Counted from the first letter of the stretch, positions 1-64,000 are shown. The stretch is DNA of 64,000 nt from Dermatophilaceae bacterium (GCA_035689185.1 DASSLY010000010.1:13036-77035); one strand, 5' to 3'. Notes: generated by a model from the sequence alone, not told the origin. Translations and numbers: made by a program.

Positions 1-292
1 CGCGCAGCAGCTTGGCGGGCGGGCAGTCGGACAGGTCGGGCTCGTGGCCCTCGCGAGTGTGGATGACCGGCATACCCGTCGCTCTCGCGGCCCGCAGAAC
101 CGCGGCGAGCGGCCGGACCGCCGCCTGGAGCAGGCTGACGTCGTTGCCGAGCGACTCACCGAAGCCGCCCGGGACGAGGAAGTCCCGCTGCATGTCGATG
201 ACGACCAGCGCGGCTTCACCGGTGCGCAGCGGGAACGCTGCGGGTTCGGCTGGTACGGCGAGTACTTCGCCCAAGGAAGGCATCGAGGTCAT
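1..292 (-). CDS. isochorismatase-family cysteine hydrolase, N-terminal part (3' end outside window); biuret-hydrolase / N-carbamoylsarcosine-amidase-like
   Basis: Not in the ORF track because it runs off the window. Manual minus-strand translation from ATG at 292: MTSMPSLGEVLAVPAEPAAFPLRTGEAALVVIDMQRDFLVPGGFGESLGNDVSLLQAAVRPLAAVLRAARATGMPVIHTREGHEPDLSDCPPAKLL. 'VVIDMQRDF' and 'VIHTREGH' are typical isochorismatase-like hydrolase motifs. The ATG lies 1 nt after the TGA of the upstream amidase gene. Confidence 0.6.
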   Translation of the reverse strand, partial: MTSMPSLGEVLAVPAEPAAFPLRTGEAALVVIDMQRDFLVPGGFGESLGNDVSLLQAAVRPLAAVLRAARATGMPVIHTREGHEPDLSDCPPAKLLR

Positions 293-293
293 G

Positions 294-1778
294 TCAGCTC
301 CGGGTGGAAGGGACGGGATAGGTTGGGCCCCAGGCCTGCTCGGCCACGGGCGGTCCAACGGCCGCCGGAACCACCGCTCGGAGCGCAGAACCGGTGTCGT
401 CGACGGTCGGCGGCCTGCTGCTCGCCAGGACCCGACCCGCCACCTCCAGGACCAGGTCATCGCTCCCGGCCGGACCGAGCAGCATCACCCCAGCGGGGCG
501 CCCGTCGGACGTGGCGCCACAGGGGATGGCGGCCGCGCACAGGTCCAGCAGGTTGCCGGCGTGGGTGTAGTGCCCCAGTCTCGTGTTGCAGGCGATAGGT
601 TCGGCGAGCACCTCCTCGACGGTGAAGGTCGTCCCGATCGTCGGCAGCACGAGGACGTCCATCGTCGTCCAGAGGTGCGCGGCCCTGGCCTTCAGCGCTT
701 GCAGGCGGTACTGGGCGCGGAAGACATCGGCGGCGGTGTACTTCTGCGCGCTCTGCAGGATCGCGGTGATCACCGGCAGGGTCGATCCGGGATGGGACGC
801 GACGAAGTCGCCGAACTCGACGACGCGCTCGACGACCCAAGGCCCCTGGTAGAGCAAGGTTCCCGCTTCGAGGAACGGGCCCACGTCCACCGGGACGCAC
901 TCGAAGGCCTGTGCCATCACCGACCGGGCGACCAGGTGCGCGGCGCGCATCCGGTCGTCGCCGAAGAACTCCAGCGCCGCCGGGTCGGGCAGCCCGACGC
1001 GAACGGCGTCCGGGGTCCTGGCCGCCGGGCCGCGGGGCCGGCTCCACGGGTCCTGATCGTCCGGTCCGACAACGACGTCGAACACGGCGGCGACGTCGTC
1101 CACCGAGCCCGCCATCAGGCTCATACAGTCCAGCGACCGGCACGCGGGCACCAGGCCGACGGTGCTGACCAGACCTCGGGACGGCTTGAACCCGACGATG
1201 CCGTTCAGCGCGGCCGGCACCCGGCCGGAGCCGGCTGTGTCGGTGGCAAGGGCGAAGGGGACTTCGCCGCTGGCCACCGCGAGCGCGGAGCCCGAGCTGG
1301 ACCCGCCAGAGATCAGCGAGCGGCCGTAGACGCTGCGCGGGACGGTGTATGGGGTGCGAGTGCCGTTGAGCCCGGTGGCGAACTGGTCGAGGTTGGTCTT
1401 GCCGACCAGGATCGCGCCCGCGTCCAGCAGCCGCTGCACCGCGGGAGCCGTGCGATTCGGGACGGACGCGTAGTCGGGACAGGCCAGGGTGGTCGGGACG
1501 CCGGCCACGTGGATGCTGTCCTTCACCCCGAACGGAATGCCGTACAACGGCATTGCGGCCGGGTCGGTGTCGGCGAGCTCGGCAGCGCGGCGGCGCAGGG
1601 TGGTCGGTTCGAGCAGGGTGATCCACGTCCCGTCGTCGCCCCGGCTGCGGATCACGTCCAGGGTCCGCTCGATGACCTCGGCCGGGGTCGCGCGGCCGAT
1701 CAGGTAGTCCGAGCGGAGCTGGGCGATGCCCGGCTGCCGGACTGGGCCAGGTTCGTCCCGGTCGTCCATGTCGGCCAA
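294..1778 (-). CDS. amidase-signature enzyme, allophanate hydrolase-like (short form without the C-terminal AH-specific domain)
   Basis: 494-aa ORF with LYGIPFGVKDSI, GKTNLDQFATGL, GGSSSGSALAVA and ATDTAGSGRVPAA (amidase signature family; allophanate-hydrolase-like by eye). Overlapping + strand ORFs (12..1955 etc.) are Arg/Pro-rich shadows. Confidence 0.85.
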   Translation of the reverse strand: MADMDDRDEPGPVRQPGIAQLRSDYLIGRATPAEVIERTLDVIRSRGDDGTWITLLEPTTLRRRAAELADTDPAAMPLYGIPFGVKDSIHVAGVPTTLACPDYASVPNRTAPAVQRLLDAGAILVGKTNLDQFATGLNGTRTPYTVPRSVYGRSLISGGSSSGSALAVASGEVPFALATDTAGSGRVPAALNGIVGFKPSRGLVSTVGLVPACRSLDCMSLMAGSVDDVAAVFDVVVGPDDQDPWSRPRGPAARTPDAVRVGLPDPAALEFFGDDRMRAAHLVARSVMAQAFECVPVDVGPFLEAGTLLYQGPWVVERVVEFGDFVASHPGSTLPVITAILQSAQKYTAADVFRAQYRLQALKARAAHLWTTMDVLVLPTIGTTFTVEEVLAEPIACNTRLGHYTHAGNLLDLCAAAIPCGATSDGRPAGVMLLGPAGSDDLVLEVAGRVLASSRPPTVDDTGSALRAVVPAAVGPPVAEQAWGPTYPVPSTRS

Positions 1779-1961
1779 GGCTCCTCGCGATGTGTTTCAA
1801 CCCCACGACGAACTGGTAAAAAGTGGAAGCGTCCCCGGGAGGCGGACCACCCCGCGCGCCGGCAGCGGCCCATTCGGCGGGGCGGCAGCGTCCCGCCCCG
1901 GCTGGCCGGCAACGAGGGGCACCGCGCCCAGGTCCGTGGAAGCATGACCGGGTGAGCTGCC

Positions 1962-3473
1962 GTGGCTGACTGGCTGGACCGGCTGGACAGCCGCGTCGGC
2001 GACGGGCTGGAGGCCATGGTCTGCGCGCACCACCGGCGCCGGCTGGCTCGTCATGGCTGGTCAGCCATCCTGCCCCGAGGCGAACCGGGCCAGCGGGGCT
2101 GGGCTACGGACGGTCCCGGCGGCCCGGGCCTCGCGGGGCGGTGGTGGTCGCCGCTCGCCCCCGTCCGACCGGGCAACGACATACGCGTCCTGGTCGACGG
2201 TGCCCAGGTGTTGCCGGAGATCGAGCAGGCGATCCTCGGTGCCAAGCGCTTCGTGCACATCGCCGGCTGGCATGCCACGCCGGGGTTCCGGCTCACCCGA
2301 GCGCCCGGCGCCAGCTCGCTGCGCGACCTGCTCGCCGACGCGGCCCGCCGCGTGCCGGTGCGGCTGCTGCTGTGGGCCGGGCCGCCGTTGCCCGCGTTCG
2401 AGCCGACGCGGGGTGACGTCCGCCGGGTCGCCGCGCAGTTCTGCCGGGACAGCGACGTGCACTGCGCTCTGGACCGCCGCGAGCGACCCATGCACTGCCA
2501 CCACGAGAAGCTGGTCCTGGTCGACGACCAGGTCGCGTTCGTGGGCGGGATCGACCTCACCGACCTGCAAGGGGACCGTTACGACCACCCCGGCCATCAG
2601 CCGCACGGCGTACTGGGCTGGCACGACAGCGCCGCCGTCGTGCGGGGCCCGGTCGTCGGCGACGTGGCCCAGCACTTCCGCCTGCGATGGGCCGAGGTCA
2701 CCGGTGAGCGGGTTCCCGACGCCGTGGCACCCGACCCGGTGGGCGACACCGAGGTGCAGCTGTTGCGCACGGTTCCGGAGCGCGTCTATCGGTTCCGACC
2801 ACACGGCGAGTTCACCATCCTCGACGGCTACGTCCGGGCCCTGCGCCAGGCGCAGCGGCTGATCTACCTGGAAAACCAGTTCCTCTGGGCACCAGAGGTG
2901 GTCGACATCCTGATCGACAAGCTGCGCCGGCCGCCGACACCGGACCTGCGGGTGCTGCTCGTCCTGCCGGCGCGACCGAACAACGGAGCGGACACCACCC
3001 GCGGGCAGCTTGGCCGGCTGGTGCAGGCCGACGACGGCGCGCGGCGGCTGCTGGCGGTCACCGTGGCTGGCGTCACCTCGGACGGCGCGGCGGGTCCGCA
3101 ACGATCCGGCCCCGTCTACGTCCACTCCAAGGTTGGCATCGTCGACGACCGCTGGCTCACCGTGGGCTCGGCAAACCTCAACGGCCACTCCCTGTTCAAC
3201 GACACGGAAGTCAACCTCGCCATCTGCGACACCCGCCTGGTCGCCGAGACCAGGCTCGCGTTGTGGGCCGAGCACACCGGGGCGCCGGTGAGCCGGTTGC
3301 GTGGCTCCTCGACCGCACTCATCGACGACCTGTGGCGGCCGCTGGCGGAGGAGCAGACCCGACGGGTGGCAGCCGGGCTGCCCCGCACCCACGGGCTCAG
3401 CCTGCTCCGCGGCGTCTCCCGCCGGACCGAACGGCTGCAGGGACCGCTGCGCGGGCTGCTCGTCGACGGGTAG
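1962..3473 (+). CDS. phospholipase D family protein (two HKD motifs)
   Basis: 503 aa. First HKD is 'HCHHEKLVLVDDQVAFVGGIDL'. Second HKD is 'HSKVGIVDDRWLTVGSANLNGHS'. Confidence 0.85.
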   Translation: MADWLDRLDSRVGDGLEAMVCAHHRRRLARHGWSAILPRGEPGQRGWATDGPGGPGLAGRWWSPLAPVRPGNDIRVLVDGAQVLPEIEQAILGAKRFVHIAGWHATPGFRLTRAPGASSLRDLLADAARRVPVRLLLWAGPPLPAFEPTRGDVRRVAAQFCRDSDVHCALDRRERPMHCHHEKLVLVDDQVAFVGGIDLTDLQGDRYDHPGHQPHGVLGWHDSAAVVRGPVVGDVAQHFRLRWAEVTGERVPDAVAPDPVGDTEVQLLRTVPERVYRFRPHGEFTILDGYVRALRQAQRLIYLENQFLWAPEVVDILIDKLRRPPTPDLRVLLVLPARPNNGADTTRGQLGRLVQADDGARRLLAVTVAGVTSDGAAGPQRSGPVYVHSKVGIVDDRWLTVGSANLNGHSLFNDTEVNLAICDTRLVAETRLALWAEHTGAPVSRLRGSSTALIDDLWRPLAEEQTRRVAAGLPRTHGLSLLRGVSRRTERLQGPLRGLLVDG

Positions 3474-3474
3474 G

Positions 3475-4245
3475 TCAGCCGGCGAGCAGCACCTCGGTGC
3501 CGGTCCGCCCCAGCTGCTCCGCGATCGCCGGCGGCGGCCCGGCGTCGGTGACCAGGGTCGTCACGGAGTCATGTGGGCACAGCAGGACCGGCGCGGACGC
3601 GGCGAACTTGGTGTGATCGGCCAGCAGGACGACCTGGTCGGCAATCCCGATGAGGGCCAACTTGGTCGGTCGCTCGTTGTCGGTGGCGACGTAGACGCCG
3701 CGTTCGTCGACGGCCGCGGCACCCAGGAACAGGACGCGGACCCGCAGCCCGGCCGCGGCGTCGACGGTCATCTGACCCGCGAAGGCCTGGCTCTCCACCA
3801 GCAGCTCGCCGCCCAGGCCCACGACGCGCCCGGCACCTCGGTTGAGCAGCAGCTGCATGACCGGGATGGAATGGGTGACGACGGTGCCGGCGAAGGTGTC
3901 GGGCAGGGCCTGGGCCAGCGCGTACGTCGTCGTCCCGGCGTCGATGGCGATGCTGTCCCTGGGCTGCACCAGGTCGCGGGCACGCTCGGCGATGGCCCGC
4001 TTGGCCGCGGCGTCCAGGTTGGCTCGGCCGGTGAAGGCGGCGTTGTGCAGTGGCCCGTGCAGGGCGCTGACCCCGCCGCGACGGACGCGCACCTCTCCCC
4101 GCTCCTCGAGCTTGCGCAGGTCGCGGCGGACGGTCATGTCCGAGACGCCGAGGTCCCGGGTGAGGTCGGCAACCGAGACGAAGCCGCTCTCCCGCAGCGC
4201 CTCGAGAATCATCCGGCGGCGCGCAGGAGCGCTGTCGTAGCGCAT
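3475..4245 (-). CDS. DeoR/GlpR family transcriptional regulator
   Basis: N-terminal wHTH 'RRRMILEALRESGFVSVADLTRDLGVSDMTVRRDLRKLEERG' plus a C-terminal sugar-phosphate-sensor-like domain. ATG at 4245 is preceded by GGGAGAG; the ORF track starts at GTG 4260, so the start is ambiguous. Divergent from the sugar operon. Confidence 0.85.
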   Translation of the reverse strand: MRYDSAPARRRMILEALRESGFVSVADLTRDLGVSDMTVRRDLRKLEERGEVRVRRGGVSALHGPLHNAAFTGRANLDAAAKRAIAERARDLVQPRDSIAIDAGTTTYALAQALPDTFAGTVVTHSIPVMQLLLNRGAGRVVGLGGELLVESQAFAGQMTVDAAAGLRVRVLFLGAAAVDERGVYVATDNERPTKLALIGIADQVVLLADHTKFAASAPVLLCPHDSVTTLVTDAGPPPAIAEQLGRTGTEVLLAG

Positions 4246-4333
4246 GGCCTGCTCTCCCACGCTGTCTGCACGCTCCCTCCGGACGGCGCACGTCGGCCGC
4301 GTGCGTTGGATGAAGCCTAGGTCACATCAAGTG

Positions 4334-4361
4334 TTGACTTCCCAACAAATATTGTTAACCT
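4334..4361 (+). promoter_or_regulatory. putative promoter (TTGACT - 16 nt - TAACCT) overlapping an imperfect palindrome AACAAATATTGTT (4344..4356), a candidate DeoR operator
   Basis: The only AT-rich island in the deoR/kinase divergent intergenic region. -35 at 4334..4339 and -10 at 4356..4361. GAGGAG RBS at 4387..4392 precedes ATG 4398. Confidence 0.3.
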
Positions 4362-4397
4362 ACCAACAGTTGCACCGGGACGAACCGAGGAGCTGGT

Positions 4398-5306
4398 ATG
4401 GGGCAGGGTCGGCAGGGTCGGCACCAGGTCGTGTTCGTGGGGGCGGCAACGGTCGACTCCATCGCCCTGGTGGCGCGGTTCCCGCACCCGGACCAGCGGG
4501 TGGTGGCCGAGGAGCTCACCTCCGCCGGCGGCGGCCCCGCCGCCACGGCCGCGGTGGCCGCAGCCCGGCTCGGTGTCGACTGCGCCTTCATCGGCGCCGT
4601 CGGTGACGATCCCGACGGCCGGCGGATCGTCGCCGACCTGCAGGACGAGGGCGTCGACTGCTCGCTGGTGCGCGTCGCGGCGGGCCAGCGCTCCGGTGCC
4701 AGCGTCATCGTCGTGGACCGCGGGCGCGGCACCCGCGCCATCTGCGCGCGCCCTGGGCCGGACATCGAGGTGGCCCACGCTGCCCATGTCCTGCGCAGCG
4801 CCGACTGGGTGCACACCGACCACGCGGGCTGGGCATCCGTCACCGCCGTGCTGTCGCCAGAAGCCGGCGGCCCGCGGCTGTCGGTCGACGCAGGAAACCC
4901 GATTCCGGGTTTCAGCCCTCGTGGGGTGGACCTGTACGCGCCCACGGTGGCGGCGCTCCGCGCGAGCTACGGCGAGCTGGCGACCGAGGCGCTGCTCGAC
5001 GCCGCGCTGGCCGACGGGGCCGCCCGGGTCGTCGCCACCGACGGCGGCCGCGGCTGCTTCGGTGCGGACGCCGACGGGCAGCGAGCACACGCGCCCGGCG
5101 TCCCGGTGGAGGTGGTCAGCACGCTGGGTGCCGGTGACGTCTTCCACGGGGCGCTGGTCGCCGCCCACGTCCGCGGGCTGCGCCTCGGCCACGCCCTGCG
5201 TTACGCCAACGCCACCGCCGCCTTGTCCTGCCGGGGACTGGACGGGCGGTCCGCGATCCCCACCCACGACACCGTCGACGCGAGCCTGCGGGCCCGCACC
5301 GCCTAA
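4398..5306 (+). CDS. PfkB-family carbohydrate kinase (ribokinase-like; candidate ketose/sulfofructose kinase)
   Basis: 302 aa. N-terminal 'VVFVGAATVDSIA', 'GGGPAATAAVAAARLG', and C-terminal 'STLGAGDVFHGALVAA' (PfkB signature 2). Confidence 0.8.
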   Translation: MGQGRQGRHQVVFVGAATVDSIALVARFPHPDQRVVAEELTSAGGGPAATAAVAAARLGVDCAFIGAVGDDPDGRRIVADLQDEGVDCSLVRVAAGQRSGASVIVVDRGRGTRAICARPGPDIEVAHAAHVLRSADWVHTDHAGWASVTAVLSPEAGGPRLSVDAGNPIPGFSPRGVDLYAPTVAALRASYGELATEALLDAALADGAARVVATDGGRGCFGADADGQRAHAPGVPVEVVSTLGAGDVFHGALVAAHVRGLRLGHALRYANATAALSCRGLDGRSAIPTHDTVDASLRARTA

Positions 5307-5342
5307 GACCAGGCCGACACCGGATCGACCAGAGGAGACACC

Positions 5343-6251
5343 GTGACCAGGAGCACCCAGGCCGCTGCGACCGCAGGGCTGCCGGCGATCGCCCGCGAGA
5401 GCGGCGGCTTCGCCATGCTGGCCGTCGACCAGCGCGAGGCCATGCGCGCGATGTTCGCCGAGCACCAGCAGGCGCCGGTGACCGACGAGCAGCTGACCCG
5501 GTTCAAGGTGAGCGCGACCCGCGTGCTCAGCCCGTACGCCTCCGCAGTGCTCGTCGACAAGCAGTTCGCCTTCGACGCGGTGGTCGAGCAGGGCGCGGTC
5601 GACCCGTCCTGCGGCCTGATCGCCGCCGCGGACCGCTTCATCGCCGGCAACGGCGAGCTGGTCACCGACGTGGAGATCGACCTGGCCGTGGACCCGGTGG
5701 CGGTCCGCGAGCAGGGGGCGGTGGCGATGAAGCTCCTGGTCATCCACCGGCCCGACGGAGACCCCGCGGCGCGCGTCGAGATGGTGCGCCGGTTCGTTCA
5801 GCGCTGCCGGGAAGCCGGGCTGGTCAGCATCATCGAACCGGTCGCCAAGGCCCCCCGGGACGGGCGTCACTGGGACTGGGACGCCTGCGTCATCGAGGCG
5901 GCCCGCGAGCTGGGCGGCCTCGGCGCCGACCTGTACAAGGCCGAGGTGCCGCTGAGGGGCCAGGGGCAGGAGCGGGAGATCCGGCGCCGCTGCGCCCAGA
6001 TCACCGACGCGGTCTCCTCCCCCTGGGTGGTGCTGTCCTCCGGTGTCCCCGCCGGCATCTTCCCGCGTGCCGTCGAGCTGGCCTGCGCCGAGGGCGCGTC
6101 GGGCTTCCTGGCCGGACGCGCGGTCTGGGCGTCGGTCATCGGCAGCGACGACATCGAGCGCGACCTGCGCCAGGTGTCGGTCCCCCGCCTGCAGCGGCTG
6201 GCCGAGCTGGTCGACGTGGCCGTGTCGGCCAGGGCGGGTGGGGCGTGGTGA
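5343..6251 (+). CDS. class I aldolase of the LacD/YihT (tagatose-bisphosphate / sulfofructose-phosphate aldolase) family
   Basis: 302 aa. 'FAMLAVDQREAMRAMF' and 'DLYKAEVPL' (Schiff-base Lys context) are typical of the LacD-type family. GTG start with AGAGGAG upstream. Confidence 0.7.
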   Translation: MTRSTQAAATAGLPAIARESGGFAMLAVDQREAMRAMFAEHQQAPVTDEQLTRFKVSATRVLSPYASAVLVDKQFAFDAVVEQGAVDPSCGLIAAADRFIAGNGELVTDVEIDLAVDPVAVREQGAVAMKLLVIHRPDGDPAARVEMVRRFVQRCREAGLVSIIEPVAKAPRDGRHWDWDACVIEAARELGGLGADLYKAEVPLRGQGQEREIRRRCAQITDAVSSPWVVLSSGVPAGIFPRAVELACAEGASGFLAGRAVWASVIGSDDIERDLRQVSVPRLQRLAELVDVAVSARAGGAW

Positions 6252-7669
6252 GCGCGATCCCCCGCCCGCGCGTGGTCGTGGTCGCCACAGCCCGGCCCAC
6301 CTTCGCGGTGGACGTGGCCGCCCAGCGGGCCGGCGAGGCCCGGGCGCTGCTGGCCGAGCTGGGCGCCGACGTCACCGGCCCGCCCGGGCTGGTGATGACG
6401 CCGGACGACCTGGAGGCGGCCGCGGCATACGAGCTGTCCGACGCCGACCTCGTGGTGAACGTGTGTGCGTCCTTCTCCGACGCCAGCCCCGCACTGCGGC
6501 TGTACGCCCGGCTGGACGCCCCCGTCCTGCTCTGGTCGTTCCGCGAGCCCGGGCCGGTGGGTGACCGGCTCTGGCTGAACAGCCTGTGCGGGGCCAACCT
6601 CTTCGGCCACGCGCTCGTGGTGCACGCGGGGCGTACCCCGCGGCTGGTCTACGGCGACCCCAGCGAGCCGGCGGTGCGCGAGACGCTGCGACGGGCCCTG
6701 GCCGGCGAGCTGCCGTCCGTGCCGCCCCTGCCGAAGACGGTGGGGATCAGGTCCACGGACCCGGCCGCGGTGCGGGCGCGGGTGGAGACGCTGCGCGGCC
6801 GCACCCTCGGCCTGGTCGGCGACGCGCCCCCCGGCTTCACACCGAGCCAGTACGACCCGGCGCTGGTGGACAAGCTGTTCGGCATCGGGATCGAGCACGT
6901 CGTGGTCGAGGACATGTTCGCGCGGATCGCCAGCGTGCCCGAGCGGGTCCGGGACGCCGAGTATGCCGACGCGCTGGCTGCCCAGCCGTCGCTGGCCGCC
7001 GTCGACCCAGGCCAGGCGAAGCTGGCCGCCGGGATCACCACCGCGATGCGCGAATGGACCGAGCAGGCAGACCTGTCCGGGCTGGCCATCCGCTGCTGGC
7101 CCGAGTTCCCGACCACCCTTGGCGCCTGCCCGTGCTCGTCGCTGTCCCGGCTCGCCGATGCCGGCACGCCGACAGCCTGCGAGCGCGACGTCTACGGCGC
7201 CGTCACCATGATGCTGCTGGAGGCCCTCGGGTCCGGCACCACGTACCTGGTCGACACGGTCGACCTGGACGCGGACGCCAACGTGGTCCGCGTCTGGCAC
7301 TGCGGCGCAGCGGCGACCTCGCTGGCCGCGGACCCGGCTCAGGCGACGCAGTCGGTGCACTGCAACCGCAAGATCGGTGTCGCCGGGAACTTCCCGCTGC
7401 GCACCGGGCCGGTCGTGCTGGCCCGCCTCACCGAGAACCCCGCCGACGGCGGCCTTCGCCTGCTCATCGCCGCCGGCGAGTCGCTGCCCGAGCCGAACCG
7501 CTTCCAGGGCAACACCGCCGCAGTCCGGCTGGAGACCCCGGCCGCGGAACTCGTGCAAACCCTTGTCAGCGGTGGCTTCCCGCACCACACGGTCCTGTCC
7601 TGGACCGACGTGCGCCCCGCCCTGCGCACCGCCGCCGACCAGCTCGGCATACCCGTCATCGAGTGGTGA
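6245..7669 (+). CDS. L-fucose/L-arabinose isomerase family protein (candidate aldose-ketose isomerase of the locus)
   Basis: 474 aa. 'LNSLCGANLFGHAL', 'IRCWPEFPTTLGACPCSSLSRLADAGTPTACERDVYGAV', 'VWHCGAAA' and 'GGFPHHTVL' resemble the short actinobacterial fucose-isomerase-like family. The start overlaps the aldolase stop (GTGGTGA). Confidence 0.65.
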   Translation: MVSAIPRPRVVVVATARPTFAVDVAAQRAGEARALLAELGADVTGPPGLVMTPDDLEAAAAYELSDADLVVNVCASFSDASPALRLYARLDAPVLLWSFREPGPVGDRLWLNSLCGANLFGHALVVHAGRTPRLVYGDPSEPAVRETLRRALAGELPSVPPLPKTVGIRSTDPAAVRARVETLRGRTLGLVGDAPPGFTPSQYDPALVDKLFGIGIEHVVVEDMFARIASVPERVRDAEYADALAAQPSLAAVDPGQAKLAAGITTAMREWTEQADLSGLAIRCWPEFPTTLGACPCSSLSRLADAGTPTACERDVYGAVTMMLLEALGSGTTYLVDTVDLDADANVVRVWHCGAAATSLAADPAQATQSVHCNRKIGVAGNFPLRTGPVVLARLTENPADGGLRLLIAAGESLPEPNRFQGNTAAVRLETPAAELVQTLVSGGFPHHTVLSWTDVRPALRTAADQLGIPVIEW

Positions 7670-7712
7670 CCGTGCCCGACCGCAGCCATCACCCGTCGCT
7701 AAGGAGCCAGCC

Positions 7713-9038
7713 ATGACCCACATCCCACGCCAGCTCAGCCGGCGCCACATCCTGCGCGGCGCGGCGCTGGCCGGCGCCGGCGTGCTCGCCACCGCCTGCG
7801 CCGGTCCGGGCACCGTCCGGGGCAACGGGCGCGGGCCCGCCGGCCAGGTGACCGCGCCAGCCCCGGTCGGCACCGCGCCCGTCCGGGGCGCGATCTCGTT
7901 CGCGCACTGGCGGGCCGAGGACAAGGCGGTGTTCGACACAATCATCAAGGCCTTCGCCGAGGCCAACCCCGGCGCCTCGGTGCGCCAGGACATCTCGCCG
8001 TCCAACGACTACCAGAGCACGGCGCTGCAGAAGCTCAAGGGCGGCTCCATCGGCGATGCCTTCACCGCCTTCCGCGGCGCCCAGTTCGTCGCGATGACCA
8101 AGGCCGGCCTGTTCGAGGACCTCTCGGCCCAGACCTTCGCGGACAACTACCTGCCGAAGATGGCCCGGGGCGGCAAGGACGCCGCCGGCCGTCAGCTGGG
8201 CTTGCCCTACCAGCTGGTGTTCAACATGCCGATCTACAACGTGGCGCTGTTCGAGCGGGTCGGGATCAGCGAGAGGCCGACGGACTGGGACGGCTTCCTG
8301 TCCCTGTGCGACAAGCTCAAGTCCGCCGGGGTCGTCCCGCTGGCCTGGCCCGGAGGTGAGCCCGCGAACGCCGGGCAGCTGTTCAACTCCATGATCATGA
8401 ACAACCAGCCGAGCGACACCAGCTGCGCCGACATCGAGGCCGGCAAGGCCAAGCTCACCGACGACTGGTTCCTGGCCACGCTGAAGCAATACGCCCAGCT
8501 GCGCGAATTCGTCGAGCCGAACGCCACCGGGACCGCCTCCGAGCCGCTGCAGCAGCTGTTCGCTACCGGCAAGGCGGGAATGCTGGCCACCGGGTCGTTT
8601 CACCTGGCGGCCGTCCGCAAGCTGGGGGCGAGCTTCCCGATGGACCTGATCGCGCCGATCACCGTGGCGGCGGGCAAGGCGAAGTACGAGGGGATCCACA
8701 ACGCGACGTTCATCCTCGGCGTGAACTCCGCGTCCAGGAAGCAGGACACGGCGCTGAAATTCCTCGACTACCTCTCCCAGCCCGACGTCGCCTCGGCCTA
8801 CGCGAACGGCACGGGCCAGCACCTGACGGTGGAGGGTGTCAAGTACACCAACCGCGACCTCAAGGCGACGCAGCCGTGGCTGACCCGTAACACCATGCTC
8901 GCTCCGCGCTTCCAGTTCCTCGACTTGGATCTGCGTGCCGCGGTAGAGAACTCGGCCACCGAGGTGATGGGCGGCAAGGACCCCGCCGCCGCGGCCGAGA
9001 GCGCCCAGCGCATCGTCGACCAGCGCCGGAAGTCCTGA
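7713..9038 (+). CDS. ABC transporter sugar-binding lipoprotein (family 1 SBP)
   Basis: ATG 7713 follows AAGGAG. Signal peptide/lipobox 'RRHILRGAALAGAGVLATAC'. Body is typical of carbohydrate SBPs. Confidence 0.85.
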   Translation: MTHIPRQLSRRHILRGAALAGAGVLATACAGPGTVRGNGRGPAGQVTAPAPVGTAPVRGAISFAHWRAEDKAVFDTIIKAFAEANPGASVRQDISPSNDYQSTALQKLKGGSIGDAFTAFRGAQFVAMTKAGLFEDLSAQTFADNYLPKMARGGKDAAGRQLGLPYQLVFNMPIYNVALFERVGISERPTDWDGFLSLCDKLKSAGVVPLAWPGGEPANAGQLFNSMIMNNQPSDTSCADIEAGKAKLTDDWFLATLKQYAQLREFVEPNATGTASEPLQQLFATGKAGMLATGSFHLAAVRKLGASFPMDLIAPITVAAGKAKYEGIHNATFILGVNSASRKQDTALKFLDYLSQPDVASAYANGTGQHLTVEGVKYTNRDLKATQPWLTRNTMLAPRFQFLDLDLRAAVENSATEVMGGKDPAAAAESAQRIVDQRRKS

Positions 9039-9040
9039 CC

Positions 9041-10010
9041 GTGGCCGCCCCCGTCACCGCCACCGCCCCGCGGACCGACGAGCGCCCCAGGCCGTTGAGC
9101 TCACTGCTCGGCCCCCGGCCGAAGGGCTCCCGGGCCAACCGCCCGCACCCGGCGCTGTTCCTCTTCCCGCTGCCCGCGCTGGTCCTGTACGTCGTCTTCT
9201 TCGCCATCCCCACCCTGGAGGCGGTGCGCTACGCCGTCACCGACTGGGACGGCTTCAGCGCCGACTACCAGGACGTGGGGGTGTCCAACTTCGCCACCAT
9301 CGCCACGGCGGACGACCTGTTCCGCAACGCGCTGTTCAACAACGTCAAGTTCATGCTGGTCGTCGTCGTCTTCCAGACGCTGTTCTCGCTGGTGCTGGCG
9401 GTCTTCCTGGTCAAGAACAGCCGCAGCTCAGTGCTGCTCCGCTCGCTCTACTTCTTCCCGACCATCCTCAGCTCGGTGTCGGTCGCGTTCATCTGGAAGT
9501 TCGTCTACGACCCCAACTTCGGGCTGCTCAACACCTTCTTCGGCGCGGTCGGACTGGACGGGCTGAAGAGCGCGTTCCTCGGCGACGACACAAAGGCCAT
9601 CTACTTCGTGGCGGTGACCCAGGTGTGGTTCCACGTCGGTCAGATGATGGTCATCTATGTCGCCGGCCTGCAGCAGATCCCGGCCGAGCTGTACGAGTCG
9701 GCCACGGTGGACGGCGCCTCCCGCTGGCAGCTGTTCCGTCACGTCACCTGGCCGATGGTGGCGCCAGCCACCGGGATCGTCATCGCCTACACCACCGTCC
9801 AGAGCTTCAAGTCCTTTCGACCTGATCCTCGGCCTGGGCGGAAACCCGCCGAAGCCGTCCCTGGACATCCTGTCCACCCGCATCTACGCCGGCTTCGCCA
9901 ACTCCCAGTTCGGCTACGCCGCAGCGGAGTCCATCATCTTCATGCTCGTCATCGCACTCGTCACCTGGCTGCAGCGCCGCGCCGTGCGCCGCACGCAGGG
10001 TTCGGTCTAG
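9041..10010 (+). pseudogene. carbohydrate ABC transporter permease (MalF/UgpA-like) interrupted by a +1 frameshift near 9815
   Basis: The N-terminal 258 codons are in the frame of ORF 9041..10162 ('...TTVQSFKSF'). The conserved C-terminus 'DLILGLGGNPPKPSLDILSTRIYAGFANSQFGYAAAESIIFMLVIALVTWLQRR' is in the frame of ORF 9657..10010. The junction is 'aag tcc ttt cga cct', where one extra T in a TTT run breaks the frame. Confidence 0.8.
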
Positions 10011-10020
10011 GAGGGCCGCC

Positions 10021-10836
10021 ATGGGCTATAACCTCACCCGCCGGGGGGTGCTGTTCGTGTATGCCGTGCTGGTGGTCGTCCCGCTCGCGGTCGTCATCGC
10101 CGGCACCTTCAAGACCACCCAGGAGCTGTTCGCCTCCCCGTTCGGGCTGCCGAGCAGCCTGAAGACAACCAACTACACCAGCGTCCTGGGCGAGAACGGC
10201 CTCGGCCAGGCTTTCGTGAACAGCGTTGTCGTCACAGCCTGCTCGGTGCCACTGACGCTGTTCATCGGCAGCCTCGCAGCCTACGGCGTGTCCCGGATCC
10301 CTGGCTGGCGCGGTGGGCTGATCTATGGCTTCCTGGTCCTGGGGATGGCGGTCCCGGCCCAGGCCAACATGATCCCGCAATACGTGCTCTTCGACCTGCT
10401 CGGGCTCACGAACAACCTGCTCGGATTGATCCTGATCAACATCGTGGTGACGCTGCCGATCGCGGTGTTCATCATGGCCGGGTTCCTCAAGACGCTGCCC
10501 CGGGAGATGTACGAAGCGACCGCGATCGACGGCTCCGGCCCATGGCGGACCTACCGGTCGGTCATCCTGCCGCTGTCGGTCCCGTCCCTGGCTGCCACGG
10601 CGATCTTCTTGTTCGTCATCCACTGGAACGACCTGCTCTACCCCCTGCTGTTCATCCAGGAGCCGACCAGGCAGACGCTGCCCGTGGCGCTGCTGTCGTT
10701 CCAGGGCGAGTTCCTCACCGACTACCCCCTGCTGTTCACCGGGGTCGTCGTGGCGTCCACCCCGATCGTGCTGGCCTACGTCTTCCTCCAACGCTACTTC
10801 GTCGCCGGCATCACCGCCGGCTCGGTGAAGGGCTGA
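10021..10836 (+). CDS. carbohydrate ABC transporter permease (MalG/UgpE-like)
   Basis: 271 aa, 6-TM pattern. EAA-loop-like 'EMYEATAIDGSGPWRTYRSVILP'. Confidence 0.85.
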   Translation: MGYNLTRRGVLFVYAVLVVVPLAVVIAGTFKTTQELFASPFGLPSSLKTTNYTSVLGENGLGQAFVNSVVVTACSVPLTLFIGSLAAYGVSRIPGWRGGLIYGFLVLGMAVPAQANMIPQYVLFDLLGLTNNLLGLILINIVVTLPIAVFIMAGFLKTLPREMYEATAIDGSGPWRTYRSVILPLSVPSLAATAIFLFVIHWNDLLYPLLFIQEPTRQTLPVALLSFQGEFLTDYPLLFTGVVVASTPIVLAYVFLQRYFVAGITAGSVKG

Positions 10837-10841
10837 CCGGC

Positions 10842-13151
10842 ATGGCAGGCACCCTGCTGCTGCGGCGGGTCAGCGGCGTCCACATCGACGACGGCGACGT
10901 CCGCGTCGGCATCGACGCGCTGCCCGGCGTGCAGCTTGGGGTGATGCCGGGCTGGCTGAGCGGCGAGCCCCTGCTGGAGCAGGGCGTCGAGACCACGATG
11001 CCCAACCTGCCAGACCTCGACCTGCCGCCGACCGACGCGGTGCCCTACCAGCTGCGGGTGGGAGCGCCGGCGCCCGGGGTCCTGCGGCTCACGCTGGCGC
11101 CGGCCGGCGCGCCGGTGCTGGAGGACGACGGCAGCTGGCTGGGCATCGTCACCGACCCGGCCCCCCAGGCCACCGGCCTGGACGTCCGGGAGTCCGCGGG
11201 CGAGGTGGTCGTCATCGCGGCGGGGGCGCGGTTGCGGATCGGCCGGGCGCCGTTCACCCTCACCCTGGAGGACCCGGAAAGCGGCCGCACGCTGCTGCGC
11301 TCAGCGCACCGGCTGCGCCAGGTGGCCGGCCGGATGATGGCCCCGACCGCGCTCGCCGACGGGGCCGGGCTGACCCTGCACCTGGAGCTCGGCACGAGCG
11401 AGGACATCCTCGGTTTCGGCGAGCAGTTCGGCCGGCTGGTCAAGAACGGCCAACAGCTCACGCTGCGCAGCGAGGACGCCTGCGGCACCGGGACCGGACT
11501 GGCGTACAAGCCGGTCCCGGTGTGGCAGTCCACCTGCGGCTACACCGGATTCGTCAACACCGGCGCGGTCGTGACCGCCGACGTCGGCCACTCCCGGCCG
11601 TCGGTCCTGGCGCTCACGGTCGCCGACGAGGCGCTCGACCTCTACCTGGTCGCCGGCGAGGACCCGAAGGCCAGGCTGACCGCATACACCGCCCTGACCG
11701 GCCGTGCGCAGGTGCCGCCGGTGTGGGCCTTCGGCTACTGGATGGGGCGCTGCCGCTACCACTCCCGCGAGGAGGTGCTGCAGGTCGCGCGGACCATGCG
11801 CGAACACCGGGTGCCGCTGGACGTGCTGCACCTGGACCCGGACTGGCTGGTCGTCGACCGGCTCAACTGCGACTTCATCTGGAACGAGGAGCGGTTCGGC
11901 AACCGCCGCGAGTTCGTGGCGGCACTGGCCGAGAACGGAGTGCGGCTTTCGGTCTGGGAGCTGCCGTATCTGGACCCGGCCAGCCCGCGGTTCGCCGAGG
12001 CCGCGGACAAGGGCTACCTGGTGCGGCGTGCCGACGGGACCCTGGCAGCCATCCAGAACACCCCCACCCCGGACGGGCGGACGCGCGCCTTGGTCGACTT
12101 CACCAACGGCGACGCCCGCGCCTGGTGGCAGGGGATGCACGAGGCATTCCTCGATGACGGCGTGGCCGTGTTCAAGACCGACTTCGGCGAGGCCCTGCCG
12201 GACGACGTCGCGCTCGACGACGGGACCCCCGCCAACCACGCGCACAACCTGTACCCGTTGCGGTACAACGGAACTGTCAGCGAGGCCATCGCCCGCTCGA
12301 CCGGCCGGGCCCCGCTGGTGTGGGGGCGCAGCGGCTGGGCCGGGTCTCAGCGGTACCCCGGCCAGTGGGGCGGCGACGCCGAGTCCACCGTCGCGGGCAT
12401 GCAGGCCACCCTGCGCGGCGGACTGTCGTATGCCGTGAGCGCACCCGGTTTCTGGAGCCACGACATCGGCGGCTTCTTCGGTCCCGAGCTCACCCCGGCG
12501 CTGTACGTGCGGTGGACCCAGATGGGTGCCCTCTCGCCGCTGATGCGCGCGCACGGCCTGCGCCCGCGCGAGCCCTGGCAGTTCGGCGAGCGGGCCCTGG
12601 AAGTCGCCCGGCGGTGGGTGCGGCTGCGGTACGAACTGCTGCCCACGCTGTGGCAGGTGGCCAACGAGGCCGCCGCGAAAGGGTGGCCGGTGATGCGCCC
12701 GCTCGGGTTGGAGTTCCCGCACGACCGGGTGGCCCAGTCCGTCGACGACTCGTTCATGGTCGGCTCCGACCTGCTTGTCGTGCCGGTGTTCGACGACGGG
12801 GACGGCCCGGTCAGGCGCACCTTCTACCTGCCCGACGGGCGCTGGCACGACCTGCTCGACGGCACCGCATACACCGGCCCCGGCTTCCACCAGGTGGAGG
12901 TGCCGCTGGAGACGATGCCTGTGCTCGTCCGCAGCGGTGCCGTGCTGGCCCGGGTACCCGTCGACGACACGGTCCGCGGCACCGACGACCTGCTCGGCCG
13001 GCCCTGGCAGCTGCACGCCTACGGGGCCCCCACCGACCGTGACCTCACGCTCGTCGGCTTCGACGGGAGCAGGACCCGGGTCCGGATCGCCGGCGGGCGG
13101 GCCACCGGGCAGGGCAGCCAGCCGGTGGACCCGCGGGTGCGCCGTGGCTGA
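10842..13151 (+). CDS. glycoside hydrolase family 31 (alpha-glucosidase/alpha-xylosidase-like)
   Basis: 769 aa from ATG 10842. 'VFKTDFGE' (nucleophile Asp context) and 'WGGDAEST' (acid/base context). 'LHLDPDWLVVDRLNCDFIWNEERF' resembles the YicI-type segment. Confidence 0.85.
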   Translation: MAGTLLLRRVSGVHIDDGDVRVGIDALPGVQLGVMPGWLSGEPLLEQGVETTMPNLPDLDLPPTDAVPYQLRVGAPAPGVLRLTLAPAGAPVLEDDGSWLGIVTDPAPQATGLDVRESAGEVVVIAAGARLRIGRAPFTLTLEDPESGRTLLRSAHRLRQVAGRMMAPTALADGAGLTLHLELGTSEDILGFGEQFGRLVKNGQQLTLRSEDACGTGTGLAYKPVPVWQSTCGYTGFVNTGAVVTADVGHSRPSVLALTVADEALDLYLVAGEDPKARLTAYTALTGRAQVPPVWAFGYWMGRCRYHSREEVLQVARTMREHRVPLDVLHLDPDWLVVDRLNCDFIWNEERFGNRREFVAALAENGVRLSVWELPYLDPASPRFAEAADKGYLVRRADGTLAAIQNTPTPDGRTRALVDFTNGDARAWWQGMHEAFLDDGVAVFKTDFGEALPDDVALDDGTPANHAHNLYPLRYNGTVSEAIARSTGRAPLVWGRSGWAGSQRYPGQWGGDAESTVAGMQATLRGGLSYAVSAPGFWSHDIGGFFGPELTPALYVRWTQMGALSPLMRAHGLRPREPWQFGERALEVARRWVRLRYELLPTLWQVANEAAAKGWPVMRPLGLEFPHDRVAQSVDDSFMVGSDLLVVPVFDDGDGPVRRTFYLPDGRWHDLLDGTAYTGPGFHQVEVPLETMPVLVRSGAVLARVPVDDTVRGTDDLLGRPWQLHAYGAPTDRDLTLVGFDGSRTRVRIAGGRATGQGSQPVDPRVRRG

Positions 13152-14232
13152 CCGCTGGGACGACCTGCCGGAGAAGCTGGGCGGTCTGTGCCGGATCGCC
13201 GCCGAGGCCGGCCTGGACACACTGGTTCTGCGCGAACCGGCCACCCTGGCTTGGTTGTTCGAAGCCCGGGTGCACGTCCCTCTGACTCTGGACGCGGCCT
13301 GCCTGGAGGCGGTGGTGCACGTGGCGGACCCGCCGGGGCTGACCGTGGTGACGAATGCGATCGAGGCTCCCCGGCTGCAGGACACCGAGCTGGCCGGGCT
13401 GCCCGCCGAGTGGCTCGTCCTGCCTTGGTGGCAGCCCCGCGACGCCGCCCTGCCGACCGGCCCACAGGTCGGCGGCGACCGGCCGGGCCTGGGCACCGTT
13501 GACGTGCGGGCCGGTGTCGCCGCCGTGCGCCGCGTCCTCACCCCGCGGCAGCGCGACCTGCTGGCGGCGGTCGGCCGCGACGCGGCCTGCGCGGCCACCC
13601 GGACCGCGCTGCGGGTCACACCAGCGACCAGCGAGTATGCCGCGGCCGGACTGTTCGCCGCGGAACTGATGAGTGCCGGCATGGACCCGGTCGTGCTCAT
13701 GGTCGCCGGCGGGACACGCGGCGGGCGGCACCGGCATCCGCTGCCGACGGCGGACCCGGTGGGATCGCGGGCGATGCTCGTCTGCTGCGCCCGGCGGGAC
13801 GGCCTGATCGCCAGCGTCACCCGGATCGTGAGCTTCGACCCGCTTTCCCGCGCCCAGGAGGACACCTACCGGCGACTGCTGCTGGTGGAGCGGGCCTTCC
13901 TCGACGCCACCCAGCCCGGCACCCAGCTGGCGGCGGCGTTCTCAGCCGGCGCCGCGGCATACCGGGCTCAGGGCTTCGACCCGCAGGAGTGGCACCGGCA
14001 CCACCAAGGCGGGCTGTCCGGGCTGCAGCCGCGGGAGTTCCCGGCCCACCACGACAGCGAGGTGGTTCTGCGGGAGGGGATGGTCGCCGCCTGGAACCCC
14101 AGCGCCGCCGGCTGGAAGGTGGAGGACACCGCCGTGATCCGCGCCGGCGGGCCGGACCTGCTGGTCCACGACCCGGAGTGGCCCTGCGTCGAGGTGGGCG
14201 GCCGCGCCCGGCCCGGCGTTCTCCTGCGCTGA
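13144..14232 (+). CDS. M24-fold (creatinase / Xaa-Pro peptidase-like) protein with apparently degenerate metal ligands
   Basis: GTG 13144 overlaps the GH31 stop (GTGGCTGA). The pita-bread-fold-like C-terminal half contains 'HRHHQGGLSG' and 'VEDTAVI'. By-eye alignment puts 'LVCCARRDGLIASVTR' where the two Asp ligands normally sit, and 'AAWNPS' where an 'EP' Glu ligand is expected. Confidence 0.6.
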   Translation: MADRWDDLPEKLGGLCRIAAEAGLDTLVLREPATLAWLFEARVHVPLTLDAACLEAVVHVADPPGLTVVTNAIEAPRLQDTELAGLPAEWLVLPWWQPRDAALPTGPQVGGDRPGLGTVDVRAGVAAVRRVLTPRQRDLLAAVGRDAACAATRTALRVTPATSEYAAAGLFAAELMSAGMDPVVLMVAGGTRGGRHRHPLPTADPVGSRAMLVCCARRDGLIASVTRIVSFDPLSRAQEDTYRRLLLVERAFLDATQPGTQLAAAFSAGAAAYRAQGFDPQEWHRHHQGGLSGLQPREFPAHHDSEVVLREGMVAAWNPSAAGWKVEDTAVIRAGGPDLLVHDPEWPCVEVGGRARPGVLLR

Positions 14233-14261
14233 CCGCCGTACCGCAACCACAAGGAGCACAC

Positions 14262-15689
14262 GTGAGCATCACCGCGCTGCCGTTGATCGACGGACGCTGG
14301 GAGACACCGGAGCACGTCGTCGACGTCGTCAACCCCGCCACCGGGACCGTGGCCGGACGCCTCGGCTGGGGCGGCCCCGGGGACGCCGTGCGCGCGGCCG
14401 ACGCCGCCGCCCGCGCGCTGCCGTCCTGGGCGGCCCGGCCCGCCCGCGCCCGGGCGGACCTGCTCCGCGAGGCCGCTGAGCTGCTGGCGGCCCGCGCGGA
14501 GACGATCGGCCGGCTGCTCGCGGCCGAGGCCGGCAAGCGGCTGCCGGAGGCGGTGGGCGAGGTCGCCTTCTCGGCGGAGTACCTCCGCTGGTTCGCCGAG
14601 CAGGCCAGGCGCCCCGAGGGGCAGGTCATCCCGCACGAGGCCCCGGGACGGCGGCACCTGACGATCCGCCGTCCGGTGGGCGTCGTCGCCAGCCTGACCC
14701 CGTGGAACTTCCCCTGCTCCATCCAGGCCCGGAAACTGGCCCCGGCGCTCGCCGCCGGGTGCACGGTCGTCGCCCGGGTCTCGGAGAAGGCGCCGCTCGC
14801 GGTCACCGAGATGGTCCGCTGCCTGGTGGAGGCGGGGATCCCGGCGGGGGTGGTCAACCTGGTGCACGGCCCGGCGCGGGAAGTGACCCAGGCCCTGCTG
14901 GACCATCGGGCCGTGCGCGCGGTCAGCTTCACCGGCTCCACCGAGGTGGGGCGGCAGATCATGGCCTCGGCGGCACGGCGCATCGTGCGGCCGCTGCTGG
15001 AGCTCGGCGGCGACGCGGCCTTCGTCGTGTTCGAGGACGCCGACCTGGACGCCGCGGTGGAGGGGGCGATGCTGGCCAAGTTCCGCAACACCGGTCAGTC
15101 GTGCATCGCCGCGAACCGGTTCGTCGTCCACGAGCCCGTCTACGACGAGTTCGTCTCCCGGCTGGTCAAGGCCGTGGACGCGATGACCGTCGGCGACGGG
15201 CTCGCCGACCCGTGCCCCGACCTGGGTCCGGTGATCGACCGGAGCCGGGTGCTGGCCGTGCAGGGACTCGTCGACCAGGCCCTGCAGGCAGGTGCGACCC
15301 GGCTCACCCGCGTGGCCGAGCTGCCCTCCCACGGCACGTATGTCGCGCCGACGCTGCTCGCCGACGTGCCCGGCGACGCGGCGATCGGGCGCACCGAGGT
15401 GTTTGGACCCGCCGCCGCCGTCTTCCCGTTCCGGGACGAGGACGAGGCGGTCGCGCGCGCCAACGCCACCGAGATGGGCCTGGCCGGGTACTTCTGGTCA
15501 CGCGACGTCGGGCGCGTGTGGCGGATGGCGGAACGGCTGGAGGTCGGCATCGTCGGCGCGAACAACGCCCTGCCCACCGTGTGCTTCGCGCCGATGGGCG
15601 GGGTGAAGCAGTCCGGCCTGGGCCGCGAGGGCGCCGACGCGGGGCTGGCGGAGTTCCAGGACGTCGGCTACGTCGCGCTCGGGCTGTGA
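14262..15689 (+). CDS. NAD(P)+-dependent aldehyde dehydrogenase, succinate-semialdehyde dehydrogenase (GabD)-like
   Basis: GTG 14262 follows AAGGAG. 'SLTPWNFP', 'FTGSTEVG', 'ELGGDAAFVVF' and 'FRNTGQSCIAANRF' (catalytic Glu and Cys contexts). Confidence 0.85.
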   Translation: MSITALPLIDGRWETPEHVVDVVNPATGTVAGRLGWGGPGDAVRAADAAARALPSWAARPARARADLLREAAELLAARAETIGRLLAAEAGKRLPEAVGEVAFSAEYLRWFAEQARRPEGQVIPHEAPGRRHLTIRRPVGVVASLTPWNFPCSIQARKLAPALAAGCTVVARVSEKAPLAVTEMVRCLVEAGIPAGVVNLVHGPAREVTQALLDHRAVRAVSFTGSTEVGRQIMASAARRIVRPLLELGGDAAFVVFEDADLDAAVEGAMLAKFRNTGQSCIAANRFVVHEPVYDEFVSRLVKAVDAMTVGDGLADPCPDLGPVIDRSRVLAVQGLVDQALQAGATRLTRVAELPSHGTYVAPTLLADVPGDAAIGRTEVFGPAAAVFPFRDEDEAVARANATEMGLAGYFWSRDVGRVWRMAERLEVGIVGANNALPTVCFAPMGGVKQSGLGREGADAGLAEFQDVGYVALGL

Positions 15690-15699
15690 CGGGGGCGAG

Positions 15700-16422
15700 A
15701 TGACCGCCGACCTGGTGCTGCTGCCGCTGGGGGTGGTGGCCGGCGCCGTCACCCAGCGGGTCACCGGCATCGGCTTCGCCCTGGTCAGCGCGCCCCTGCT
15801 GGTGCTGGTCGCGGGGCCGTTCGACGGCATCATCCTGTCCAACATCCTGGGCCTGCTCGTCAGCGCCGTGGTGCTGGCCAGCACGTGGCGGCACGCGCAG
15901 TGGCGGCGCGGCGCGCTGCTGGCCCTGCCGGCGCTGGCCGCCATCCCGCTCGGCGCGCTGGTCGCGCGGCGGGTGCCGGGGCCGGTCCTGCTCGTCCTCA
16001 TCGGCAGCCTGGTGCTGGTCGCGCTGGCGCTGGTGCAGCTCAGCCCCCGGGCGCGCATCCTGCGCGGCCGCCGGGGAGCCGTGGCCGCCGGCGCGGCCAG
16101 CGGATTCATGAACGTCACCGCCGGGGTGGGCGGCCCGGCGATCGTCCTGTATGCGGTGAGCACGGCCTGGGAGCACCGGCGCTTCGTCGCGACGTTCCAG
16201 TACTACTCGGTCATGGTCAACCTGGCCTCGCTGCTCGTCAAAGGCGCGCCGAGCCTGCCCGGCTCAGCCCTGCTGGTGTCCGTGGCGGCGCTGGCGGTGG
16301 GCCTTGCCGGGGGGGAAGTCCTGTCCCGACGGGTCAGCCCGGAACGCGCCAGCCGGGCCGTCCTAGTGCTGGCCACCGCCGGCGCGCTGTCGACGGTGGT
16401 CAAGGGTGTGGTCTCCTGGTGA
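15700..16422 (+). CDS. TauE/SafE (TSUP) family anion/sulfonate exporter
   Basis: 240 aa polytopic membrane protein. 'VTGIGFALVSAPLL' and 'NVTAGVGGPAIVLY' are the paired TSUP repeats. Confidence 0.75.
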   Translation: MTADLVLLPLGVVAGAVTQRVTGIGFALVSAPLLVLVAGPFDGIILSNILGLLVSAVVLASTWRHAQWRRGALLALPALAAIPLGALVARRVPGPVLLVLIGSLVLVALALVQLSPRARILRGRRGAVAAGAASGFMNVTAGVGGPAIVLYAVSTAWEHRRFVATFQYYSVMVNLASLLVKGAPSLPGSALLVSVAALAVGLAGGEVLSRRVSPERASRAVLVLATAGALSTVVKGVVSW

Positions 16423-16540
16423 GCCGTCAGGCACGCGCCGCTGGTCGCGGGCACGATGGCGGTGAGCGAGCCGCCGGCGCCGGTGCGGGCGGCCGGGTCG
16501 AGGTCGAGCGGGAGAAGTTCAAGCGGCAGAAGGAGCGGCC

Positions 16541-18247
16541 ATGACATCGAGCGCCCAGCTGGGTCCGGAGCAGCGGCAGCGTGCGTGGGCGGAGCTCGGT
16601 TCCGGGGAGTTCGACGTCCTGGTCATCGGGGGCGGGGTGACCGGTGCCGGCGTGGCGCTGGACGCGGCCACGCGCGGCCTGCGGACCGCACTCGTGGAGG
16701 CCCGCGACTACGCCAGCGGCACCTCGTCCCGGTCGAGCAAGCTGTTCCACGGCGGCCTGCGGTACCTGGAGCAGCTCGACTTCGGCCTGGTCCGTGAGGC
16801 CCTGCGAGAACGGGAGCTTATGCTGACCCGGATCGCGCCGCACCTGGTCCGGCCGGTGCCGTTCCTCTACCCGCTGACCCGGCGCGGGTGGGAGCGCCCC
16901 TACGTGGGTGCCGGCCTGATGTTGTACGACACGCTCGGGGGGACCAGCTCGCTGCCACGGCACCGCCACCTGACCCGCCGTGCCGCGCGGGCGCTGTGCC
17001 CGTCGCTGCGCCGCGACGCGCTCGTCGGCGCGGTCCTCTACTACGACGCCCAGGCCGACGACGCCCGGCATACCCTCGCGGTGGTCCGCACCGCGGCCCG
17101 CTACGGCGCGGTCGTGCGCAGCTCGACCGAGGTCACCGAACTGGCCCGCAGCGGCGGGCGGGTCGTCGGCGCGACAGTGCGCGATGTCGAGTCGGGACTC
17201 ACCGCGCACGTGCGCGCCAAGGTCGTGATCAGCTGCGCGGGCGTCTGGACCGACGACATCCAGCGCCTCACCGGCGCCCGGGGGCGGTTCAACGTGCGTG
17301 CCTCCAAGGGGATCCACCTGGTCGTGCCCCGGGACCGGATCGCCTCGGAGACCGGCCTGATCCTGCGCACCGAGCGCTCCGTGCTGTTCGTCATCCCATG
17401 GGGTAACCGGTGGCTCATCGGCACGACCGACACCGACTGGGACCTGGACAAGGCCCACCCGGCGGCCACCCGGGCCGACATCGACTACCTGCTGCTGCGG
17501 GTCAACAAGGTGCTGTCCATCCCGTTGCGCCGCGAGGACATCCTCGGCGTGTACGCCGGGCTGCGCCCGCTGCTGTCAGGGGAGTCCGAGGACACCAGCC
17601 AGCTCTCGCGGGAGCACTCGGTGTCCCGGCCGGTGCCGGGACTGGTGGCCGTGGCGGGCGGGAAATACACGACCTACCGGGTGATGGCCCGCGACGCGGT
17701 GGAGGTCGCGGCGGCCGACATCGGGCACCCCCTGCCTCCCTGCGTCACCGACCACACTCCCCTCGTCGGCTCCGACGGTTACCAGGCGCTGGCCAACTCC
17801 GCGGAGGCCCACGCCGCCGAGCACAACATCCCGCCGTGGCGATACCGGCGGCTGCTGGACCGGTTCGGCAGCGAGGCCGGTGACGTCCTGGCCGCGGGTG
17901 CGGACAACCCGGCGCTGCTGGAGCCGGTCCCCGGCGCCGACGACTACCTGATGGCCGAACTGCACCGCGCGGTCACCCACGAGGGAGCCCTGCACCTGGA
18001 CGACCTGTTGACCAGGCGGACGCGGATCTCCATCGAAACCGGACACCGCGGGGCCGGGTCGGCGCAGGCGGTGGCGGAGGTCGTCGCCGGCGTCCTCGGG
18101 TGGGACCAGCCGACCATCAGCAAGGAGGTGGACAGCTACCTGTCCCGGGTTGCGGCGGAACGAGCCTCCCAGGACGCCGAGCTCGACGCCGATGCCATCA
18201 GCAGGCGCCTGACGGCCATCGACATCAGGCAGCCGCTGCGCATGTGA
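16541..18247 (+). CDS. glpD: FAD-dependent glycerol-3-phosphate dehydrogenase
   Basis: 568 aa. 'DVLVIGGGVTGAGVALDAATRGLRTALVEARDYASGTSSRSSKLFHGGLRYLE' is the classic GlpD N-terminus. Confidence 0.85.
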   Translation: MTSSAQLGPEQRQRAWAELGSGEFDVLVIGGGVTGAGVALDAATRGLRTALVEARDYASGTSSRSSKLFHGGLRYLEQLDFGLVREALRERELMLTRIAPHLVRPVPFLYPLTRRGWERPYVGAGLMLYDTLGGTSSLPRHRHLTRRAARALCPSLRRDALVGAVLYYDAQADDARHTLAVVRTAARYGAVVRSSTEVTELARSGGRVVGATVRDVESGLTAHVRAKVVISCAGVWTDDIQRLTGARGRFNVRASKGIHLVVPRDRIASETGLILRTERSVLFVIPWGNRWLIGTTDTDWDLDKAHPAATRADIDYLLLRVNKVLSIPLRREDILGVYAGLRPLLSGESEDTSQLSREHSVSRPVPGLVAVAGGKYTTYRVMARDAVEVAAADIGHPLPPCVTDHTPLVGSDGYQALANSAEAHAAEHNIPPWRYRRLLDRFGSEAGDVLAAGADNPALLEPVPGADDYLMAELHRAVTHEGALHLDDLLTRRTRISIETGHRGAGSAQAVAEVVAGVLGWDQPTISKEVDSYLSRVAAERASQDAELDADAISRRLTAIDIRQPLRM

Positions 18248-18416
18248 CGCACGGTTCGGCCGGCGCCGCGCACCCCGGGTCGGCGGCAGGTGGCCGGTGT
18301 CACGTGCGCCCGGTTCCCTCCCGGAACGCCCATGGAACGGCCGCGTCACGCCATACAGGTGAGGCCACCGCAGGGGTGGCCCGGGGCGCGACCCCAGTCA
18401 CCGAGGAGAACCCGTC

Positions 18417-19745
18417 ATGACCCGTCCCAGATCCCACCGGTCCACCTCCGCGATCCTGGCCGAGATCCTCGACCAGCACGGCAAGCACTCGACGCTCGGG
18501 CGCAAGCTTCGGGCCAACAGAGACCGCAACTGGCTGCTGGCGCTCACACTCAACAGCTTCGCCAAGGTCGCCACGTCGATACCACTGACCGACCTGGAGT
18601 CGGTCATCGTGGCCGCCTATGAGGCGGAGGGGCTCGGCGAGCTGATGCGCGAGCACGGCCGCACGTATGCCGCGATGCCGGCTCAGGCACGCCGGGACCT
18701 GTTCCCGGGCCGGTTCGCGCTGCTGGACGTGGCCACCGGCTACACCACAGCCGACCTGGTCCGCGACCTGCCGGGCCTGGACGCGGCGGTCCGGTCGATG
18801 CCCAACGCCACCGACGTCGACGTTGCCGGCGTGCACGAAGGCCGGGTGGCGCTGGCCGACGTCCGACGGCCTCGCCGCGCGGTCGTCCGGGAGCACGGCG
18901 GGGAGCTGTTGTGCGCTGTCCAGCCGGCCGGCCCAGGCATCCAGGCGGACGCGGCCACGGACCCCTTCTCGATCAAGGCCACCGGCTTCCACTGCTCCGA
19001 CGAGACGGGAGTCGACTTCTTCGGCAGCGACGAGCCGTACTGGGTCTTCGGCTCGGTCGGCGCCGGCGTGGCCATCACCACGCGGAGCCGGGTGTTCGGC
19101 GACGTCGACTCCGGCGACAACCTCACCTTCAACGACGGCGAGGGCTGGATCTGGGGCCAGGACGGCCAGCCCCACCCGCTGCCCGACGGGCAGATCGGCT
19201 CGCTGGTCTCGCTGTGGGAGCACGACAGCGGCGACCCGGAGGAGGTCAGGTCGGCGACCGCCGCGGCGTTCGCCACGGCAGCCGCCGTGCTGGCGGTGAC
19301 CGGGGTGGCGGCCTGGGTCGGCGCAGTGGTCGCCGGAGTCGGTTCGGTCGTCTCCTGGCTGATCGGGTTCATGGACGACGACCACATCGCCGACCAGACG
19401 TTCATCTTCGACCGGCAGACCGTCATCGACCAGGCCGGCAAGGTGGGCTCCTCGTTCAACGTCTCGCGCCGGTTCACCGACGGTGACGGCGACTACACCC
19501 TGACCATCGCGGTCACCCATCTCGGCCCGCCGGCCCCGCCGCCCGCGACCACCACGGTCCCCGACGTGCTGGAGGAGGACACCGGCAGCGCGCTCGCCGA
19601 CGTCCAGGCGGCCGGGCTTGTGGCCACGACGACGGGGACGAACGGGTCCGGCTCGTGGGTCTTCCGGCAGTCGCCGCTCGGCGGGGTGACCGTGCCCGTC
19701 GGCAGCTCGGTCACACTGCTGCTGCGGACCGGCCCACGCCTCTGA
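18417..19745 (+). CDS. protein of unknown function with an internal ~40-aa hydrophobic segment and a C-terminal PASTA domain
   Basis: 442 aa with no signal peptide. Hydrophobic run 'AAAFATAAAVLAVTGVAAWVGAVVAGVGSVVSWLIGF' at about nt 19263..19383. C-terminus 'VPDVLEEDTGSALADVQAAGLVATTTG...VFRQSPLGGVTVPVGSSVTLLL' is PASTA-like. Confidence 0.7.
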   Translation: MTRPRSHRSTSAILAEILDQHGKHSTLGRKLRANRDRNWLLALTLNSFAKVATSIPLTDLESVIVAAYEAEGLGELMREHGRTYAAMPAQARRDLFPGRFALLDVATGYTTADLVRDLPGLDAAVRSMPNATDVDVAGVHEGRVALADVRRPRRAVVREHGGELLCAVQPAGPGIQADAATDPFSIKATGFHCSDETGVDFFGSDEPYWVFGSVGAGVAITTRSRVFGDVDSGDNLTFNDGEGWIWGQDGQPHPLPDGQIGSLVSLWEHDSGDPEEVRSATAAAFATAAAVLAVTGVAAWVGAVVAGVGSVVSWLIGFMDDDHIADQTFIFDRQTVIDQAGKVGSSFNVSRRFTDGDGDYTLTIAVTHLGPPAPPPATTTVPDVLEEDTGSALADVQAAGLVATTTGTNGSGSWVFRQSPLGGVTVPVGSSVTLLLRTGPRL

Positions 19746-19863
19746 CCGCTGCGCGCGGCCCGTCGCCCGTCACGGCACGCTCCCACCTGCGCGACGCCAG
19801 GGCGACGAGCGCCGCAGCGCAGCCGAGGTCGCCGCCGCTTCGGGGTGCCTGAGGCCGCCACCG

Positions 19864-19923
19864 GCCACCGGGCCGGGACGGCAGCCACCGGGCCGGGACG
19901 GCGGCCACCGGGCCGGGACGGCG
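19864..19923. repeat. 3 x 20-nt tandem repeat (GCCACCGGGCCGGGACGGCR)
   Basis: Direct reading shows three consecutive copies differing only at the last base. Intergenic. Confidence 0.9.
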
Positions 19924-20084
19924 GTCGCCTGGGCAGCCGCCCCGCCGTCACGATCGCCGTCCCGGGCGCCTGAGGCAGCCACCGGGCCGGGCCGGCAGCC
20001 GTGACGGGCCGGCAGCCGTGACGGCCCAACGGTCGCCTGGGCAGCCGCCCCGCCGTCACGATCCCCGTCCCGGGCGCCTGAAGC
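19924..20084. repeat. two copies of a 53-nt unit (GTCGCCTGGGCAGCCGCCCCGCCGTCACGATC[G/C]CCGTCCCGGGCGCCTGA[G/A]GC) separated by 55 nt that contain a GGCCGGCAGCCGTGACG duplication
   Basis: Copies at 19924..19976 and 20032..20084 differ at 2 positions. Confidence 0.85.
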
Positions 20085-20164
20085 CGCCTCACTGAAGGCG
20101 CCGATGGGCAGGGCGATTGCGACAAGAACAGGCGAGGGGACGCTGCTTTTCCCCGATCACCGGC

Positions 20165-20272
20165 GAGACGTCGGCGCCGGCCTGCCGCCGATGTGGCGCG
20201 ACAGATGTCGGCGCCAGCCGGCCGCAGATGTGGCGCGACAGATGTCGGCGCCGACCCGCCGCAGATGTGGGC
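20165..20272. repeat. ~36-nt direct repeat (GCCGCAGATGTGGCGCGACAGATGTCGGCGCC), two full and two partial copies
   Basis: Full copies at about 20186..20215 and 20221..20252. Each unit contains a short hairpin TGGCGC-N11-GCGCCA. Confidence 0.8.
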
Positions 20273-20332
20273 TCGTCCCCGTCGGGACGGTACCCGCTGG
20301 TATCACGGCGTGCTGGCCGGTCTCCTCCCCTC

Positions 20333-22450
20333 GTGCAGAGCGTGCGCCCGGTCGGGCGACCCGAGGGCGGCGTCCGCCGCGCACCTGGGTGGCCGGACGC
20401 GGCGCCATCGGCCGCCCGCAGCGAGGCCGACCTCATCCACCTCGCTCCACGGGCCGGCGGTCCCGCCGAGCAGCCGGCGGCCGCCCGTTCCGACCCGGCG
20501 AGCCTGCGCCAGCGCGGCGAACACGCGCTGTTTGCGGACGGCTCGCTCCTCGATGCGCGCCGCTGGTTCGGCGCCGCATACGACGCGGCGCAGTCCGGCC
20601 ACCAGCCGGAGGAGCTGGCGCGGGCCGCCCTCGGCCTGGGCGGCCTGTGGCTCCACGAGCATCGCTCGGCGGCGGGCGCTGCCGACGTCGAGGCGCGGCA
20701 GCGGCGAGCCCTGTCCGGCCTCGACCCCGGATCCCCGCTCGCGCTGCGGCTCCGGCTGCGGCTCGCCGCCGAGGCCGACTACCGGCAGGGCGCCAACGCC
20801 GACGTGCTAGCCCTCGTCGAGGAGGCGCGCCGCGCCGAAGACCCGGTCGCGCTTGCCGAGGCGTCCAGCCTGGCCCACCACTGCCTGCTGGGACCTGAGC
20901 ACGCCGCACTCCGCTTGACGATGGCAGGCGACCTGCTCATGGCCGGCGCGCGCACGGGGCGCCGCGCCGACGTGCTGATGGGGTTGCTCTGGCGCACGGT
21001 GGACCTGTTCCTGGCCGGGGACCGGCAGGCGGAACGCTCTCTCAGTGAGCTGCGTGTCGCGCTGTGCGAGCGGGACCACCTGGCGGTGGGGTTCGTGGTT
21101 TCCGCGCTCGAGGTGATGCTCGCGATCCGGGCGGGTCGCTTCGAGGCAGCACAGACCCTCGCCGGCTCCTGCGCGGAGCACGGCGCCGCGGCCGGGGACG
21201 CCGACGCCACCGGCTGGTATGGCGCGCAGCTGGTCGCCATCCGGTGGTTCCAGGGACGCAGCGGCGAGCTGTTGCCGTACCTGCGTGACGTCGCGCACTC
21301 CCCGACACTGAGCGCGGCGGACAACGCCTACTTCGCCGCCCTGGCCGTCGCGGCCGCGCTCGCCGGCGACCCGCAGCAGGCCACCTGCGCGCTGGCCCGG
21401 CTTCGCGGCCGCCACCTTCGCCAGCTGACCCGGTCCAGCAGCTGGCTGGTGGCGATGAACGGTGTGATCGAGGCCGCGCACCTGCTGGGTGACGGCCAGA
21501 CCAGCGGGCAGGCCTATGCGCTGGTCCGCCCGTTCGCCCGGCTGCCGATGATGGCCAGCCTCGGTGCCGCCTGCTTCGGCTCCTCGCACCAGGCATTGGG
21601 GCTGGCCTCGATGACGCTGGGTGAGGTCGACCGTGCGGTGCGTCATTTCGAGGCGGCCGTCCTGGCCAACCAGGCTCTGGGCCACTGGCCCGCCACGGTG
21701 CTCGCACGTCACCGGCTGGGCTGGGCTCTGGGAGTCCGCGACGAGGGCGGGGACGCAGACGACGCCGCCGGTCACCGGGAGGCTGCGGCGCGCGAGGCGA
21801 GCCGGCTGGGCATGGTGCTGCCGCCCTCCGGCGTGGTCGGGGCCAGCCGTTGCCCGACCGCCGCGCGGGCCGCTGACACACCCGCAGCAGAGGCCGTTCG
21901 GCAGGGACGTCAGTGGCTGGTGCGGCTGGACGGCCGGGTAGCAACGATCGGCGACTGCCTCGGCATGACCTATCTCGCGGTCCTGCTGAGCCGTCCGGGC
22001 GTGGAGGTTCCGGCCCTGGAGCTGGTCGCCGCCGGTGCGGCGGGCCGGCCGGGCCAGCTCCGCCAGCCGGGCCAGCAGGTGCTGGATGACGTCGCGAGGC
22101 GTGCCTACCGACGGCGGCTGGCCGAGCTGGACGCGCAGCTCGACCGGTGCCGGGCGATCGCCGACGCCGCCGGGGAGGCAGCAGCGGAGGCCGAGCGGAC
22201 CTGGCTGGTCTCAGAGCTGAAGGCCGCGATCGGCCTGGGCGGGCACCCGCGTCGCTTCGGCGACGACACCGAGCGAGCCCGCATCGCCGTCGGCAAGGCG
22301 GTCCGCCGGGCCATCGACCGGCTGGCTGCGGCCGACCCCACCATCGGCCGCGCCCTGCGATCCGGCGTCCACACCGGGGTGCGCTGCTGCTACCAGCCTG
22401 CCGACGTCGCCGTCATGGCCGGCCCCGTGGCGGCGCGGCGGACCGGCTGA
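20333..22450 (+). CDS. helical-repeat (TPR/MalT-like) regulator-like protein without NTPase or HTH motifs; start codon uncertain
   Basis: Long ORF (track: TTG 20117). Its 5' portion overlaps the repeat arrays and is Arg-rich. The first plausible in-frame GTGs are at 20333 and 20342. The body is helical-repeat-like ('AALGLGGLWLHEH', 'ALGHWPATVLARHRLGWALG'). The C-terminal module is 'GRQWLVRLDGRVATIGDCLGMTYLAVLLSRPGVEVPALEL ... ERARIAVGKAVRRAIDRL ... GVRCCYQP'. Confidence 0.5.
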   Translation: MQSVRPVGRPEGGVRRAPGWPDAAPSAARSEADLIHLAPRAGGPAEQPAAARSDPASLRQRGEHALFADGSLLDARRWFGAAYDAAQSGHQPEELARAALGLGGLWLHEHRSAAGAADVEARQRRALSGLDPGSPLALRLRLRLAAEADYRQGANADVLALVEEARRAEDPVALAEASSLAHHCLLGPEHAALRLTMAGDLLMAGARTGRRADVLMGLLWRTVDLFLAGDRQAERSLSELRVALCERDHLAVGFVVSALEVMLAIRAGRFEAAQTLAGSCAEHGAAAGDADATGWYGAQLVAIRWFQGRSGELLPYLRDVAHSPTLSAADNAYFAALAVAAALAGDPQQATCALARLRGRHLRQLTRSSSWLVAMNGVIEAAHLLGDGQTSGQAYALVRPFARLPMMASLGAACFGSSHQALGLASMTLGEVDRAVRHFEAAVLANQALGHWPATVLARHRLGWALGVRDEGGDADDAAGHREAAAREASRLGMVLPPSGVVGASRCPTAARAADTPAAEAVRQGRQWLVRLDGRVATIGDCLGMTYLAVLLSRPGVEVPALELVAAGAAGRPGQLRQPGQQVLDDVARRAYRRRLAELDAQLDRCRAIADAAGEAAAEAERTWLVSELKAAIGLGGHPRRFGDDTERARIAVGKAVRRAIDRLAAADPTIGRALRSGVHTGVRCCYQPADVAVMAGPVAARRTG

Positions 22451-22553
22451 GCCGCCGTGGACGCACGCGCCCTTGTCGGCCCCCTTCCGCCGGCGCCGGG
22501 GAGGGTGCAGGCTGGGAGTGCTGAGGGTACGGAGCGTGAGGAGAGGAGCTGCC

Positions 22554-22754
22554 ATGCGCGCATCGGTGGGTGACCGGCTGCACGTGCACGGCCGGGCTGT
22601 GGGGTCACCCGACCAGACCTCGGAGATCATCGAGATTCGCGGCCCCGACGGGGGGCCGCCGTACCTCGTCCGCCGCGAGGACGGGCACGAGGTTCTCGTC
22701 TTCCCGGGTGGGGACGCCTCGGTCGAGCACCCGCAAGGCACCGCGAGCAGCTGA
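22554..22754 (+). CDS. DUF1918-like small protein
   Basis: ATG 22554 follows GAGGAGAGGAG. 'MRASVGDRLHVHGRAVGSPDQTSEIIEIRGPDGGPPYLVRREDGHEVLVFPGGD'. Confidence 0.65.
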   Translation: MRASVGDRLHVHGRAVGSPDQTSEIIEIRGPDGGPPYLVRREDGHEVLVFPGGDASVEHPQGTASS

Positions 22755-22825
22755 CCGGCAGCCGTCAGCGAGCCGGCCGGCCGCGCGCCGGCCGGACTGG
22801 CGCGGAATCACGGTCCCGGCCGTGG

Positions 22826-23296
22826 CTAGCCGGCCGGGCGGAGTTGCAGTACGGGCAGCGGCCGGTCGGTCTTGCCGGCGTACCCGTGGAACACCGGCGC
22901 CCTCGCCACGACCCGCGCCCAGGCGTGCCGCCTCGCCTCGCCCTCGAGTTGCTCCACCCGGACGCGGTGCTTGACGCCGTCCACTTCCGCCCACACCTGG
23001 TCCGGGTGGGCCACGATGTTGTGGTACCAGCCGGGGTGCTTGGCCGCCCCGCCGTATGACGCCACGACCACCCAGCCGTCCTCGCCGTCACCGAACCGGG
23101 CGACCGGATGGGTCCGCTGCTCGCCGCTGCGCGCGCCGACGGTGGTCAGGTAGAGCACCCCCAGTCCCTTGAACTGGTCCCCGCTGCGCCGGTGCCACCG
23201 GATCGCCAGCGGGAGCATCAGCTTCACCAGCCACGCCGGAGGCGTACGTCCGCCCCGCGTGCCTCCCGGCAGCTTGGCAATCGACATGACGGTCAC
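22826..23296 (-). CDS. deazaflavin (F420)-dependent nitroreductase family protein (Ddn-like)
   Basis: 156 aa. 'LLYLTTVGARSGEQRTHPV', 'VVASYGGAAKHPGWYHNI' and 'RPLPVLQL' are typical of the family. Confidence 0.8.
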   Translation of the reverse strand: MTVMSIAKLPGGTRGGRTPPAWLVKLMLPLAIRWHRRSGDQFKGLGVLYLTTVGARSGEQRTHPVARFGDGEDGWVVVASYGGAAKHPGWYHNIVAHPDQVWAEVDGVKHRVRVEQLEGEARRHAWARVVARAPVFHGYAGKTDRPLPVLQLRPAG

Positions 23297-23368
23297 CCTT
23301 TCATCCGGCCACGTTGAGCGGCATCAGTCGTCGGGCAACCCGACCGATCCACCCTCGAGGATCTTCGT

Positions 23369-23785
23369 TCATAGCGGCGCGGCCGACCACCCCGTCCAGC
23401 GGTCCACCTGCACCGCCACCAGCGGGCCGTCCAGCGACACCCGTTGGTACTGCGGGTAGCGCTCGGCCAGGGCGACCAGGCCGTCATGCCCGGCCGGCGG
23501 GTCGAACAGGACCGTCGCCGCGCCGTCCGCGCGGACCCACCACAGGCGCGACCAGTCCGCCTCGTAGTGGTCCACCAGCAACGAGCACCGCGGCCGCTGC
23601 ACGAGATTGACCAGTCGCTGCAGCCGCCGGGTGCGCTTCGGCTTCCCGTCCACCGCGGTGTAGACCGTGTCCCCGACCAGTGCGAACACCACCGGGACCA
23701 GGTGCGGCTGGCCACCATGACCCACCGTGGCCAGGCGCGCCACCGGACTGGCCGCGAACCGGCGCCGCATCTCGGCTTCGTCCAC
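23369..23785 (-). CDS. PPOX-class (pyridoxamine 5'-phosphate oxidase-like) probable F420-dependent enzyme
   Basis: 138 aa. 'ARLATVGHGGQPHLVPVVFAL', 'KPKRTRRLQRLVNL' and 'DWSRLWWVRADG'. Confidence 0.75.
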   Translation of the reverse strand: MDEAEMRRRFAASPVARLATVGHGGQPHLVPVVFALVGDTVYTAVDGKPKRTRRLQRLVNLVQRPRCSLLVDHYEADWSRLWWVRADGAATVLFDPPAGHDGLVALAERYPQYQRVSLDGPLVAVQVDRWTGWSAAPL

Positions 23786-23944
23786 CAGGCAGTCCTACCA
23801 AGGTGTCAGGGCCCTCCGCGCGCCCGGCTGCACGCCTCCGCCGTTTCGTCATGGCCGGGAGGGGTACCGCGACGGCATACCAGGGGTGGTTGCCGTTGCG
23901 GTCGACCGGCGTCGCCCGGCTTGACCCTCGAAGGAGATGCCCCT

Positions 23945-24445
23945 ATGTCCACGGACGCCATCGTGCTCCTCAAGCAGGACCACAAGCAGATTCGCGCGCT
24001 GTTCACCCGGTTCGAGCGGGCCGGGGCCGGCGCGCGGGTCGAGCGGGGGCGGCTGGTCAAGCAGGTGCTGGAGCTGCTGACCGTGCACACCTACATCGAG
24101 AACGAGTGCATGTACCCCAGGGTCCGCGCGCTGCTGCCCGACCTGGAGGCAGACGTGCTGGAGTCCTACGAGGAGCACCACGTCGCCGACGTGCTGTGCA
24201 CCGAGCTGTCGCTGATGAAGCCCACCGACGAACGGTTCGACGCCAAGGCCACGGTGCTCATCGAGTCGGTGAGGCACCACATGGAGGAGGAGGAGCGGGA
24301 CTGGTTCCCCAAGGTCCGCAGCGCGCTCGGGCGAAAGCAGCTGCAGGAGCTCGGAGCCGAGATGATCGAGCTGAAGCGCACCGCGCCGCGCTCGCCGGCG
24401 CAGCCGAGCGCCATCAAGAAGGCGATTGACGCCGTCGTCAGCTAG
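23945..24445 (+). CDS. hemerythrin-domain protein
   Basis: ATG 23945. 'DAIVLLKQDHKQIRALF', 'EEHHVADVL' and 'HHMEEEERDWFPKV' (His/Glu di-iron ligand pattern). Confidence 0.8.
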   Translation: MSTDAIVLLKQDHKQIRALFTRFERAGAGARVERGRLVKQVLELLTVHTYIENECMYPRVRALLPDLEADVLESYEEHHVADVLCTELSLMKPTDERFDAKATVLIESVRHHMEEEERDWFPKVRSALGRKQLQELGAEMIELKRTAPRSPAQPSAIKKAIDAVVS

Positions 24446-24472
24446 CTTCCGGCTCCGGCGGCGGTGAGGGGA

Positions 24473-24826
24473 TCAGCGCGACTTCTTCACCTTGGCGGGC
24501 AGGGTGGCCACGTAGTCCTTGGCCTTGCCGACCCAGGCGGCCGCCTCCACGTCCGGCAACACGGCCGGCAACGCGAGGTAGCCGCCCATCGGTCGGTCCG
24601 GGGGGCCGAACGGGCCGGCGCCGGGCAGCTGGGCGAGCTCAGCTGCCTCAGGCGGCGCCAGCTTGACGCCCACCGTGGAGCCGAACAGCCCGGCGAACAT
24701 GTTCCCCTGCACGAAGGCTGCGAGCTGGCCGAACATCGGCTTCAGCTCGACGCCCTCGGCATCCGGCACGAGCGACCGGAATCGCTGCTTCGCCTCGTCG
24801 GTGGGCTTGGGCATCTGCATGCGCAT
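24473..24826 (-). CDS. TfoX/Sxy N-terminal domain family protein
   Basis: 117 aa. 'KPMFGQLAAFVQGNMFAGLFGSTVGVKL'. Confidence 0.7.
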   Translation of the reverse strand: MRMQMPKPTDEAKQRFRSLVPDAEGVELKPMFGQLAAFVQGNMFAGLFGSTVGVKLAPPEAAELAQLPGAGPFGPPDRPMGGYLALPAVLPDVEAAAWVGKAKDYVATLPAKVKKSR

Positions 24827-24877
24827 CGTCCTTTCAGAGTGCCGCTAGGTGACGCCTGACGCTGCATCGGGCCGGTG

Positions 24878-26425
24878 CTACTTCAACCAGGCGCGCAACG
24901 ACTTCTGTGACGAAGCCGCCCAGGTCCGCTCGAACCGGTCGGTGGACTCCCGGGCGCGGGCCTCCTCCACCGCATACAGCCGACCGAGGGTGAACGCGGT
25001 CGGCACGTCCGCCCCGGACAGCAGGTGGCGCAGCTTGGCCCGGGTGACGACGCTGTCCTGGTGCTCGCCGAGCTCCTCCTGGACGGCCTCCATGGCACTG
25101 GCGAACGCGGCGGCGTCGTCGCCGAAGACCGATGTGACCGCCTCGCCGGCATACCGGGCCTGCTTGGCGGCCTTGCGGGCCTCGTGGAGCAGGTGGTCCT
25201 GCTCGTCGGCGGGGGCGTCCGCGATCTGCTTGACCAGGGCGCGCAGCTGGCCGTAGCTGCGCGCGACCCGCTTGGGGAGCACGGCGCTGGCCGGTCGAAT
25301 CCCCTTCCGTCGCACCGGAGGCTCGACGACCAGCGTCGAGAGCGCCTCGAGCAGTCGGTGGTAGCGCGCCGAGTTCAACGTCGTCACCAGCCGCTGGTGG
25401 GCCCGGTCGTACTCGCCACCCAACCGGCTGCCGAGCGCCGGTGCGGGGTCGTCGCCGGGCGGCTCCCCCAGCGACTCGACGGTGTGCCGGAGCCGCATCC
25501 GAAGGACTTCCGCGTCCCGGGCAGCGCCGAGCTGCGCAGCGAGCCACTTGAGCTCTGCCCGCACCGGATTCGTCTGCTCGCGGGCCAACAACGGGCGGAA
25601 CGTCTTCAGCGCGCTGCGCACCCGCCTGGTGGCCACCCGCATCTTGTGCACGCTGTCCGGGACGTCGAGACGGACCAGTATGTCGCGGCTGACGATCTGC
25701 TCCACCTGCTCCGACAGGTAGGCCCGCACCACCTGACCGGCCGCGGACTGCGCCGTCAGACGTTCTGGTATGCGGTCTCCCACCGAGACCGAGCGGTCAC
25801 CCATGACGCGCTGCAGCTTCGAGGCGGTCTCCGACACGCGCAGCCCCAGGTCCCGCAACCGACGGTCCACCGCGTCGAACACCTCGCGGCCGGCCTCGAT
25901 CGCCTCCACCTCGACCTCGCGCCAGCTGACCGCGTCCTCCTCCGCGCTGGGGGCCTGGGGCAGCAGCGACGCCAAGCGGCGACCCTCCACCCGGTCGTCG
26001 GCCAGCTCCACCATCGGCGTGCCCGCCCGATCGGTCACCAGCTGCACCGTTCGCAGGGTGTGCAGCACGGCAACGGCCACAAGCTCCTGCCCCCGGGTGC
26101 GGGCCCACAGCATTTGCTGCAGGCGTGCCGGGACCGTCGGCCTGCCCAGCGGTAGCCGGACCTCGGTCCTGGCGCCCTGCTCGTTGGGCACCTTGAGGTG
26201 CCACCCGGCGTCGGCGCCGCCGGTCCGGCGGCGCAACGTGAGCCCCGCCCGGCCCAACGACCGGTCCGCGGTGTCGAAGTAAGTCGCCTGCAACCGATAG
26301 GTGGACGTCTCAGCGAGGACCAGCGACGAGCCGGCGACGCCGTCCAGGACCGCGTCCAGCCCTGGCAGCTCCACCCCCTCCTCGACGTCGTACTTGACCT
26401 CGCGCTCCTCGTGCACGGCAACCAT
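24878..26425 (-). CDS. CYTH and CHAD domain-containing protein
   Basis: 515 aa. N-terminal 'EREVKYDV' (EXEXK-like triphosphate tunnel) and 'TYFDTADRSLGRAGLTLRRR'. C-terminal helical CHAD with 'VHKMRVATRRVRSALKTF' and 'LHEARKAAKQARYAGE'. Confidence 0.8.
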   Translation of the reverse strand: MVAVHEEREVKYDVEEGVELPGLDAVLDGVAGSSLVLAETSTYRLQATYFDTADRSLGRAGLTLRRRTGGADAGWHLKVPNEQGARTEVRLPLGRPTVPARLQQMLWARTRGQELVAVAVLHTLRTVQLVTDRAGTPMVELADDRVEGRRLASLLPQAPSAEEDAVSWREVEVEAIEAGREVFDAVDRRLRDLGLRVSETASKLQRVMGDRSVSVGDRIPERLTAQSAAGQVVRAYLSEQVEQIVSRDILVRLDVPDSVHKMRVATRRVRSALKTFRPLLAREQTNPVRAELKWLAAQLGAARDAEVLRMRLRHTVESLGEPPGDDPAPALGSRLGGEYDRAHQRLVTTLNSARYHRLLEALSTLVVEPPVRRKGIRPASAVLPKRVARSYGQLRALVKQIADAPADEQDHLLHEARKAAKQARYAGEAVTSVFGDDAAAFASAMEAVQEELGEHQDSVVTRAKLRHLLSGADVPTAFTLGRLYAVEEARARESTDRFERTWAASSQKSLRAWLK

Positions 26426-26592
26426 GAGGTTGATCTACTCACATCGACCGGGCCCGAGTCATCTGCTGGGCGGCGGCGGGCTCGGGTGTGCTGCCGCGCC
26501 CGCTCCGCGGCAGGCCCTGGCGGGGCGGCGGTCGGCTCTGCCAGGGAGGCGGTTCGCGCGCCCACGCCACCCACCCGGCTAATGTCGCCTCG

Positions 26593-27026
26593 ATGAGGAC
26601 TGTCCAGTTCACCTTCGACATCGCGGCGCCACCGGACCGCGTCTTCGACGAGCTCACCGACCTCGGCCGGCTCACGCGCTGGCGCACCTTGGAGAGCATC
26701 CGCCTCGAGCCCGACGGTCCCGCGCGCGTCGGGACCGTGCTTCACTCGACGGTCCGCGGTGCGGGCCGGATGCAGTTCGTCAATGAGGTCACCGCGCTGG
26801 ACCGTGGCGCGCACACCTACGACGACCGCTCGGTCAGCGGCACCTTCCCGATCGAAAGCGGTTGGCGGGTGGAGGCGGTGCCTGGCGGCTCCCGCGTCCA
26901 CTGGACGACCCGCTACCAAGGCCGAGGGTCTATGCCCTTCTCGGCCCGCTGCTGGGTGAGATGATCAAGCGGGGCCAGCAGTCCGACCTGCGCAAGTTCG
27001 CCAAGCTCGTGGCGCCCGCCGGCTGA
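26593..27026 (+). pseudogene. SRPBCC (polyketide cyclase/START-like) protein with an apparent -1 frameshift near 26928
   Basis: From ATG 26593: 'MRTVQFTFDIAAPPDRVFDELTDLGRLTRW...HWTTRYQGRG', then premature 'SMPFSARCWVR*'. The family-typical tail 'YALLGPLLGEMIKRGQQSDLRKFAKLVAPAG*' continues in another frame and ends at 27026. Confidence 0.65.
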
Positions 27027-27039
27027 GGGGGCTGCCCGG

Positions 27040-28719
27040 TCAGGCGATGCGGCGGTCCCCGGGTTGCAGGACGCGCAGCCAGCGGTAGCCGTAGCCGTCC
27101 AGCTGGATGTCCGCCAAGCCGTCGTCATCCAGCGGGGAGCGGCCCTGCTGGAGCAGGTCGGCCAGGTGGCTGCCCGAGGCGAAACCAGGCAGCCGGAGCG
27201 GCACCGTGCACGGCTCCGGCCCGAGGTTGTGCACCGCGGCCATCGCCCAGTCGCCGGTCCGAGCCAGGTGGGCCAGCACCGGGTGGTGCGGCTGGTCGAG
27301 CACCTCGAACTGGGCCCAGCCGAGCTCCGGGGACTGCCGGTAGCGGTGGATGAGGTGTCTCATGAAGGTGAACAGTGAGTCGGGGTCGTTGCGCTGGTCG
27401 GCCACGTTGACGTGCTCGGGTCCGTAGGGCCCGGTCGTCACGGGGCGGGCCAGCCGGGCAGGCGGGGCGGTGGAGAAGCCCGCGCCGCGGCCGCTGCTCC
27501 ACTGCATCGGCGTGCGCACCGCCAACCGGCCTGGCACGTCGAGGTTCTCCCCCATCCCGATCTCCTCCCCGTAGAACAGAACCGGGGTGCCGGGGGTGGC
27601 GAACATCAAGGAGTACGCCATCCGGATCCGCCGCGGGTCACCGCCCAGCATCGGGGGCAGCCGTCGCCGCAGCCCCCTGTCGTAGAGCTGCATCGACGGT
27701 TCCGGGCCGAACGCGGCGAACACCTCCTGCCGCTCGTCGTCGCTCAGCTTGTCCAGGGTCAGCTCGTCGTGGTTGCGCACGAAGACCGCCCATTGGCTGC
27801 CCGGGTCCACCTCCGGGCGCGCCGTCAGCGCCTCGACCAGCGGCCGCGCGTCCTGACGCGCCATCGCCAGGTAGAACGCCTGCATCCCCATGAAGTCGAA
27901 CTGCATGGTCAGCTCGTCGCCGTCGGCGCCACCGAAGAACTGGCGCTGCCCCTGGTGCGGCAGGTTCACCTCGCCCAGCAAAATGCCGTCCCCGTGCCGG
28001 CGGCCCAGGAACGCCTTGAGCTGGCGCAGGTATTCGTGGGGGTCGTACCGAAAGGCGGCCTCCCGCTCCGGCACCTGGTCCACCGCGAACATGAACGGGA
28101 CCGCGTCCACCCGGAACCCGGACAGGCCCAGCTGCATCCAGAAGCCCATCGTCTTCGCGATCTGCTCACGCACCGCCGGGTTGGCCACGTTGAGGTCCGG
28201 CTGGGACCGGTAGAAGTGGTGCAGGTACCACTGACCGGTGCGGGGGTCCCGTTCCCAGATGCTGTCCTCCCGGTCGGGGAAGACCACCTCGGCAGAGGTG
28301 TCCGGCGGCCGGGTGGACCGCCATACATAGAAGTCGCGGTAGGCGCCGTTCACGCTGCGCCGGGCCTGGACGAACCATGGGTGCCGGTCCGAGGTGTGGT
28401 TCATCACGAAGTCGGCGATGACCCGTATGCCGCGCGAGTGCGCCGTGCGCACCAGCTCCACGAAGTCGCCGAGGTCACCCAGGCGAGGGTCCACGCCCAG
28501 GAAGTCGGTGATGTCGTAGCCGTCGTCCTTGTCGGCCGTCGGGTAGAACGGCATCAACCACAGGCAGGTGACGCCAAGCTCGGCGAGGTAGTCGATCCGG
28601 CTGGTCATCCCGGCCAGGTCGCCCTGACCGTCCCCGTCGGAGTCCAGGAACGTCTGGACGTCCGCGCAGTAGACGACCGCGGTCTTCCACCACAGGTCCG
28701 CCGTTTCCGCCAGCCGCAC
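27040..28719 (-). CDS. GH13 alpha-amylase-family enzyme, trehalose synthase-like
   Basis: 559 aa. 'WWKTAVVYCADVQTFLDSDGDGQGDLAGMTSRIDYLAELGVTCLWLMPFYPTADKDDGYDITDF', 'IRVIADFVMNHTS', 'GFRVDAVPF' and 'NHDELTL' (GH13 regions I, II and IV). Confidence 0.8.
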   Translation of the reverse strand: MRLAETADLWWKTAVVYCADVQTFLDSDGDGQGDLAGMTSRIDYLAELGVTCLWLMPFYPTADKDDGYDITDFLGVDPRLGDLGDFVELVRTAHSRGIRVIADFVMNHTSDRHPWFVQARRSVNGAYRDFYVWRSTRPPDTSAEVVFPDREDSIWERDPRTGQWYLHHFYRSQPDLNVANPAVREQIAKTMGFWMQLGLSGFRVDAVPFMFAVDQVPEREAAFRYDPHEYLRQLKAFLGRRHGDGILLGEVNLPHQGQRQFFGGADGDELTMQFDFMGMQAFYLAMARQDARPLVEALTARPEVDPGSQWAVFVRNHDELTLDKLSDDERQEVFAAFGPEPSMQLYDRGLRRRLPPMLGGDPRRIRMAYSLMFATPGTPVLFYGEEIGMGENLDVPGRLAVRTPMQWSSGRGAGFSTAPPARLARPVTTGPYGPEHVNVADQRNDPDSLFTFMRHLIHRYRQSPELGWAQFEVLDQPHHPVLAHLARTGDWAMAAVHNLGPEPCTVPLRLPGFASGSHLADLLQQGRSPLDDDGLADIQLDGYGYRWLRVLQPGDRRIA

Positions 28720-28856
28720 GTCTGCCTCCTCGCCCAGCCCAGCCGTTCCCGCGAGGCTATCCGTTGTGCCCGTGTGCCCGGCCGTCCTAGTGTGGTCTCC
28801 TCGTGCGGTCGGGGGCGGCGGACGCGGCCGCCACTATCTGGATCGGAGCGCCTGAC

Positions 28857-29288
28857 ATGCTCAACGAAGCGCAAGTGGAAGCCAACATCCCAGCCGGTGA
28901 CATCGCCCGCGCCCGGGCCTTCTACCAGGACAAGCTCGGCTTCACCCCGACCATGGAGATGGAAGGAGTGTGGCTTCGCTACGAGACTGCCTCGGGCACG
29001 GCGTTCAACGTGTACGCGACCCAGTATGCCGGTCAGGCCGGCCACACCATCGCCCAGTTCCACGTGACCGACGTGCAGGACGAGGTCCGCGCACTCAAGG
29101 CCAAGGGCGTGGCGTTCGAGACCTATCCGGACATGCCCGGCGTCGACTGGGACGGTGACGTCGCCTCGATGGGGTCAATGGGCTACGCCGCGTGGTTCAA
29201 GGACAGCGAGGGCAACATCCTCTGCCTGGACAGCGGCATCCCCGAGCAGGCGGCATCATCGGGGTCGACGGAAAGGCCGGCGTCGTGA
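28857..29288 (+). CDS. VOC (glyoxalase/bleomycin-resistance) family protein
   Basis: ATG 28857. 'IPAGDIARARAFYQDKLGF' and 'AWFKDSEGNILCL'. Confidence 0.7.
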   Translation: MLNEAQVEANIPAGDIARARAFYQDKLGFTPTMEMEGVWLRYETASGTAFNVYATQYAGQAGHTIAQFHVTDVQDEVRALKAKGVAFETYPDMPGVDWDGDVASMGSMGYAAWFKDSEGNILCLDSGIPEQAASSGSTERPAS

Positions 29289-29734
29289 CCGGCGTGTCCC
29301 TGCAGCCGTTCCCCCTGGTTCGCAAGGGGGCCTCGGGGCATCCGGTGAAGACCCTGCAGCACCTGCTTCGAGCCCACGGCCACGGCATCGACGCCGACGG
29401 CATCTTCGGGCCGCTGACCGACGCCGCGGTCCGCGCCTTCCAGGGCGACGAAGGGCTAGCCGTCGACGGCATCGTCGGCCCGCACACCTGGGGCGCGGTC
29501 ATCGTCGAGGTGAGCCGGGGCAGCCGGGGGGAGGCCGTCAAGGGCGTGCAGGAGGAGTTCCAGTTCCGCAACCTGTCCGGTGATCCCAGCAAGGGGCTCG
29601 CCGTCGACGGGGTGTTCGGCCCGTTGACCGAGGCCGCTGTCCGCGGTTTCCAGCAGGCTGTCGGGCTGGACGTCGACGGCATCGTCGGACCGTTGACCTG
29701 GCAGGCGCTGGTCAGCGGCATGCTGTCCTTCTGA
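29285..29734 (+). CDS. protein with two peptidoglycan-binding (PG_binding_1) repeats
   Basis: GTG 29285 overlaps the upstream stop. Two copies of 'V..LQ..L...G..IDADGIFGP.T..AVR.FQ...GL.VDGIVGP.TW'. Confidence 0.7.
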   Translation: MTGVSLQPFPLVRKGASGHPVKTLQHLLRAHGHGIDADGIFGPLTDAAVRAFQGDEGLAVDGIVGPHTWGAVIVEVSRGSRGEAVKGVQEEFQFRNLSGDPSKGLAVDGVFGPLTEAAVRGFQQAVGLDVDGIVGPLTWQALVSGMLSF

Positions 29735-29983
29735 CCGGCCCGGGCGGCAGTGGAGGAGAGTCCCCAGCCGGGCCATCGCAACGACACTCGCCGGCCGGCG
29801 GAGCTTTTCCGGATGCGACCACGCGCCTTTCCGGGCGGCAGTCCTGATCTCAAACACAGCGAAACGGGCGAGTGAAACACAGCCATTCGTTCATTCTTTC
29901 AGCCACCCTTGTCACCCATTCCCGGCGGGTGTACTTTCTTGCCGGCCCACCGAAAGCAATGATGGGTCAGTCCATGGGAGGAA

Positions 29984-30580
29984 ATGGCAATGAAGCGTCG
30001 TTATGTCGCAATTTCTTCAGCCGCCGTGCTGGTAGCGGGAATGACGGTCGTCGGGTCCGTATCGGCCTCGGCCGGGCAGGACAGCACCGCCGCCGCAGCG
30101 GCGTCGTCCTCGGTGCGGGGATGGGCCGGACCGCAGGCATCCTCGGTTGCCGCGGCCGAGCGGGCCGCGCAGGGTCGGATCACTGGCCCGAGCGCTGCCG
30201 CCATGGCCGGGGAGACTCTGGTGGTGGTGGAGGCCCCCTTCAGCCCGCGGCGCGAGGCCTTCGTCGACGTGGGGGCGAGCGGCGACTCCCCCGGCGACTT
30301 CTTCATCGCCGAGGGACGGATCCTCGACCGGTCCGGCTCCCGGATGATCGGCTCGGACGCCCTTCGCTGCGAGGCCGGGGTGCGCACCTTCACCTGCGAG
30401 GCCACCCTCGTGGTGACCGGCAAGGGCAAGATTCGCGTCGCCGGCACGTTGTTCAGCAACCGAGACAACGTCCTACCCGTGACCGGTGGCACCGACGCGT
30501 ACGCCGGCGTCGGCGGACAGGTGACGTTCTTCAACCTTGGTCACGGCCGGACGGCCCTGATCTTCGACCTCACCCGCTAG
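29984..30580 (+). CDS. secreted dirigent/allene-oxide-cyclase-like protein
   Basis: Signal peptide 'MAMKRRYVAISSAAVLVAGMTVVGSVSASA'. 'GDSPGDFFIAEGRILD', 'TLVVTGKGKIRVAG' and 'VTGGTDAYAGVGGQVTF'. Confidence 0.6.
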   Translation: MAMKRRYVAISSAAVLVAGMTVVGSVSASAGQDSTAAAAASSSVRGWAGPQASSVAAAERAAQGRITGPSAAAMAGETLVVVEAPFSPRREAFVDVGASGDSPGDFFIAEGRILDRSGSRMIGSDALRCEAGVRTFTCEATLVVTGKGKIRVAGTLFSNRDNVLPVTGGTDAYAGVGGQVTFFNLGHGRTALIFDLTR

Positions 30581-30610
30581 CTCGCCGCGCCACCCCTGGC
30601 GCCGGAACAA

Positions 30611-30650
30611 GCGCGGCCCTAGTCAGCTGGCCTGGCTAGGGCCGCGTTTC
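30611..30650. terminator. bidirectional stem-loop between convergent genes (GCGCGGCCCTAG - 13 nt - CTAGGGCCGCG, then TTTC)
   Basis: An 11/12-bp GC-rich stem read directly from the sequence. It lies between the stop at 30580 (+) and the stop at 30731 (-). Confidence 0.55.
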
Positions 30651-30730
30651 GTACACGCCGTTGAACGCCGTCTCGGCGGGCCGGCGGAACCGGCTGAAGC
30701 CGGCGTCGCTGACAGACCGGCCGGGCCGGC

Positions 30731-33520
30731 TCACCCCTCCACGGTCACCAAGCCGCCCGCGCCGTCCACCGTGACCAGGCCGCCCGCGCCGTCGACGGTG
30801 ACCCGGCCGATGGTGCCGTCGACGGTCACCGGCTGCCCCGAGCTGATCCGGCTGGTCGCGTCCGGCACCCCCACCACGGCCGGGATGCCGTACTCCCGGG
30901 CCACCACGGCGCCGTGGGAGTTGGCGCCACCCATCTCCATCACCAGTCCGGCAGCAGTGAGGAACAGCGGCGTCCAGCCAGGGTCGGTCGACGGAGCGAC
31001 CAGGATCTCGCCGGGGCGAAGCTGCGCCCCGACCGGGTCCAGCACCACACGCGCCGGCCCGTGAGCAGTGCCCGCCGAGGCCGGGCTGCCGTGCAACGCA
31101 GCGGGACTCGAGCCGGCGGCACGCTCGGGGCGGTATGCCGCGACCGCCTCCGGCTCGGTGCCGTCGGACAGCAGCAGCCGCGGGATGTGCCGGCGGCGCA
31201 GCTCCACCGCATACTCCTCGCGGCACGCGGCGACCCGGTCCTGCAGCGGCTCCCCCGCCAACCCGCGCCGGGCCTGGTCCAGGTCGAGGAAGAAGACGTC
31301 GTCGGGGTCGGTCACCGCACCCGCCTCGGCCAGGGCGACCCCGACCTGGTACAGGTGCTCGTGCAGTCGGCCGAGCCCGCGCACCAGCAGGAACTTGTGC
31401 GACTCCCGCAGGCCGACGAGCTGGCGGGCACGGCCCAGCAGGAGAGCGACCAGGCGGGCCCGCACCGGGTGGCTTCGGCCGAGCCGGCCGACCAGCCGCG
31501 CCACCATCGCCTCGGCGTCCCGCGTCGCGCTGGCGAACTGCACCGGTGGCGCCAGCTCGGGATCATCCTGCGCGAGGTAGTTCTTCGCCACCCCGAGCAG
31601 GTGAGACGGGTCGTCGGACCAGCGAGGTAGGCCGAGGTCGATCTCGCCGACGGCCCGATCGCCATACGTGGCAAGGAACTCCGCCAACCCCCGCTGCGTC
31701 ACGGGCGGCAGGGAACCAGCACGGTAGCGGGCTGCCAGCCGGACCACGGGCTCCGCCGTGACAGCGGCCGACGAGGCCGCGTCGGCGCGGATGCGCTCGG
31801 CGAGCCACCACAGGGCGAGGTCCATCTCGGTGGTGACGTTGTGCGGCAGGCCGCGCAGCACCCCCTGCAGCTCGACCGGATCCGCGGTCCGGCCCAGCAG
31901 ACGCCGCGCCAGCTCCAGCGCGAGGAAGCCCGCCACGGCGTTGGCCATCACCCGCGGCGCCATCAGGAACAGCCCCCCACCCAGCCGGGCCTCGACCAGG
32001 TCGAGGCGCTGCCCGGGGGTGGCGTCCTGCGGCAGGACGAGGGATGCCTCAAGTCGGCGCTGTTCGCGGGCGATCGCGGCATAGGCCGCCCGGGGACTCA
32101 GCGCTGCGGTGAGCACCCGGCGCGGCAGCCCCAGCCGCAGGGCCACCCGCCCCACCGCGGCAACGGCGTGGACCGGCGGGCGCGGGTCGACGGCGAACGA
32201 CTGCTCCTGCAGGAGCCCGCGCAGCACGGACGCGGACCGCGCCTCCATCACGCCAAAGGCGGCGAGCACCACCCGGCGACCCAGCCGGTTGCGCACCGCG
32301 GGGGTCAGGTCGAGGAACACCCGTCCCGCCGCGACGTGCAGCGCCCGCGCCCCGTCGCGGGGCCGGGCGACCGGGTGGCCGGCCACTGCGGCGACCGAGG
32401 CGGAGACGAGCCGCAGCGCAGCCAGCCCCATGGGGGTCAGCGGTCGGGTGAGGCCCTGGGCCAGCGAGGCGTTGAGGAAGACCCGGTCCCCACCGCCCGC
32501 CGCTGCGCTCGGGTCGACCAGCGGGTAGAGGGTCGTGATCGGGCGCGCCTGGGTCAGCCAGAACCTGCCGTCGCCGGCCAGCGCCCACTCCAGGTCCTGG
32601 GGCCGGCCGTAGTGCGCGGCGACCCGCGCCCCCAGCCGGACCAGCTGGCCGACCTGTATGTCGCTGAGGCAGGCGCGCTGCGCCGGCTCGGTGCCGACCC
32701 GCTCCGGGCCGACCCGCTCCGCGCCGACCTGCACGGTGCCGACCTGCTCGGTGCCGACCTGCTCGGTGCCACCGCCTGGGCGGGGGCGGACCACCACCCG
32801 CCTCTCGCCCACGGCTCGTTCGGTGATCCGTCCAGAGGACGTCTCGACCACGAACCGGTCCGGGACGACGGCACCGGAGACCACTGCCTCACCCAGTCCG
32901 GGGCTGGCCTCCAGGACGCACTGCGCGCGGCTGCTGGTCACCGGGTTCGCAGTGAACAGCACCCCGGCAGCCACGGCGTCCACCATCTCCTGCACGACTA
33001 CGGCGAGGGCGACTCCGCGCTGGCCGATGCCGGCCTGCTGCCGGTAGCTGACGGCGCGGTCCGTCCACAGCGAGGCCCAGCATCGCCGCACCGCCGTCAG
33101 CAGCTGCTCCGGGCCCACGACGTTGAGGTAGGTGTCCTGCTGGCCGGCGAAGCTCGCGGTAGCCAGGTCCTCCGCGGTGGCCGACGAGCGCACCGCGACC
33201 GCCGCTGTGGAGCCGAGGCCCGTGTAGGCGTCCAGGACGGCCGCGCGGACTGCTGCCGGCACGGGTGCGGCGGCGACCAGGGCGCGGGCCTCGGCGGCCA
33301 GGTCCGCAGTGTCCGGCCCCTCCTCCTCCAGCCGCGCGAGCAGGGGCTCCAGGCGATCCGCCACGACCGCGGCATACGCAGCGGTCGTGATGCAGAAGCC
33401 GATGGGAACGGCGAACCCGGCATCAGCGAGCACGCCCAGGTTGAGCGCCTTGCCGCCGACGGCGGCAAGGTCCGCCGATCCGAGGTGCTGCATCGGGATG
33501 ACCAGGGGCATGACGGCCAC
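30731..33520 (-). CDS. PEP/pyruvate-binding phosphotransferase (PpsA-like; rifampicin-phosphotransferase-like three-domain layout)
   Basis: 929 aa. N-terminal 'LGSADLAAVGGKALNLGVLADAGFAVPIGFCITT' (ATP-grasp). C-terminal swivel His domain 'MGGANSHGAVVAREYGIPAVVGV'. Contains two in-frame tandem repeat arrays. Confidence 0.8.
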   Translation of the reverse strand: MAVMPLVIPMQHLGSADLAAVGGKALNLGVLADAGFAVPIGFCITTAAYAAVVADRLEPLLARLEEEGPDTADLAAEARALVAAAPVPAAVRAAVLDAYTGLGSTAAVAVRSSATAEDLATASFAGQQDTYLNVVGPEQLLTAVRRCWASLWTDRAVSYRQQAGIGQRGVALAVVVQEMVDAVAAGVLFTANPVTSSRAQCVLEASPGLGEAVVSGAVVPDRFVVETSSGRITERAVGERRVVVRPRPGGGTEQVGTEQVGTVQVGAERVGPERVGTEPAQRACLSDIQVGQLVRLGARVAAHYGRPQDLEWALAGDGRFWLTQARPITTLYPLVDPSAAAGGGDRVFLNASLAQGLTRPLTPMGLAALRLVSASVAAVAGHPVARPRDGARALHVAAGRVFLDLTPAVRNRLGRRVVLAAFGVMEARSASVLRGLLQEQSFAVDPRPPVHAVAAVGRVALRLGLPRRVLTAALSPRAAYAAIAREQRRLEASLVLPQDATPGQRLDLVEARLGGGLFLMAPRVMANAVAGFLALELARRLLGRTADPVELQGVLRGLPHNVTTEMDLALWWLAERIRADAASSAAVTAEPVVRLAARYRAGSLPPVTQRGLAEFLATYGDRAVGEIDLGLPRWSDDPSHLLGVAKNYLAQDDPELAPPVQFASATRDAEAMVARLVGRLGRSHPVRARLVALLLGRARQLVGLRESHKFLLVRGLGRLHEHLYQVGVALAEAGAVTDPDDVFFLDLDQARRGLAGEPLQDRVAACREEYAVELRRRHIPRLLLSDGTEPEAVAAYRPERAAGSSPAALHGSPASAGTAHGPARVVLDPVGAQLRPGEILVAPSTDPGWTPLFLTAAGLVMEMGGANSHGAVVAREYGIPAVVGVPDATSRISSGQPVTVDGTIGRVTVDGAGGLVTVDGAGGLVTVEG
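30734..30829. repeat. 27-nt in-frame tandem repeat (about 3.6 copies) encoding VTVDG(A/T)(G/I)G(L/R) at the extreme C-terminus of the PEP-utilising enzyme
   Basis: The protein ends 'VTVDGTIGRVTVDGAGGLVTVDGAGGLVTVEG*'. The DNA units were read directly. Confidence 0.85.
32690..32770. repeat. 15-nt in-frame tandem repeat (about 5.4 copies) encoding (G/E)(T/P/A)(E/V)(Q/R)V within the PEP-utilising enzyme
   Basis: Units GGTGCCGACCCGCTC / CGGGCCGACCCGCTC / CGCGCCGACCTGCAC / GGTGCCGACCTGCTC x2. Protein segment 'GTEQVGTEQVGTVQVGAERVGPERVGTEP'. Confidence 0.85.
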
Positions 33521-33681
33521 CGTACGCCCGCATCGCCGGCAATTTCAACGGTAGATGAATTACCGCCCCTGGCGCCGGGCTGCGTTCGGGGCACCAGTCC
33601 TGCCGATTCGCGCGGAAAGCGGTCTGTGCCCGGCTACCGTGGGTGTGAACTCATGGTGACCAGCGTTGAAGAGGCGAGGCC

Positions 33682-35082
33682 GTGCCAGCAGACAGCTCCC
33701 CCGTTCGCAGTGCTCACCCGGCCCGTGGCCGGGCCGCCCCGCGAAGTGCCCTGGCGATCCTCGGCGCCGCCCTGGCCATCGGGTCCGGGGTGCCGCTGGC
33801 TCCCGTGGCCCAGGCCGCGCTGGCCCGGACCCTGCATGTCGCAACGACCGGGACGAGCACCGGAGACGGATCCGCTGCGCGTCCGTTCGCCACCGTGCAG
33901 CGTGGCGCCGACGTCGCCCGGCCAGGCGACACGATCCTGGTGCACCAGGGCACCTACCGGGGCGTGGTCATCATCACGCGCAGCGGGACGCAGGCCCAGC
34001 CCATCACGCTGACCTCGGCCGGTGACGGGCCGGTGACCCTCACCGCCGACTTCCGCAGTCCGCCCTGTGACGCCCACGCCCCCGCGCTGGACCGCACCAT
34101 CCAGGTGCTGGGGGGTGCCGACTACTGGACCGTCTCCCACCTGAACATCGTCAACGGCATCACCGTGAAGGGGGCCAACGGCAGCGCCGCGATGAAGTAC
34201 CTGACCCGTCTGGTGAACACCGGCGACTGGCAGGCGAGGCGGCGCATCCCGGGACGGGGCAGCAAGGACCCGGTCGCGGCGGCTTCGGCCTTCGACTATC
34301 TCAGCGCGAAGACCGGGGTGACCATCAACCCCTCCGACGGGCTGCGTTTCGTCGGCAACACCATCACGCGCCGGGGGATCCACATCATCGCGGCCCGCTA
34401 CGGCGAGGTGCGGAACAACGACATCGGCCCGGTCGACTGCGGGATCGGCCCCGGGGTATGGGTCAACGTTTTCAGCGACGGCTGGACGGTGGCGGGAAAC
34501 CACATCCACGACATAGCGGCATCCACCTTCAAGCACTACATGCAGGAGGGCATCAGGCTGGGCTCGGCCACGTCCTACGCCGCCGTGCGCAACAACCTGG
34601 TCGAGCACCTGCCCGGTGACGGCCGGGCCATGAACACCGATGTGGACGCCAGCTGGAACACCTTCCGGAACAACAGAGCCAACGACGTGGCCATGGGGTA
34701 CAACGACCAGATGTCCGGGTGGGGCAACGTCTGGGACCACAACGTGGCGTCCAACTTCCGGGTATGGGGCCTCAACTTCCGCGGCATCGACGCGTCCCTG
34801 CCGCAGCCCTCCCTGAACAGCAGCACCTACCTGGCCGTCGTGACCTGCAACACCGCGCTCGGCGGCCCGACCGACCCGATGGTGGGCGGTGGGCTGCACA
34901 TCGGCGCCGCCAAGTCCTCGACGTTCGCGAACAACACGCTCTCCAGCGCCGTCCTCGGCGACCCGGTCAACGGGTTCGACTACGTCCGGCAGTACTGGGG
35001 CCAGGAGGGCAACACCTGGGACGGTCAGCCGACCCCGCCGCCGCTCCACCCGGCGCCACCGCCGCCCGGCACGTGCGGCTAG
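33682..35082 (+). CDS. secreted right-handed parallel beta-helix (pectate-lyase-fold/NosD-like) protein
   Basis: GTG start. Signal-like 'RSALAILGAALAIGSGVPLAPVAQAA'. 'DGSAARPFATVQRGADVARPGDTILVHQGTYRG' is a typical beta-helix N-cap, followed by repeated 'N.I......GI' turns. Confidence 0.7.
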   Translation: MPADSSPVRSAHPARGRAAPRSALAILGAALAIGSGVPLAPVAQAALARTLHVATTGTSTGDGSAARPFATVQRGADVARPGDTILVHQGTYRGVVIITRSGTQAQPITLTSAGDGPVTLTADFRSPPCDAHAPALDRTIQVLGGADYWTVSHLNIVNGITVKGANGSAAMKYLTRLVNTGDWQARRRIPGRGSKDPVAAASAFDYLSAKTGVTINPSDGLRFVGNTITRRGIHIIAARYGEVRNNDIGPVDCGIGPGVWVNVFSDGWTVAGNHIHDIAASTFKHYMQEGIRLGSATSYAAVRNNLVEHLPGDGRAMNTDVDASWNTFRNNRANDVAMGYNDQMSGWGNVWDHNVASNFRVWGLNFRGIDASLPQPSLNSSTYLAVVTCNTALGGPTDPMVGGGLHIGAAKSSTFANNTLSSAVLGDPVNGFDYVRQYWGQEGNTWDGQPTPPPLHPAPPPPGTCG

Positions 35083-35654
35083 CCAGCCGGGGGGACACCC
35101 GGGCAGGCCGGCGCCTGCTGCCCGTCCTCACCCTCGTGGTGGCGCTCAGCGGCGCCGCCGCGTGCTCCTCCGCCTCCTCGGCGGGGTCCCCGTCCTCGGC
35201 GACGCCTTCGGTCAGCGCGCCCGCGGCGTCCGCCCGCTCCACGCCCCAGCGCGAGACACCGGCGACGGCCGCGGACCGGAAGCTCATCGCGGCCATGTAC
35301 GCGCGCATCAACGCCGCCTTCCGCAAGGACCCCAACGCGGGGGTTCGGGCCGTCATCGCGGCGCAGTACCCGGGTGCCGCGTCGGAGGTGGACTTCGCCC
35401 GCTGCGTGAACGCCATCCGGCCGGGAGCCAAGGAACTGCCGAAAGGCGTGGCGATCTCGTTCACCCCGAACATCAAGACCACGGTCCTGGAGCCCGGCTA
35501 CACCATCACGCTGCGCCGCGGCGGCCTGCTCCACCCGGAGGGTCGCATCTACTCCACCATGGTCGCCATATCCGGCACCGGCATCCGCGCTGCCAACCAC
35601 CAGCGACACCAGGTGGTCCGCAATGGCACGGCATACCAGTTCTCCTCCTGCTGA
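35073..35654 (+). CDS. lipoprotein of unknown function
   Basis: GTG 35073 gives 'VRLASRGDTRAGRRLLPVLTLVVALSGAAAC' (lipobox LSGAAAC), followed by a Ser/Ala/Pro linker. Overlaps the upstream gene's end by 10 nt. Confidence 0.55.
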   Translation: MRLASRGDTRAGRRLLPVLTLVVALSGAAACSSASSAGSPSSATPSVSAPAASARSTPQRETPATAADRKLIAAMYARINAAFRKDPNAGVRAVIAAQYPGAASEVDFARCVNAIRPGAKELPKGVAISFTPNIKTTVLEPGYTITLRRGGLLHPEGRIYSTMVAISGTGIRAANHQRHQVVRNGTAYQFSSC

Positions 35655-35690
35655 CCCGCCGCGACGTCCCCCGCAGGGTCCAACCGGTCC

Positions 35691-36092
35691 TCAGCGCGGC
35701 CCCCGGATACCGGAATCGAAGACCAGCCGCACAGCGGTCACCCGCCCGGACTGGACCACGACGGCGACCGCCTTCGCCGGGGTCGGGCTGTCCGCCGCCC
35801 GTCCCGTCAGCGCATACCGCCCGGGCGCGAGGCCGATGCGGAACTCACCGGCCGCATTGGTGTCCACCTCCGCCACCGCCTTGCCGTCCGGACCCTCGGC
35901 GAGAACGCTCACTCGGGCCACGACGGGGCGCGTCGGACAACTGGTCCCGGCCCGCAGGACAGGACAACCCCCGTCGATGAGGGCGATCCCGGAGACCCCG
36001 GTGACCGGGGCCCGCCCGGTGTCTGAGTAGCTGCCCGCGCAGCCCGCCAGGAGGAGCACCGCGGCCGCGAACGAACCTAGAAGTCGGGCCAC
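35691..36092 (-). CDS. lipoprotein with carboxypeptidase-regulatory-like (Ig-like) domain
   Basis: 'MARLLGSFAAAVLLLAGC' lipobox. 'TNAAGEFRIGLAPGRYALTG'. Confidence 0.6.
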   Translation of the reverse strand: MARLLGSFAAAVLLLAGCAGSYSDTGRAPVTGVSGIALIDGGCPVLRAGTSCPTRPVVARVSVLAEGPDGKAVAEVDTNAAGEFRIGLAPGRYALTGRAADSPTPAKAVAVVVQSGRVTAVRLVFDSGIRGPR

Positions 36093-36216
36093 CAGCCTTG
36101 GACGGCTGGCGCCGCAGGCCGGTTCCCGGCTGGGCCCCCGCGGCCTGGCGCTGCGTCAGCCCGGAATCTCTGCCATCGGGGGAGCGCCCGGCCGGTCGGA
36201 CGCTCCCCCACCCGGG

Positions 36217-37725
36217 CTACAGGCAGGCCGGACCCTCGCAGCCCGCTACAACCCGGTAGACCGCTCCGGTCCGGCCGGAGGGGATCCCCGTCTCGTTGCC
36301 GAGCAGGTAGAGCTCGCCGGCGTTGTCTTGCCCGACGCCATTGACGAAGATGTCCAGGTCGCCGTGGACCAGCTCCCGTATGCGGTTGGTGACGGGCGCG
36401 CTGGACGGGTCCGCCAGGATCGGACTCGGGATGGTGAACAGCCGTCCCTTGGCATTGGTGATGTCGCGGGAGTAGTCGCCGAACACGTAGCTGCCCCGCA
36501 ACGCCGGGATCGCGCTACCGCGGTAGACGAAGCCGCCTACGACGGCGTGGCCCTCGTCGTGGTCGTACTCGGCGACCGGATCGGTGAGGCCGACCGGCAT
36601 ACCGACGCTGTTGCGCACGACGAAGCCGTCGGTCGCGAACCCGAGCAGGGCGAACCCGGCCGGGTTGAAGATGAAGGTGCCCTCCTTGACCCGCCACCCG
36701 TAGTTGCGGCCGGCGACGACCTGGTCGACCTCCTCGACGTTGTTCTGGCCGACGTCGCCCGCGAACAGGCGGCCCGTGGCCTTGTCGAAGGAGAACCGGA
36801 ACGGGTTGCGCAGCCCGTAGGCGAAGATCTCGGCGAGGGCGCCCGCGCGGGCGACGAACGGGTTGTCCGCCGGGACCGTGTACTGCCCGTTGGCGGAGAG
36901 CCGCCCGGCGCGCCGGGCCGGGTCTATCCGGACAATCTTGCCCAGCAGGTTGCCGAGGAACTGGCTGTTGCCGGTGGGCTCGTGGTGGTACCGCGTGGGC
37001 GTCCCGTCGATGCCGATCTGGCAGTTCTGGTCGTCCTCGCCGCCGCCGTCGCCGAACGCGACATACAGGTTCCCGTCGGGGCCGAACTGCAGGCCGCCCC
37101 CCGTGTGGTTGAACTGGGGGTTGGCGACGGTGAGCACGACCCGGGACAGCCGTGGGCCTGCGGGGCCGTCGCGCCACTCCCGGACGACGTTGACATGGTC
37201 GGCCTTGAACGCCGACAGGGGCAGCGGACACCGCGGGTTGTTGTCGGCCGCCGACACGGAGCGGAAGTCCGGGTGCGGATGTGCCGCGGTGACCTCGGTG
37301 GTGAAGGTGTAGAACAGCCGGGAGGCGGCGAACTCGGGGTCGAAGGCGAGGCCGAGCAGGCCGCGCTCGTCATAGGTTCCCGGCCCGAAGATGCCGAGCC
37401 GGACCAACGGGACGCGCGCACGGACGTCCAGGAACAGCTGCGGTGGACCTCCCGCGGCGGAGACCCGGTAGATCTGACCGGGCTGGTCGGCGACATACAG
37501 GCTTCCGGGGACGCCCGGCGCGCTCGCCGCCGCGACCGGGGCGACCAACCCGTGGGCGACCGATCTCAACCCCACCTGGACTGCGCCCGGCTCGATCTGC
37601 CGGTGGATCGGGTCCTGCAGGCCCCGCGGCTCGCTCCCGGCGGCAGGGCTGACTGACAACCCGCCCACCGCCATCGCTCCCGCCACCACCGCGCACACCC
37701 CCACAGGGGGACGGAGTCGTCTCAT
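36217..37725 (-). CDS. secreted PQQ-dependent sugar dehydrogenase (soluble glucose/sorbosone dehydrogenase family beta-propeller)
   Basis: 502 aa with a signal peptide. 'ERGLLGLAFDPEF', 'NHTGGGLQFGPDGNLYVAFGDGG' and 'EIFAYGLRNPFRFSFD'. Confidence 0.8.
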   Translation of the reverse strand: MRRLRPPVGVCAVVAGAMAVGGLSVSPAAGSEPRGLQDPIHRQIEPGAVQVGLRSVAHGLVAPVAAASAPGVPGSLYVADQPGQIYRVSAAGGPPQLFLDVRARVPLVRLGIFGPGTYDERGLLGLAFDPEFAASRLFYTFTTEVTAAHPHPDFRSVSAADNNPRCPLPLSAFKADHVNVVREWRDGPAGPRLSRVVLTVANPQFNHTGGGLQFGPDGNLYVAFGDGGGEDDQNCQIGIDGTPTRYHHEPTGNSQFLGNLLGKIVRIDPARRAGRLSANGQYTVPADNPFVARAGALAEIFAYGLRNPFRFSFDKATGRLFAGDVGQNNVEEVDQVVAGRNYGWRVKEGTFIFNPAGFALLGFATDGFVVRNSVGMPVGLTDPVAEYDHDEGHAVVGGFVYRGSAIPALRGSYVFGDYSRDITNAKGRLFTIPSPILADPSSAPVTNRIRELVHGDLDIFVNGVGQDNAGELYLLGNETGIPSGRTGAVYRVVAGCEGPACL

Positions 37726-37914
37726 GGCAGCTGTGCCTCCCTATCGTCGGTCCACCGGGTCGGCCCCGGTGGCGTTGCCCACCGGCTTGACTGCCACCCG
37801 TGCCAGCGCCGTTGGACCGCCGCCAGGCTTAGTCCCGCGCGATGGCGGGTCACAACTGCCCAATGGTGCTAGTACCCGAGTTGAGCCACCGCGGACTGGG
37901 TGGATGATCGTGCA

Positions 37915-38850
37915 ATGACGCAGACTGCATGGAGCCAGACGGATCTCATCCGGGAGCTGAACCAGGTCGTCGAAGTGGAGCTGGAACGCCATCTCAAGGT
38001 GGCCAAGGAGTGGTTCCCCCATGACTACGTCCCGTGGTCCGACGGCCGCAACTTCGACGGCCTGATGGGGGGCGACCCGTGGAGCCCGGACGACGCGCCG
38101 CTGTCCGACGTGGCCCGGTCGGCGCTGATCGTCAACCTGCTGACCGAGGACAACCTGCCCAGCTACCACCACGAGATCGCGCTCATCTTCGGCCGTGACG
38201 ACGCCTGGGGCGAGTGGGTGCACCGGTGGACGGCGGAGGAGGGCCGCCACGGGATCGTCATGCGCGACTACATGCTCGTCAAGCGGATGGTGGACCCCGT
38301 CGAGCTCGAACGGCTGCGCATGTCCCACATGTCGGAGGGATACGAGTCCGCGCATTCCGGTGAGCTGCTGCACTCCCTGGCGTACGTGTCCTTCCAGGAG
38401 CTGGCGACCCGGGTCTCGCACCGCAACACGGGCCGGTTCACCAACGACCCCATGTGCGAGCGCCTGCTGACCCGCGTCGCCGCCGACGAGAACCTGCACA
38501 TGATCTTCTACCGCAACCTGCTCAACGCGGCGTTGCAGATCGACCCGAACCAGACGGTCGCGGCCATCCTGGACGTGGTGCAGCACTTCCAGATGCCCGG
38601 CGTGGGAATCCCCGGCTTCCAGCGCAAGGCGATGGAGATGGCCGTGCAGGGCATCTACGACCTGCGCCAGCACAAGGACGAGGTGCTCGCACCTGTCCTA
38701 CGGTTCTGGCAGGTCTTTGACCTGGAGGGGCTGAACAGTCAGGGAGAGCAGGCGCGAACCGAGCTGGCGGCCTTTATGGACAACCTGGAACGGCAGGCCT
38801 CCCGATTCGAGGACAAGCGGGAGACCATGAAGGCGCGGATGTTCGGCTAG
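37915..38850 (+). CDS. acyl-ACP desaturase (soluble di-iron desaturase, DesA1/DesA2-like)
   Basis: ATG 37915. 'NLLTEDNLPSYH', 'WTAEEGRHG', 'FQELATRVSHRN' and 'VAADENLHMIFY' (EXXH di-iron motifs). Confidence 0.85.
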   Translation: MTQTAWSQTDLIRELNQVVEVELERHLKVAKEWFPHDYVPWSDGRNFDGLMGGDPWSPDDAPLSDVARSALIVNLLTEDNLPSYHHEIALIFGRDDAWGEWVHRWTAEEGRHGIVMRDYMLVKRMVDPVELERLRMSHMSEGYESAHSGELLHSLAYVSFQELATRVSHRNTGRFTNDPMCERLLTRVAADENLHMIFYRNLLNAALQIDPNQTVAAILDVVQHFQMPGVGIPGFQRKAMEMAVQGIYDLRQHKDEVLAPVLRFWQVFDLEGLNSQGEQARTELAAFMDNLERQASRFEDKRETMKARMFG

Positions 38851-38866
38851 GACCGGGGTCCTGCTC

Positions 38867-40408
38867 GTGGACCGGCCCGCCGGCATTGCGGGGGTGGTCG
38901 CGGCGCTGTCCGTGACCAGCGATCTGGCCCGCGGGCACCCGCCGGGTGAGGCGATGCGGGCGTGCCTGCTCGCAACCGAGCTGGCGCGTCGGGCCGGGCT
39001 CCCCGAACACGAGCTCACTGTCGTCTACTACACCACCCTGCTGCGTTTCGCCGGATGCGCGGCGACCTCGCACGAGGCCGCCGCGGCGCTGGGCGGCGAC
39101 GACATAGCGGTCCGGGCCAAGGGCGACCTGACCGACCTGTCCCGGCCCGAGGAGGCGCTGGCCTTCCTCACCGGGCTGGGCGTCGACGCAACCCGGCTCA
39201 CCTCGTTGGGCGGCCCGGCCGGGTTGGCGAGGCTGTATGCGGAGTCGATGCGCGCCGACTGCGAGGTCGGCGCCGACCTGACCCGGCGGCTGCGGCTGCC
39301 GGCGGAGGTGAGCCGCGCCGTCCTCGACGGCTTCGAGCGGTATGACGGGCAGGGCGCGCCCGCGGGGAAGGCCGGCACGGACGTCGCCCAGGCGGCGCGG
39401 TACGCCGCCGTCGGCTATGCGGCGGTCATGTTCGACGCCGTCGGCGGTTCCGAGCTGGCCGTCGAGACCGTCGCCCGCTGGTCCGGACGAGCGCTGGACC
39501 CGATGATCACGGCTGTCTTCTCGGAAGCGCCGGCGGAGCTGCTGGCGCTCTCCGACCCCGACGAGGTGTGGGCCCCCGTCGTCGACGACGAGCCGATGCC
39601 CCGGCGAACATTCCGCGACGAAGCCGACCTGGATGAGGCGCTCGCCGGGTTCGGCGACGCCGCCGACCTGAAGACCCCGTGGTTCCACGGGCACTCTCGC
39701 GGGGTCGCGGAACTGGTCCGGGCCGCGGCGTCGCGAGTGACGGGGAGCTCGCGGCTCGCCGCGGCCGACCCCGCGCTGCTGCGTCGGGCCGGGTTCGTGC
39801 ACGACCTCGGCCGCGGCACGGTCCCGACCGGCGTGTGGGAACGGCCGGGACCCCTGCGCCCGCAGGAGTGGGAGCTGGTACGCCTGCATCCCTACCACTC
39901 CGCCCGGATCCTGTCCCGCTCCCCGGTGCTGTCGCCCATGGCGGGCATCGTGAGCCGCCACCACGAGCGCACCGATGGCTCCGGCTACCCCGCCGGGGTC
40001 CACGGCTCGGAACTGGATGCCCCCTCGTGCCTGCTGGCAGCGGCCGACGCGTTCCACACCCTCGGCGAGCCGCGGCCGCATCGCCCCCGGCTGGACCCCG
40101 CGGCGGCCGCCCGGGCGCTGTCCGCGCTGCCGCTGGACCGAGACGCCGTCCGGGCCGTGCTCGAGGCCGCCGACGCCCCGCGGCCACCGTCACCGGCGCT
40201 GCCAGCAGCCCTGACCGAGCGGGAGCTGGACGTCCTGCGCCTGCTCGTCTCGGGACGCACCAAGCGCCAGGTCGCGGCGGAGCTGGTGGTCTCTCACTCG
40301 ACCGTGCACACCCACACGGTGCACATCTACGGCAAGTGCCGCGTCTCCACCCGGGCCGGCCTGGCGATGTTCGCGATGCAGCACGGGCTGGTGCCCCGGC
40401 CCGGGTGA
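38867..40408 (+). CDS. HD/HD-GYP domain protein fused to a LuxR-type C-terminal HTH
   Basis: 513 aa. 'HGHSRGVAELV', 'GFVHDLGRGTVP' and 'HHERTDGSGYPAG' (HD-GYP). C-terminal 'LTERELDVLRLLVSGRTKRQVAAELVVSHSTVHTHTVHIYGKCRVSTRAGL'. Confidence 0.8.
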   Translation: MDRPAGIAGVVAALSVTSDLARGHPPGEAMRACLLATELARRAGLPEHELTVVYYTTLLRFAGCAATSHEAAAALGGDDIAVRAKGDLTDLSRPEEALAFLTGLGVDATRLTSLGGPAGLARLYAESMRADCEVGADLTRRLRLPAEVSRAVLDGFERYDGQGAPAGKAGTDVAQAARYAAVGYAAVMFDAVGGSELAVETVARWSGRALDPMITAVFSEAPAELLALSDPDEVWAPVVDDEPMPRRTFRDEADLDEALAGFGDAADLKTPWFHGHSRGVAELVRAAASRVTGSSRLAAADPALLRRAGFVHDLGRGTVPTGVWERPGPLRPQEWELVRLHPYHSARILSRSPVLSPMAGIVSRHHERTDGSGYPAGVHGSELDAPSCLLAAADAFHTLGEPRPHRPRLDPAAAARALSALPLDRDAVRAVLEAADAPRPPSPALPAALTERELDVLRLLVSGRTKRQVAAELVVSHSTVHTHTVHIYGKCRVSTRAGLAMFAMQHGLVPRPG

Positions 40409-40504
40409 GCCTGCGCCTGAAGATCGATCGAACAGTCGACGCGCGGGGCCGTGCCTCCTCCATACCGTTGCCAGTCACCAACCCTTGTCAAGGAGGTACC
40501 CACC

Positions 40505-40915
40505 ATGACCACCCTCACCGACCCTGGCACCGACATCGGCGTGGTCCGCTCAGCCTTCGCGGCTCTCGGGCGGGGCGACGTCGCGGGGTTCGCCGACATG
40601 TTCCACCCCGAGGCAACCTGGAACCACCGCAACCAGGACCGTCTCGGCGGAGTGCACGTCGGCAGGGACGGCATCATCGAGTTCGTCACCCAGTCAGCCC
40701 AGCTGACCGGCGGAACACTGCGCCCGGTGCCGCAGGTCTTCATGTCCGACGGCCAGGGCACCGTCTCGGTCGTCGTGCAGGTCAGCGGCACCCGCCCGGA
40801 CGGCCGGGCGTTCGACGACCTCCAGATGCTGCTGCTCAGCGTCGATGACTCCCATGTCCGTCGCGTCGACCAGTTCGTCGGGAACCCCAGCGCCGTCAAG
40901 GCGTTCTGGGCCTGA
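40505..40915 (+). CDS. SnoaL-like / NTF2-fold protein
   Basis: ATG 40505 follows AAGGAGG. 'VVRSAFAALGRGDVAGFADMFHPEATW'. Confidence 0.65.
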   Translation: MTTLTDPGTDIGVVRSAFAALGRGDVAGFADMFHPEATWNHRNQDRLGGVHVGRDGIIEFVTQSAQLTGGTLRPVPQVFMSDGQGTVSVVVQVSGTRPDGRAFDDLQMLLLSVDDSHVRRVDQFVGNPSAVKAFWA

Positions 40916-41008
40916 CACGCGGCGCCCCGGCCGCGCAGAAATCCCCGCGGGGGCCGCGTACTGTGGACCCACGAAGCCGTCCCCAGGCTTCCAACCCAGG
41001 GAGTCACC

Positions 41009-41143
41009 ATGGCTGACAAGTCCCCACGGCAGCACTTGGCCAAGAAGTCCGGGAAGTCCCTCAAGGAGAAGCGCGCGGAGAAGCACGCCAAGTCCGACGC
41101 GAAGAGCCACATCGACCTGGGCGGGATCGCCAGGAAGCGCTGA
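41009..41143 (+). CDS. small (44 aa) highly basic protein of unknown function
   Basis: Below the ORF-track length cutoff. ATG 41009 follows AGGGAG. 'MADKSPRQHLAKKSGKSLKEKRAEKHAKSDAKSHIDLGGIARKR*'. Its Lys-rich composition is atypical of GC-rich shadow frames. Confidence 0.45.
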   Translation: MADKSPRQHLAKKSGKSLKEKRAEKHAKSDAKSHIDLGGIARKR

Positions 41144-41154
41144 CCGCCCTGCCC

Positions 41155-41973
41155 GTGAGGATCCGGCTGGGATACGACATCGGTTACCGGCTCCAGCAGC
41201 CGACACCGATGATCGCCACTCTCAACGTGCACTACTCCCGCGCCGGCGACCTGGAGTCTCCGGACACGATGGCGACCCAACCGTCGACGCCGTTCACCTC
41301 CTACCGCGACGACTTCGGCAACTGGATCAACCGGCTCACCGCACCGGCAGGCCTGTTCACGATCCGAGCCGACACCGTGATCAGGGACCCAGGCACGCCC
41401 GACGCCACCCCTAACGGCGGCGCACAGCTACCGGTGGAGGACCTGCCGCCGGACGTCCTGGTGTACCTGCTGGGGAGCCGCTACTGCGAGACCGACCTGC
41501 TCACCGAGGCGGCGTGGGACCACTTCGCCTCGACGCCGCCCGGCTGGGAGCGGGTCCAGGCGATCAGCTCGTTCGTGCACCAGCACATCACCTTCGACTA
41601 CTTCTCGGCCCGGCCCTCGATGACGGCGCTCGACGTCTTCAACGACCGGCGCGGGGTGTGCCGCGACTTCGCCCACCTCGGTGTGGCGCTGTGTCGGGCC
41701 ATGAACATTCCGGCCCGCTACTGCACGGGGTACCTCGGCGACATCGGCGTCCCCCCCGCCGCGGACCCGATGGACTTCTCCGGCTGGTTCGAGGTCTACC
41801 TCCAGGACGGCTGGTTCGTCGTGGATCCGCGCAACCTCATCCCCCGCATCGGCCGCATCCTTATCGCCCGGGGCCGGGACGCCGCCGACGTGGCGATCAC
41901 CACGTCGTTCGGACCGAACCTGCTCGACCATTTCACCGTCTGGACCGACGAGCTGACGCGGACGCCGCGGTAG
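41155..41973 (+). CDS. transglutaminase-like cysteine protease family protein
   Basis: 272 aa. 'GVCRDFAHLGVALCRAMNIPARYCTGY' (catalytic Cys context) and 'FSGWFEVYLQDGWFVVDPRN' (His/Asp context). Confidence 0.8.
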   Translation: MRIRLGYDIGYRLQQPTPMIATLNVHYSRAGDLESPDTMATQPSTPFTSYRDDFGNWINRLTAPAGLFTIRADTVIRDPGTPDATPNGGAQLPVEDLPPDVLVYLLGSRYCETDLLTEAAWDHFASTPPGWERVQAISSFVHQHITFDYFSARPSMTALDVFNDRRGVCRDFAHLGVALCRAMNIPARYCTGYLGDIGVPPAADPMDFSGWFEVYLQDGWFVVDPRNLIPRIGRILIARGRDAADVAITTSFGPNLLDHFTVWTDELTRTPR

Positions 41974-42027
41974 TGCTCGGCCACCACCCCGGGGCCGAGC
42001 GCGGACGGACAGGCGGTGGCCGTGACC

Positions 42028-44010
42028 TCACCCCCCGACGTGGATCGCCGGCCGCTTCGCGGCCTGCGGTTCGACCTTGCGGATGATCTCCCGCACGACC
42101 GGGGGCGTGTCGCCCTGGCCAAGGATGAGGTATCTGAGTAGGTGCAGCAGGGGCGAGCCCTCGGACCACTCGAAGTGGCAGTGCGGGCGCACGCCGGTGG
42201 CATCGCGCAGCGCAAGCAGGACGGCGGCTATGGCGTTGGGAGCGGCCGGGCTGGCCAGCCGCAGGATCCGGTGACCGTTGACCTCCACGCCGCGGACCTG
42301 CAGGACGTCGCTGAACTCCGAGGGGTCATCGATGTCGACCTCGAGGAACAGCACGTCGGCACGCCCCGGCAGGGGGTTCATTCCCCGCTGCTCAGCCTCC
42401 TTGGCGGCATACTCCCGGTCGTCTCCGGACTGCCGCTTGTTCGCCACGAGGTGCAGCGCCCCGTCATGGGCGAGCGAGTCCTGGATGAACTGCCGCGCCA
42501 GCGGGTCGAACTCGATGTGATCGACCCGCAGCTCGGTGGTCCGGGCCACTCGGGAGATCAAGGACACCAGGACGATGCCCACGATGAAGGCGAAGGAGAT
42601 CGTTATCCCGTCCGGCTTCTCGATGACGTTGTCCGCCAGTGCGTACAGCAGCAACAGCGACAGCGTCGCAAAGCCCACGGTCGCCCGCCGCTGCCCGCGA
42701 CGGCGGGCTGACAGGGTGACGGCCGCGGCGCCGGAGACCATCATCGCCAGGATGCCCGTGGCGTAGGCACCAGCCTGGGCGTTGACGTCGGCGGCGAACA
42801 CCACGGTGAGCGCGATGCAGACGGTCGTGTAGACCAGCACCACCGGCCGCACGGCGCGGCCCCACTCCGGTGCCATCCCGTAGGCGGGAAGATAGCGCGG
42901 GACGATGTTGATCAGGCCGGCCATGGCGGAGGCCCCGGCGAACCACAGGATGAGAATCGTGCTGATGTCGTATGCGGTGCCGAAAACCTCACCGAGCCGC
43001 TCGTGGGCGAGGTAGGCCAGTGCCCGCCCGTTCGCGCGCCCCCCGGCCTGGAACTGCGAGCTGGGAACGAGCACGGTGGTGACGAAGCTGGTGGCGACCA
43101 GGAAGACCGACATGATGACCGCCGCGGTGGCCAGCAGCTTGCGGGTGTTGCGCACCCGGGCGGCGACCCGCTCCTCGGCGCTGGACCCCTCGGCCGCGAT
43201 CAGCGGCATCATGCTCACCCCCGTCTCGAAGCCGGACAACCCCAGCACCAGCAACGGGAAGGCCAGGACCACCGGTCCCAGGTTGCCGGCGAAACCGCCG
43301 GGACCAGAGGCCAGCGCCTGGGTCCACGACGACCAGGTGGCCGGGTTCCCGAGGACGCCGATCACGCCGCTGACCACGACCACAGCGTTCAGCGCCAGGA
43401 ACACCGCGACCAGCGGGATCGCGACTGCCACGGCCTCGCCGAAGCCGAGCAGGAACACGCCGCCAAGGATCAGCAGCAGGAACACCGTGATCACCACGGG
43501 GTGCCCGTGCAGGGCGTCGGGAAAGGCGGGGCTCTCCAGGATGTGGACTGACGCGTCGGCGGCCGACAACGTGATCGTGATGATCCACGACGTGGCAACG
43601 AAACCCAGCAGGACCAGCACGAAGAACTTGCCGCGCCAAAAGGGAAGGGCGCCCTCCAACATGGCCACCGAGCCCTGGCCGTGCGGGCTTTCCTGTGCGA
43701 CCCGGGCGTACATCGGCAGCATCCCGAGCAGGGTCAACGCCACGATCAGCAACGTGGCCAGCGGCGACAAGGCGCCGGCCGCCAGAGCGGCGATGCCGGG
43801 CAGGTAGGCCAGGGTCGAGAAGTAGTCCACCCCGGTGAGGCACATGACCTTCCACCACGTCTGCGGAGGGGCGTGGTCCTCGGCAGCCTCCGGGCCGATC
43901 GGCTGCACGCGGTCTTTCAACAGCCACCGGGTCAGCGGCCGTTGGTGGGTGTTCGGGCCGGCGGGGCTGCGTACCAGTTCCGGCATGGTGACGCCGTCGC
44001 TCGGTGGCAT
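42028..44010 (-). CDS. APC-superfamily-like polytopic permease with C-terminal cytoplasmic domain
   Basis: 660 aa. About 12 hydrophobic segments followed by a soluble domain of about 190 aa. Overlapping ORFs are Arg-rich shadows. Confidence 0.6.
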
Positions 44011-44132
44011 GTCGTCTCCCTGGCAGGCGGCAATGTGCTCCTACCCTACGACCGGGCAGAGGGGTCGACCCCTGTCGCACGTCCGCGGGGCCTCACGTCG
44101 CGACCTCGGGCCCGGGCCCCGATGATGAGGTC

Positions 44133-45029
44133 ATGGAAGACGCTGACGTGGCCCGGCACCGTGTCGCCGTGACCGGCTCGTCCGGCAAGCTGGGACGCGC
44201 TGTCGTGGCCCACCTGCTCGATCACGGCTGGGACGTCCTCCGGCTGGATCGCCAGCGGCCGGCGGACCCGGCGGGTGCTCCGTTCGTGTCCGTCGACCTG
44301 ACGGACTACGGACAGGTGGCCGAGGCGCTGAGCGGCGGCGTCGACGAACACGGTGGGGCGCTCCAGGCGGTGGTCCACCTCGCCGCCATCCCGGCTCCCG
44401 GCCTGACCCCCAACGCGACCACGTTCGCCAACAACGCGGTGGCGACCTACAACGTCTTCGCCGCCGCCCGGGCCGCCGGCATCCGCAACATGGTGTGGGC
44501 CTCCAGCGAGACCGTGCTCGGCCTGCCCTTCGACTCACCGCCGCCCTACGTCCCCGTCGACGAGAACTACCGTGTCCTGCCCGAGTCGACATACTCCCTG
44601 GCCAAGGCGGTGGAGGAGGAGATGGCCCACCACTTCTGTCGCTGGGACCCCCAGCTGAAGATGGTCGGGCTGCGGTTCTCCAACGTGATGGAACCCGGCG
44701 ACTACGCGGCCTTCCCCTCCTTCGACGCCGACCCGCAGCTTCGCAAGTGGAACCTGTGGGGGTACATCGACGCCCGCGACGGCGCCCAGGCGGTTCGCCG
44801 CGCGCTGGAGTACGCCGGCACGGGCATGGAGATCTTCATCATCGCCAACGCCGACACCGTCATGAGCCGGCCAAGCCGCCAGCTGGTGGCCGAGGTGTTC
44901 CCCGGCGTCGAGGTCCGGCGGCAGCTCGGCGAGCACGAGACCCTGTTGTGCATCGACAAGGCCACCGCGCTGCTGGGATTCCTCCCGGAACACTCCTGGC
45001 GTGACGAGCCGGGGACGCAAGCCCGGTAA
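44133..45029 (+). CDS. NAD-dependent epimerase/dehydratase (extended SDR)
   Basis: ATG 44133. 'VAVTGSSGKLGRAV' Rossmann motif and 'YSLAK' catalytic YxxxK. Confidence 0.8.
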   Translation: MEDADVARHRVAVTGSSGKLGRAVVAHLLDHGWDVLRLDRQRPADPAGAPFVSVDLTDYGQVAEALSGGVDEHGGALQAVVHLAAIPAPGLTPNATTFANNAVATYNVFAAARAAGIRNMVWASSETVLGLPFDSPPPYVPVDENYRVLPESTYSLAKAVEEEMAHHFCRWDPQLKMVGLRFSNVMEPGDYAAFPSFDADPQLRKWNLWGYIDARDGAQAVRRALEYAGTGMEIFIIANADTVMSRPSRQLVAEVFPGVEVRRQLGEHETLLCIDKATALLGFLPEHSWRDEPGTQAR

Positions 45030-45192
45030 GACGGCTTCGCTGACCGTAGCGCTCAACGGCCGCGGTGCCGGCGGGCGGTGACGGCCGAGTTCTGCCATGC
45101 GCCCGCACCGGTTCGGGCGTACCTTGCGATGGTGCAGTGACTGGCCATGTGCCTGTTCGCCGGGCCCGTCATTCGAGGCAAACCGGGAGGGG

Positions 45193-46929
45193 ATGACGAT
45201 GTCTGTTCGACCGGCTGTTGGTGGCGTCGCAGCAGCGTTGCTGGTGTCGGTGGGCGTAGCGGCGCCAGCCGCGTCGGCAGGCGTAGCGGCGCCAGCCGCG
45301 TCGGCAGGCGTAGCGGTGCCAGCCGCGTCGGTGGGCGTGGCGGTGCCAGCCGCGTCGGCAGGCGTGGCGGTGCCAGCCGCGTCGGCGGCCGCAGACCGAG
45401 TCTCCCCGGGGCGCATACGGGTCACCTCGCTGTCAGCCGGCGGGCGGGCGTGGTTCCAGGGCCCGCCGACCGGCACGACCCCGCCCCTGCGGGCGGGCGC
45501 GCGAATCGCGTTCGGCAGCAACGTCGATGCCAACGATCCGCGGGGTGACCTGGCGGCTGGGCAAAGCGAGACGGCGATCGCCGCCGCTGGGTCGACCGTG
45601 GTAGCGGCGTGGAACGACGCGACCGGCTTCCTGGTCGGTCCGTCCACGGAGCGGCGGGCGTCGCTGACTGGGGTCGGTGTGTCCACCGACGGGGGGCGCA
45701 CGTTCCGCGATCTGAGCGGGTTGCGCAACAACACGCCGAACCAGCAGTGGTTCGGAGACCCGACGGTCGCAGCTATCGACGCGCACCATTTCGCGATCGG
45801 CAGCCTGTACCTGCCCTCGAACCAGTTCGACTGTGCGACCGGGCCGGCCCGTTTCCAGCTCGCGGTGGAGATGCTCACCATCAGCTCCACCGGTGTCGCG
45901 TCGCTCGGGCTGCCCGTGGTGGCCGCCGACGGCGGGGACCTCTGCCCATTGTTGAACGACAACCCGGATGACGACCCGCCGAACATCGGGTTCCTGGACA
46001 AGGAGTGGCTGTCCTATGACAGGGCCAGCCGCCGTCTGGCGATGTCCTACACGCGGTTCTTCTTCGGCTTCAACGGTCAGAGCGGGGCCGGTCAGGTCGA
46101 GATGGTCCGGGCTCGTGTCCCAGCGGATCCGGGTGCACTCACCGCCGGATCGTGGCGTCCTCCGATCACGGTGTGGCCGGAGGAGTCGACCGTGGTGAAC
46201 ACCGGCGCGTATGTCGCGGTTGCCCCGGGTGGGGACGCCTACGTGTCCTGGGAGCGCAACGTTGACAGCAACCGGTTCAACGGAAACCCCTACGTGTTCA
46301 TCCACGCCGCCCGCGTGCGTGTGGGGGACGTGTCGCCGGTGGTGGGCGGCCCCACGCGGCCGCGAGTGGTCACCCTGGGTCAACGCAACTCCAACGGGAT
46401 CGGTGGAGTGAAGTCGTTGGACGCTGTGGTGATCGCCGGCTACAACCGCGGCCCGGGTCAGGACTTCCCCCGCGTCGCCGTCAACGCAGCGTTGAGGCAA
46501 GTCGTCCTCGTCTGGAACGACGCCAGTGCCCACCCACTTGGTGACATCTGGATGCGCGCCCTGCCGATGAACCTCGACATCACCGGACCCATCAGCAAGG
46601 TCAACGACGACAACTCCTTCGCGCTCCACTTCCTGCCCGCAGTGAGCGTCCACGCCGACGGCTCCGTTGCCACGTCGTGGTATGACCGGCGCATCAGCGG
46701 CCCGGACTCCTCCCTGACGGACTACTTCGGGGAGATCCGGGCCACGCCCACCACGGCGGCAAAGGACTTCCGGATCACCACCGGCCCCAGCGACTGGACG
46801 AACACGTCGAGCTTTGTCATTCCGAACTTCGGTGACTACACCGACAACGCCTCATCGGGCAACACCACGTACTACACCTGGTCCGACGGACGGCTCGGGG
46901 TCCCACAGCCTTTCGTCGCACACAACTGA
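45193..46929 (+). CDS. secreted BNR/sialidase-fold (exo-alpha-sialidase-like) protein with N-terminal 9-aa tandem repeats
   Basis: ATG 45193 follows GGGAGGGG. Signal 'MTMSVRPAVGGVAAALLVSVG'. 'GQSETAIAAAGSTVVAAWND', 'STDGGRTF' (Asp-box) and 'FGDYTDN'. Confidence 0.7.
   Translation: MTMSVRPAVGGVAAALLVSVGVAAPAASAGVAAPAASAGVAVPAASVGVAVPAASAGVAVPAASAAADRVSPGRIRVTSLSAGGRAWFQGPPTGTTPPLRAGARIAFGSNVDANDPRGDLAAGQSETAIAAAGSTVVAAWNDATGFLVGPSTERRASLTGVGVSTDGGRTFRDLSGLRNNTPNQQWFGDPTVAAIDAHHFAIGSLYLPSNQFDCATGPARFQLAVEMLTISSTGVASLGLPVVAADGGDLCPLLNDNPDDDPPNIGFLDKEWLSYDRASRRLAMSYTRFFFGFNGQSGAGQVEMVRARVPADPGALTAGSWRPPITVWPEESTVVNTGAYVAVAPGGDAYVSWERNVDSNRFNGNPYVFIHAARVRVGDVSPVVGGPTRPRVVTLGQRNSNGIGGVKSLDAVVIAGYNRGPGQDFPRVAVNAALRQVVLVWNDASAHPLGDIWMRALPMNLDITGPISKVNDDNSFALHFLPAVSVHADGSVATSWYDRRISGPDSSLTDYFGEIRATPTTAAKDFRITTGPSDWTNTSSFVIPNFGDYTDNASSGNTTYYTWSDGRLGVPQPFVAHN
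45253..45387. repeat. 5 x 27-nt in-frame tandem repeat encoding GVA(A/V)PAAS(A/V)
   Basis: Units start at 45253, 45280, 45307, 45334 and 45361, with 1-3 substitutions between copies. Confidence 0.9.
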
Positions 46930-47048
46930 GGCGAGAATCGGGCACGTGGTGTTGACCGGCCGCGGCGGGGTCAGCTGAACACCGCCGCGCGACCAGCATC
47001 CCCGGCCTTGGGCGGCGCCCTTGCACCGGAGGATCGAGAAGGAGCGCG

Positions 47049-47438
47049 ATGCCGGTACTGCAAGCTCAGATCCAGACCGACCAGGCCAGCCGGTACCTCG
47101 TTCAGCTCTGCAAGCACGCAGCCGCCATGAGCGGCGGCGGGCACGGCTCGCGCATGCACCTGCACGCACCGATGGCGCGCGGCGAGGTGCGGGTGGCCGC
47201 CGAGTGGTCGCGCACCAGCGGAACCCTCACCTTCACCCCCTGGGGCCGGTGCACGCTCAGCGCCGACGACGGCATCCTCACGCTGCGCGTCGACGCCGTC
47301 GACGCGGACGGCACGGCCCGGATCCGCGACGTCGTCACCCGCGACTTCGAGCGGTTCACCCGCCGCCACCCGGTAACCGTGATCTGGCAACGGTCCGAGG
47401 ACCCCGGCGCCGCCCCCTTAGGCACGCCGGCGACCTGA
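47049..47438 (+). CDS. DUF2218-like protein
   Basis: 129 aa. 'QIQTDQASRYLVQLCKHAA' and 'VVTRDFERFTRRHPVTVIWQR'. Confidence 0.65.
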   Translation: MPVLQAQIQTDQASRYLVQLCKHAAAMSGGGHGSRMHLHAPMARGEVRVAAEWSRTSGTLTFTPWGRCTLSADDGILTLRVDAVDADGTARIRDVVTRDFERFTRRHPVTVIWQRSEDPGAAPLGTPAT

Positions 47439-47518
47439 CACCCCAGCCCCGCCGAGGCTTCCCGCGACCCAGCATCGCGGCGATCCGGCCGGCGCTGGCC
47501 GCCGTCGAGGGTCTACGG

Positions 47519-47580
47519 CTGGTCACCGGCCGGTCACCGGCTTAGTCACCGGCTGGTCATCGGCTGGTCGTCGGTCATCG
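47519..47580. repeat. degenerate 11-12-nt tandem repeat (GGTCACCGGCY), about 5 copies, intergenic
   Basis: 'ctggtcaccggc cggtcaccggc ttagtcaccggc tggtcatcggc tggtcgtcggtcatcg', read directly. Confidence 0.75.
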
Positions 47581-47701
47581 CGTCGGACCGGCCGGGCGAG
47601 CATATGGCGTTGACAGGCCGGGAACAGTGCCCGCGAAGGAACACCCTTCAGATTGATGACAGTCGCCACAGTGGCTGACAACAGTCGATAAGGAGAATGT
47701 C

Positions 47702-48115
47702 ATGCAGAAGCAGGTTTCCGGCTGGCGCCGATACACCATGGGGGCGTCCTTGGTCGCAGCAGGCCTGGTGGCTGGAGCGGTGGCCGCCGGCTCGATCAGT
47801 GCCAACGCCGCGAGCGGCACCGCCTCTACGACCACGTACTCGGCGGCGTCGTCCAGCGCCAACCAAACCGCACCCGACCGGACCGTGGACGAGTCCAAGA
47901 GCCAGCGGCCGGATGAGAAGTTGCTCACGGGGACCAACGCCACCAAGGCGAGGGCGGCCGCCCTGGCGAAGTACCCCGGCGCCACCATCCAGCGGGTGGA
48001 GACCGACAGTGACGGGGTGTACGAGGCCCACATCGTCACCGCGTCCGGCCAGCGGCTGATCGTGCAGATGGACGCGAGCTTCACGGTGACCGGCACCGAC
48101 TCCGGACACCGGTAA
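47702..48115 (+). CDS. secreted PepSY-domain-like protein
   Basis: AAGGAG RBS. Signal/TM 'MGASLVAAGLVAGAVAAGSISANA'. C-terminal 'ARAAALAKYPGATIQRVETDSDGVYEAHIVTASGQRLIVQMD'. Confidence 0.6.
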   Translation: MQKQVSGWRRYTMGASLVAAGLVAGAVAAGSISANAASGTASTTTYSAASSSANQTAPDRTVDESKSQRPDEKLLTGTNATKARAAALAKYPGATIQRVETDSDGVYEAHIVTASGQRLIVQMDASFTVTGTDSGHR

Positions 48116-48134
48116 CGCAGCTTTGTTGGCCGCG

Positions 48135-48166
48135 GCCCCGCACGTCCGGTTACGGGCGTGCGGGGC
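48135..48166. terminator. perfect 10-bp GC stem-loop (GCCCCGCACG - 12 nt - CGTGCGGGGC) between convergent genes
   Basis: Lies between the PepSY-like stop (48115) and the stop of operon gene 7 (48288). There is no U-tract, which is common in high-GC actinobacteria. Confidence 0.35.
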
Positions 48167-48287
48167 TGCCTGCGGCTGCGGCCGTCCCAGCGGTGGCGGC
48201 CCGGCGCCCTCGGCGGTCAGCCAGACGAAGACGGTCACGGGCACGAGGGACGTTGCCGCGCAACCGATTTGAGTAGGGTTGTCGTGC

Positions 48288-49961
48288 TCAGTCGGGGGGC
48301 TCGATGACGTCGAAGCGAAGACCAGAGGTCGCCTCTCCCGCTCCCGTCTCGCGGCGCCGGGCGCGCCACACGACATACCCATTCGGGGTATAGGTGAGCC
48401 GGTCCACCCGTCTGACCCGGGTGCCGACGGCGGAAACGATGTCCTCGTCGACGGCGGTGCCCGGCTGGTGGCTCACGGTGCGGCCGCGGACACCCTCGTC
48501 GGACACCTCGCAGGCCCCGTCGGGAAGCGCGGCGAGCCGCAGCCGGCGATGACCGTCGGGGCCTGCCTCGGCCGCTTCCAGCGGGTACCAGTGGTCTGGC
48601 AGCGTGGTCCCCAGCCGGTACACAAGTGACCCGTCCGGCACCGGTGCGGGCGCCCCGCCCCCATCAACGGACGGCCGGGCGACCAGCCAGCGCCGGTAGC
48701 GATCGACCCGCTCGCCGTCCTCGTCGGTGGTTGTCAGCTCGATGAGCCAGCCCAGGTTCGCCAGCTCGTCCCGGGCGAGGACGACGTCCTCCAGCGGTGG
48801 GCCTTCCAGCGGCGGCGGCGCGCTCGGCAGCAGGACCCGCAACCCGACACCGCCGTCGGCGGCCGCGGACGAGGGCGCTTGGACCTCCCAGAGCCGGAAC
48901 CGCGACCCGGCGCCGTCGAGCCGGGCGGAGGGCAGGACCTCGGTCGTCGTGCCGAACGTGTCCACCACCGTCAACCCGGTGACCAGCACGACGCCGGGCG
49001 CGACCGGCAGCGGCACCAGGAACCAGTCGCCGGCATAGGAGTGGGCGAAGGCGACGAGCAGCTCACGGGCCGGGTCGATTCCCGCCAGCATGTCCAGGTC
49101 GACGTCGCCGTCCTCGATCGTCCAGTAGCCCGGCTCCGGCATGCCCTGGTAGCTCACCCGGGCCGGCCGCACCACGGTCACCGGGCCGGGGCTCGGCGTG
49201 GCCGGCAGCGAGGCCCGGTCGAAACAGTGCCAGTCCAGGCCGTCGCCGTCGTAGCCGGGGGCGCTCAGCTCCACCGGCTGCCCACCGAGGGCAGCGGTGC
49301 CGGTGAAGGCGTAGCCGAGCAGCAGCTCGGACCAGGCCTGCGGCGTCACGCCGCCGCCGGGCGTTCCGACCCGCCCCGTCATCCACCGCACCCAGGCCCG
49401 CGCCGGCGCATCCAGCGCCGCTCGCAGGGACGGGTCCACGCCGGGTTCGGCCGGCAGCGAGCCGTGGCCGCCGTCCGGCCCGACGGCGGCCAGCCACGCG
49501 GCATACAGGGCGACAGCGTCCGGGAGGCGCCCGTCGAATGCCGCGAGCGCGCCGGTCTCGCCGCGGGCGCCGAGCGGGTATGACGTGGCCAGGGCTGCGC
49601 GCGCGAGGCTCAGGTCCGCGTCGCCGACCCCGGCGTCGGCGGCCAGGCGGAACAGCTCGCTGGCGAGCCGGACCCGGGTCGCCGTGTCGACCAGGTCGCC
49701 TGCCGGCGCTGGCTCGGCCTCCACGAGCGGCTCCACCTGGCCCGCTGCCGGCCGACCGGCAACGGAGAGCGGCGCCTGGAGGTGGCTCATGGTGACGGTG
49801 ACCGGCGTGCCCCCGTCCTCGGCGAGCAGGCCGCCGGTCTGGAACTGCCGGGCGAGCAGCCACAACGGGTCGTGCACGCCGGCGGCGACGGCGGCCAACC
49901 GCTCCGGCTCGGTCGCCGCGGTCGACCAGGGGTGCAGGCTGGCCCCGGTGAGCGCGGTCAC
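48288..49961 (-). CDS. hypothetical protein, gene 7 of the seven-gene operon (557 aa)
   Basis: GTG 49961 overlaps the gene 6 stop (GTGA). Balanced composition, in contrast to the Arg-rich overlapping frames. Distinctive segments: 'DPLWLLARQFQTGGLLAEDGGTP', 'GMPEPGYWTIEDGDVDLDML', 'FAHSYAGDWFLVPLPV' and 'YRLGTTLPDHWYPLE'. I recognise no characterised domain. Confidence 0.75.
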   Translation of the reverse strand: MTALTGASLHPWSTAATEPERLAAVAAGVHDPLWLLARQFQTGGLLAEDGGTPVTVTMSHLQAPLSVAGRPAAGQVEPLVEAEPAPAGDLVDTATRVRLASELFRLAADAGVGDADLSLARAALATSYPLGARGETGALAAFDGRLPDAVALYAAWLAAVGPDGGHGSLPAEPGVDPSLRAALDAPARAWVRWMTGRVGTPGGGVTPQAWSELLLGYAFTGTAALGGQPVELSAPGYDGDGLDWHCFDRASLPATPSPGPVTVVRPARVSYQGMPEPGYWTIEDGDVDLDMLAGIDPARELLVAFAHSYAGDWFLVPLPVAPGVVLVTGLTVVDTFGTTTEVLPSARLDGAGSRFRLWEVQAPSSAAADGGVGLRVLLPSAPPPLEGPPLEDVVLARDELANLGWLIELTTTDEDGERVDRYRRWLVARPSVDGGGAPAPVPDGSLVYRLGTTLPDHWYPLEAAEAGPDGHRRLRLAALPDGACEVSDEGVRGRTVSHQPGTAVDEDIVSAVGTRVRRVDRLTYTPNGYVVWRARRRETGAGEATSGLRFDVIEPPD

Positions 49962-52111
49962 GGCAGCGCCCCGATGCGGACGGCGGCGGTGTCGTGGAGC
50001 TCGGCCGCGACCGCGCGCTGCCGGGCCAGGGCCATCGTCGAGGTCACGACACCGACGAGGTCGCCCAACGCCCAGGCCGCCCGTTCGCGGTCAGGGCGCG
50101 GGTCGGCCGCGACGGCCACCAGGATCGCCTGGGCAGGATCGGTGCGGGGCTCGTCGTAGTGGAAGGCCACCGCGCTGTCGTACCCACCGGCGGGGACGGT
50201 CTGCACCCAGGTGTCGATGGCGAGGCCGGCCACGACGTCCCCCGCGTGGCCGCCACCGGACTGCCCCCGCGCGTCCACGACGACGAGGTCCACCAACCCG
50301 GCCGTCGGAGCGGGGTCGGCCCCGGCCCACCGAGCGGAGGCGGCACGCGGCAGCTGGCTGGCGCGCGGTCGCAGCCGGGACGCCGCGCCGAGCGCGTCGG
50401 CCGTGTCGTGGGCGTCGAGCAGGGCGGCCACGGCCGGACGGACCCGGGCGTGGTCGGCGAGCCAGGTCCGGATCACGGCGGCCGTGCCGCCGTCCAGCCC
50501 GGCGTCCGCGCCGGCGAGGTCGGCCCGGACGAGGGCGTCGGTCGGAGCCGGCACGGCCAGGAGGAGCGGCACAGCCGCGCCGCACAACCGGGGCAGCAGG
50601 TCACGGGCAGCCGAGACCGTCGCCGACGGGCCGGCTGGGTCCGCCACGAACGGCGCGGCCGCCAGGCGGGGGGCCAGCCGGGCCCGGGCTGCGCCGGCCA
50701 GCGTCACCAGGGTGGGCAGGTCCAGCGGGCCGGCGGCGGCCGGCGGGGCCGCCTCGGCCAGGCCGGCGTCGCAGGCGGACAGCAGGGCGGCGGTCAGGCC
50801 AGCCGTGCCGTCGGAGGTCGTGCCCTGCGCCCGGGCCAGCCGGTCGTCGAGGTCGTGCAGGGCGGCCTGGACCGCGCGGACCGCGTCGACGGCCTGCGCC
50901 TGGGCGCTCGACGGCAGCCCGGGCGGGTCTTCGCCGGAGCCGGCGAGGTCGGCCGGGGTGAGGCTGCGCGCCGTCGTCATCACCGCCCGCAGCCGCGCCC
51001 CCGCCGCGGTCACCGCGGCCAGCGGGATGCGGCCAGCCGGCGGTTCGGGAGCGTCCAGCACGATGCGGCCGGTCCACGGCGTGGCGTCGGGCGCCGCGAG
51101 GCGTGGCCGGGCCACCAGTGCCACCCGGGCGGTAAGTTCGCCGACGTCACCGGTCACACGCAGCCAGCCGGGTGCGTCCAGGCCGAGCGCGTCGCCGCTG
51201 AACGTGGTCCGCGCCGCGACGGTGCCGTCGTCGGCGACCGCGGCAGCACCCAGCTGGACCTTCGACGGGTCGGGCAGCATCCCGGCCAGCCATCCGGCGT
51301 ACAGGGGGTCGGCGGTGCCGACCAGCCCGGCCGAGGGAGCCGGCGAGCGGTCCGGATCGGCCAGGACGAGGACCCGGTGGGTGAGGTCGTGCCCGGGGGC
51401 GGGGGTGGCGACCACGTCGGGCGCATCGGTGACCGTCCCGGAGGCGGCGATCTCCAGGCTGGCGCCGGACCGAACGAGGTTGCCGGCGACCAGCTGGTGG
51501 ACGCTTTCGGCCGCGACGACGTCGGCCACCGCGTCGACCGCGTCGTCCAGGTCGGACAGCACGGCCAGCAGCCGGGGGTAGTCGGCCCCGTCGAGCGCCG
51601 GCAAGCGGATCTCGGGGTCGAAGGGGGCGTCACCGTCGTGGCTTCGGAACGGGATGGAGGCGGTGTCCCACACCGGCGGGTCGGTGGCGGTCCCGGCGCG
51701 GTAGCGCTCGCGCAGCCCGAGGCCGTCGACGGTCGCCGTGACTGCCGCGGTCGTCGTCGCGCTGGCCATCAGCCGGGCGAGCTCGTCGGCCACGGCCTTC
51801 GTCGCGTCGGCGACCGCGTTCTCGGCGTCGGCGTACCGGGTACGGACGACGTCGAGCAGGGCCGCCTCCGCGGCCTGGGCCCGGGCCGCGGCGGCGTCGG
51901 CGGCAGCCTGCGCCGCGGCCAGGGCAGCGGCGGCGGCCTGCAGCCGCGACCGCAGGCCGAGCACGACCGGGGTGGTGAGGACGGCGTCGATCTGCTGAAG
52001 CCTGACCCGGTGTCCGTTGGCCGCGCCGACTGCGACGTTCATCTGCTGGCCCCATGCCGCGACGGCCGCGGGGTCCGCGGGGTCCGGGAGGTCGACGTCT
52101 TGCCGCTGCAT
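49958..52111 (-). CDS. hypothetical protein, gene 6 of the seven-gene operon (717 aa; N-terminal Ala-rich coiled coil)
   Basis: ATG 52111 lies 6 nt after GAGGAG and 16 nt after the gene 5 TAA. 'LQAAAAALAAAQAAADAAAARAQAAEAALL' is coiled-coil-like. C-terminal 'GLAIDTWVQTVPAGGYDSAVAFHYDEPRTDPAQAILVAVAADP'. Confidence 0.75.
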   Translation of the reverse strand: MQRQDVDLPDPADPAAVAAWGQQMNVAVGAANGHRVRLQQIDAVLTTPVVLGLRSRLQAAAAALAAAQAAADAAAARAQAAEAALLDVVRTRYADAENAVADATKAVADELARLMASATTTAAVTATVDGLGLRERYRAGTATDPPVWDTASIPFRSHDGDAPFDPEIRLPALDGADYPRLLAVLSDLDDAVDAVADVVAAESVHQLVAGNLVRSGASLEIAASGTVTDAPDVVATPAPGHDLTHRVLVLADPDRSPAPSAGLVGTADPLYAGWLAGMLPDPSKVQLGAAAVADDGTVAARTTFSGDALGLDAPGWLRVTGDVGELTARVALVARPRLAAPDATPWTGRIVLDAPEPPAGRIPLAAVTAAGARLRAVMTTARSLTPADLAGSGEDPPGLPSSAQAQAVDAVRAVQAALHDLDDRLARAQGTTSDGTAGLTAALLSACDAGLAEAAPPAAAGPLDLPTLVTLAGAARARLAPRLAAAPFVADPAGPSATVSAARDLLPRLCGAAVPLLLAVPAPTDALVRADLAGADAGLDGGTAAVIRTWLADHARVRPAVAALLDAHDTADALGAASRLRPRASQLPRAASARWAGADPAPTAGLVDLVVVDARGQSGGGHAGDVVAGLAIDTWVQTVPAGGYDSAVAFHYDEPRTDPAQAILVAVAADPRPDRERAAWALGDLVGVVTSTMALARQRAVAAELHDTAAVRIGALP

Positions 52112-52127
52112 GGGTGCTCCTCGGCTG

Positions 52128-54794
52128 TTACGGGACGTTGACCGGGTGCTTGTGCGTGCCGGCCTGCGGTCGGTTGGCATCCAGGTCGGCGATGCGGGTC
52201 AGCGCGGCGTCAAGCGCCCCCTGGACCTGCGGGCGCTCGGCGTCGAGCGCGGCATACGGGGTGAACAGCGTTGCTACGGCGTCGTACTCGGCTTGGGCAA
52301 CAGCCAGCGCGGCCTGCGCGGCCTGGTCCGCGGCCCGGGCCTCTGCGGCCGCGGCGCCCAGCTGGTCGACCGTGGCCTGCACGGCGCCGAGGGCGGCCAC
52401 GGCCTCCCGGCGGGCCTGTTCGAGGCTCTCCAGGGCCGTACCGGCGACGAACCGGGTCAGCTTGCGCAGCGGAGCCAGGTAGGTGGACAGGCCGGCGACG
52501 ACGAGGGCTCGCTCGAACTGGCGGCCCAGGACCACAGCCAGCGGCGTGCCGGCTCGCACCGCGGTCAGCACCTCCTGGGCTCGTCGAACCCGGCCCGAGC
52601 TGAGGTCGACGGCCATCGGCAGCCGGGACTCGGTGCGGTCGTCCAGCGGCGCCAGCGCGGTCAGCCCGTCCCGGGCGGCTGCGGCCCCGGCGGCGTCCCC
52701 GGACGCGAGCGCGGTGGCGAGGCGCGCGGCCCACGCAGCCCGCCGCTGCCCGAGGTAGCCCGAGCGCAGGACGGCGGCGGTGGCAGCGTGAGCGGCGCTC
52801 GGCGCGTGGATGTGGCCGAAGCTGCGGGGCTGGCGCCGGGGGGCCAGGTCCGTGGCGTAGCCGTAGGCGCCCACGGCCGGGCTCGCGGCCGCGGCGGAGA
52901 GCCGGTGCGTCGCGGCAGCGGTCACCCAGGCGTCGACGCGGTGAGAGCAGGCGTCCAGCTGGGCCGCCAACGCGGTGGCCAGGGCAGGACGCCCGTGGCC
53001 GGCGAGCACGGCGCCGAGGCGGTCGAGCAGCGCCGGGCCGCCCGGCGCCGCCGCGACGCTGACGGCGAGCGCGCCCAGCACCGACTCCACGGCGCCCGCC
53101 TGCGCCGCCGCGTCCGCGGTGCCGGCCGCGAGTGCCGCGAGGTAGGTCTGCGGCGCTCCGGGCCCCTCCGCCGGGCCCAGCAGCCCCGGCTCGCCGGCCA
53201 CGTCCTGCCCGGCGTCGGGGACGCGCCGGAACGCGGTGACCGACCAGCGCAGCGAGACTGCGGACTCCCCCAGCAGGTCCGGCAGGGCGGAGTCGTCGGT
53301 CGCGGTGACCCGCCGGGCCGGCGGCGGCAACCTCTCCGGGTCGCCCGGGTCGACGTGCAGCGGCACCAGCTGGCGTCTGGCCGCGGTCCGGACCCGCGGC
53401 GCGAGGCCGCGTTCGAGGTCGTCGGGCCCCGCGGCATACCGGCTCAGGTCGAGGGTCGGCAACACGCCGAACGGCTGCTTGCCGACGCGTAGCGGCGGCG
53501 CCGGCCCGGCGGGGCGCAGGGCGGCGGCGGCCTGGGCGGCACCGGGGTCGTCGAGGTCGCTGATGAGCGTGCCGCCGGCTGCAGCCGCGACGAGCTCGGC
53601 GACGGCGTCGTACAGGTCGTCGCGCGGGTTGGCCGAACCGCCGACCAGGCCGAAGGTGGCGGCCGGCACGCCGAGGACCGCGGCCAGGGCCGCGCCGTCG
53701 GTGCCGACGGCGAGCGGGCCGGCCGCCCCGAGCAGCGACCGGGCGAGGGCTCGCTCCCACTCCTCGGTGCGCCGGGTCCGCTCGGACGCCGTGTTGTTCG
53801 TCGCGGTGCCGGCCGGGAGGATCTCGGCTCCGACCGAGAACGCGTGCGCCGCCAGCAGCCGGGCGAGGTCGTCCCCGGACGTCCCGGCGCGCACGCCGAC
53901 CACGACGACCTCCTCGACCGCGGTCACGTTGGCAGGCAACGAGATCCGCACGGCCATCCCGGCCTCGACCGCAGCATCCAGGTCGGTGGTCCACGGGCGG
54001 TCCTGCGCGGAGTGGAGCACCGGCACGGCCAGGTCGCGATCCAGCGGTGCACCCCAGGTGACGTATGCCGGCGGGTCGCCGGCCGAGGACACGTCGACAG
54101 GTTCCCCGCTGGCCAGCAGCACGACAGCGAACCGGGTGGGCAGCAGCCGGACGGTGACGGTCAGGTCCAGCTCGTCGTCCCGGCGGCCGGCCGGGGCGGC
54201 GGCCGGCGCCGTGGCCGAGACGACCCACGCGGCTCGTGCGGGCGGCACGCGGTTGGCGAGGTCGCGCCAGGCCTGGTCCGCCTGGGCCTGGCCGCCGAGG
54301 GAGCGGGTTGCCCAGTACGCCTGCCCCAGCGTGGCCTCCAGCGGGCTCAGCCGAGGGTCATGCCGGTCGACGGACAGGTCGGTCGGGATGACGCGCACGG
54401 CCAGCCCCTGTGGCAGCCAGGCCGTGTGCACGCGGACCGGCAGCAGGGCGATCGGCTGCGCCACCGGCGGGCCCTCGACCAGCCGGGCGGTCGCCGTGTC
54501 CCGCGCCGTCAGGTGGTCGGCCAGCTCTCCCTCCAGGGCGTCCAGCGCGGCCGCCAGGGCGGCGAGCTCGGCGTTCGCCGCGGCATACGGACCCACCCGG
54601 CCGGCCATGGCGTCGGCCACGGCGGCGAGCTGGTCGCGCCAGGCGACGAGAGGGGACAGGGCGGTCTCCGCGGCGTGCAGGTCCCGCAGCGCGGCGACCT
54701 GCGCCGCTCGGGCGGCGGCGACCTCGGCCTTCCACTCGTTGAACGCGATCCGCCAGTCTCCGGGGTCGTCGGAGCCGGGGTCGAACGGGCGCAT
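52128..54794 (-). CDS. hypothetical protein, gene 5 of the seven-gene operon (888 aa; coiled-coil N- and C-termini)
   Basis: ATG 54794 shares 1 nt with the gene 4 TGA (TGATG). The track's upstream extension to 55046 is Arg-rich and overlaps gene 4. Segments: 'IALLPVRVHTAWLPQGLAVRVIPTDLSVDRHDPRLSPLEATLGQAYW', 'LRVGKQPFGVLPT' and 'HRVDAWVTA'. Confidence 0.75.
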   Translation of the reverse strand: MRPFDPGSDDPGDWRIAFNEWKAEVAAARAAQVAALRDLHAAETALSPLVAWRDQLAAVADAMAGRVGPYAAANAELAALAAALDALEGELADHLTARDTATARLVEGPPVAQPIALLPVRVHTAWLPQGLAVRVIPTDLSVDRHDPRLSPLEATLGQAYWATRSLGGQAQADQAWRDLANRVPPARAAWVVSATAPAAAPAGRRDDELDLTVTVRLLPTRFAVVLLASGEPVDVSSAGDPPAYVTWGAPLDRDLAVPVLHSAQDRPWTTDLDAAVEAGMAVRISLPANVTAVEEVVVVGVRAGTSGDDLARLLAAHAFSVGAEILPAGTATNNTASERTRRTEEWERALARSLLGAAGPLAVGTDGAALAAVLGVPAATFGLVGGSANPRDDLYDAVAELVAAAAGGTLISDLDDPGAAQAAAALRPAGPAPPLRVGKQPFGVLPTLDLSRYAAGPDDLERGLAPRVRTAARRQLVPLHVDPGDPERLPPPARRVTATDDSALPDLLGESAVSLRWSVTAFRRVPDAGQDVAGEPGLLGPAEGPGAPQTYLAALAAGTADAAAQAGAVESVLGALAVSVAAAPGGPALLDRLGAVLAGHGRPALATALAAQLDACSHRVDAWVTAAATHRLSAAAASPAVGAYGYATDLAPRRQPRSFGHIHAPSAAHAATAAVLRSGYLGQRRAAWAARLATALASGDAAGAAAARDGLTALAPLDDRTESRLPMAVDLSSGRVRRAQEVLTAVRAGTPLAVVLGRQFERALVVAGLSTYLAPLRKLTRFVAGTALESLEQARREAVAALGAVQATVDQLGAAAAEARAADQAAQAALAVAQAEYDAVATLFTPYAALDAERPQVQGALDAALTRIADLDANRPQAGTHKHPVNVP

Positions 54795-55822
54795 CAGGGG
54801 GCGCTCTCGTTGACGGCCCGCACGTCGGCGATGGCCGACTGGAGGGCATCGAACGCCTGGTCCCGCCGGGCGGTCGCCTGGGCCACGGTTGCCTGCAACC
54901 GGTCCAGGACGGCCCGGACTGCGGCTGCCTGCGCGGCCAGGTCGTCCGTGCGAGGCACCGCGCCGCGCTGGGCGCGAGAAGTGGCCACGAGGCCGTCGAG
55001 CACGGCCGCGACCTGGGGCGGGTCGGGCAGGGATGCCTCGGTCCACCCGTGCAGGGCCTGGGCGAGGGCTGCCAGGGTCTCGATGCCGGCGTCGTGGCCG
55101 GCGAGGACGGCGTCACGGCCGAGGTTGACGGTATGCCGTTCGGCCCGGGTCCGCGCGCGGTCCTGCCTCAGCCGGGATACCTCGACCTGCTCCTCGTCGG
55201 CGAACGCCGCGAGGTCGTCGCGGTCCAGCGGCGCCTGGACCCGGCCGGTGCGGGTGTCGAGGTCGGCCAGCGCTCGCTGTGCCGCACCCGCCGCGGCGGC
55301 GGCCGCGTCGCCGGCGGCCTCGGCGGCCGCGAGCTGGGACTGCGCCGCCGCCAGGTCGGCCTGGCGGGAGGCGACGTCGGCCTGGCGGGAGGCGACGGCG
55401 GCAGCGGCGGCCGTCACGGCCGCGCCCGCGGCGGCGGCGCCCGACTGCGCTGCGGTGAGGGCCTGACGAGCCGCCGTCACGGCTCGCTGGAGCTCGGCGA
55501 GACGCCTCAGCCAGGCGGTGTTCGGGTGCCCGTGGTCGTCGGGGAAGTCGGGGCGCTCGTCCTGCCACTCCCTCAGTGCGGCCTCGGCGTCGTCGAGCGC
55601 CGCAGCCTTCGACGAGACGTTCGCCTCGGCGGTGGCCAGCGCGCTCCGCGCCGCGGCCTGTGCCTGGACCGCGTCAGCGAGGGCTGCCTGAGCGCTGGCG
55701 ACCGCCGCCTGGGCGGCGGCCACGGCGCTGACGGCGGCGGTGGCAGCGGCTGCCGCGGCGGCCACGTCGGCCTGCCGCGCGGCCAGGGTGGCCTGCAGCC
55801 GGGCCCGGATGTGGTCGTACAC
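54794..55822 (-). CDS. Ala-rich coiled-coil protein, gene 4 of the seven-gene operon (342 aa)
   Basis: GTG 55822 has GGAG 8 nt upstream. More than half Ala/Gln/Asp/Arg/Leu with heptad-like runs. Contains the exact duplication 'VASRQAD' x2. Confidence 0.7.
   Translation of the reverse strand: MYDHIRARLQATLAARQADVAAAAAAATAAVSAVAAAQAAVASAQAALADAVQAQAAARSALATAEANVSSKAAALDDAEAALREWQDERPDFPDDHGHPNTAWLRRLAELQRAVTAARQALTAAQSGAAAAGAAVTAAAAAVASRQADVASRQADLAAAQSQLAAAEAAGDAAAAAAGAAQRALADLDTRTGRVQAPLDRDDLAAFADEEQVEVSRLRQDRARTRAERHTVNLGRDAVLAGHDAGIETLAALAQALHGWTEASLPDPPQVAAVLDGLVATSRAQRGAVPRTDDLAAQAAAVRAVLDRLQATVAQATARRDQAFDALQSAIADVRAVNESAP
55355..55396. repeat. perfect 2 x 21-nt tandem duplication (GTCGGCCTGGCGGGAGGCGAC) inside gene 4
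   Basis: Units at 55355..55375 and 55376..55396 are identical. They encode VASRQAD VASRQAD on the minus strand. Confidence 0.9.
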
Positions 55823-55834
55823 GCGCCGCTCCGT

Positions 55835-55921
55835 TCAGTGGTCTCGGTCAGTGGTCTGGGTCAGTGGTCTCGGTCAGTGGTCTCGGTCTGGTCTCGGTCG
55901 GTGGTCGGTCAGTGGTGTGGG
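55835..55921. repeat. 13-nt tandem repeat array (+ strand TCAGTGGTCTCGG; - strand CCGAGACCACTGA): 4 near-perfect plus about 3 degenerate copies
   Basis: Copies at 55835, 55848, 55861 and 55874 (one G/C difference). Degenerate copies at 55887, 55898 and 55909. The array fills the gene 3 / gene 4 gap and runs into the last codons and stop of gene 3. Confidence 0.9.
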
Positions 55922-58227
55922 TGGGGCGAGTCAGCGGGACGAAGCCACAGGGACACCGGGATCCGGACGCGGACCGGTGCCCGGGTCAGCGCGGCGGCCA
56001 CCGCCGCGCTGTCGGCGCCCCAGACGGCCACCGGGGGGACCCCCAACGGGGTCGTCGGGGCCGTCGGGCGGCCGACGCCGAGCAACGGGCCCTCGACCGG
56101 CACGTGCAGCCGCCCGGTCAACTGGGGGTGGGCCCAGTCGAGGTCCTGCCAGGTGGTCAGCGGCGCGCTGGACCCGTCGGCGGGGGCCTCGTCGACGCCG
56201 AACCGCGGGTGCTGCACGGCCTCCTGGAGCACGACGTACCAGACCTGTCCGGACGGGCCGGTGGCCAGCTCGTCGACCGTCCGGGGGAAACCGACCAGTG
56301 TGGTGTCGGGCCCGATTGAGGCTTCGAAGGAGGCCGCCACGTGCTCCTCCGGGCCCCCGGGCTGCTGGCCGGACAGGTAGACAGTGGTCGACGGAAACCG
56401 CCTGATGAGCGACCCCCGGAGCACCACGACCAGCCGGTCGGCGTCTCCCAGGTGGCTGCCCAGTGAGCTCGCCGGGTCCCAGTCGTCGACCGGTTGCATC
56501 GAGGGCCCGGCGGTCCGTCCGGGAGTGGGCCAGAAGGTCCGGAACATGGTCCCGGACGCATCCAGCGGGAAGCGGCGCCACCGCAGCTCGCGACCCAGCG
56601 CGTGGTCCAGCCCGACCAGGAAGGCCTCGACGAACGGCTGATTGGTCCGCATCAGCACGACCGAGTCCAGCGGGATGCCGTCCAGCCCCGGCAGGACCCA
56701 GGCCGGCGAGGTCGCCCGCAGCAGCTCGAACGCCGGGTCCGGGAACGTCGGGCAGAACCTGCCGTATGCGGTGCCGGTCGCCACCGAGGTCGCCGGCGGA
56801 CGCGCGCCGGCCAGTGCGCGGAGGCCCGCCTGCCCGCGGACCGCGGCGACCGCCATACCCCGCCTGGCCAGCGGTCCGCCCGGACGCATCAACCGCCGCG
56901 CCACGATGGCCGAGGCCGGCACGCCGAGCCGGGCGCCGTCCCCCAAGCCGGTCCCGAGGGCGCCGCCCAGGTGGCGGTCGGCGATCGAGGCGGTCACCGC
57001 CGCGGCAACCTCCTGCGACGTGACGCCCACGCTGGCGGGCTCGGCCGCGGCGAGCTGCGCCCAGGCCCGGTCGACCAGGTCCTCCTGGTCCACCAGGACC
57101 GCCCACGCTGCAAGGCCGGCCGCGCTGCGGTGGCGGGCGTCGGTGTTGAGCTGCTCGAACCAGCCGGCCGGCCCGGTCGCCGCCGAGACGGTGGTCGCGC
57201 CGGCGGCATGGTCCTGGCCGTAGAGCGGCGGACGCAGCTGCAGAGCGGGGCCGTCGGCGCTCACCGCGGCCGCGAGGGACGACGCGAACCCCGGGTCCGG
57301 CGCGGCGTCGGGCTGCTCGCTCAGGGGTCGCACGGCTCCCTGCACGGTCACCGTTGACCCGGCGGCCGCGGCAGCGCCCCACCCGGCGGCGTCGATGCGC
57401 ACCGTCACTCCCCCGGCCGCCGCCGGAGCCTGGCGGGGACGCAGCCGGCGCGCCAGCGTCTCGAACGTGCCTGAGCCCGCGGTGCCGAACGTCCAGGAGT
57501 GGTACACCGGCAGCGTCACCGCGCCGGCGTCCACCCACGCGGGCCCCAGCGGGTCGCCGGCGGGCGGTGGCAGGCCCGCGGCGGCGACGCCCGCGGCATA
57601 CGTGGGAACCAGGCAGGCGAGGTACTGCCGGTCGGGCGCCAGTCGGACCGGGCAGAGGACACGCGCGAACGACCACTCGGGGTCCAGCAGCGCGGTCTCC
57701 GACGGGACCCCGGGCCGCTCGGTGAGGTGGACGTGCGCCCAGGCCCAGGCCTGCGTGGGGTCGGGCAGCAGCGCTCCCGGGCAGGTCAGCCGGGCGGTGC
57801 TGGCCCCCGCCGGGGCGGCGAGCTCGGCGTCGTCCAGCGGCACCACTACCAGGGCCAGCCACGGCTGCAGGCGTCGTTGCGCGGCCGTCGCGCCGGGGTG
57901 CTCGGGGTCGGCGACCGTCGCGGCCACCGGCCCCTCCGGGGTGAACCGCCAGGGCAGGTCGGCGTCGCGCAGCTCGACGTAGGGGAACATGGCCGGCTCG
58001 AAGTCCGTGCACCCGTCGACCGGCTCGGTCCGGCGGACCTGTTCGGGGTCGAGGCCGCCCACGTCACCCGGACCCAACAGGTCGATGGGGACGTCGGCGG
58101 CCCCGGCCGTCGCCACGCTGACCCGGGCGGGGATGGCCGCCCGCGCGGACCCGGCTGGCGGGCGACCGGCCAGCGGGCTCGGCAACCCCACCCGGTGCCA
58201 GGCCCAGAAGCTGCGGGCGAGGGCCAT
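55909..58227 (-). CDS. hypothetical protein, gene 3 of the seven-gene operon (772 aa)
   Basis: ATG 58227 shares 1 nt with the gene 2 TGA (TGATG). The track extension to 58377 is Arg-rich. Segments: 'FEPAMFPYVELRDADLPWRFTPEGP', 'RLQPWLALVVVP', 'VYHSWTFGT' and 'WYVVLQEAVQHPRFG'. No recognised domain. Confidence 0.75.
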   Translation of the reverse strand: MALARSFWAWHRVGLPSPLAGRPPAGSARAAIPARVSVATAGAADVPIDLLGPGDVGGLDPEQVRRTEPVDGCTDFEPAMFPYVELRDADLPWRFTPEGPVAATVADPEHPGATAAQRRLQPWLALVVVPLDDAELAAPAGASTARLTCPGALLPDPTQAWAWAHVHLTERPGVPSETALLDPEWSFARVLCPVRLAPDRQYLACLVPTYAAGVAAAGLPPPAGDPLGPAWVDAGAVTLPVYHSWTFGTAGSGTFETLARRLRPRQAPAAAGGVTVRIDAAGWGAAAAAGSTVTVQGAVRPLSEQPDAAPDPGFASSLAAAVSADGPALQLRPPLYGQDHAAGATTVSAATGPAGWFEQLNTDARHRSAAGLAAWAVLVDQEDLVDRAWAQLAAAEPASVGVTSQEVAAAVTASIADRHLGGALGTGLGDGARLGVPASAIVARRLMRPGGPLARRGMAVAAVRGQAGLRALAGARPPATSVATGTAYGRFCPTFPDPAFELLRATSPAWVLPGLDGIPLDSVVLMRTNQPFVEAFLVGLDHALGRELRWRRFPLDASGTMFRTFWPTPGRTAGPSMQPVDDWDPASSLGSHLGDADRLVVVLRGSLIRRFPSTTVYLSGQQPGGPEEHVAASFEASIGPDTTLVGFPRTVDELATGPSGQVWYVVLQEAVQHPRFGVDEAPADGSSAPLTTWQDLDWAHPQLTGRLHVPVEGPLLGVGRPTAPTTPLGVPPVAVWGADSAAVAAALTRAPVRVRIPVSLWLRPADSPHPHH

Positions 58228-61200
58228 CAGGACGCTCCCGTCCCGGCGGCGACGGCCACGGCCGGGTCGCCCGGCTGGCCCGGCAGGTCGAGGTCGGTGA
58301 TGTCCAGGGTGTCGACGACGGCGACGCAGGCCACGGACGGGCCGTTGCTCGACGCCGCCTCCGGGGCTATCGACCAACCCGACGTCATCGGCTGGAACGA
58401 CGGGGCGGCCAGCGCCTGGTCGCCGGGCAGGTCGTTGAACTGCGCCGGCGCGAACAGGTCGGTGACCGGGGCTCGTCGCACCCCGGGGCCCAGGTCGAGT
58501 CCGACGGTGTACGCCCGCGGGCCGGCCTCAGCCAGCCGGGAGCCGAGGCGGCTGATCGGCAGGTCGAGCGGGGCGACCTTCTGCCGGACCGAGACCTCGG
58601 CCAGCGGGTGCGCCAGCACCCGCTGGGAGCCGGGCCGCGCGGCGACGACGGTGACGCCGGGGGCGCGCGAGGCGGGCAGGACGGCCTGCCAGGCGTCCGG
58701 CGAGCGCACCGCCTCCCAGATCAGCGAGGCGACGTCGGCGGTCTCGACGGTCAGCGCCCCCGCGGTCGCCGACCCGAGAGTGACGTCGACCGGGATGCCG
58801 ACGTCCCAGAACAGGACCGAGAAGCTCGCCTTCCCGGTGAGGTGCCACGGGCTCGGTCCGGTGACGTGCAGGGTCAGCCGCAGCGAGAGCAGCGTCGAGC
58901 CGCCCGCGGTGATCTTGACCCAGGCCGCGAGGTCGACCTGGAGCTGGAACGGCGACCACTGGATGAGCGCGTCGAACGACCCGCCCCCCTCCACGCCGAA
59001 CCCGCTCTTGGCCAGCTTGATGCTGGCCCGGGCACCCAGCTGCAGGGTGTTGGGGGTGATGGCGAGGTAGGCCTCGAAGCGCACCTGCGGCGTCTCCCCG
59101 GTGGTGAGGGTCATGGAGATGCGCTTGAGCGGGCGGATGCCGGGGGGCGGGGTGAACCCCGGGTGGAACCCGCCGACGGACAGCAGGAAGCCGGGGTTGG
59201 TCAGCCAGTCCAGCCGCAGCGCGACGTCACCGCTGATCGCGAAGGACAGGATGCGGGAGTCGTGCAGCGACGCGTCGAGCGCCAGCTGGCCCTTGCCGAG
59301 GTCCAGGACCCCGATCGCGTCGACGTGCAGCTCGACGACGGCCGCGTCGGGCTTGGGCAGCTTCGCGGTGAGCGCCGCCAGGATGACCGCGCGGACCGGC
59401 TGCGGCAGGTCGAGCAGCACCGCGACCCGCATGGTGAGCAGCGGCGGCGTGCCCCAGGAGATCTCCGCGAGCGGTCCGACGACGAGCCGGTCCCGCGCGA
59501 TCGGGAAGACCTGGTCCAGCGTCCGCAGCACCCGGTCGGCGTTCTTGACCGGGTCCTGGACGAACAGCACCGAGTCCAGCACGCCCGACCCAAGGCCACC
59601 CCGGATGACGTCAGCGTCGACGGTGCGGTTGAGCGCCACCAGGCCGCCGATGCCGGTGAGCGCGAACCCCATCCCGAGCTGGACCGGGGTGAAGCCCTGG
59701 GCCGTGATGAGGATGAGCAGCGCGAAGCCGGGACGGCCGTCCGGCAGCCGGGTCGTCAGGATCCCGATGGCCTTCACCGCCACGCTGCCGAACAGCTTCA
59801 GCTCGGCGATGCCGGCATACGTGCCGGTTTGCGGGTCGACGCGCAGGTAGCCCCCGCCGCTCACGGCCGGGCTGTTGATCGCGATGCCGACCCCGCTCGG
59901 CGGCTTGAGCCCGAAGCGCAGCGCGAGGTCGCCCAGCACCCGCTCCCCCGGCGTGGCCGCCGGGGCGGCCTCGAGCGCCACCCCCACCTCCGACAACGCC
60001 ACCGCGAACGGCCCCAGGCTGCCCGAACCGCTGACCGCGACGACGAGCCGTAGCCCCGGGTCGGCCGCGCGCAGGCCGACGGTCACCGAGTCCAGCCGCA
60101 GCCCGCCGGCCCCCGCGGCCACCGGCACGGTGACCGCCAGCCCCGGCGAACCGGCCAGGGTGAGCCCGGACTTGGACGACCAGCGCAGCACGAAGCCGAC
60201 GTCGACGCGGCGCGGCGCGGCCCCCAGCAGCCGGCCGAGGAACCCGGTGTCCTGGCCCAGCTCGAGCACCAGGCTGAGGGCCGGCGGCGCCGGGTCGGGT
60301 CCGGTGCCGACCTCCACCAGGAGCTCCGGGTCGGCCAGCGTGCCCCGCACCCGGGCGCCGAGGAGCAGCTGGCCGAGCTCGACGCGGGGGCCGCCGGCCG
60401 AGCCGAGCACCACCCACGGCGGCTCGCGGGTCCCGGTCAGCGCCAGGGAGGTGTCGACGGCCAGCGTGGCCGCACTGGCAGAGACCACCACCGCGTGCGG
60501 CTCCACCCGCAGCGCCAGCCCGTCGTCGGTGTCGGCCGCGCCGGTCAGCGCCCACGTCAGCTGCGCCCCGGGGGGCAGCTCCGGCTCGTCGTCGGGGTCG
60601 ACCGGGTCGTCGGGGTCGTCCGGCGGACCCGACCCGACGCCGCCGACGACGTAGGCCGACACGAGCAGCGCGTCCGGTCGGCCCGAGCCGGTCGTCGGGA
60701 CCGGGACGGGCAGCACCGACAGGCCCATCTCCAGGTGGTCGGGGTCGCCGTCGATGCCCTCGCTGACCAAGGGGACACGCAGCTCCCGCACCAGGTCGCG
60801 GTCCGGCGCGCCCGCCGGGTAGTGCCGGTCGAGCAGGTCGGCCGCTGGCACCCGGGCAAGCGCGGGCACGTCGACCGCCCACGCCGCCCGGACCAGGGCA
60901 TCGAGCACGGCGACGTGGTCCAGGCCCTCCGGAGCGCCCCAGCGGTAGGCCGCGCGCAGCAACGCCACCGGGTCGGCCAGCTCGCCGAGCCGGTCCCAGC
61001 GGATCCGCCGGGGGGTGTATGCGGTGCGGTTGCGTTCGGTGGGCTGCACCGTCCGCGTCTGCACGATCCCCACCGTCGTCAGGACCGCGACCAGCCCGGG
61101 CTTGACCCGCTCCAGCCAGCGCAGGACGACGTCCTCGACCAGCCCTTCGGCCAGCTCGGAGACGAAGCCCGGCTGGTCGAGCGGGAAGGGCAGGTTCGCC

Positions 61201-64000: not shown

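Follow-up and report, generated by a model that had tools for sequence, protein, structure and literature searches.

Sulfoquinovose (SQ) is a plant sulfosugar. Hybrid sulfo-EMP1/2 clusters have been reported in Actinobacteria (Sharma 2023, PMC10665668), and a survey of csqR neighbourhoods found sqvD in the place of yihS in Streptomyces sp. WMMB 322 (Sci Rep 2024, PMC10991401); in the accessible parts of these two papers, the work is bioinformatic and neither the non-YihQ GH31 nor the M24-like gene discussed below is addressed. In Arthrobacter AK01 and AK04, a modified sulfo-EMP pathway with GabD, an ABC transporter and TauE has been shown experimentally to result in sulfolactate excretion (Kaur et al. 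2022, PMC8873060). The sulfo-EMP2 pathway of Bacillus (Alkalicoccus) urumqiensis comprises the PfkA-family SqiK, the class II SqiA and a putative mutarotase, SqvB (Liu et al. 2021, reviewed in PMC9594981), while the E. coli yih system (YihQRSTUV, CsqR) leads to a reduced end product (DHPS).

The locus analysed here lies in a window of 64,000 nucleotides (the whole stretch of DNA under study). As far as the published hybrid clusters are described in the accessible text, it resembles them in its predicted class I YihT aldolase, PfkB kinase, DeoR/CsqR-like regulator, SqvD-type isomerase and sulfolactaldehyde (SLA) dehydrogenase, and differs from them in an additional TauE gene and a frameshifted permease. 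Streptomyces sp. WMMB 322 is itself among the loci syntenic with the window (L034/L092). The Arthrobacter systems are likewise actinobacterial Gram-positive sulfo-EMP pathways with a GabD-type SLA dehydrogenase, an ABC importer and TauE (AK04), but they use YihS and the NAD-dependent SqgA (GH188, PMC10755693) where the window has a predicted SqvD-type isomerase and a GH31 protein. With E. coli the locus would share the same intermediates, and its aldolase, kinase and regulator are related to the E. coli proteins (53, 35 and 31% identity, respectively), whereas YihS, YihR, YihU and the MFS transporters are absent from it and its end product would be oxidised (sulfolactate). The predicted SqvD-type, FucI-family SQ isomerase and the SLA dehydrogenase option are shared with sulfo-EMP2, but SqiK, SqiA and SqvB are all missing from the window. 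We consider the locus to be, with a probability of about 0.85, a hybrid sulfo-EMP1/2 sulfoglycolysis operon for SQ import, cleavage to triose and sulfolactate excretion, based on sequence comparison.

Gene order, conservation and regulatory region

Pfam and NCBIfam scans recovered all the genes listed by an earlier, sequence-only reading of this DNA, in the same order (Table 1). The plus-strand genes form a single tightly packed operon, divergent from the DeoR gene, and the overlapping stops and starts proposed in that reading proved real at the aldolase/isomerase (GTGGTGA, 6245-6251) and GH31/M24 (GTGGCTGA, 13144-13151) junctions, the remaining intergenic gaps in the operon being 2-43 nt.

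Table 1. Genes and operator-like elements of the locus, with positions in the window
Feature	Position	Strand	Evidence
DeoR gene (HTH_DeoR + DeoRC)	3475-4260	-	Pfam/NCBIfam scan; PF08220 + PF00455
Tandem operator-like palindrome, TGTTGACTTCCCAACA	4332-4347	+	TGTTG-N6-CAACA
Tandem operator-like palindrome, TGTTAACCTACCAACA	4353-4368	+	TGTTG-N6-CAACA
PfkB kinase	4398-5306	+	PF00294
DeoC/LacD aldolase	5343-6251	+	Pfam/NCBIfam scan
Fucose_iso_C protein	6245-7669	+	PF02952; NF048012
SBP_bac_1 solute-binding lipoprotein	7713-9038	+	PF01547/PF13416
BPD_transp_1 permease 1, MalF-type	9041-10010	+	Pfam match partial, frameshifted
BPD_transp_1 permease 2, MalG-type	10021-10836	+	PF00528, full length
GH31 glycosidase	10842-13151	+	three GH31 Pfam domains
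Peptidase_M24-like protein	13144-14232	+	PF00557
Aldedh (GabD-like aldehyde dehydrogenase)	14262-15689	+	PF00171
TauE	15700-16422	+	PF01925
GlpD, neighbour gene	16541-18247	+	Pfam/NCBIfam scan

Some 50 distinct actinobacterial loci or genomes (Intrasporangiaceae, Kribbella, Pseudonocardia, Micromonospora, Streptomyces, Georgenia and others) share this gene order, which is therefore not due to chance; among cultured organisms, Pedococcus cremeus, Phycicoccus sp. Soil748 and Kribbella caucasensis carry such a cluster. In loci L077/L078 PfkB gives way to a PFK-family (SqiK-type) kinase and the aldehyde dehydrogenase (ALDH) to a beta-hydroxyacid dehydrogenase, and in L047/L048, L049 and L059 an SqgA/GH188 homologue occupies the GH31 slot. 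Such exchanges (PfkB for a PFK-family kinase, dehydrogenase for a reductase, GH31 for SqgA) are what would be expected of an SQ pathway. The adjacency of glpD, which had been tentatively linked to the use of released glycerol, is conserved in no related locus.

The regulator contains both the DeoR helix-turn-helix and the sensor domain, its gene is found at the same position in nearly all related loci, and if translation starts at an alternative ATG (4245), the N-terminus is the conserved MRYDS. Its 31% identity to CsqR is similar to that of other DeoR paralogues, and we infer that it acts as a CsqR-like repressor with a putative sulfosugar effector. The two palindromes upstream of the kinase overlap a putative -35 (TTGACT, 4334-4339) and a putative -10 (TAACCT, 4356-4361). 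The motif is kept in most of 47 extracted DeoR-kinase spacers across many families, and in the 3.83-Mb genome it occurs at just these two sites, with zero hits for a reversed-pattern control. The palindromes are predicted operators, presumably bound by the DeoR repressor.

Core enzymes, dehydrogenase and putative exporter

The aldolase step is the best-supported assignment in the predicted pathway. YihT has been defined by the Schiff-base Lys193 and a phosphate/sulfonate pocket of Ser226, Ser227, Arg253 and Ala26 (PMC8006165); the aldolase keeps A26, K193, S226, S227 and R253 as A33, K199, S232, S233 and R259, all five being invariant in 53 of 53 relatives as well. It is 53% identical to E. 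coli YihT and, in the PDB, matches 7AG1 at 4.4e-91 compared to 3.5e-17 for the best tagatose-bisphosphate aldolase, some 240 bits apart. By these comparisons it is a clear YihT orthologue, a class I sulfofructose-1-phosphate aldolase.

The best PDB match of the PfkB kinase is YihV (7AG6, 1.6e-33, 35% identity), an enzyme defined by the catalytic Asp244 in GXGD together with a K27-N109-R138 sulfonate triad (PMC8006165). While YihV D13, S95 and D244 are kept as D20, S102 and D247 (GAGD), the triad as defined is not found in the alignment with YihV: K27 corresponds to R34, an invariant Arg and the sole triad position still basic, N109 corresponds to A117 (Asn in 27 of the 52 relatives), and R138 falls inside a deletion of about ten residues. 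The protein was classified as YihV-like, a putative sulfofructose (SF) kinase.

The only NCBIfam model matched by the isomerase is NF048012 (SftI SQ isomerase; 1.5e-83, 281 bits, equivalog cut-off 700), with no match to the FucI or AraA models. Its invariant residues E313, D337 and H448 map to the FucI Mn ligands E337, D361 and H528, the Glu-Asp spacing being identical, though at a low hhalign probability (8.9%). The YihS family (PF07221) has no match in the whole genome (95.7% complete) nor in any related locus. The proposed replacement of YihS by a fucose-isomerase-family enzyme is an already known solution: model match and ligands point to an SqvD/SftI-type SQ isomerase, and the hybrid arrangement has been published (PMC9594981, PMC10665668, PMC10991401).

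The ALDH (PF00171, 2e-150) scores 429 bits against E. coli GabD and 366 bits against RlGabD, an SLA dehydrogenase (8C54). In the latter a Cys295/Glu261 dyad, the oxyanion residue Asn163 and the proposed sulfonate binders Arg171 and Arg289 have been described (10.1101/2023.03.13.532361). The ALDH has all five (N163, R171, E261, R289, C295), shifted by one and the same offset, and none varies among 37 family members, but they are common to succinate-semialdehyde dehydrogenases (SSADH) and do not discriminate between the two activities; the protein is a putative SLA dehydrogenase, by sequence inseparable from SSADH.

TauE covers profile positions 2-235 of 237 of PF01925 (76.9 bits, cut-off 32.6); the genome has five TauE genes, of which this is the most divergent. 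This TauE/TSUP-family membrane protein is a putative sulfolactate exporter, and the lack of any SuyB-family gene in the genome fits sulfolactate excretion. The sequence-only reading had regarded TauE as the strongest pointer to a sulfonate product, a weight it does not carry: among related clusters, only a minority have a TauE gene behind the ALDH. The combination of a sulfo-EMP upper pathway with a GabD-like dehydrogenase and an exporter is supported by the YihT orthologue, the SftI match, YihV as best PDB match and the variant exchanges.

Glycosidase, M24-like protein and importer

The GH31 protein, the only one in the genome, keeps the nucleophile D447 and the acid/base D512. It is closer to the alpha-xylosidase YicI (PRK10658, 478 bits; 1WE5, 340 bits) than to YihQ (132-152 bits, 28% identity), its score with the YihQ model PRK10426 (243 bits) lies below the cut-off of 553, and public annotation names it alpha-D-xyloside xylohydrolase (alpha-xylosidase). 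The sulfonate-binding triad of YihQ is Arg301-Trp304-Tyr508 (Q/E-RWY motif). R340 aligns with R301, whereas W304 is replaced by Cys/Thr and Y508 by Phe545, and a YihQ-type (GH31_13) sulfoquinovosidase was rejected on these grounds. Instead, the protein has a signature of its own, with invariant R305, R340 and T407 replacing YicI F277, Q314 (W315 adjacent) and W380; its nearest relatives outside the clusters are from Actinomycetota, Chloroflexota and Armatimonadota. Because of its slot and this active-site signature, we read it as SQ-releasing, a putative non-canonical sulfoquinovosidase of a YicI-like (GH31_3-like) actinobacterial clade.

A second GH31 sulfoquinovosidase clade, SqgH, lacks RWY and has been proven to cleave sulfoquinovosyl glycerol (SQGro); it is reported only from marine Gammaproteobacteria, with sulfo-SDO clusters, and its predicted SQGro binders are R302, T377, K412 and F513 (Nat Commun 2025, PMC12780224). 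SqgH resembles the operon's GH31 in being GH31_3/YicI-like, in its identity to YihQ (about 28%) and in lacking Q/E-RWY, and, compared by published positions only, its four binders resemble R340, T407, K445 and F545 in order and spacing, R and T being those that set the operon's clade apart from YicI. In contrast to SqgH, the operon's GH31 is actinobacterial and belongs to a proposed hybrid sulfo-EMP cluster.

The M24-like gene is present (PF00557, 1.7e-10), and the AF2 model of its product (pLDDT 90.9) has a prolidase/creatinase/DoeA-like fold (TM about 0.75), but the dinuclear metal site is lost. In a profile alignment to prolidase 5CDL, the ligands D, D, H, E and E correspond to Cys, Ser221, Gly287, Asn315 and Glu324, so that four of the five are lost and an M24 dinuclear metallopeptidase (prolidase/aminopeptidase P) was rejected. 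Homologues of at least 53% identity, and one at 46%, are all in SQ clusters, one of which has SqgA instead of GH31. The protein would be an accessory specific to SQ clusters that probably acts at an early step, on SQ or on its glycoside.

In the signal of the CUT1-type solute-binding protein, SRRHILRG is twin-Arg-like and LATAC forms a lipobox; the protein matches the SQGro-binding protein SmoF (7NBZ) weakly (5e-4). In permease 1 the T run at 9815-9817 contains an extra T that no aligned relative has, and the resulting +1 frameshift leads into an unrelated Arg/Pro-rich tail; the Pfam match ends at profile position 113 of 184, and downstream the sequence continues in another frame, 80-88% identical to relatives, to a normal C-terminus. 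No ABC ATPase is encoded within the operon, but the genome has a MalK/MsiK-type ATPase gene at another place. As for mutarotases, a YihR-type (PF01263) was not found as SQ mutarotase here, and SqvB (PF16161) had no match in the genome, a search equally silent in 14 of 14 control genomes and thus no demonstration of absence.

Alternative readings and proposed pathway

Several points were counted against the SQ reading: the triad-less kinase, the YicI-like GH31, the isomerase score of 281 against 700 bits, an SBP unlike SmoF, an ALDH inseparable from SSADH, the lack of a known SQ mutarotase type and the permease frameshift, which may have disabled the system in this genome. The GH31 score and annotation, together with the FucI C-terminal domain of the isomerase and the LacD/DeoC family of the aldolase, could suggest degradation of a neutral sugar or glycoside (alpha-xyloside, xyloglucan oligosaccharide, tagatose or a 6-deoxyhexose such as fucose, rhamnose or quinovose), with the ALDH forming lactate or a similar acid. 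We regard this as very improbable, given the distance of the aldolase from any tagatose-bisphosphate aldolase and its conserved sulfonate/phosphate pocket, the isomerase's match to SftI and to neither FucI nor AraA, the replacement of the xylose-packing F277 and W380 of YicI by invariant Arg and Thr, the SQ-specific SqgA in the GH31 place of sister clusters, and TauE within the operon. It is also unlikely, if somewhat less so, that the operon acts on another sulfonated or anionic 6-substituted sugar or glycoside, the GH31 and M24-like proteins processing a distinct conjugate other than SQGro before the sulfo-EMP core. The R305/R340/T407 signature without RWY, the SBP unrelated to SmoF and a conserved enzyme-like M24 protein, with many invariant Arg and His residues, adjoining the glycosidase are consistent with such a substrate, but the YihT- and SqvD-type core enzymes point to SQ, SF and SF phosphate themselves, GH31 gives way in sister clusters to SqgA, an enzyme active on SQ glycosides, and a non-RWY GH31 clade is already proven on SQGro (SqgH, PMC12780224).

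More plausible, although still doubtful, is an SQ pathway by descent that is decaying or inactive here, a fresh pseudogene-bearing remnant in which the frameshift has ended import. Homopolymer miscalls are a common sequencing artefact; the genome appears to be a draft or MAG (130 contigs, 7% contamination), the other operon genes are all intact, and the conservation of permease 1 past the shift also argues against decay.

In the preferred SQ reading, a CsqR-like DeoR repressor would sit on the two operators over the promoter until released by a sulfosugar effector, and a CUT1 ABC system (SBP and two permeases, with an MsiK-type ATPase encoded elsewhere) would import SQGro and/or SQ. With permease 1 frameshifted, this uptake route would be interrupted in the present assembly, barring a sequencing error behind the extra T. 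GH31 would free SQ from the glycoside, the predicted Mn-dependent SqvD/SftI-type isomerase would convert it to SF, and the PfkB kinase to SF-1-phosphate, which the YihT-type class I aldolase would cleave into DHAP, entering glycolysis, and SLA. The GabD-like dehydrogenase would then oxidise SLA to sulfolactate, and TauE would send it out. The gene mosaic is already in print; GH31 and the M24-like protein are its two uncharacterised components. If this reading is true, a soil-type actinobacterium would feed on plant SQ, keeping the glycolytic triose and discarding sulfolactate.

Operon layout, regulatory region and transporter genes

The window, with a G+C content of about 73%, lies on contig C10 of a draft assembly of 3.83 Mb in 130 contigs (95.7% complete, 7% contamination). 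ORF listing combined with Pfam/NCBIfam scans located every gene that the sequence-only reading had named for a sulfoquinovose (SQ) operon, in the order it had given. Two junctions overlap, GTGGTGA at 6245-6251 (aldolase/isomerase) and GTGGCTGA at 13144-13151 (GH31/M24), and the remaining ones are gaps of 2-43 nt with Shine-Dalgarno-like sequences. The operon is flanked by genes for a two-HKD phospholipase-D-like protein upstream (1962-3473) and a PASTA-domain protein downstream (18417-19745), neither of which accompanies the operon in relatives.

Coordinates of the putative SQ operon genes in the window and of variant clusters in related loci
Feature	Position	Strand	Basis or setting
DeoR regulator	3475-4260	-	divergent from operon
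PfkB kinase	4398-5306	+	Pfam/NCBIfam scans
DeoC/LacD aldolase	5343-6251	+	Pfam/NCBIfam scans
FucI-family protein	6245-7669	+	Pfam/NCBIfam scans
solute-binding lipoprotein	7713-9038	+	Pfam/NCBIfam scans
permease 1	9041-10010	+	Pfam/NCBIfam scans
permease 2	10021-10836	+	Pfam/NCBIfam scans
GH31	10842-13151	+	Pfam/NCBIfam scans
M24-like protein	13144-14232	+	Pfam/NCBIfam scans
aldehyde dehydrogenase	14262-15689	+	Pfam/NCBIfam scans
TauE	15700-16422	+	Pfam/NCBIfam scans
L078 and L077 variant cluster	9932-21068 (L078)		Propionibacteriaceae/Actinomycetes MAGs
L048 island	7709-17461 (L048)		~10-kb island between map and rpsD/rpoA, freshwater Actinomycetota MAG

Two palindromes in tandem, TGTTGACTTCCCAACA (4332-4347) and TGTTAACCTACCAACA (4353-4368), lie in the spacer between the DeoR and kinase genes and overlap a promoter-like element (TTGACT, 16 nt, TAACCT). 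Of 47 spacers taken from related loci, most conserve the palindrome motif. In the window's genome it was found nowhere else, and we infer that the DeoR protein represses the operon through it. Scanning this 73% GC DNA for consensus promoters and terminators yielded nothing useful, so the promoter call is based on the conservation of the spacer motif and not on the consensus scan. In Terrabacter-type loci (L010 and L018) a short tandem repeat of CGGACCCCGGAT-like units is present at the 5' end of the DeoR gene; in L010 it lies at about positions 1-300 of the extracted DeoR-kinase spacer and, if translated, would give a longer DeoR N-terminus.

The genes for the solute-binding protein (SBP) and the two permeases have a G+C content of 0.67 (window 8001-11000), compared to 0.72-0.77 in the flanking genes. 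They are 81-88% identical to their counterparts in Kribbella (L006/L007) and in an Actinomycetota MAG (L003); against Intrasporangiaceae, the closest relatives for the enzymes, identity is only 61-75%. The lower G+C content and the different nearest relatives suggest that the transporter module was exchanged by recombination. The SBP gave only a marginal match to the sulfoquinovosyl glycerol-binding protein SmoF, and a MalK/MsiK-type ATPase is encoded elsewhere in the genome. Permease 1 (MalF-type) carries one extra T, with TTT at 9815-9817 compared to TT in every aligned relative; beyond the shift, a normal and well conserved C-terminus continues in another frame up to a stop at 10008-10010. 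The extra T would reflect either a homopolymer error in this draft or an inactivation that happened very recently.

Core enzymes of the proposed sulfoquinovose pathway

Judged from sequence comparison, the aldolase is the strongest marker of an SQ pathway in the operon. It shares 53% identity with E. coli YihT, and in a PDB sequence search it matched solved sulfofructose-phosphate aldolases at 4e-91, compared to 3.5e-17 for the best tagatose-bisphosphate aldolase. Lys193, Ser226, Ser227, Arg253 and Ala26, which form the Schiff base and the phosphate/sulfonate pocket of YihT (PMC8006165), are conserved in the window aldolase and in all 53 relatives.

The only NCBIfam match of the FucI-family protein was the SQ isomerase SftI (1.5e-83), with a score of 281 bits that lies under the 700-bit equivalog cut-off, and a sequence search against the PDB returned no match for it. 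The manganese ligands of FucI correspond to its invariant E313, D337 and H448. It would represent the known FucI-family route of SQ isomerisation (SqvD/SftI; PMC9594981). The best solved relative of the kinase is the sulfofructose kinase YihV (1.6e-33, 35% identity), and the two share the catalytic Asp as well as the Asp and Ser that bind the sugar. The published K27-N109-R138 triad of YihV (PMC8006165) is not kept: K27 is replaced by an invariant Arg, N109 by Ala, and R138 falls within a deletion. In the GabD-like dehydrogenase, Asn163, Arg171, Glu261, Arg289 and Cys295 of the characterised sulfolactaldehyde (SLA) dehydrogenase RlGabD are all present at a constant offset, although these five residues fail to discriminate SLA from succinate-semialdehyde dehydrogenases.

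The operon is therefore real and its earlier interpretation is correct in its core, with a YihT-like aldolase as its strongest marker; two of the supporting arguments fell away. TauE had been considered the strongest pointer to a sulfonate product. Only a minority of related clusters carry TauE after the aldehyde dehydrogenase (ALDH), and the genome holds five TauE-family genes, the operon copy (76 bits to PF01925) and four on contigs C4, C23, C96 and C105 (142-155 bits), which rules it out as a decisive clue. A functional link had also been suggested with the GlpD-type glycerol-3-phosphate dehydrogenase (16541-18247), located 118 nt after TauE and without a recognisable terminator in between. 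GlpD, which no related locus carries in its retrieved flanks (some of these extend about 8 kb past the ALDH), is ruled out as a member of the system. No SuyB-family gene was found in the genome, which fits sulfolactate excretion.

The pathway would resemble the sulfo-EMP route by which Arthrobacter excretes sulfolactate (PMC8873060), the difference being a SqvD isomerase as in sulfo-EMP2. Sulfo-EMP1/2 hybrids have already been reported in Actinobacteria (PMC10665668), and a locus of Streptomyces sp. WMMB 322 that is syntenic with the window was named for the substitution of yihS by sqvD (PMC10991401).

GH31 glycosidase and M24-like protein

Two components of this known hybrid type, the non-canonical GH31 and an M24-like protein without a metal site, remain putative and uncharacterised. 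The GH31, the only one encoded in the genome, is publicly annotated as alpha-D-xyloside xylohydrolase and scores higher against the alpha-xylosidase YicI (340 bits) than against YihQ/AtSQase structures (132-152 bits). It is 28% identical to YihQ, and from the YihQ triad Arg301-Trp304-Tyr508 it keeps the Arg alone (R340), with W304 replaced by Cys/Thr and Y508 by Phe; a YihQ-type sulfoquinovosidase is thereby ruled out. The same holds for a plain YicI, as invariant Arg305 and Thr407 stand in place of F277 and W380 of that enzyme, and Arg340 is a loop residue aligned with YihQ Arg301. A sulfoquinovosidase role is the best reading for this protein: no other GH31 is encoded in the genome, the gene holds its operon position in different families, and its occurrence is complementary to that of SqgA, the GH188 sulfoquinovosidase of Arthrobacter.

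A second GH31 clade, SqgH, which is YicI-like and comes from marine Gammaproteobacteria, has recently been shown to be a true sulfoquinovosidase (2025, PMC12780224). SqgH has no RWY motif, and R302, T377, K412 and F513 are its predicted binding residues (PMC12780224); compared with this published list, the window GH31 has R340, T407, K445 and F545 in the same order. Homologue searches with the GH31 returned close actinobacterial relatives only. Among the best 150 representatives at 50% identity, the R-R-T signature was carried only by the cluster-linked clade and a single relative of 49% identity; none from outside the own group, whose nearest representative is 49% identical, had the R...T signature. 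The ten representatives examined belong to Actinomycetota, Chloroflexota, Armatimonadota and NC10, and none to Alteromonas. The clade with invariant R305/R340/T407 may be a further GH31 sulfoquinovosidase lineage of independent origin, separate from YihQ (GH31_13) and perhaps also from the marine SqgH clade. If so, it would now be mis-annotated as alpha-xylosidase in hundreds of genomes; the GH31 of these clusters is systematically given that name and is probably unsuitable as a xyloglucan marker.

The AF2 model of the M24-like protein, built from a 14-sequence alignment (pLDDT 90.9), has the two-domain prolidase/creatinase/ectoine-hydrolase fold (TM about 0.75). In a profile alignment to prolidase the five metal-ligand positions are occupied by Cys, Ser221, Gly287, Asn315 and Glu324, so this protein is not a dinuclear metallopeptidase. 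It has many invariant Arg and His residues, including an EWHxHHQGG motif. All homologues with at least 53% identity belong to the SQ cluster type, and a homologue of 46% identity is encoded immediately upstream of sqgA and a SqvD-type isomerase gene in the map-rpsD island of the freshwater MAG, indicating that the protein accompanies SQ genes with either glycosidase, GH31 or SqgA. Some lineages dispense with the gene, as the loci of Streptomyces, Nonomuraea and Georgenia alba lack it.

Our literature search retrieved no paper connecting M24 proteins and SQ. The genome has no YihR-type aldose epimerase; SqvB was not detected either, in a search that matched no control genome and is hence uninformative. 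The M24-like protein may catalyse an early SQ step, such as anomer interconversion replacing the missing YihR/SqvB, or the processing of SQ conjugates, a mutarotase-like enzyme being one speculative option. Conserved, with a pita-bread fold and no metal site, this protein offers a defined candidate for a role still missing from SQ catabolism. That both the GH31 clade and the M24-like protein are new enzymes of sulfosugar metabolism is a tentative joint proposal, to which we give clearly less than an even chance.

Cluster variants and distribution

Searching with the isomerase, M24-like and GH31 proteins yielded about 50 different actinobacterial loci, hosted by Intrasporangiaceae, Kribbella, Actinomadura, Pseudonocardia, Micromonospora, Streptomyces, Georgenia and others. 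The majority order is DeoR, kinase, aldolase, isomerase, SBP, two permeases, GH31, M24 and ALDH. In two MAGs (L077 and L078) a PFK-family (SqiK-type) kinase takes the place of PfkB and a beta-hydroxyacid dehydrogenase that of the ALDH, alongside retained TauE, M24-like, YihT aldolase, SqvD isomerase, ABC importer and GH31 genes. The L078 dehydrogenase is 29% identical to YihU and, on reading the alignment, does not conserve N174 and S178; it is therefore named by family only, and not as a bona fide YihU.

GH31 is absent and a SqgA/GH188 homologue present in L047/L048, L049 and L059; the L048 homologue matches the solved Arthrobacter SqgA at 2e-106. These swaps, like those in L077/L078, are non-orthologous displacements of the kind described for sulfo-EMP1/2 (PMC10665668, PMC10991401). 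The L048 island encodes an M24-like protein, the SqgA homologue, a SqvD-type isomerase, GntR, PfkB, GD_AH (SuyB-family), a 2-hydroxyacid dehydrogenase, Ldh_2 (ComC-family) and a PF03601 transporter. The island showed no aldolase, and may represent an SQ route with sulfolactate desulfonation.

SQ production is quoted as about 10 billion tonnes a year (PMC10755693, PMC12890257). For sulfur and carbon cycling it is important to know which soil bacteria degrade SQ and what sulfonate they form. Of 120 genomes sampled from the family to which the window belongs, 8 have a YihT-type aldolase, which makes the operon an accessory trait. The locus adds a carrier to the actinobacterial hybrid sulfo-EMP route, which occurs commonly in different families and patchily within that of the window.
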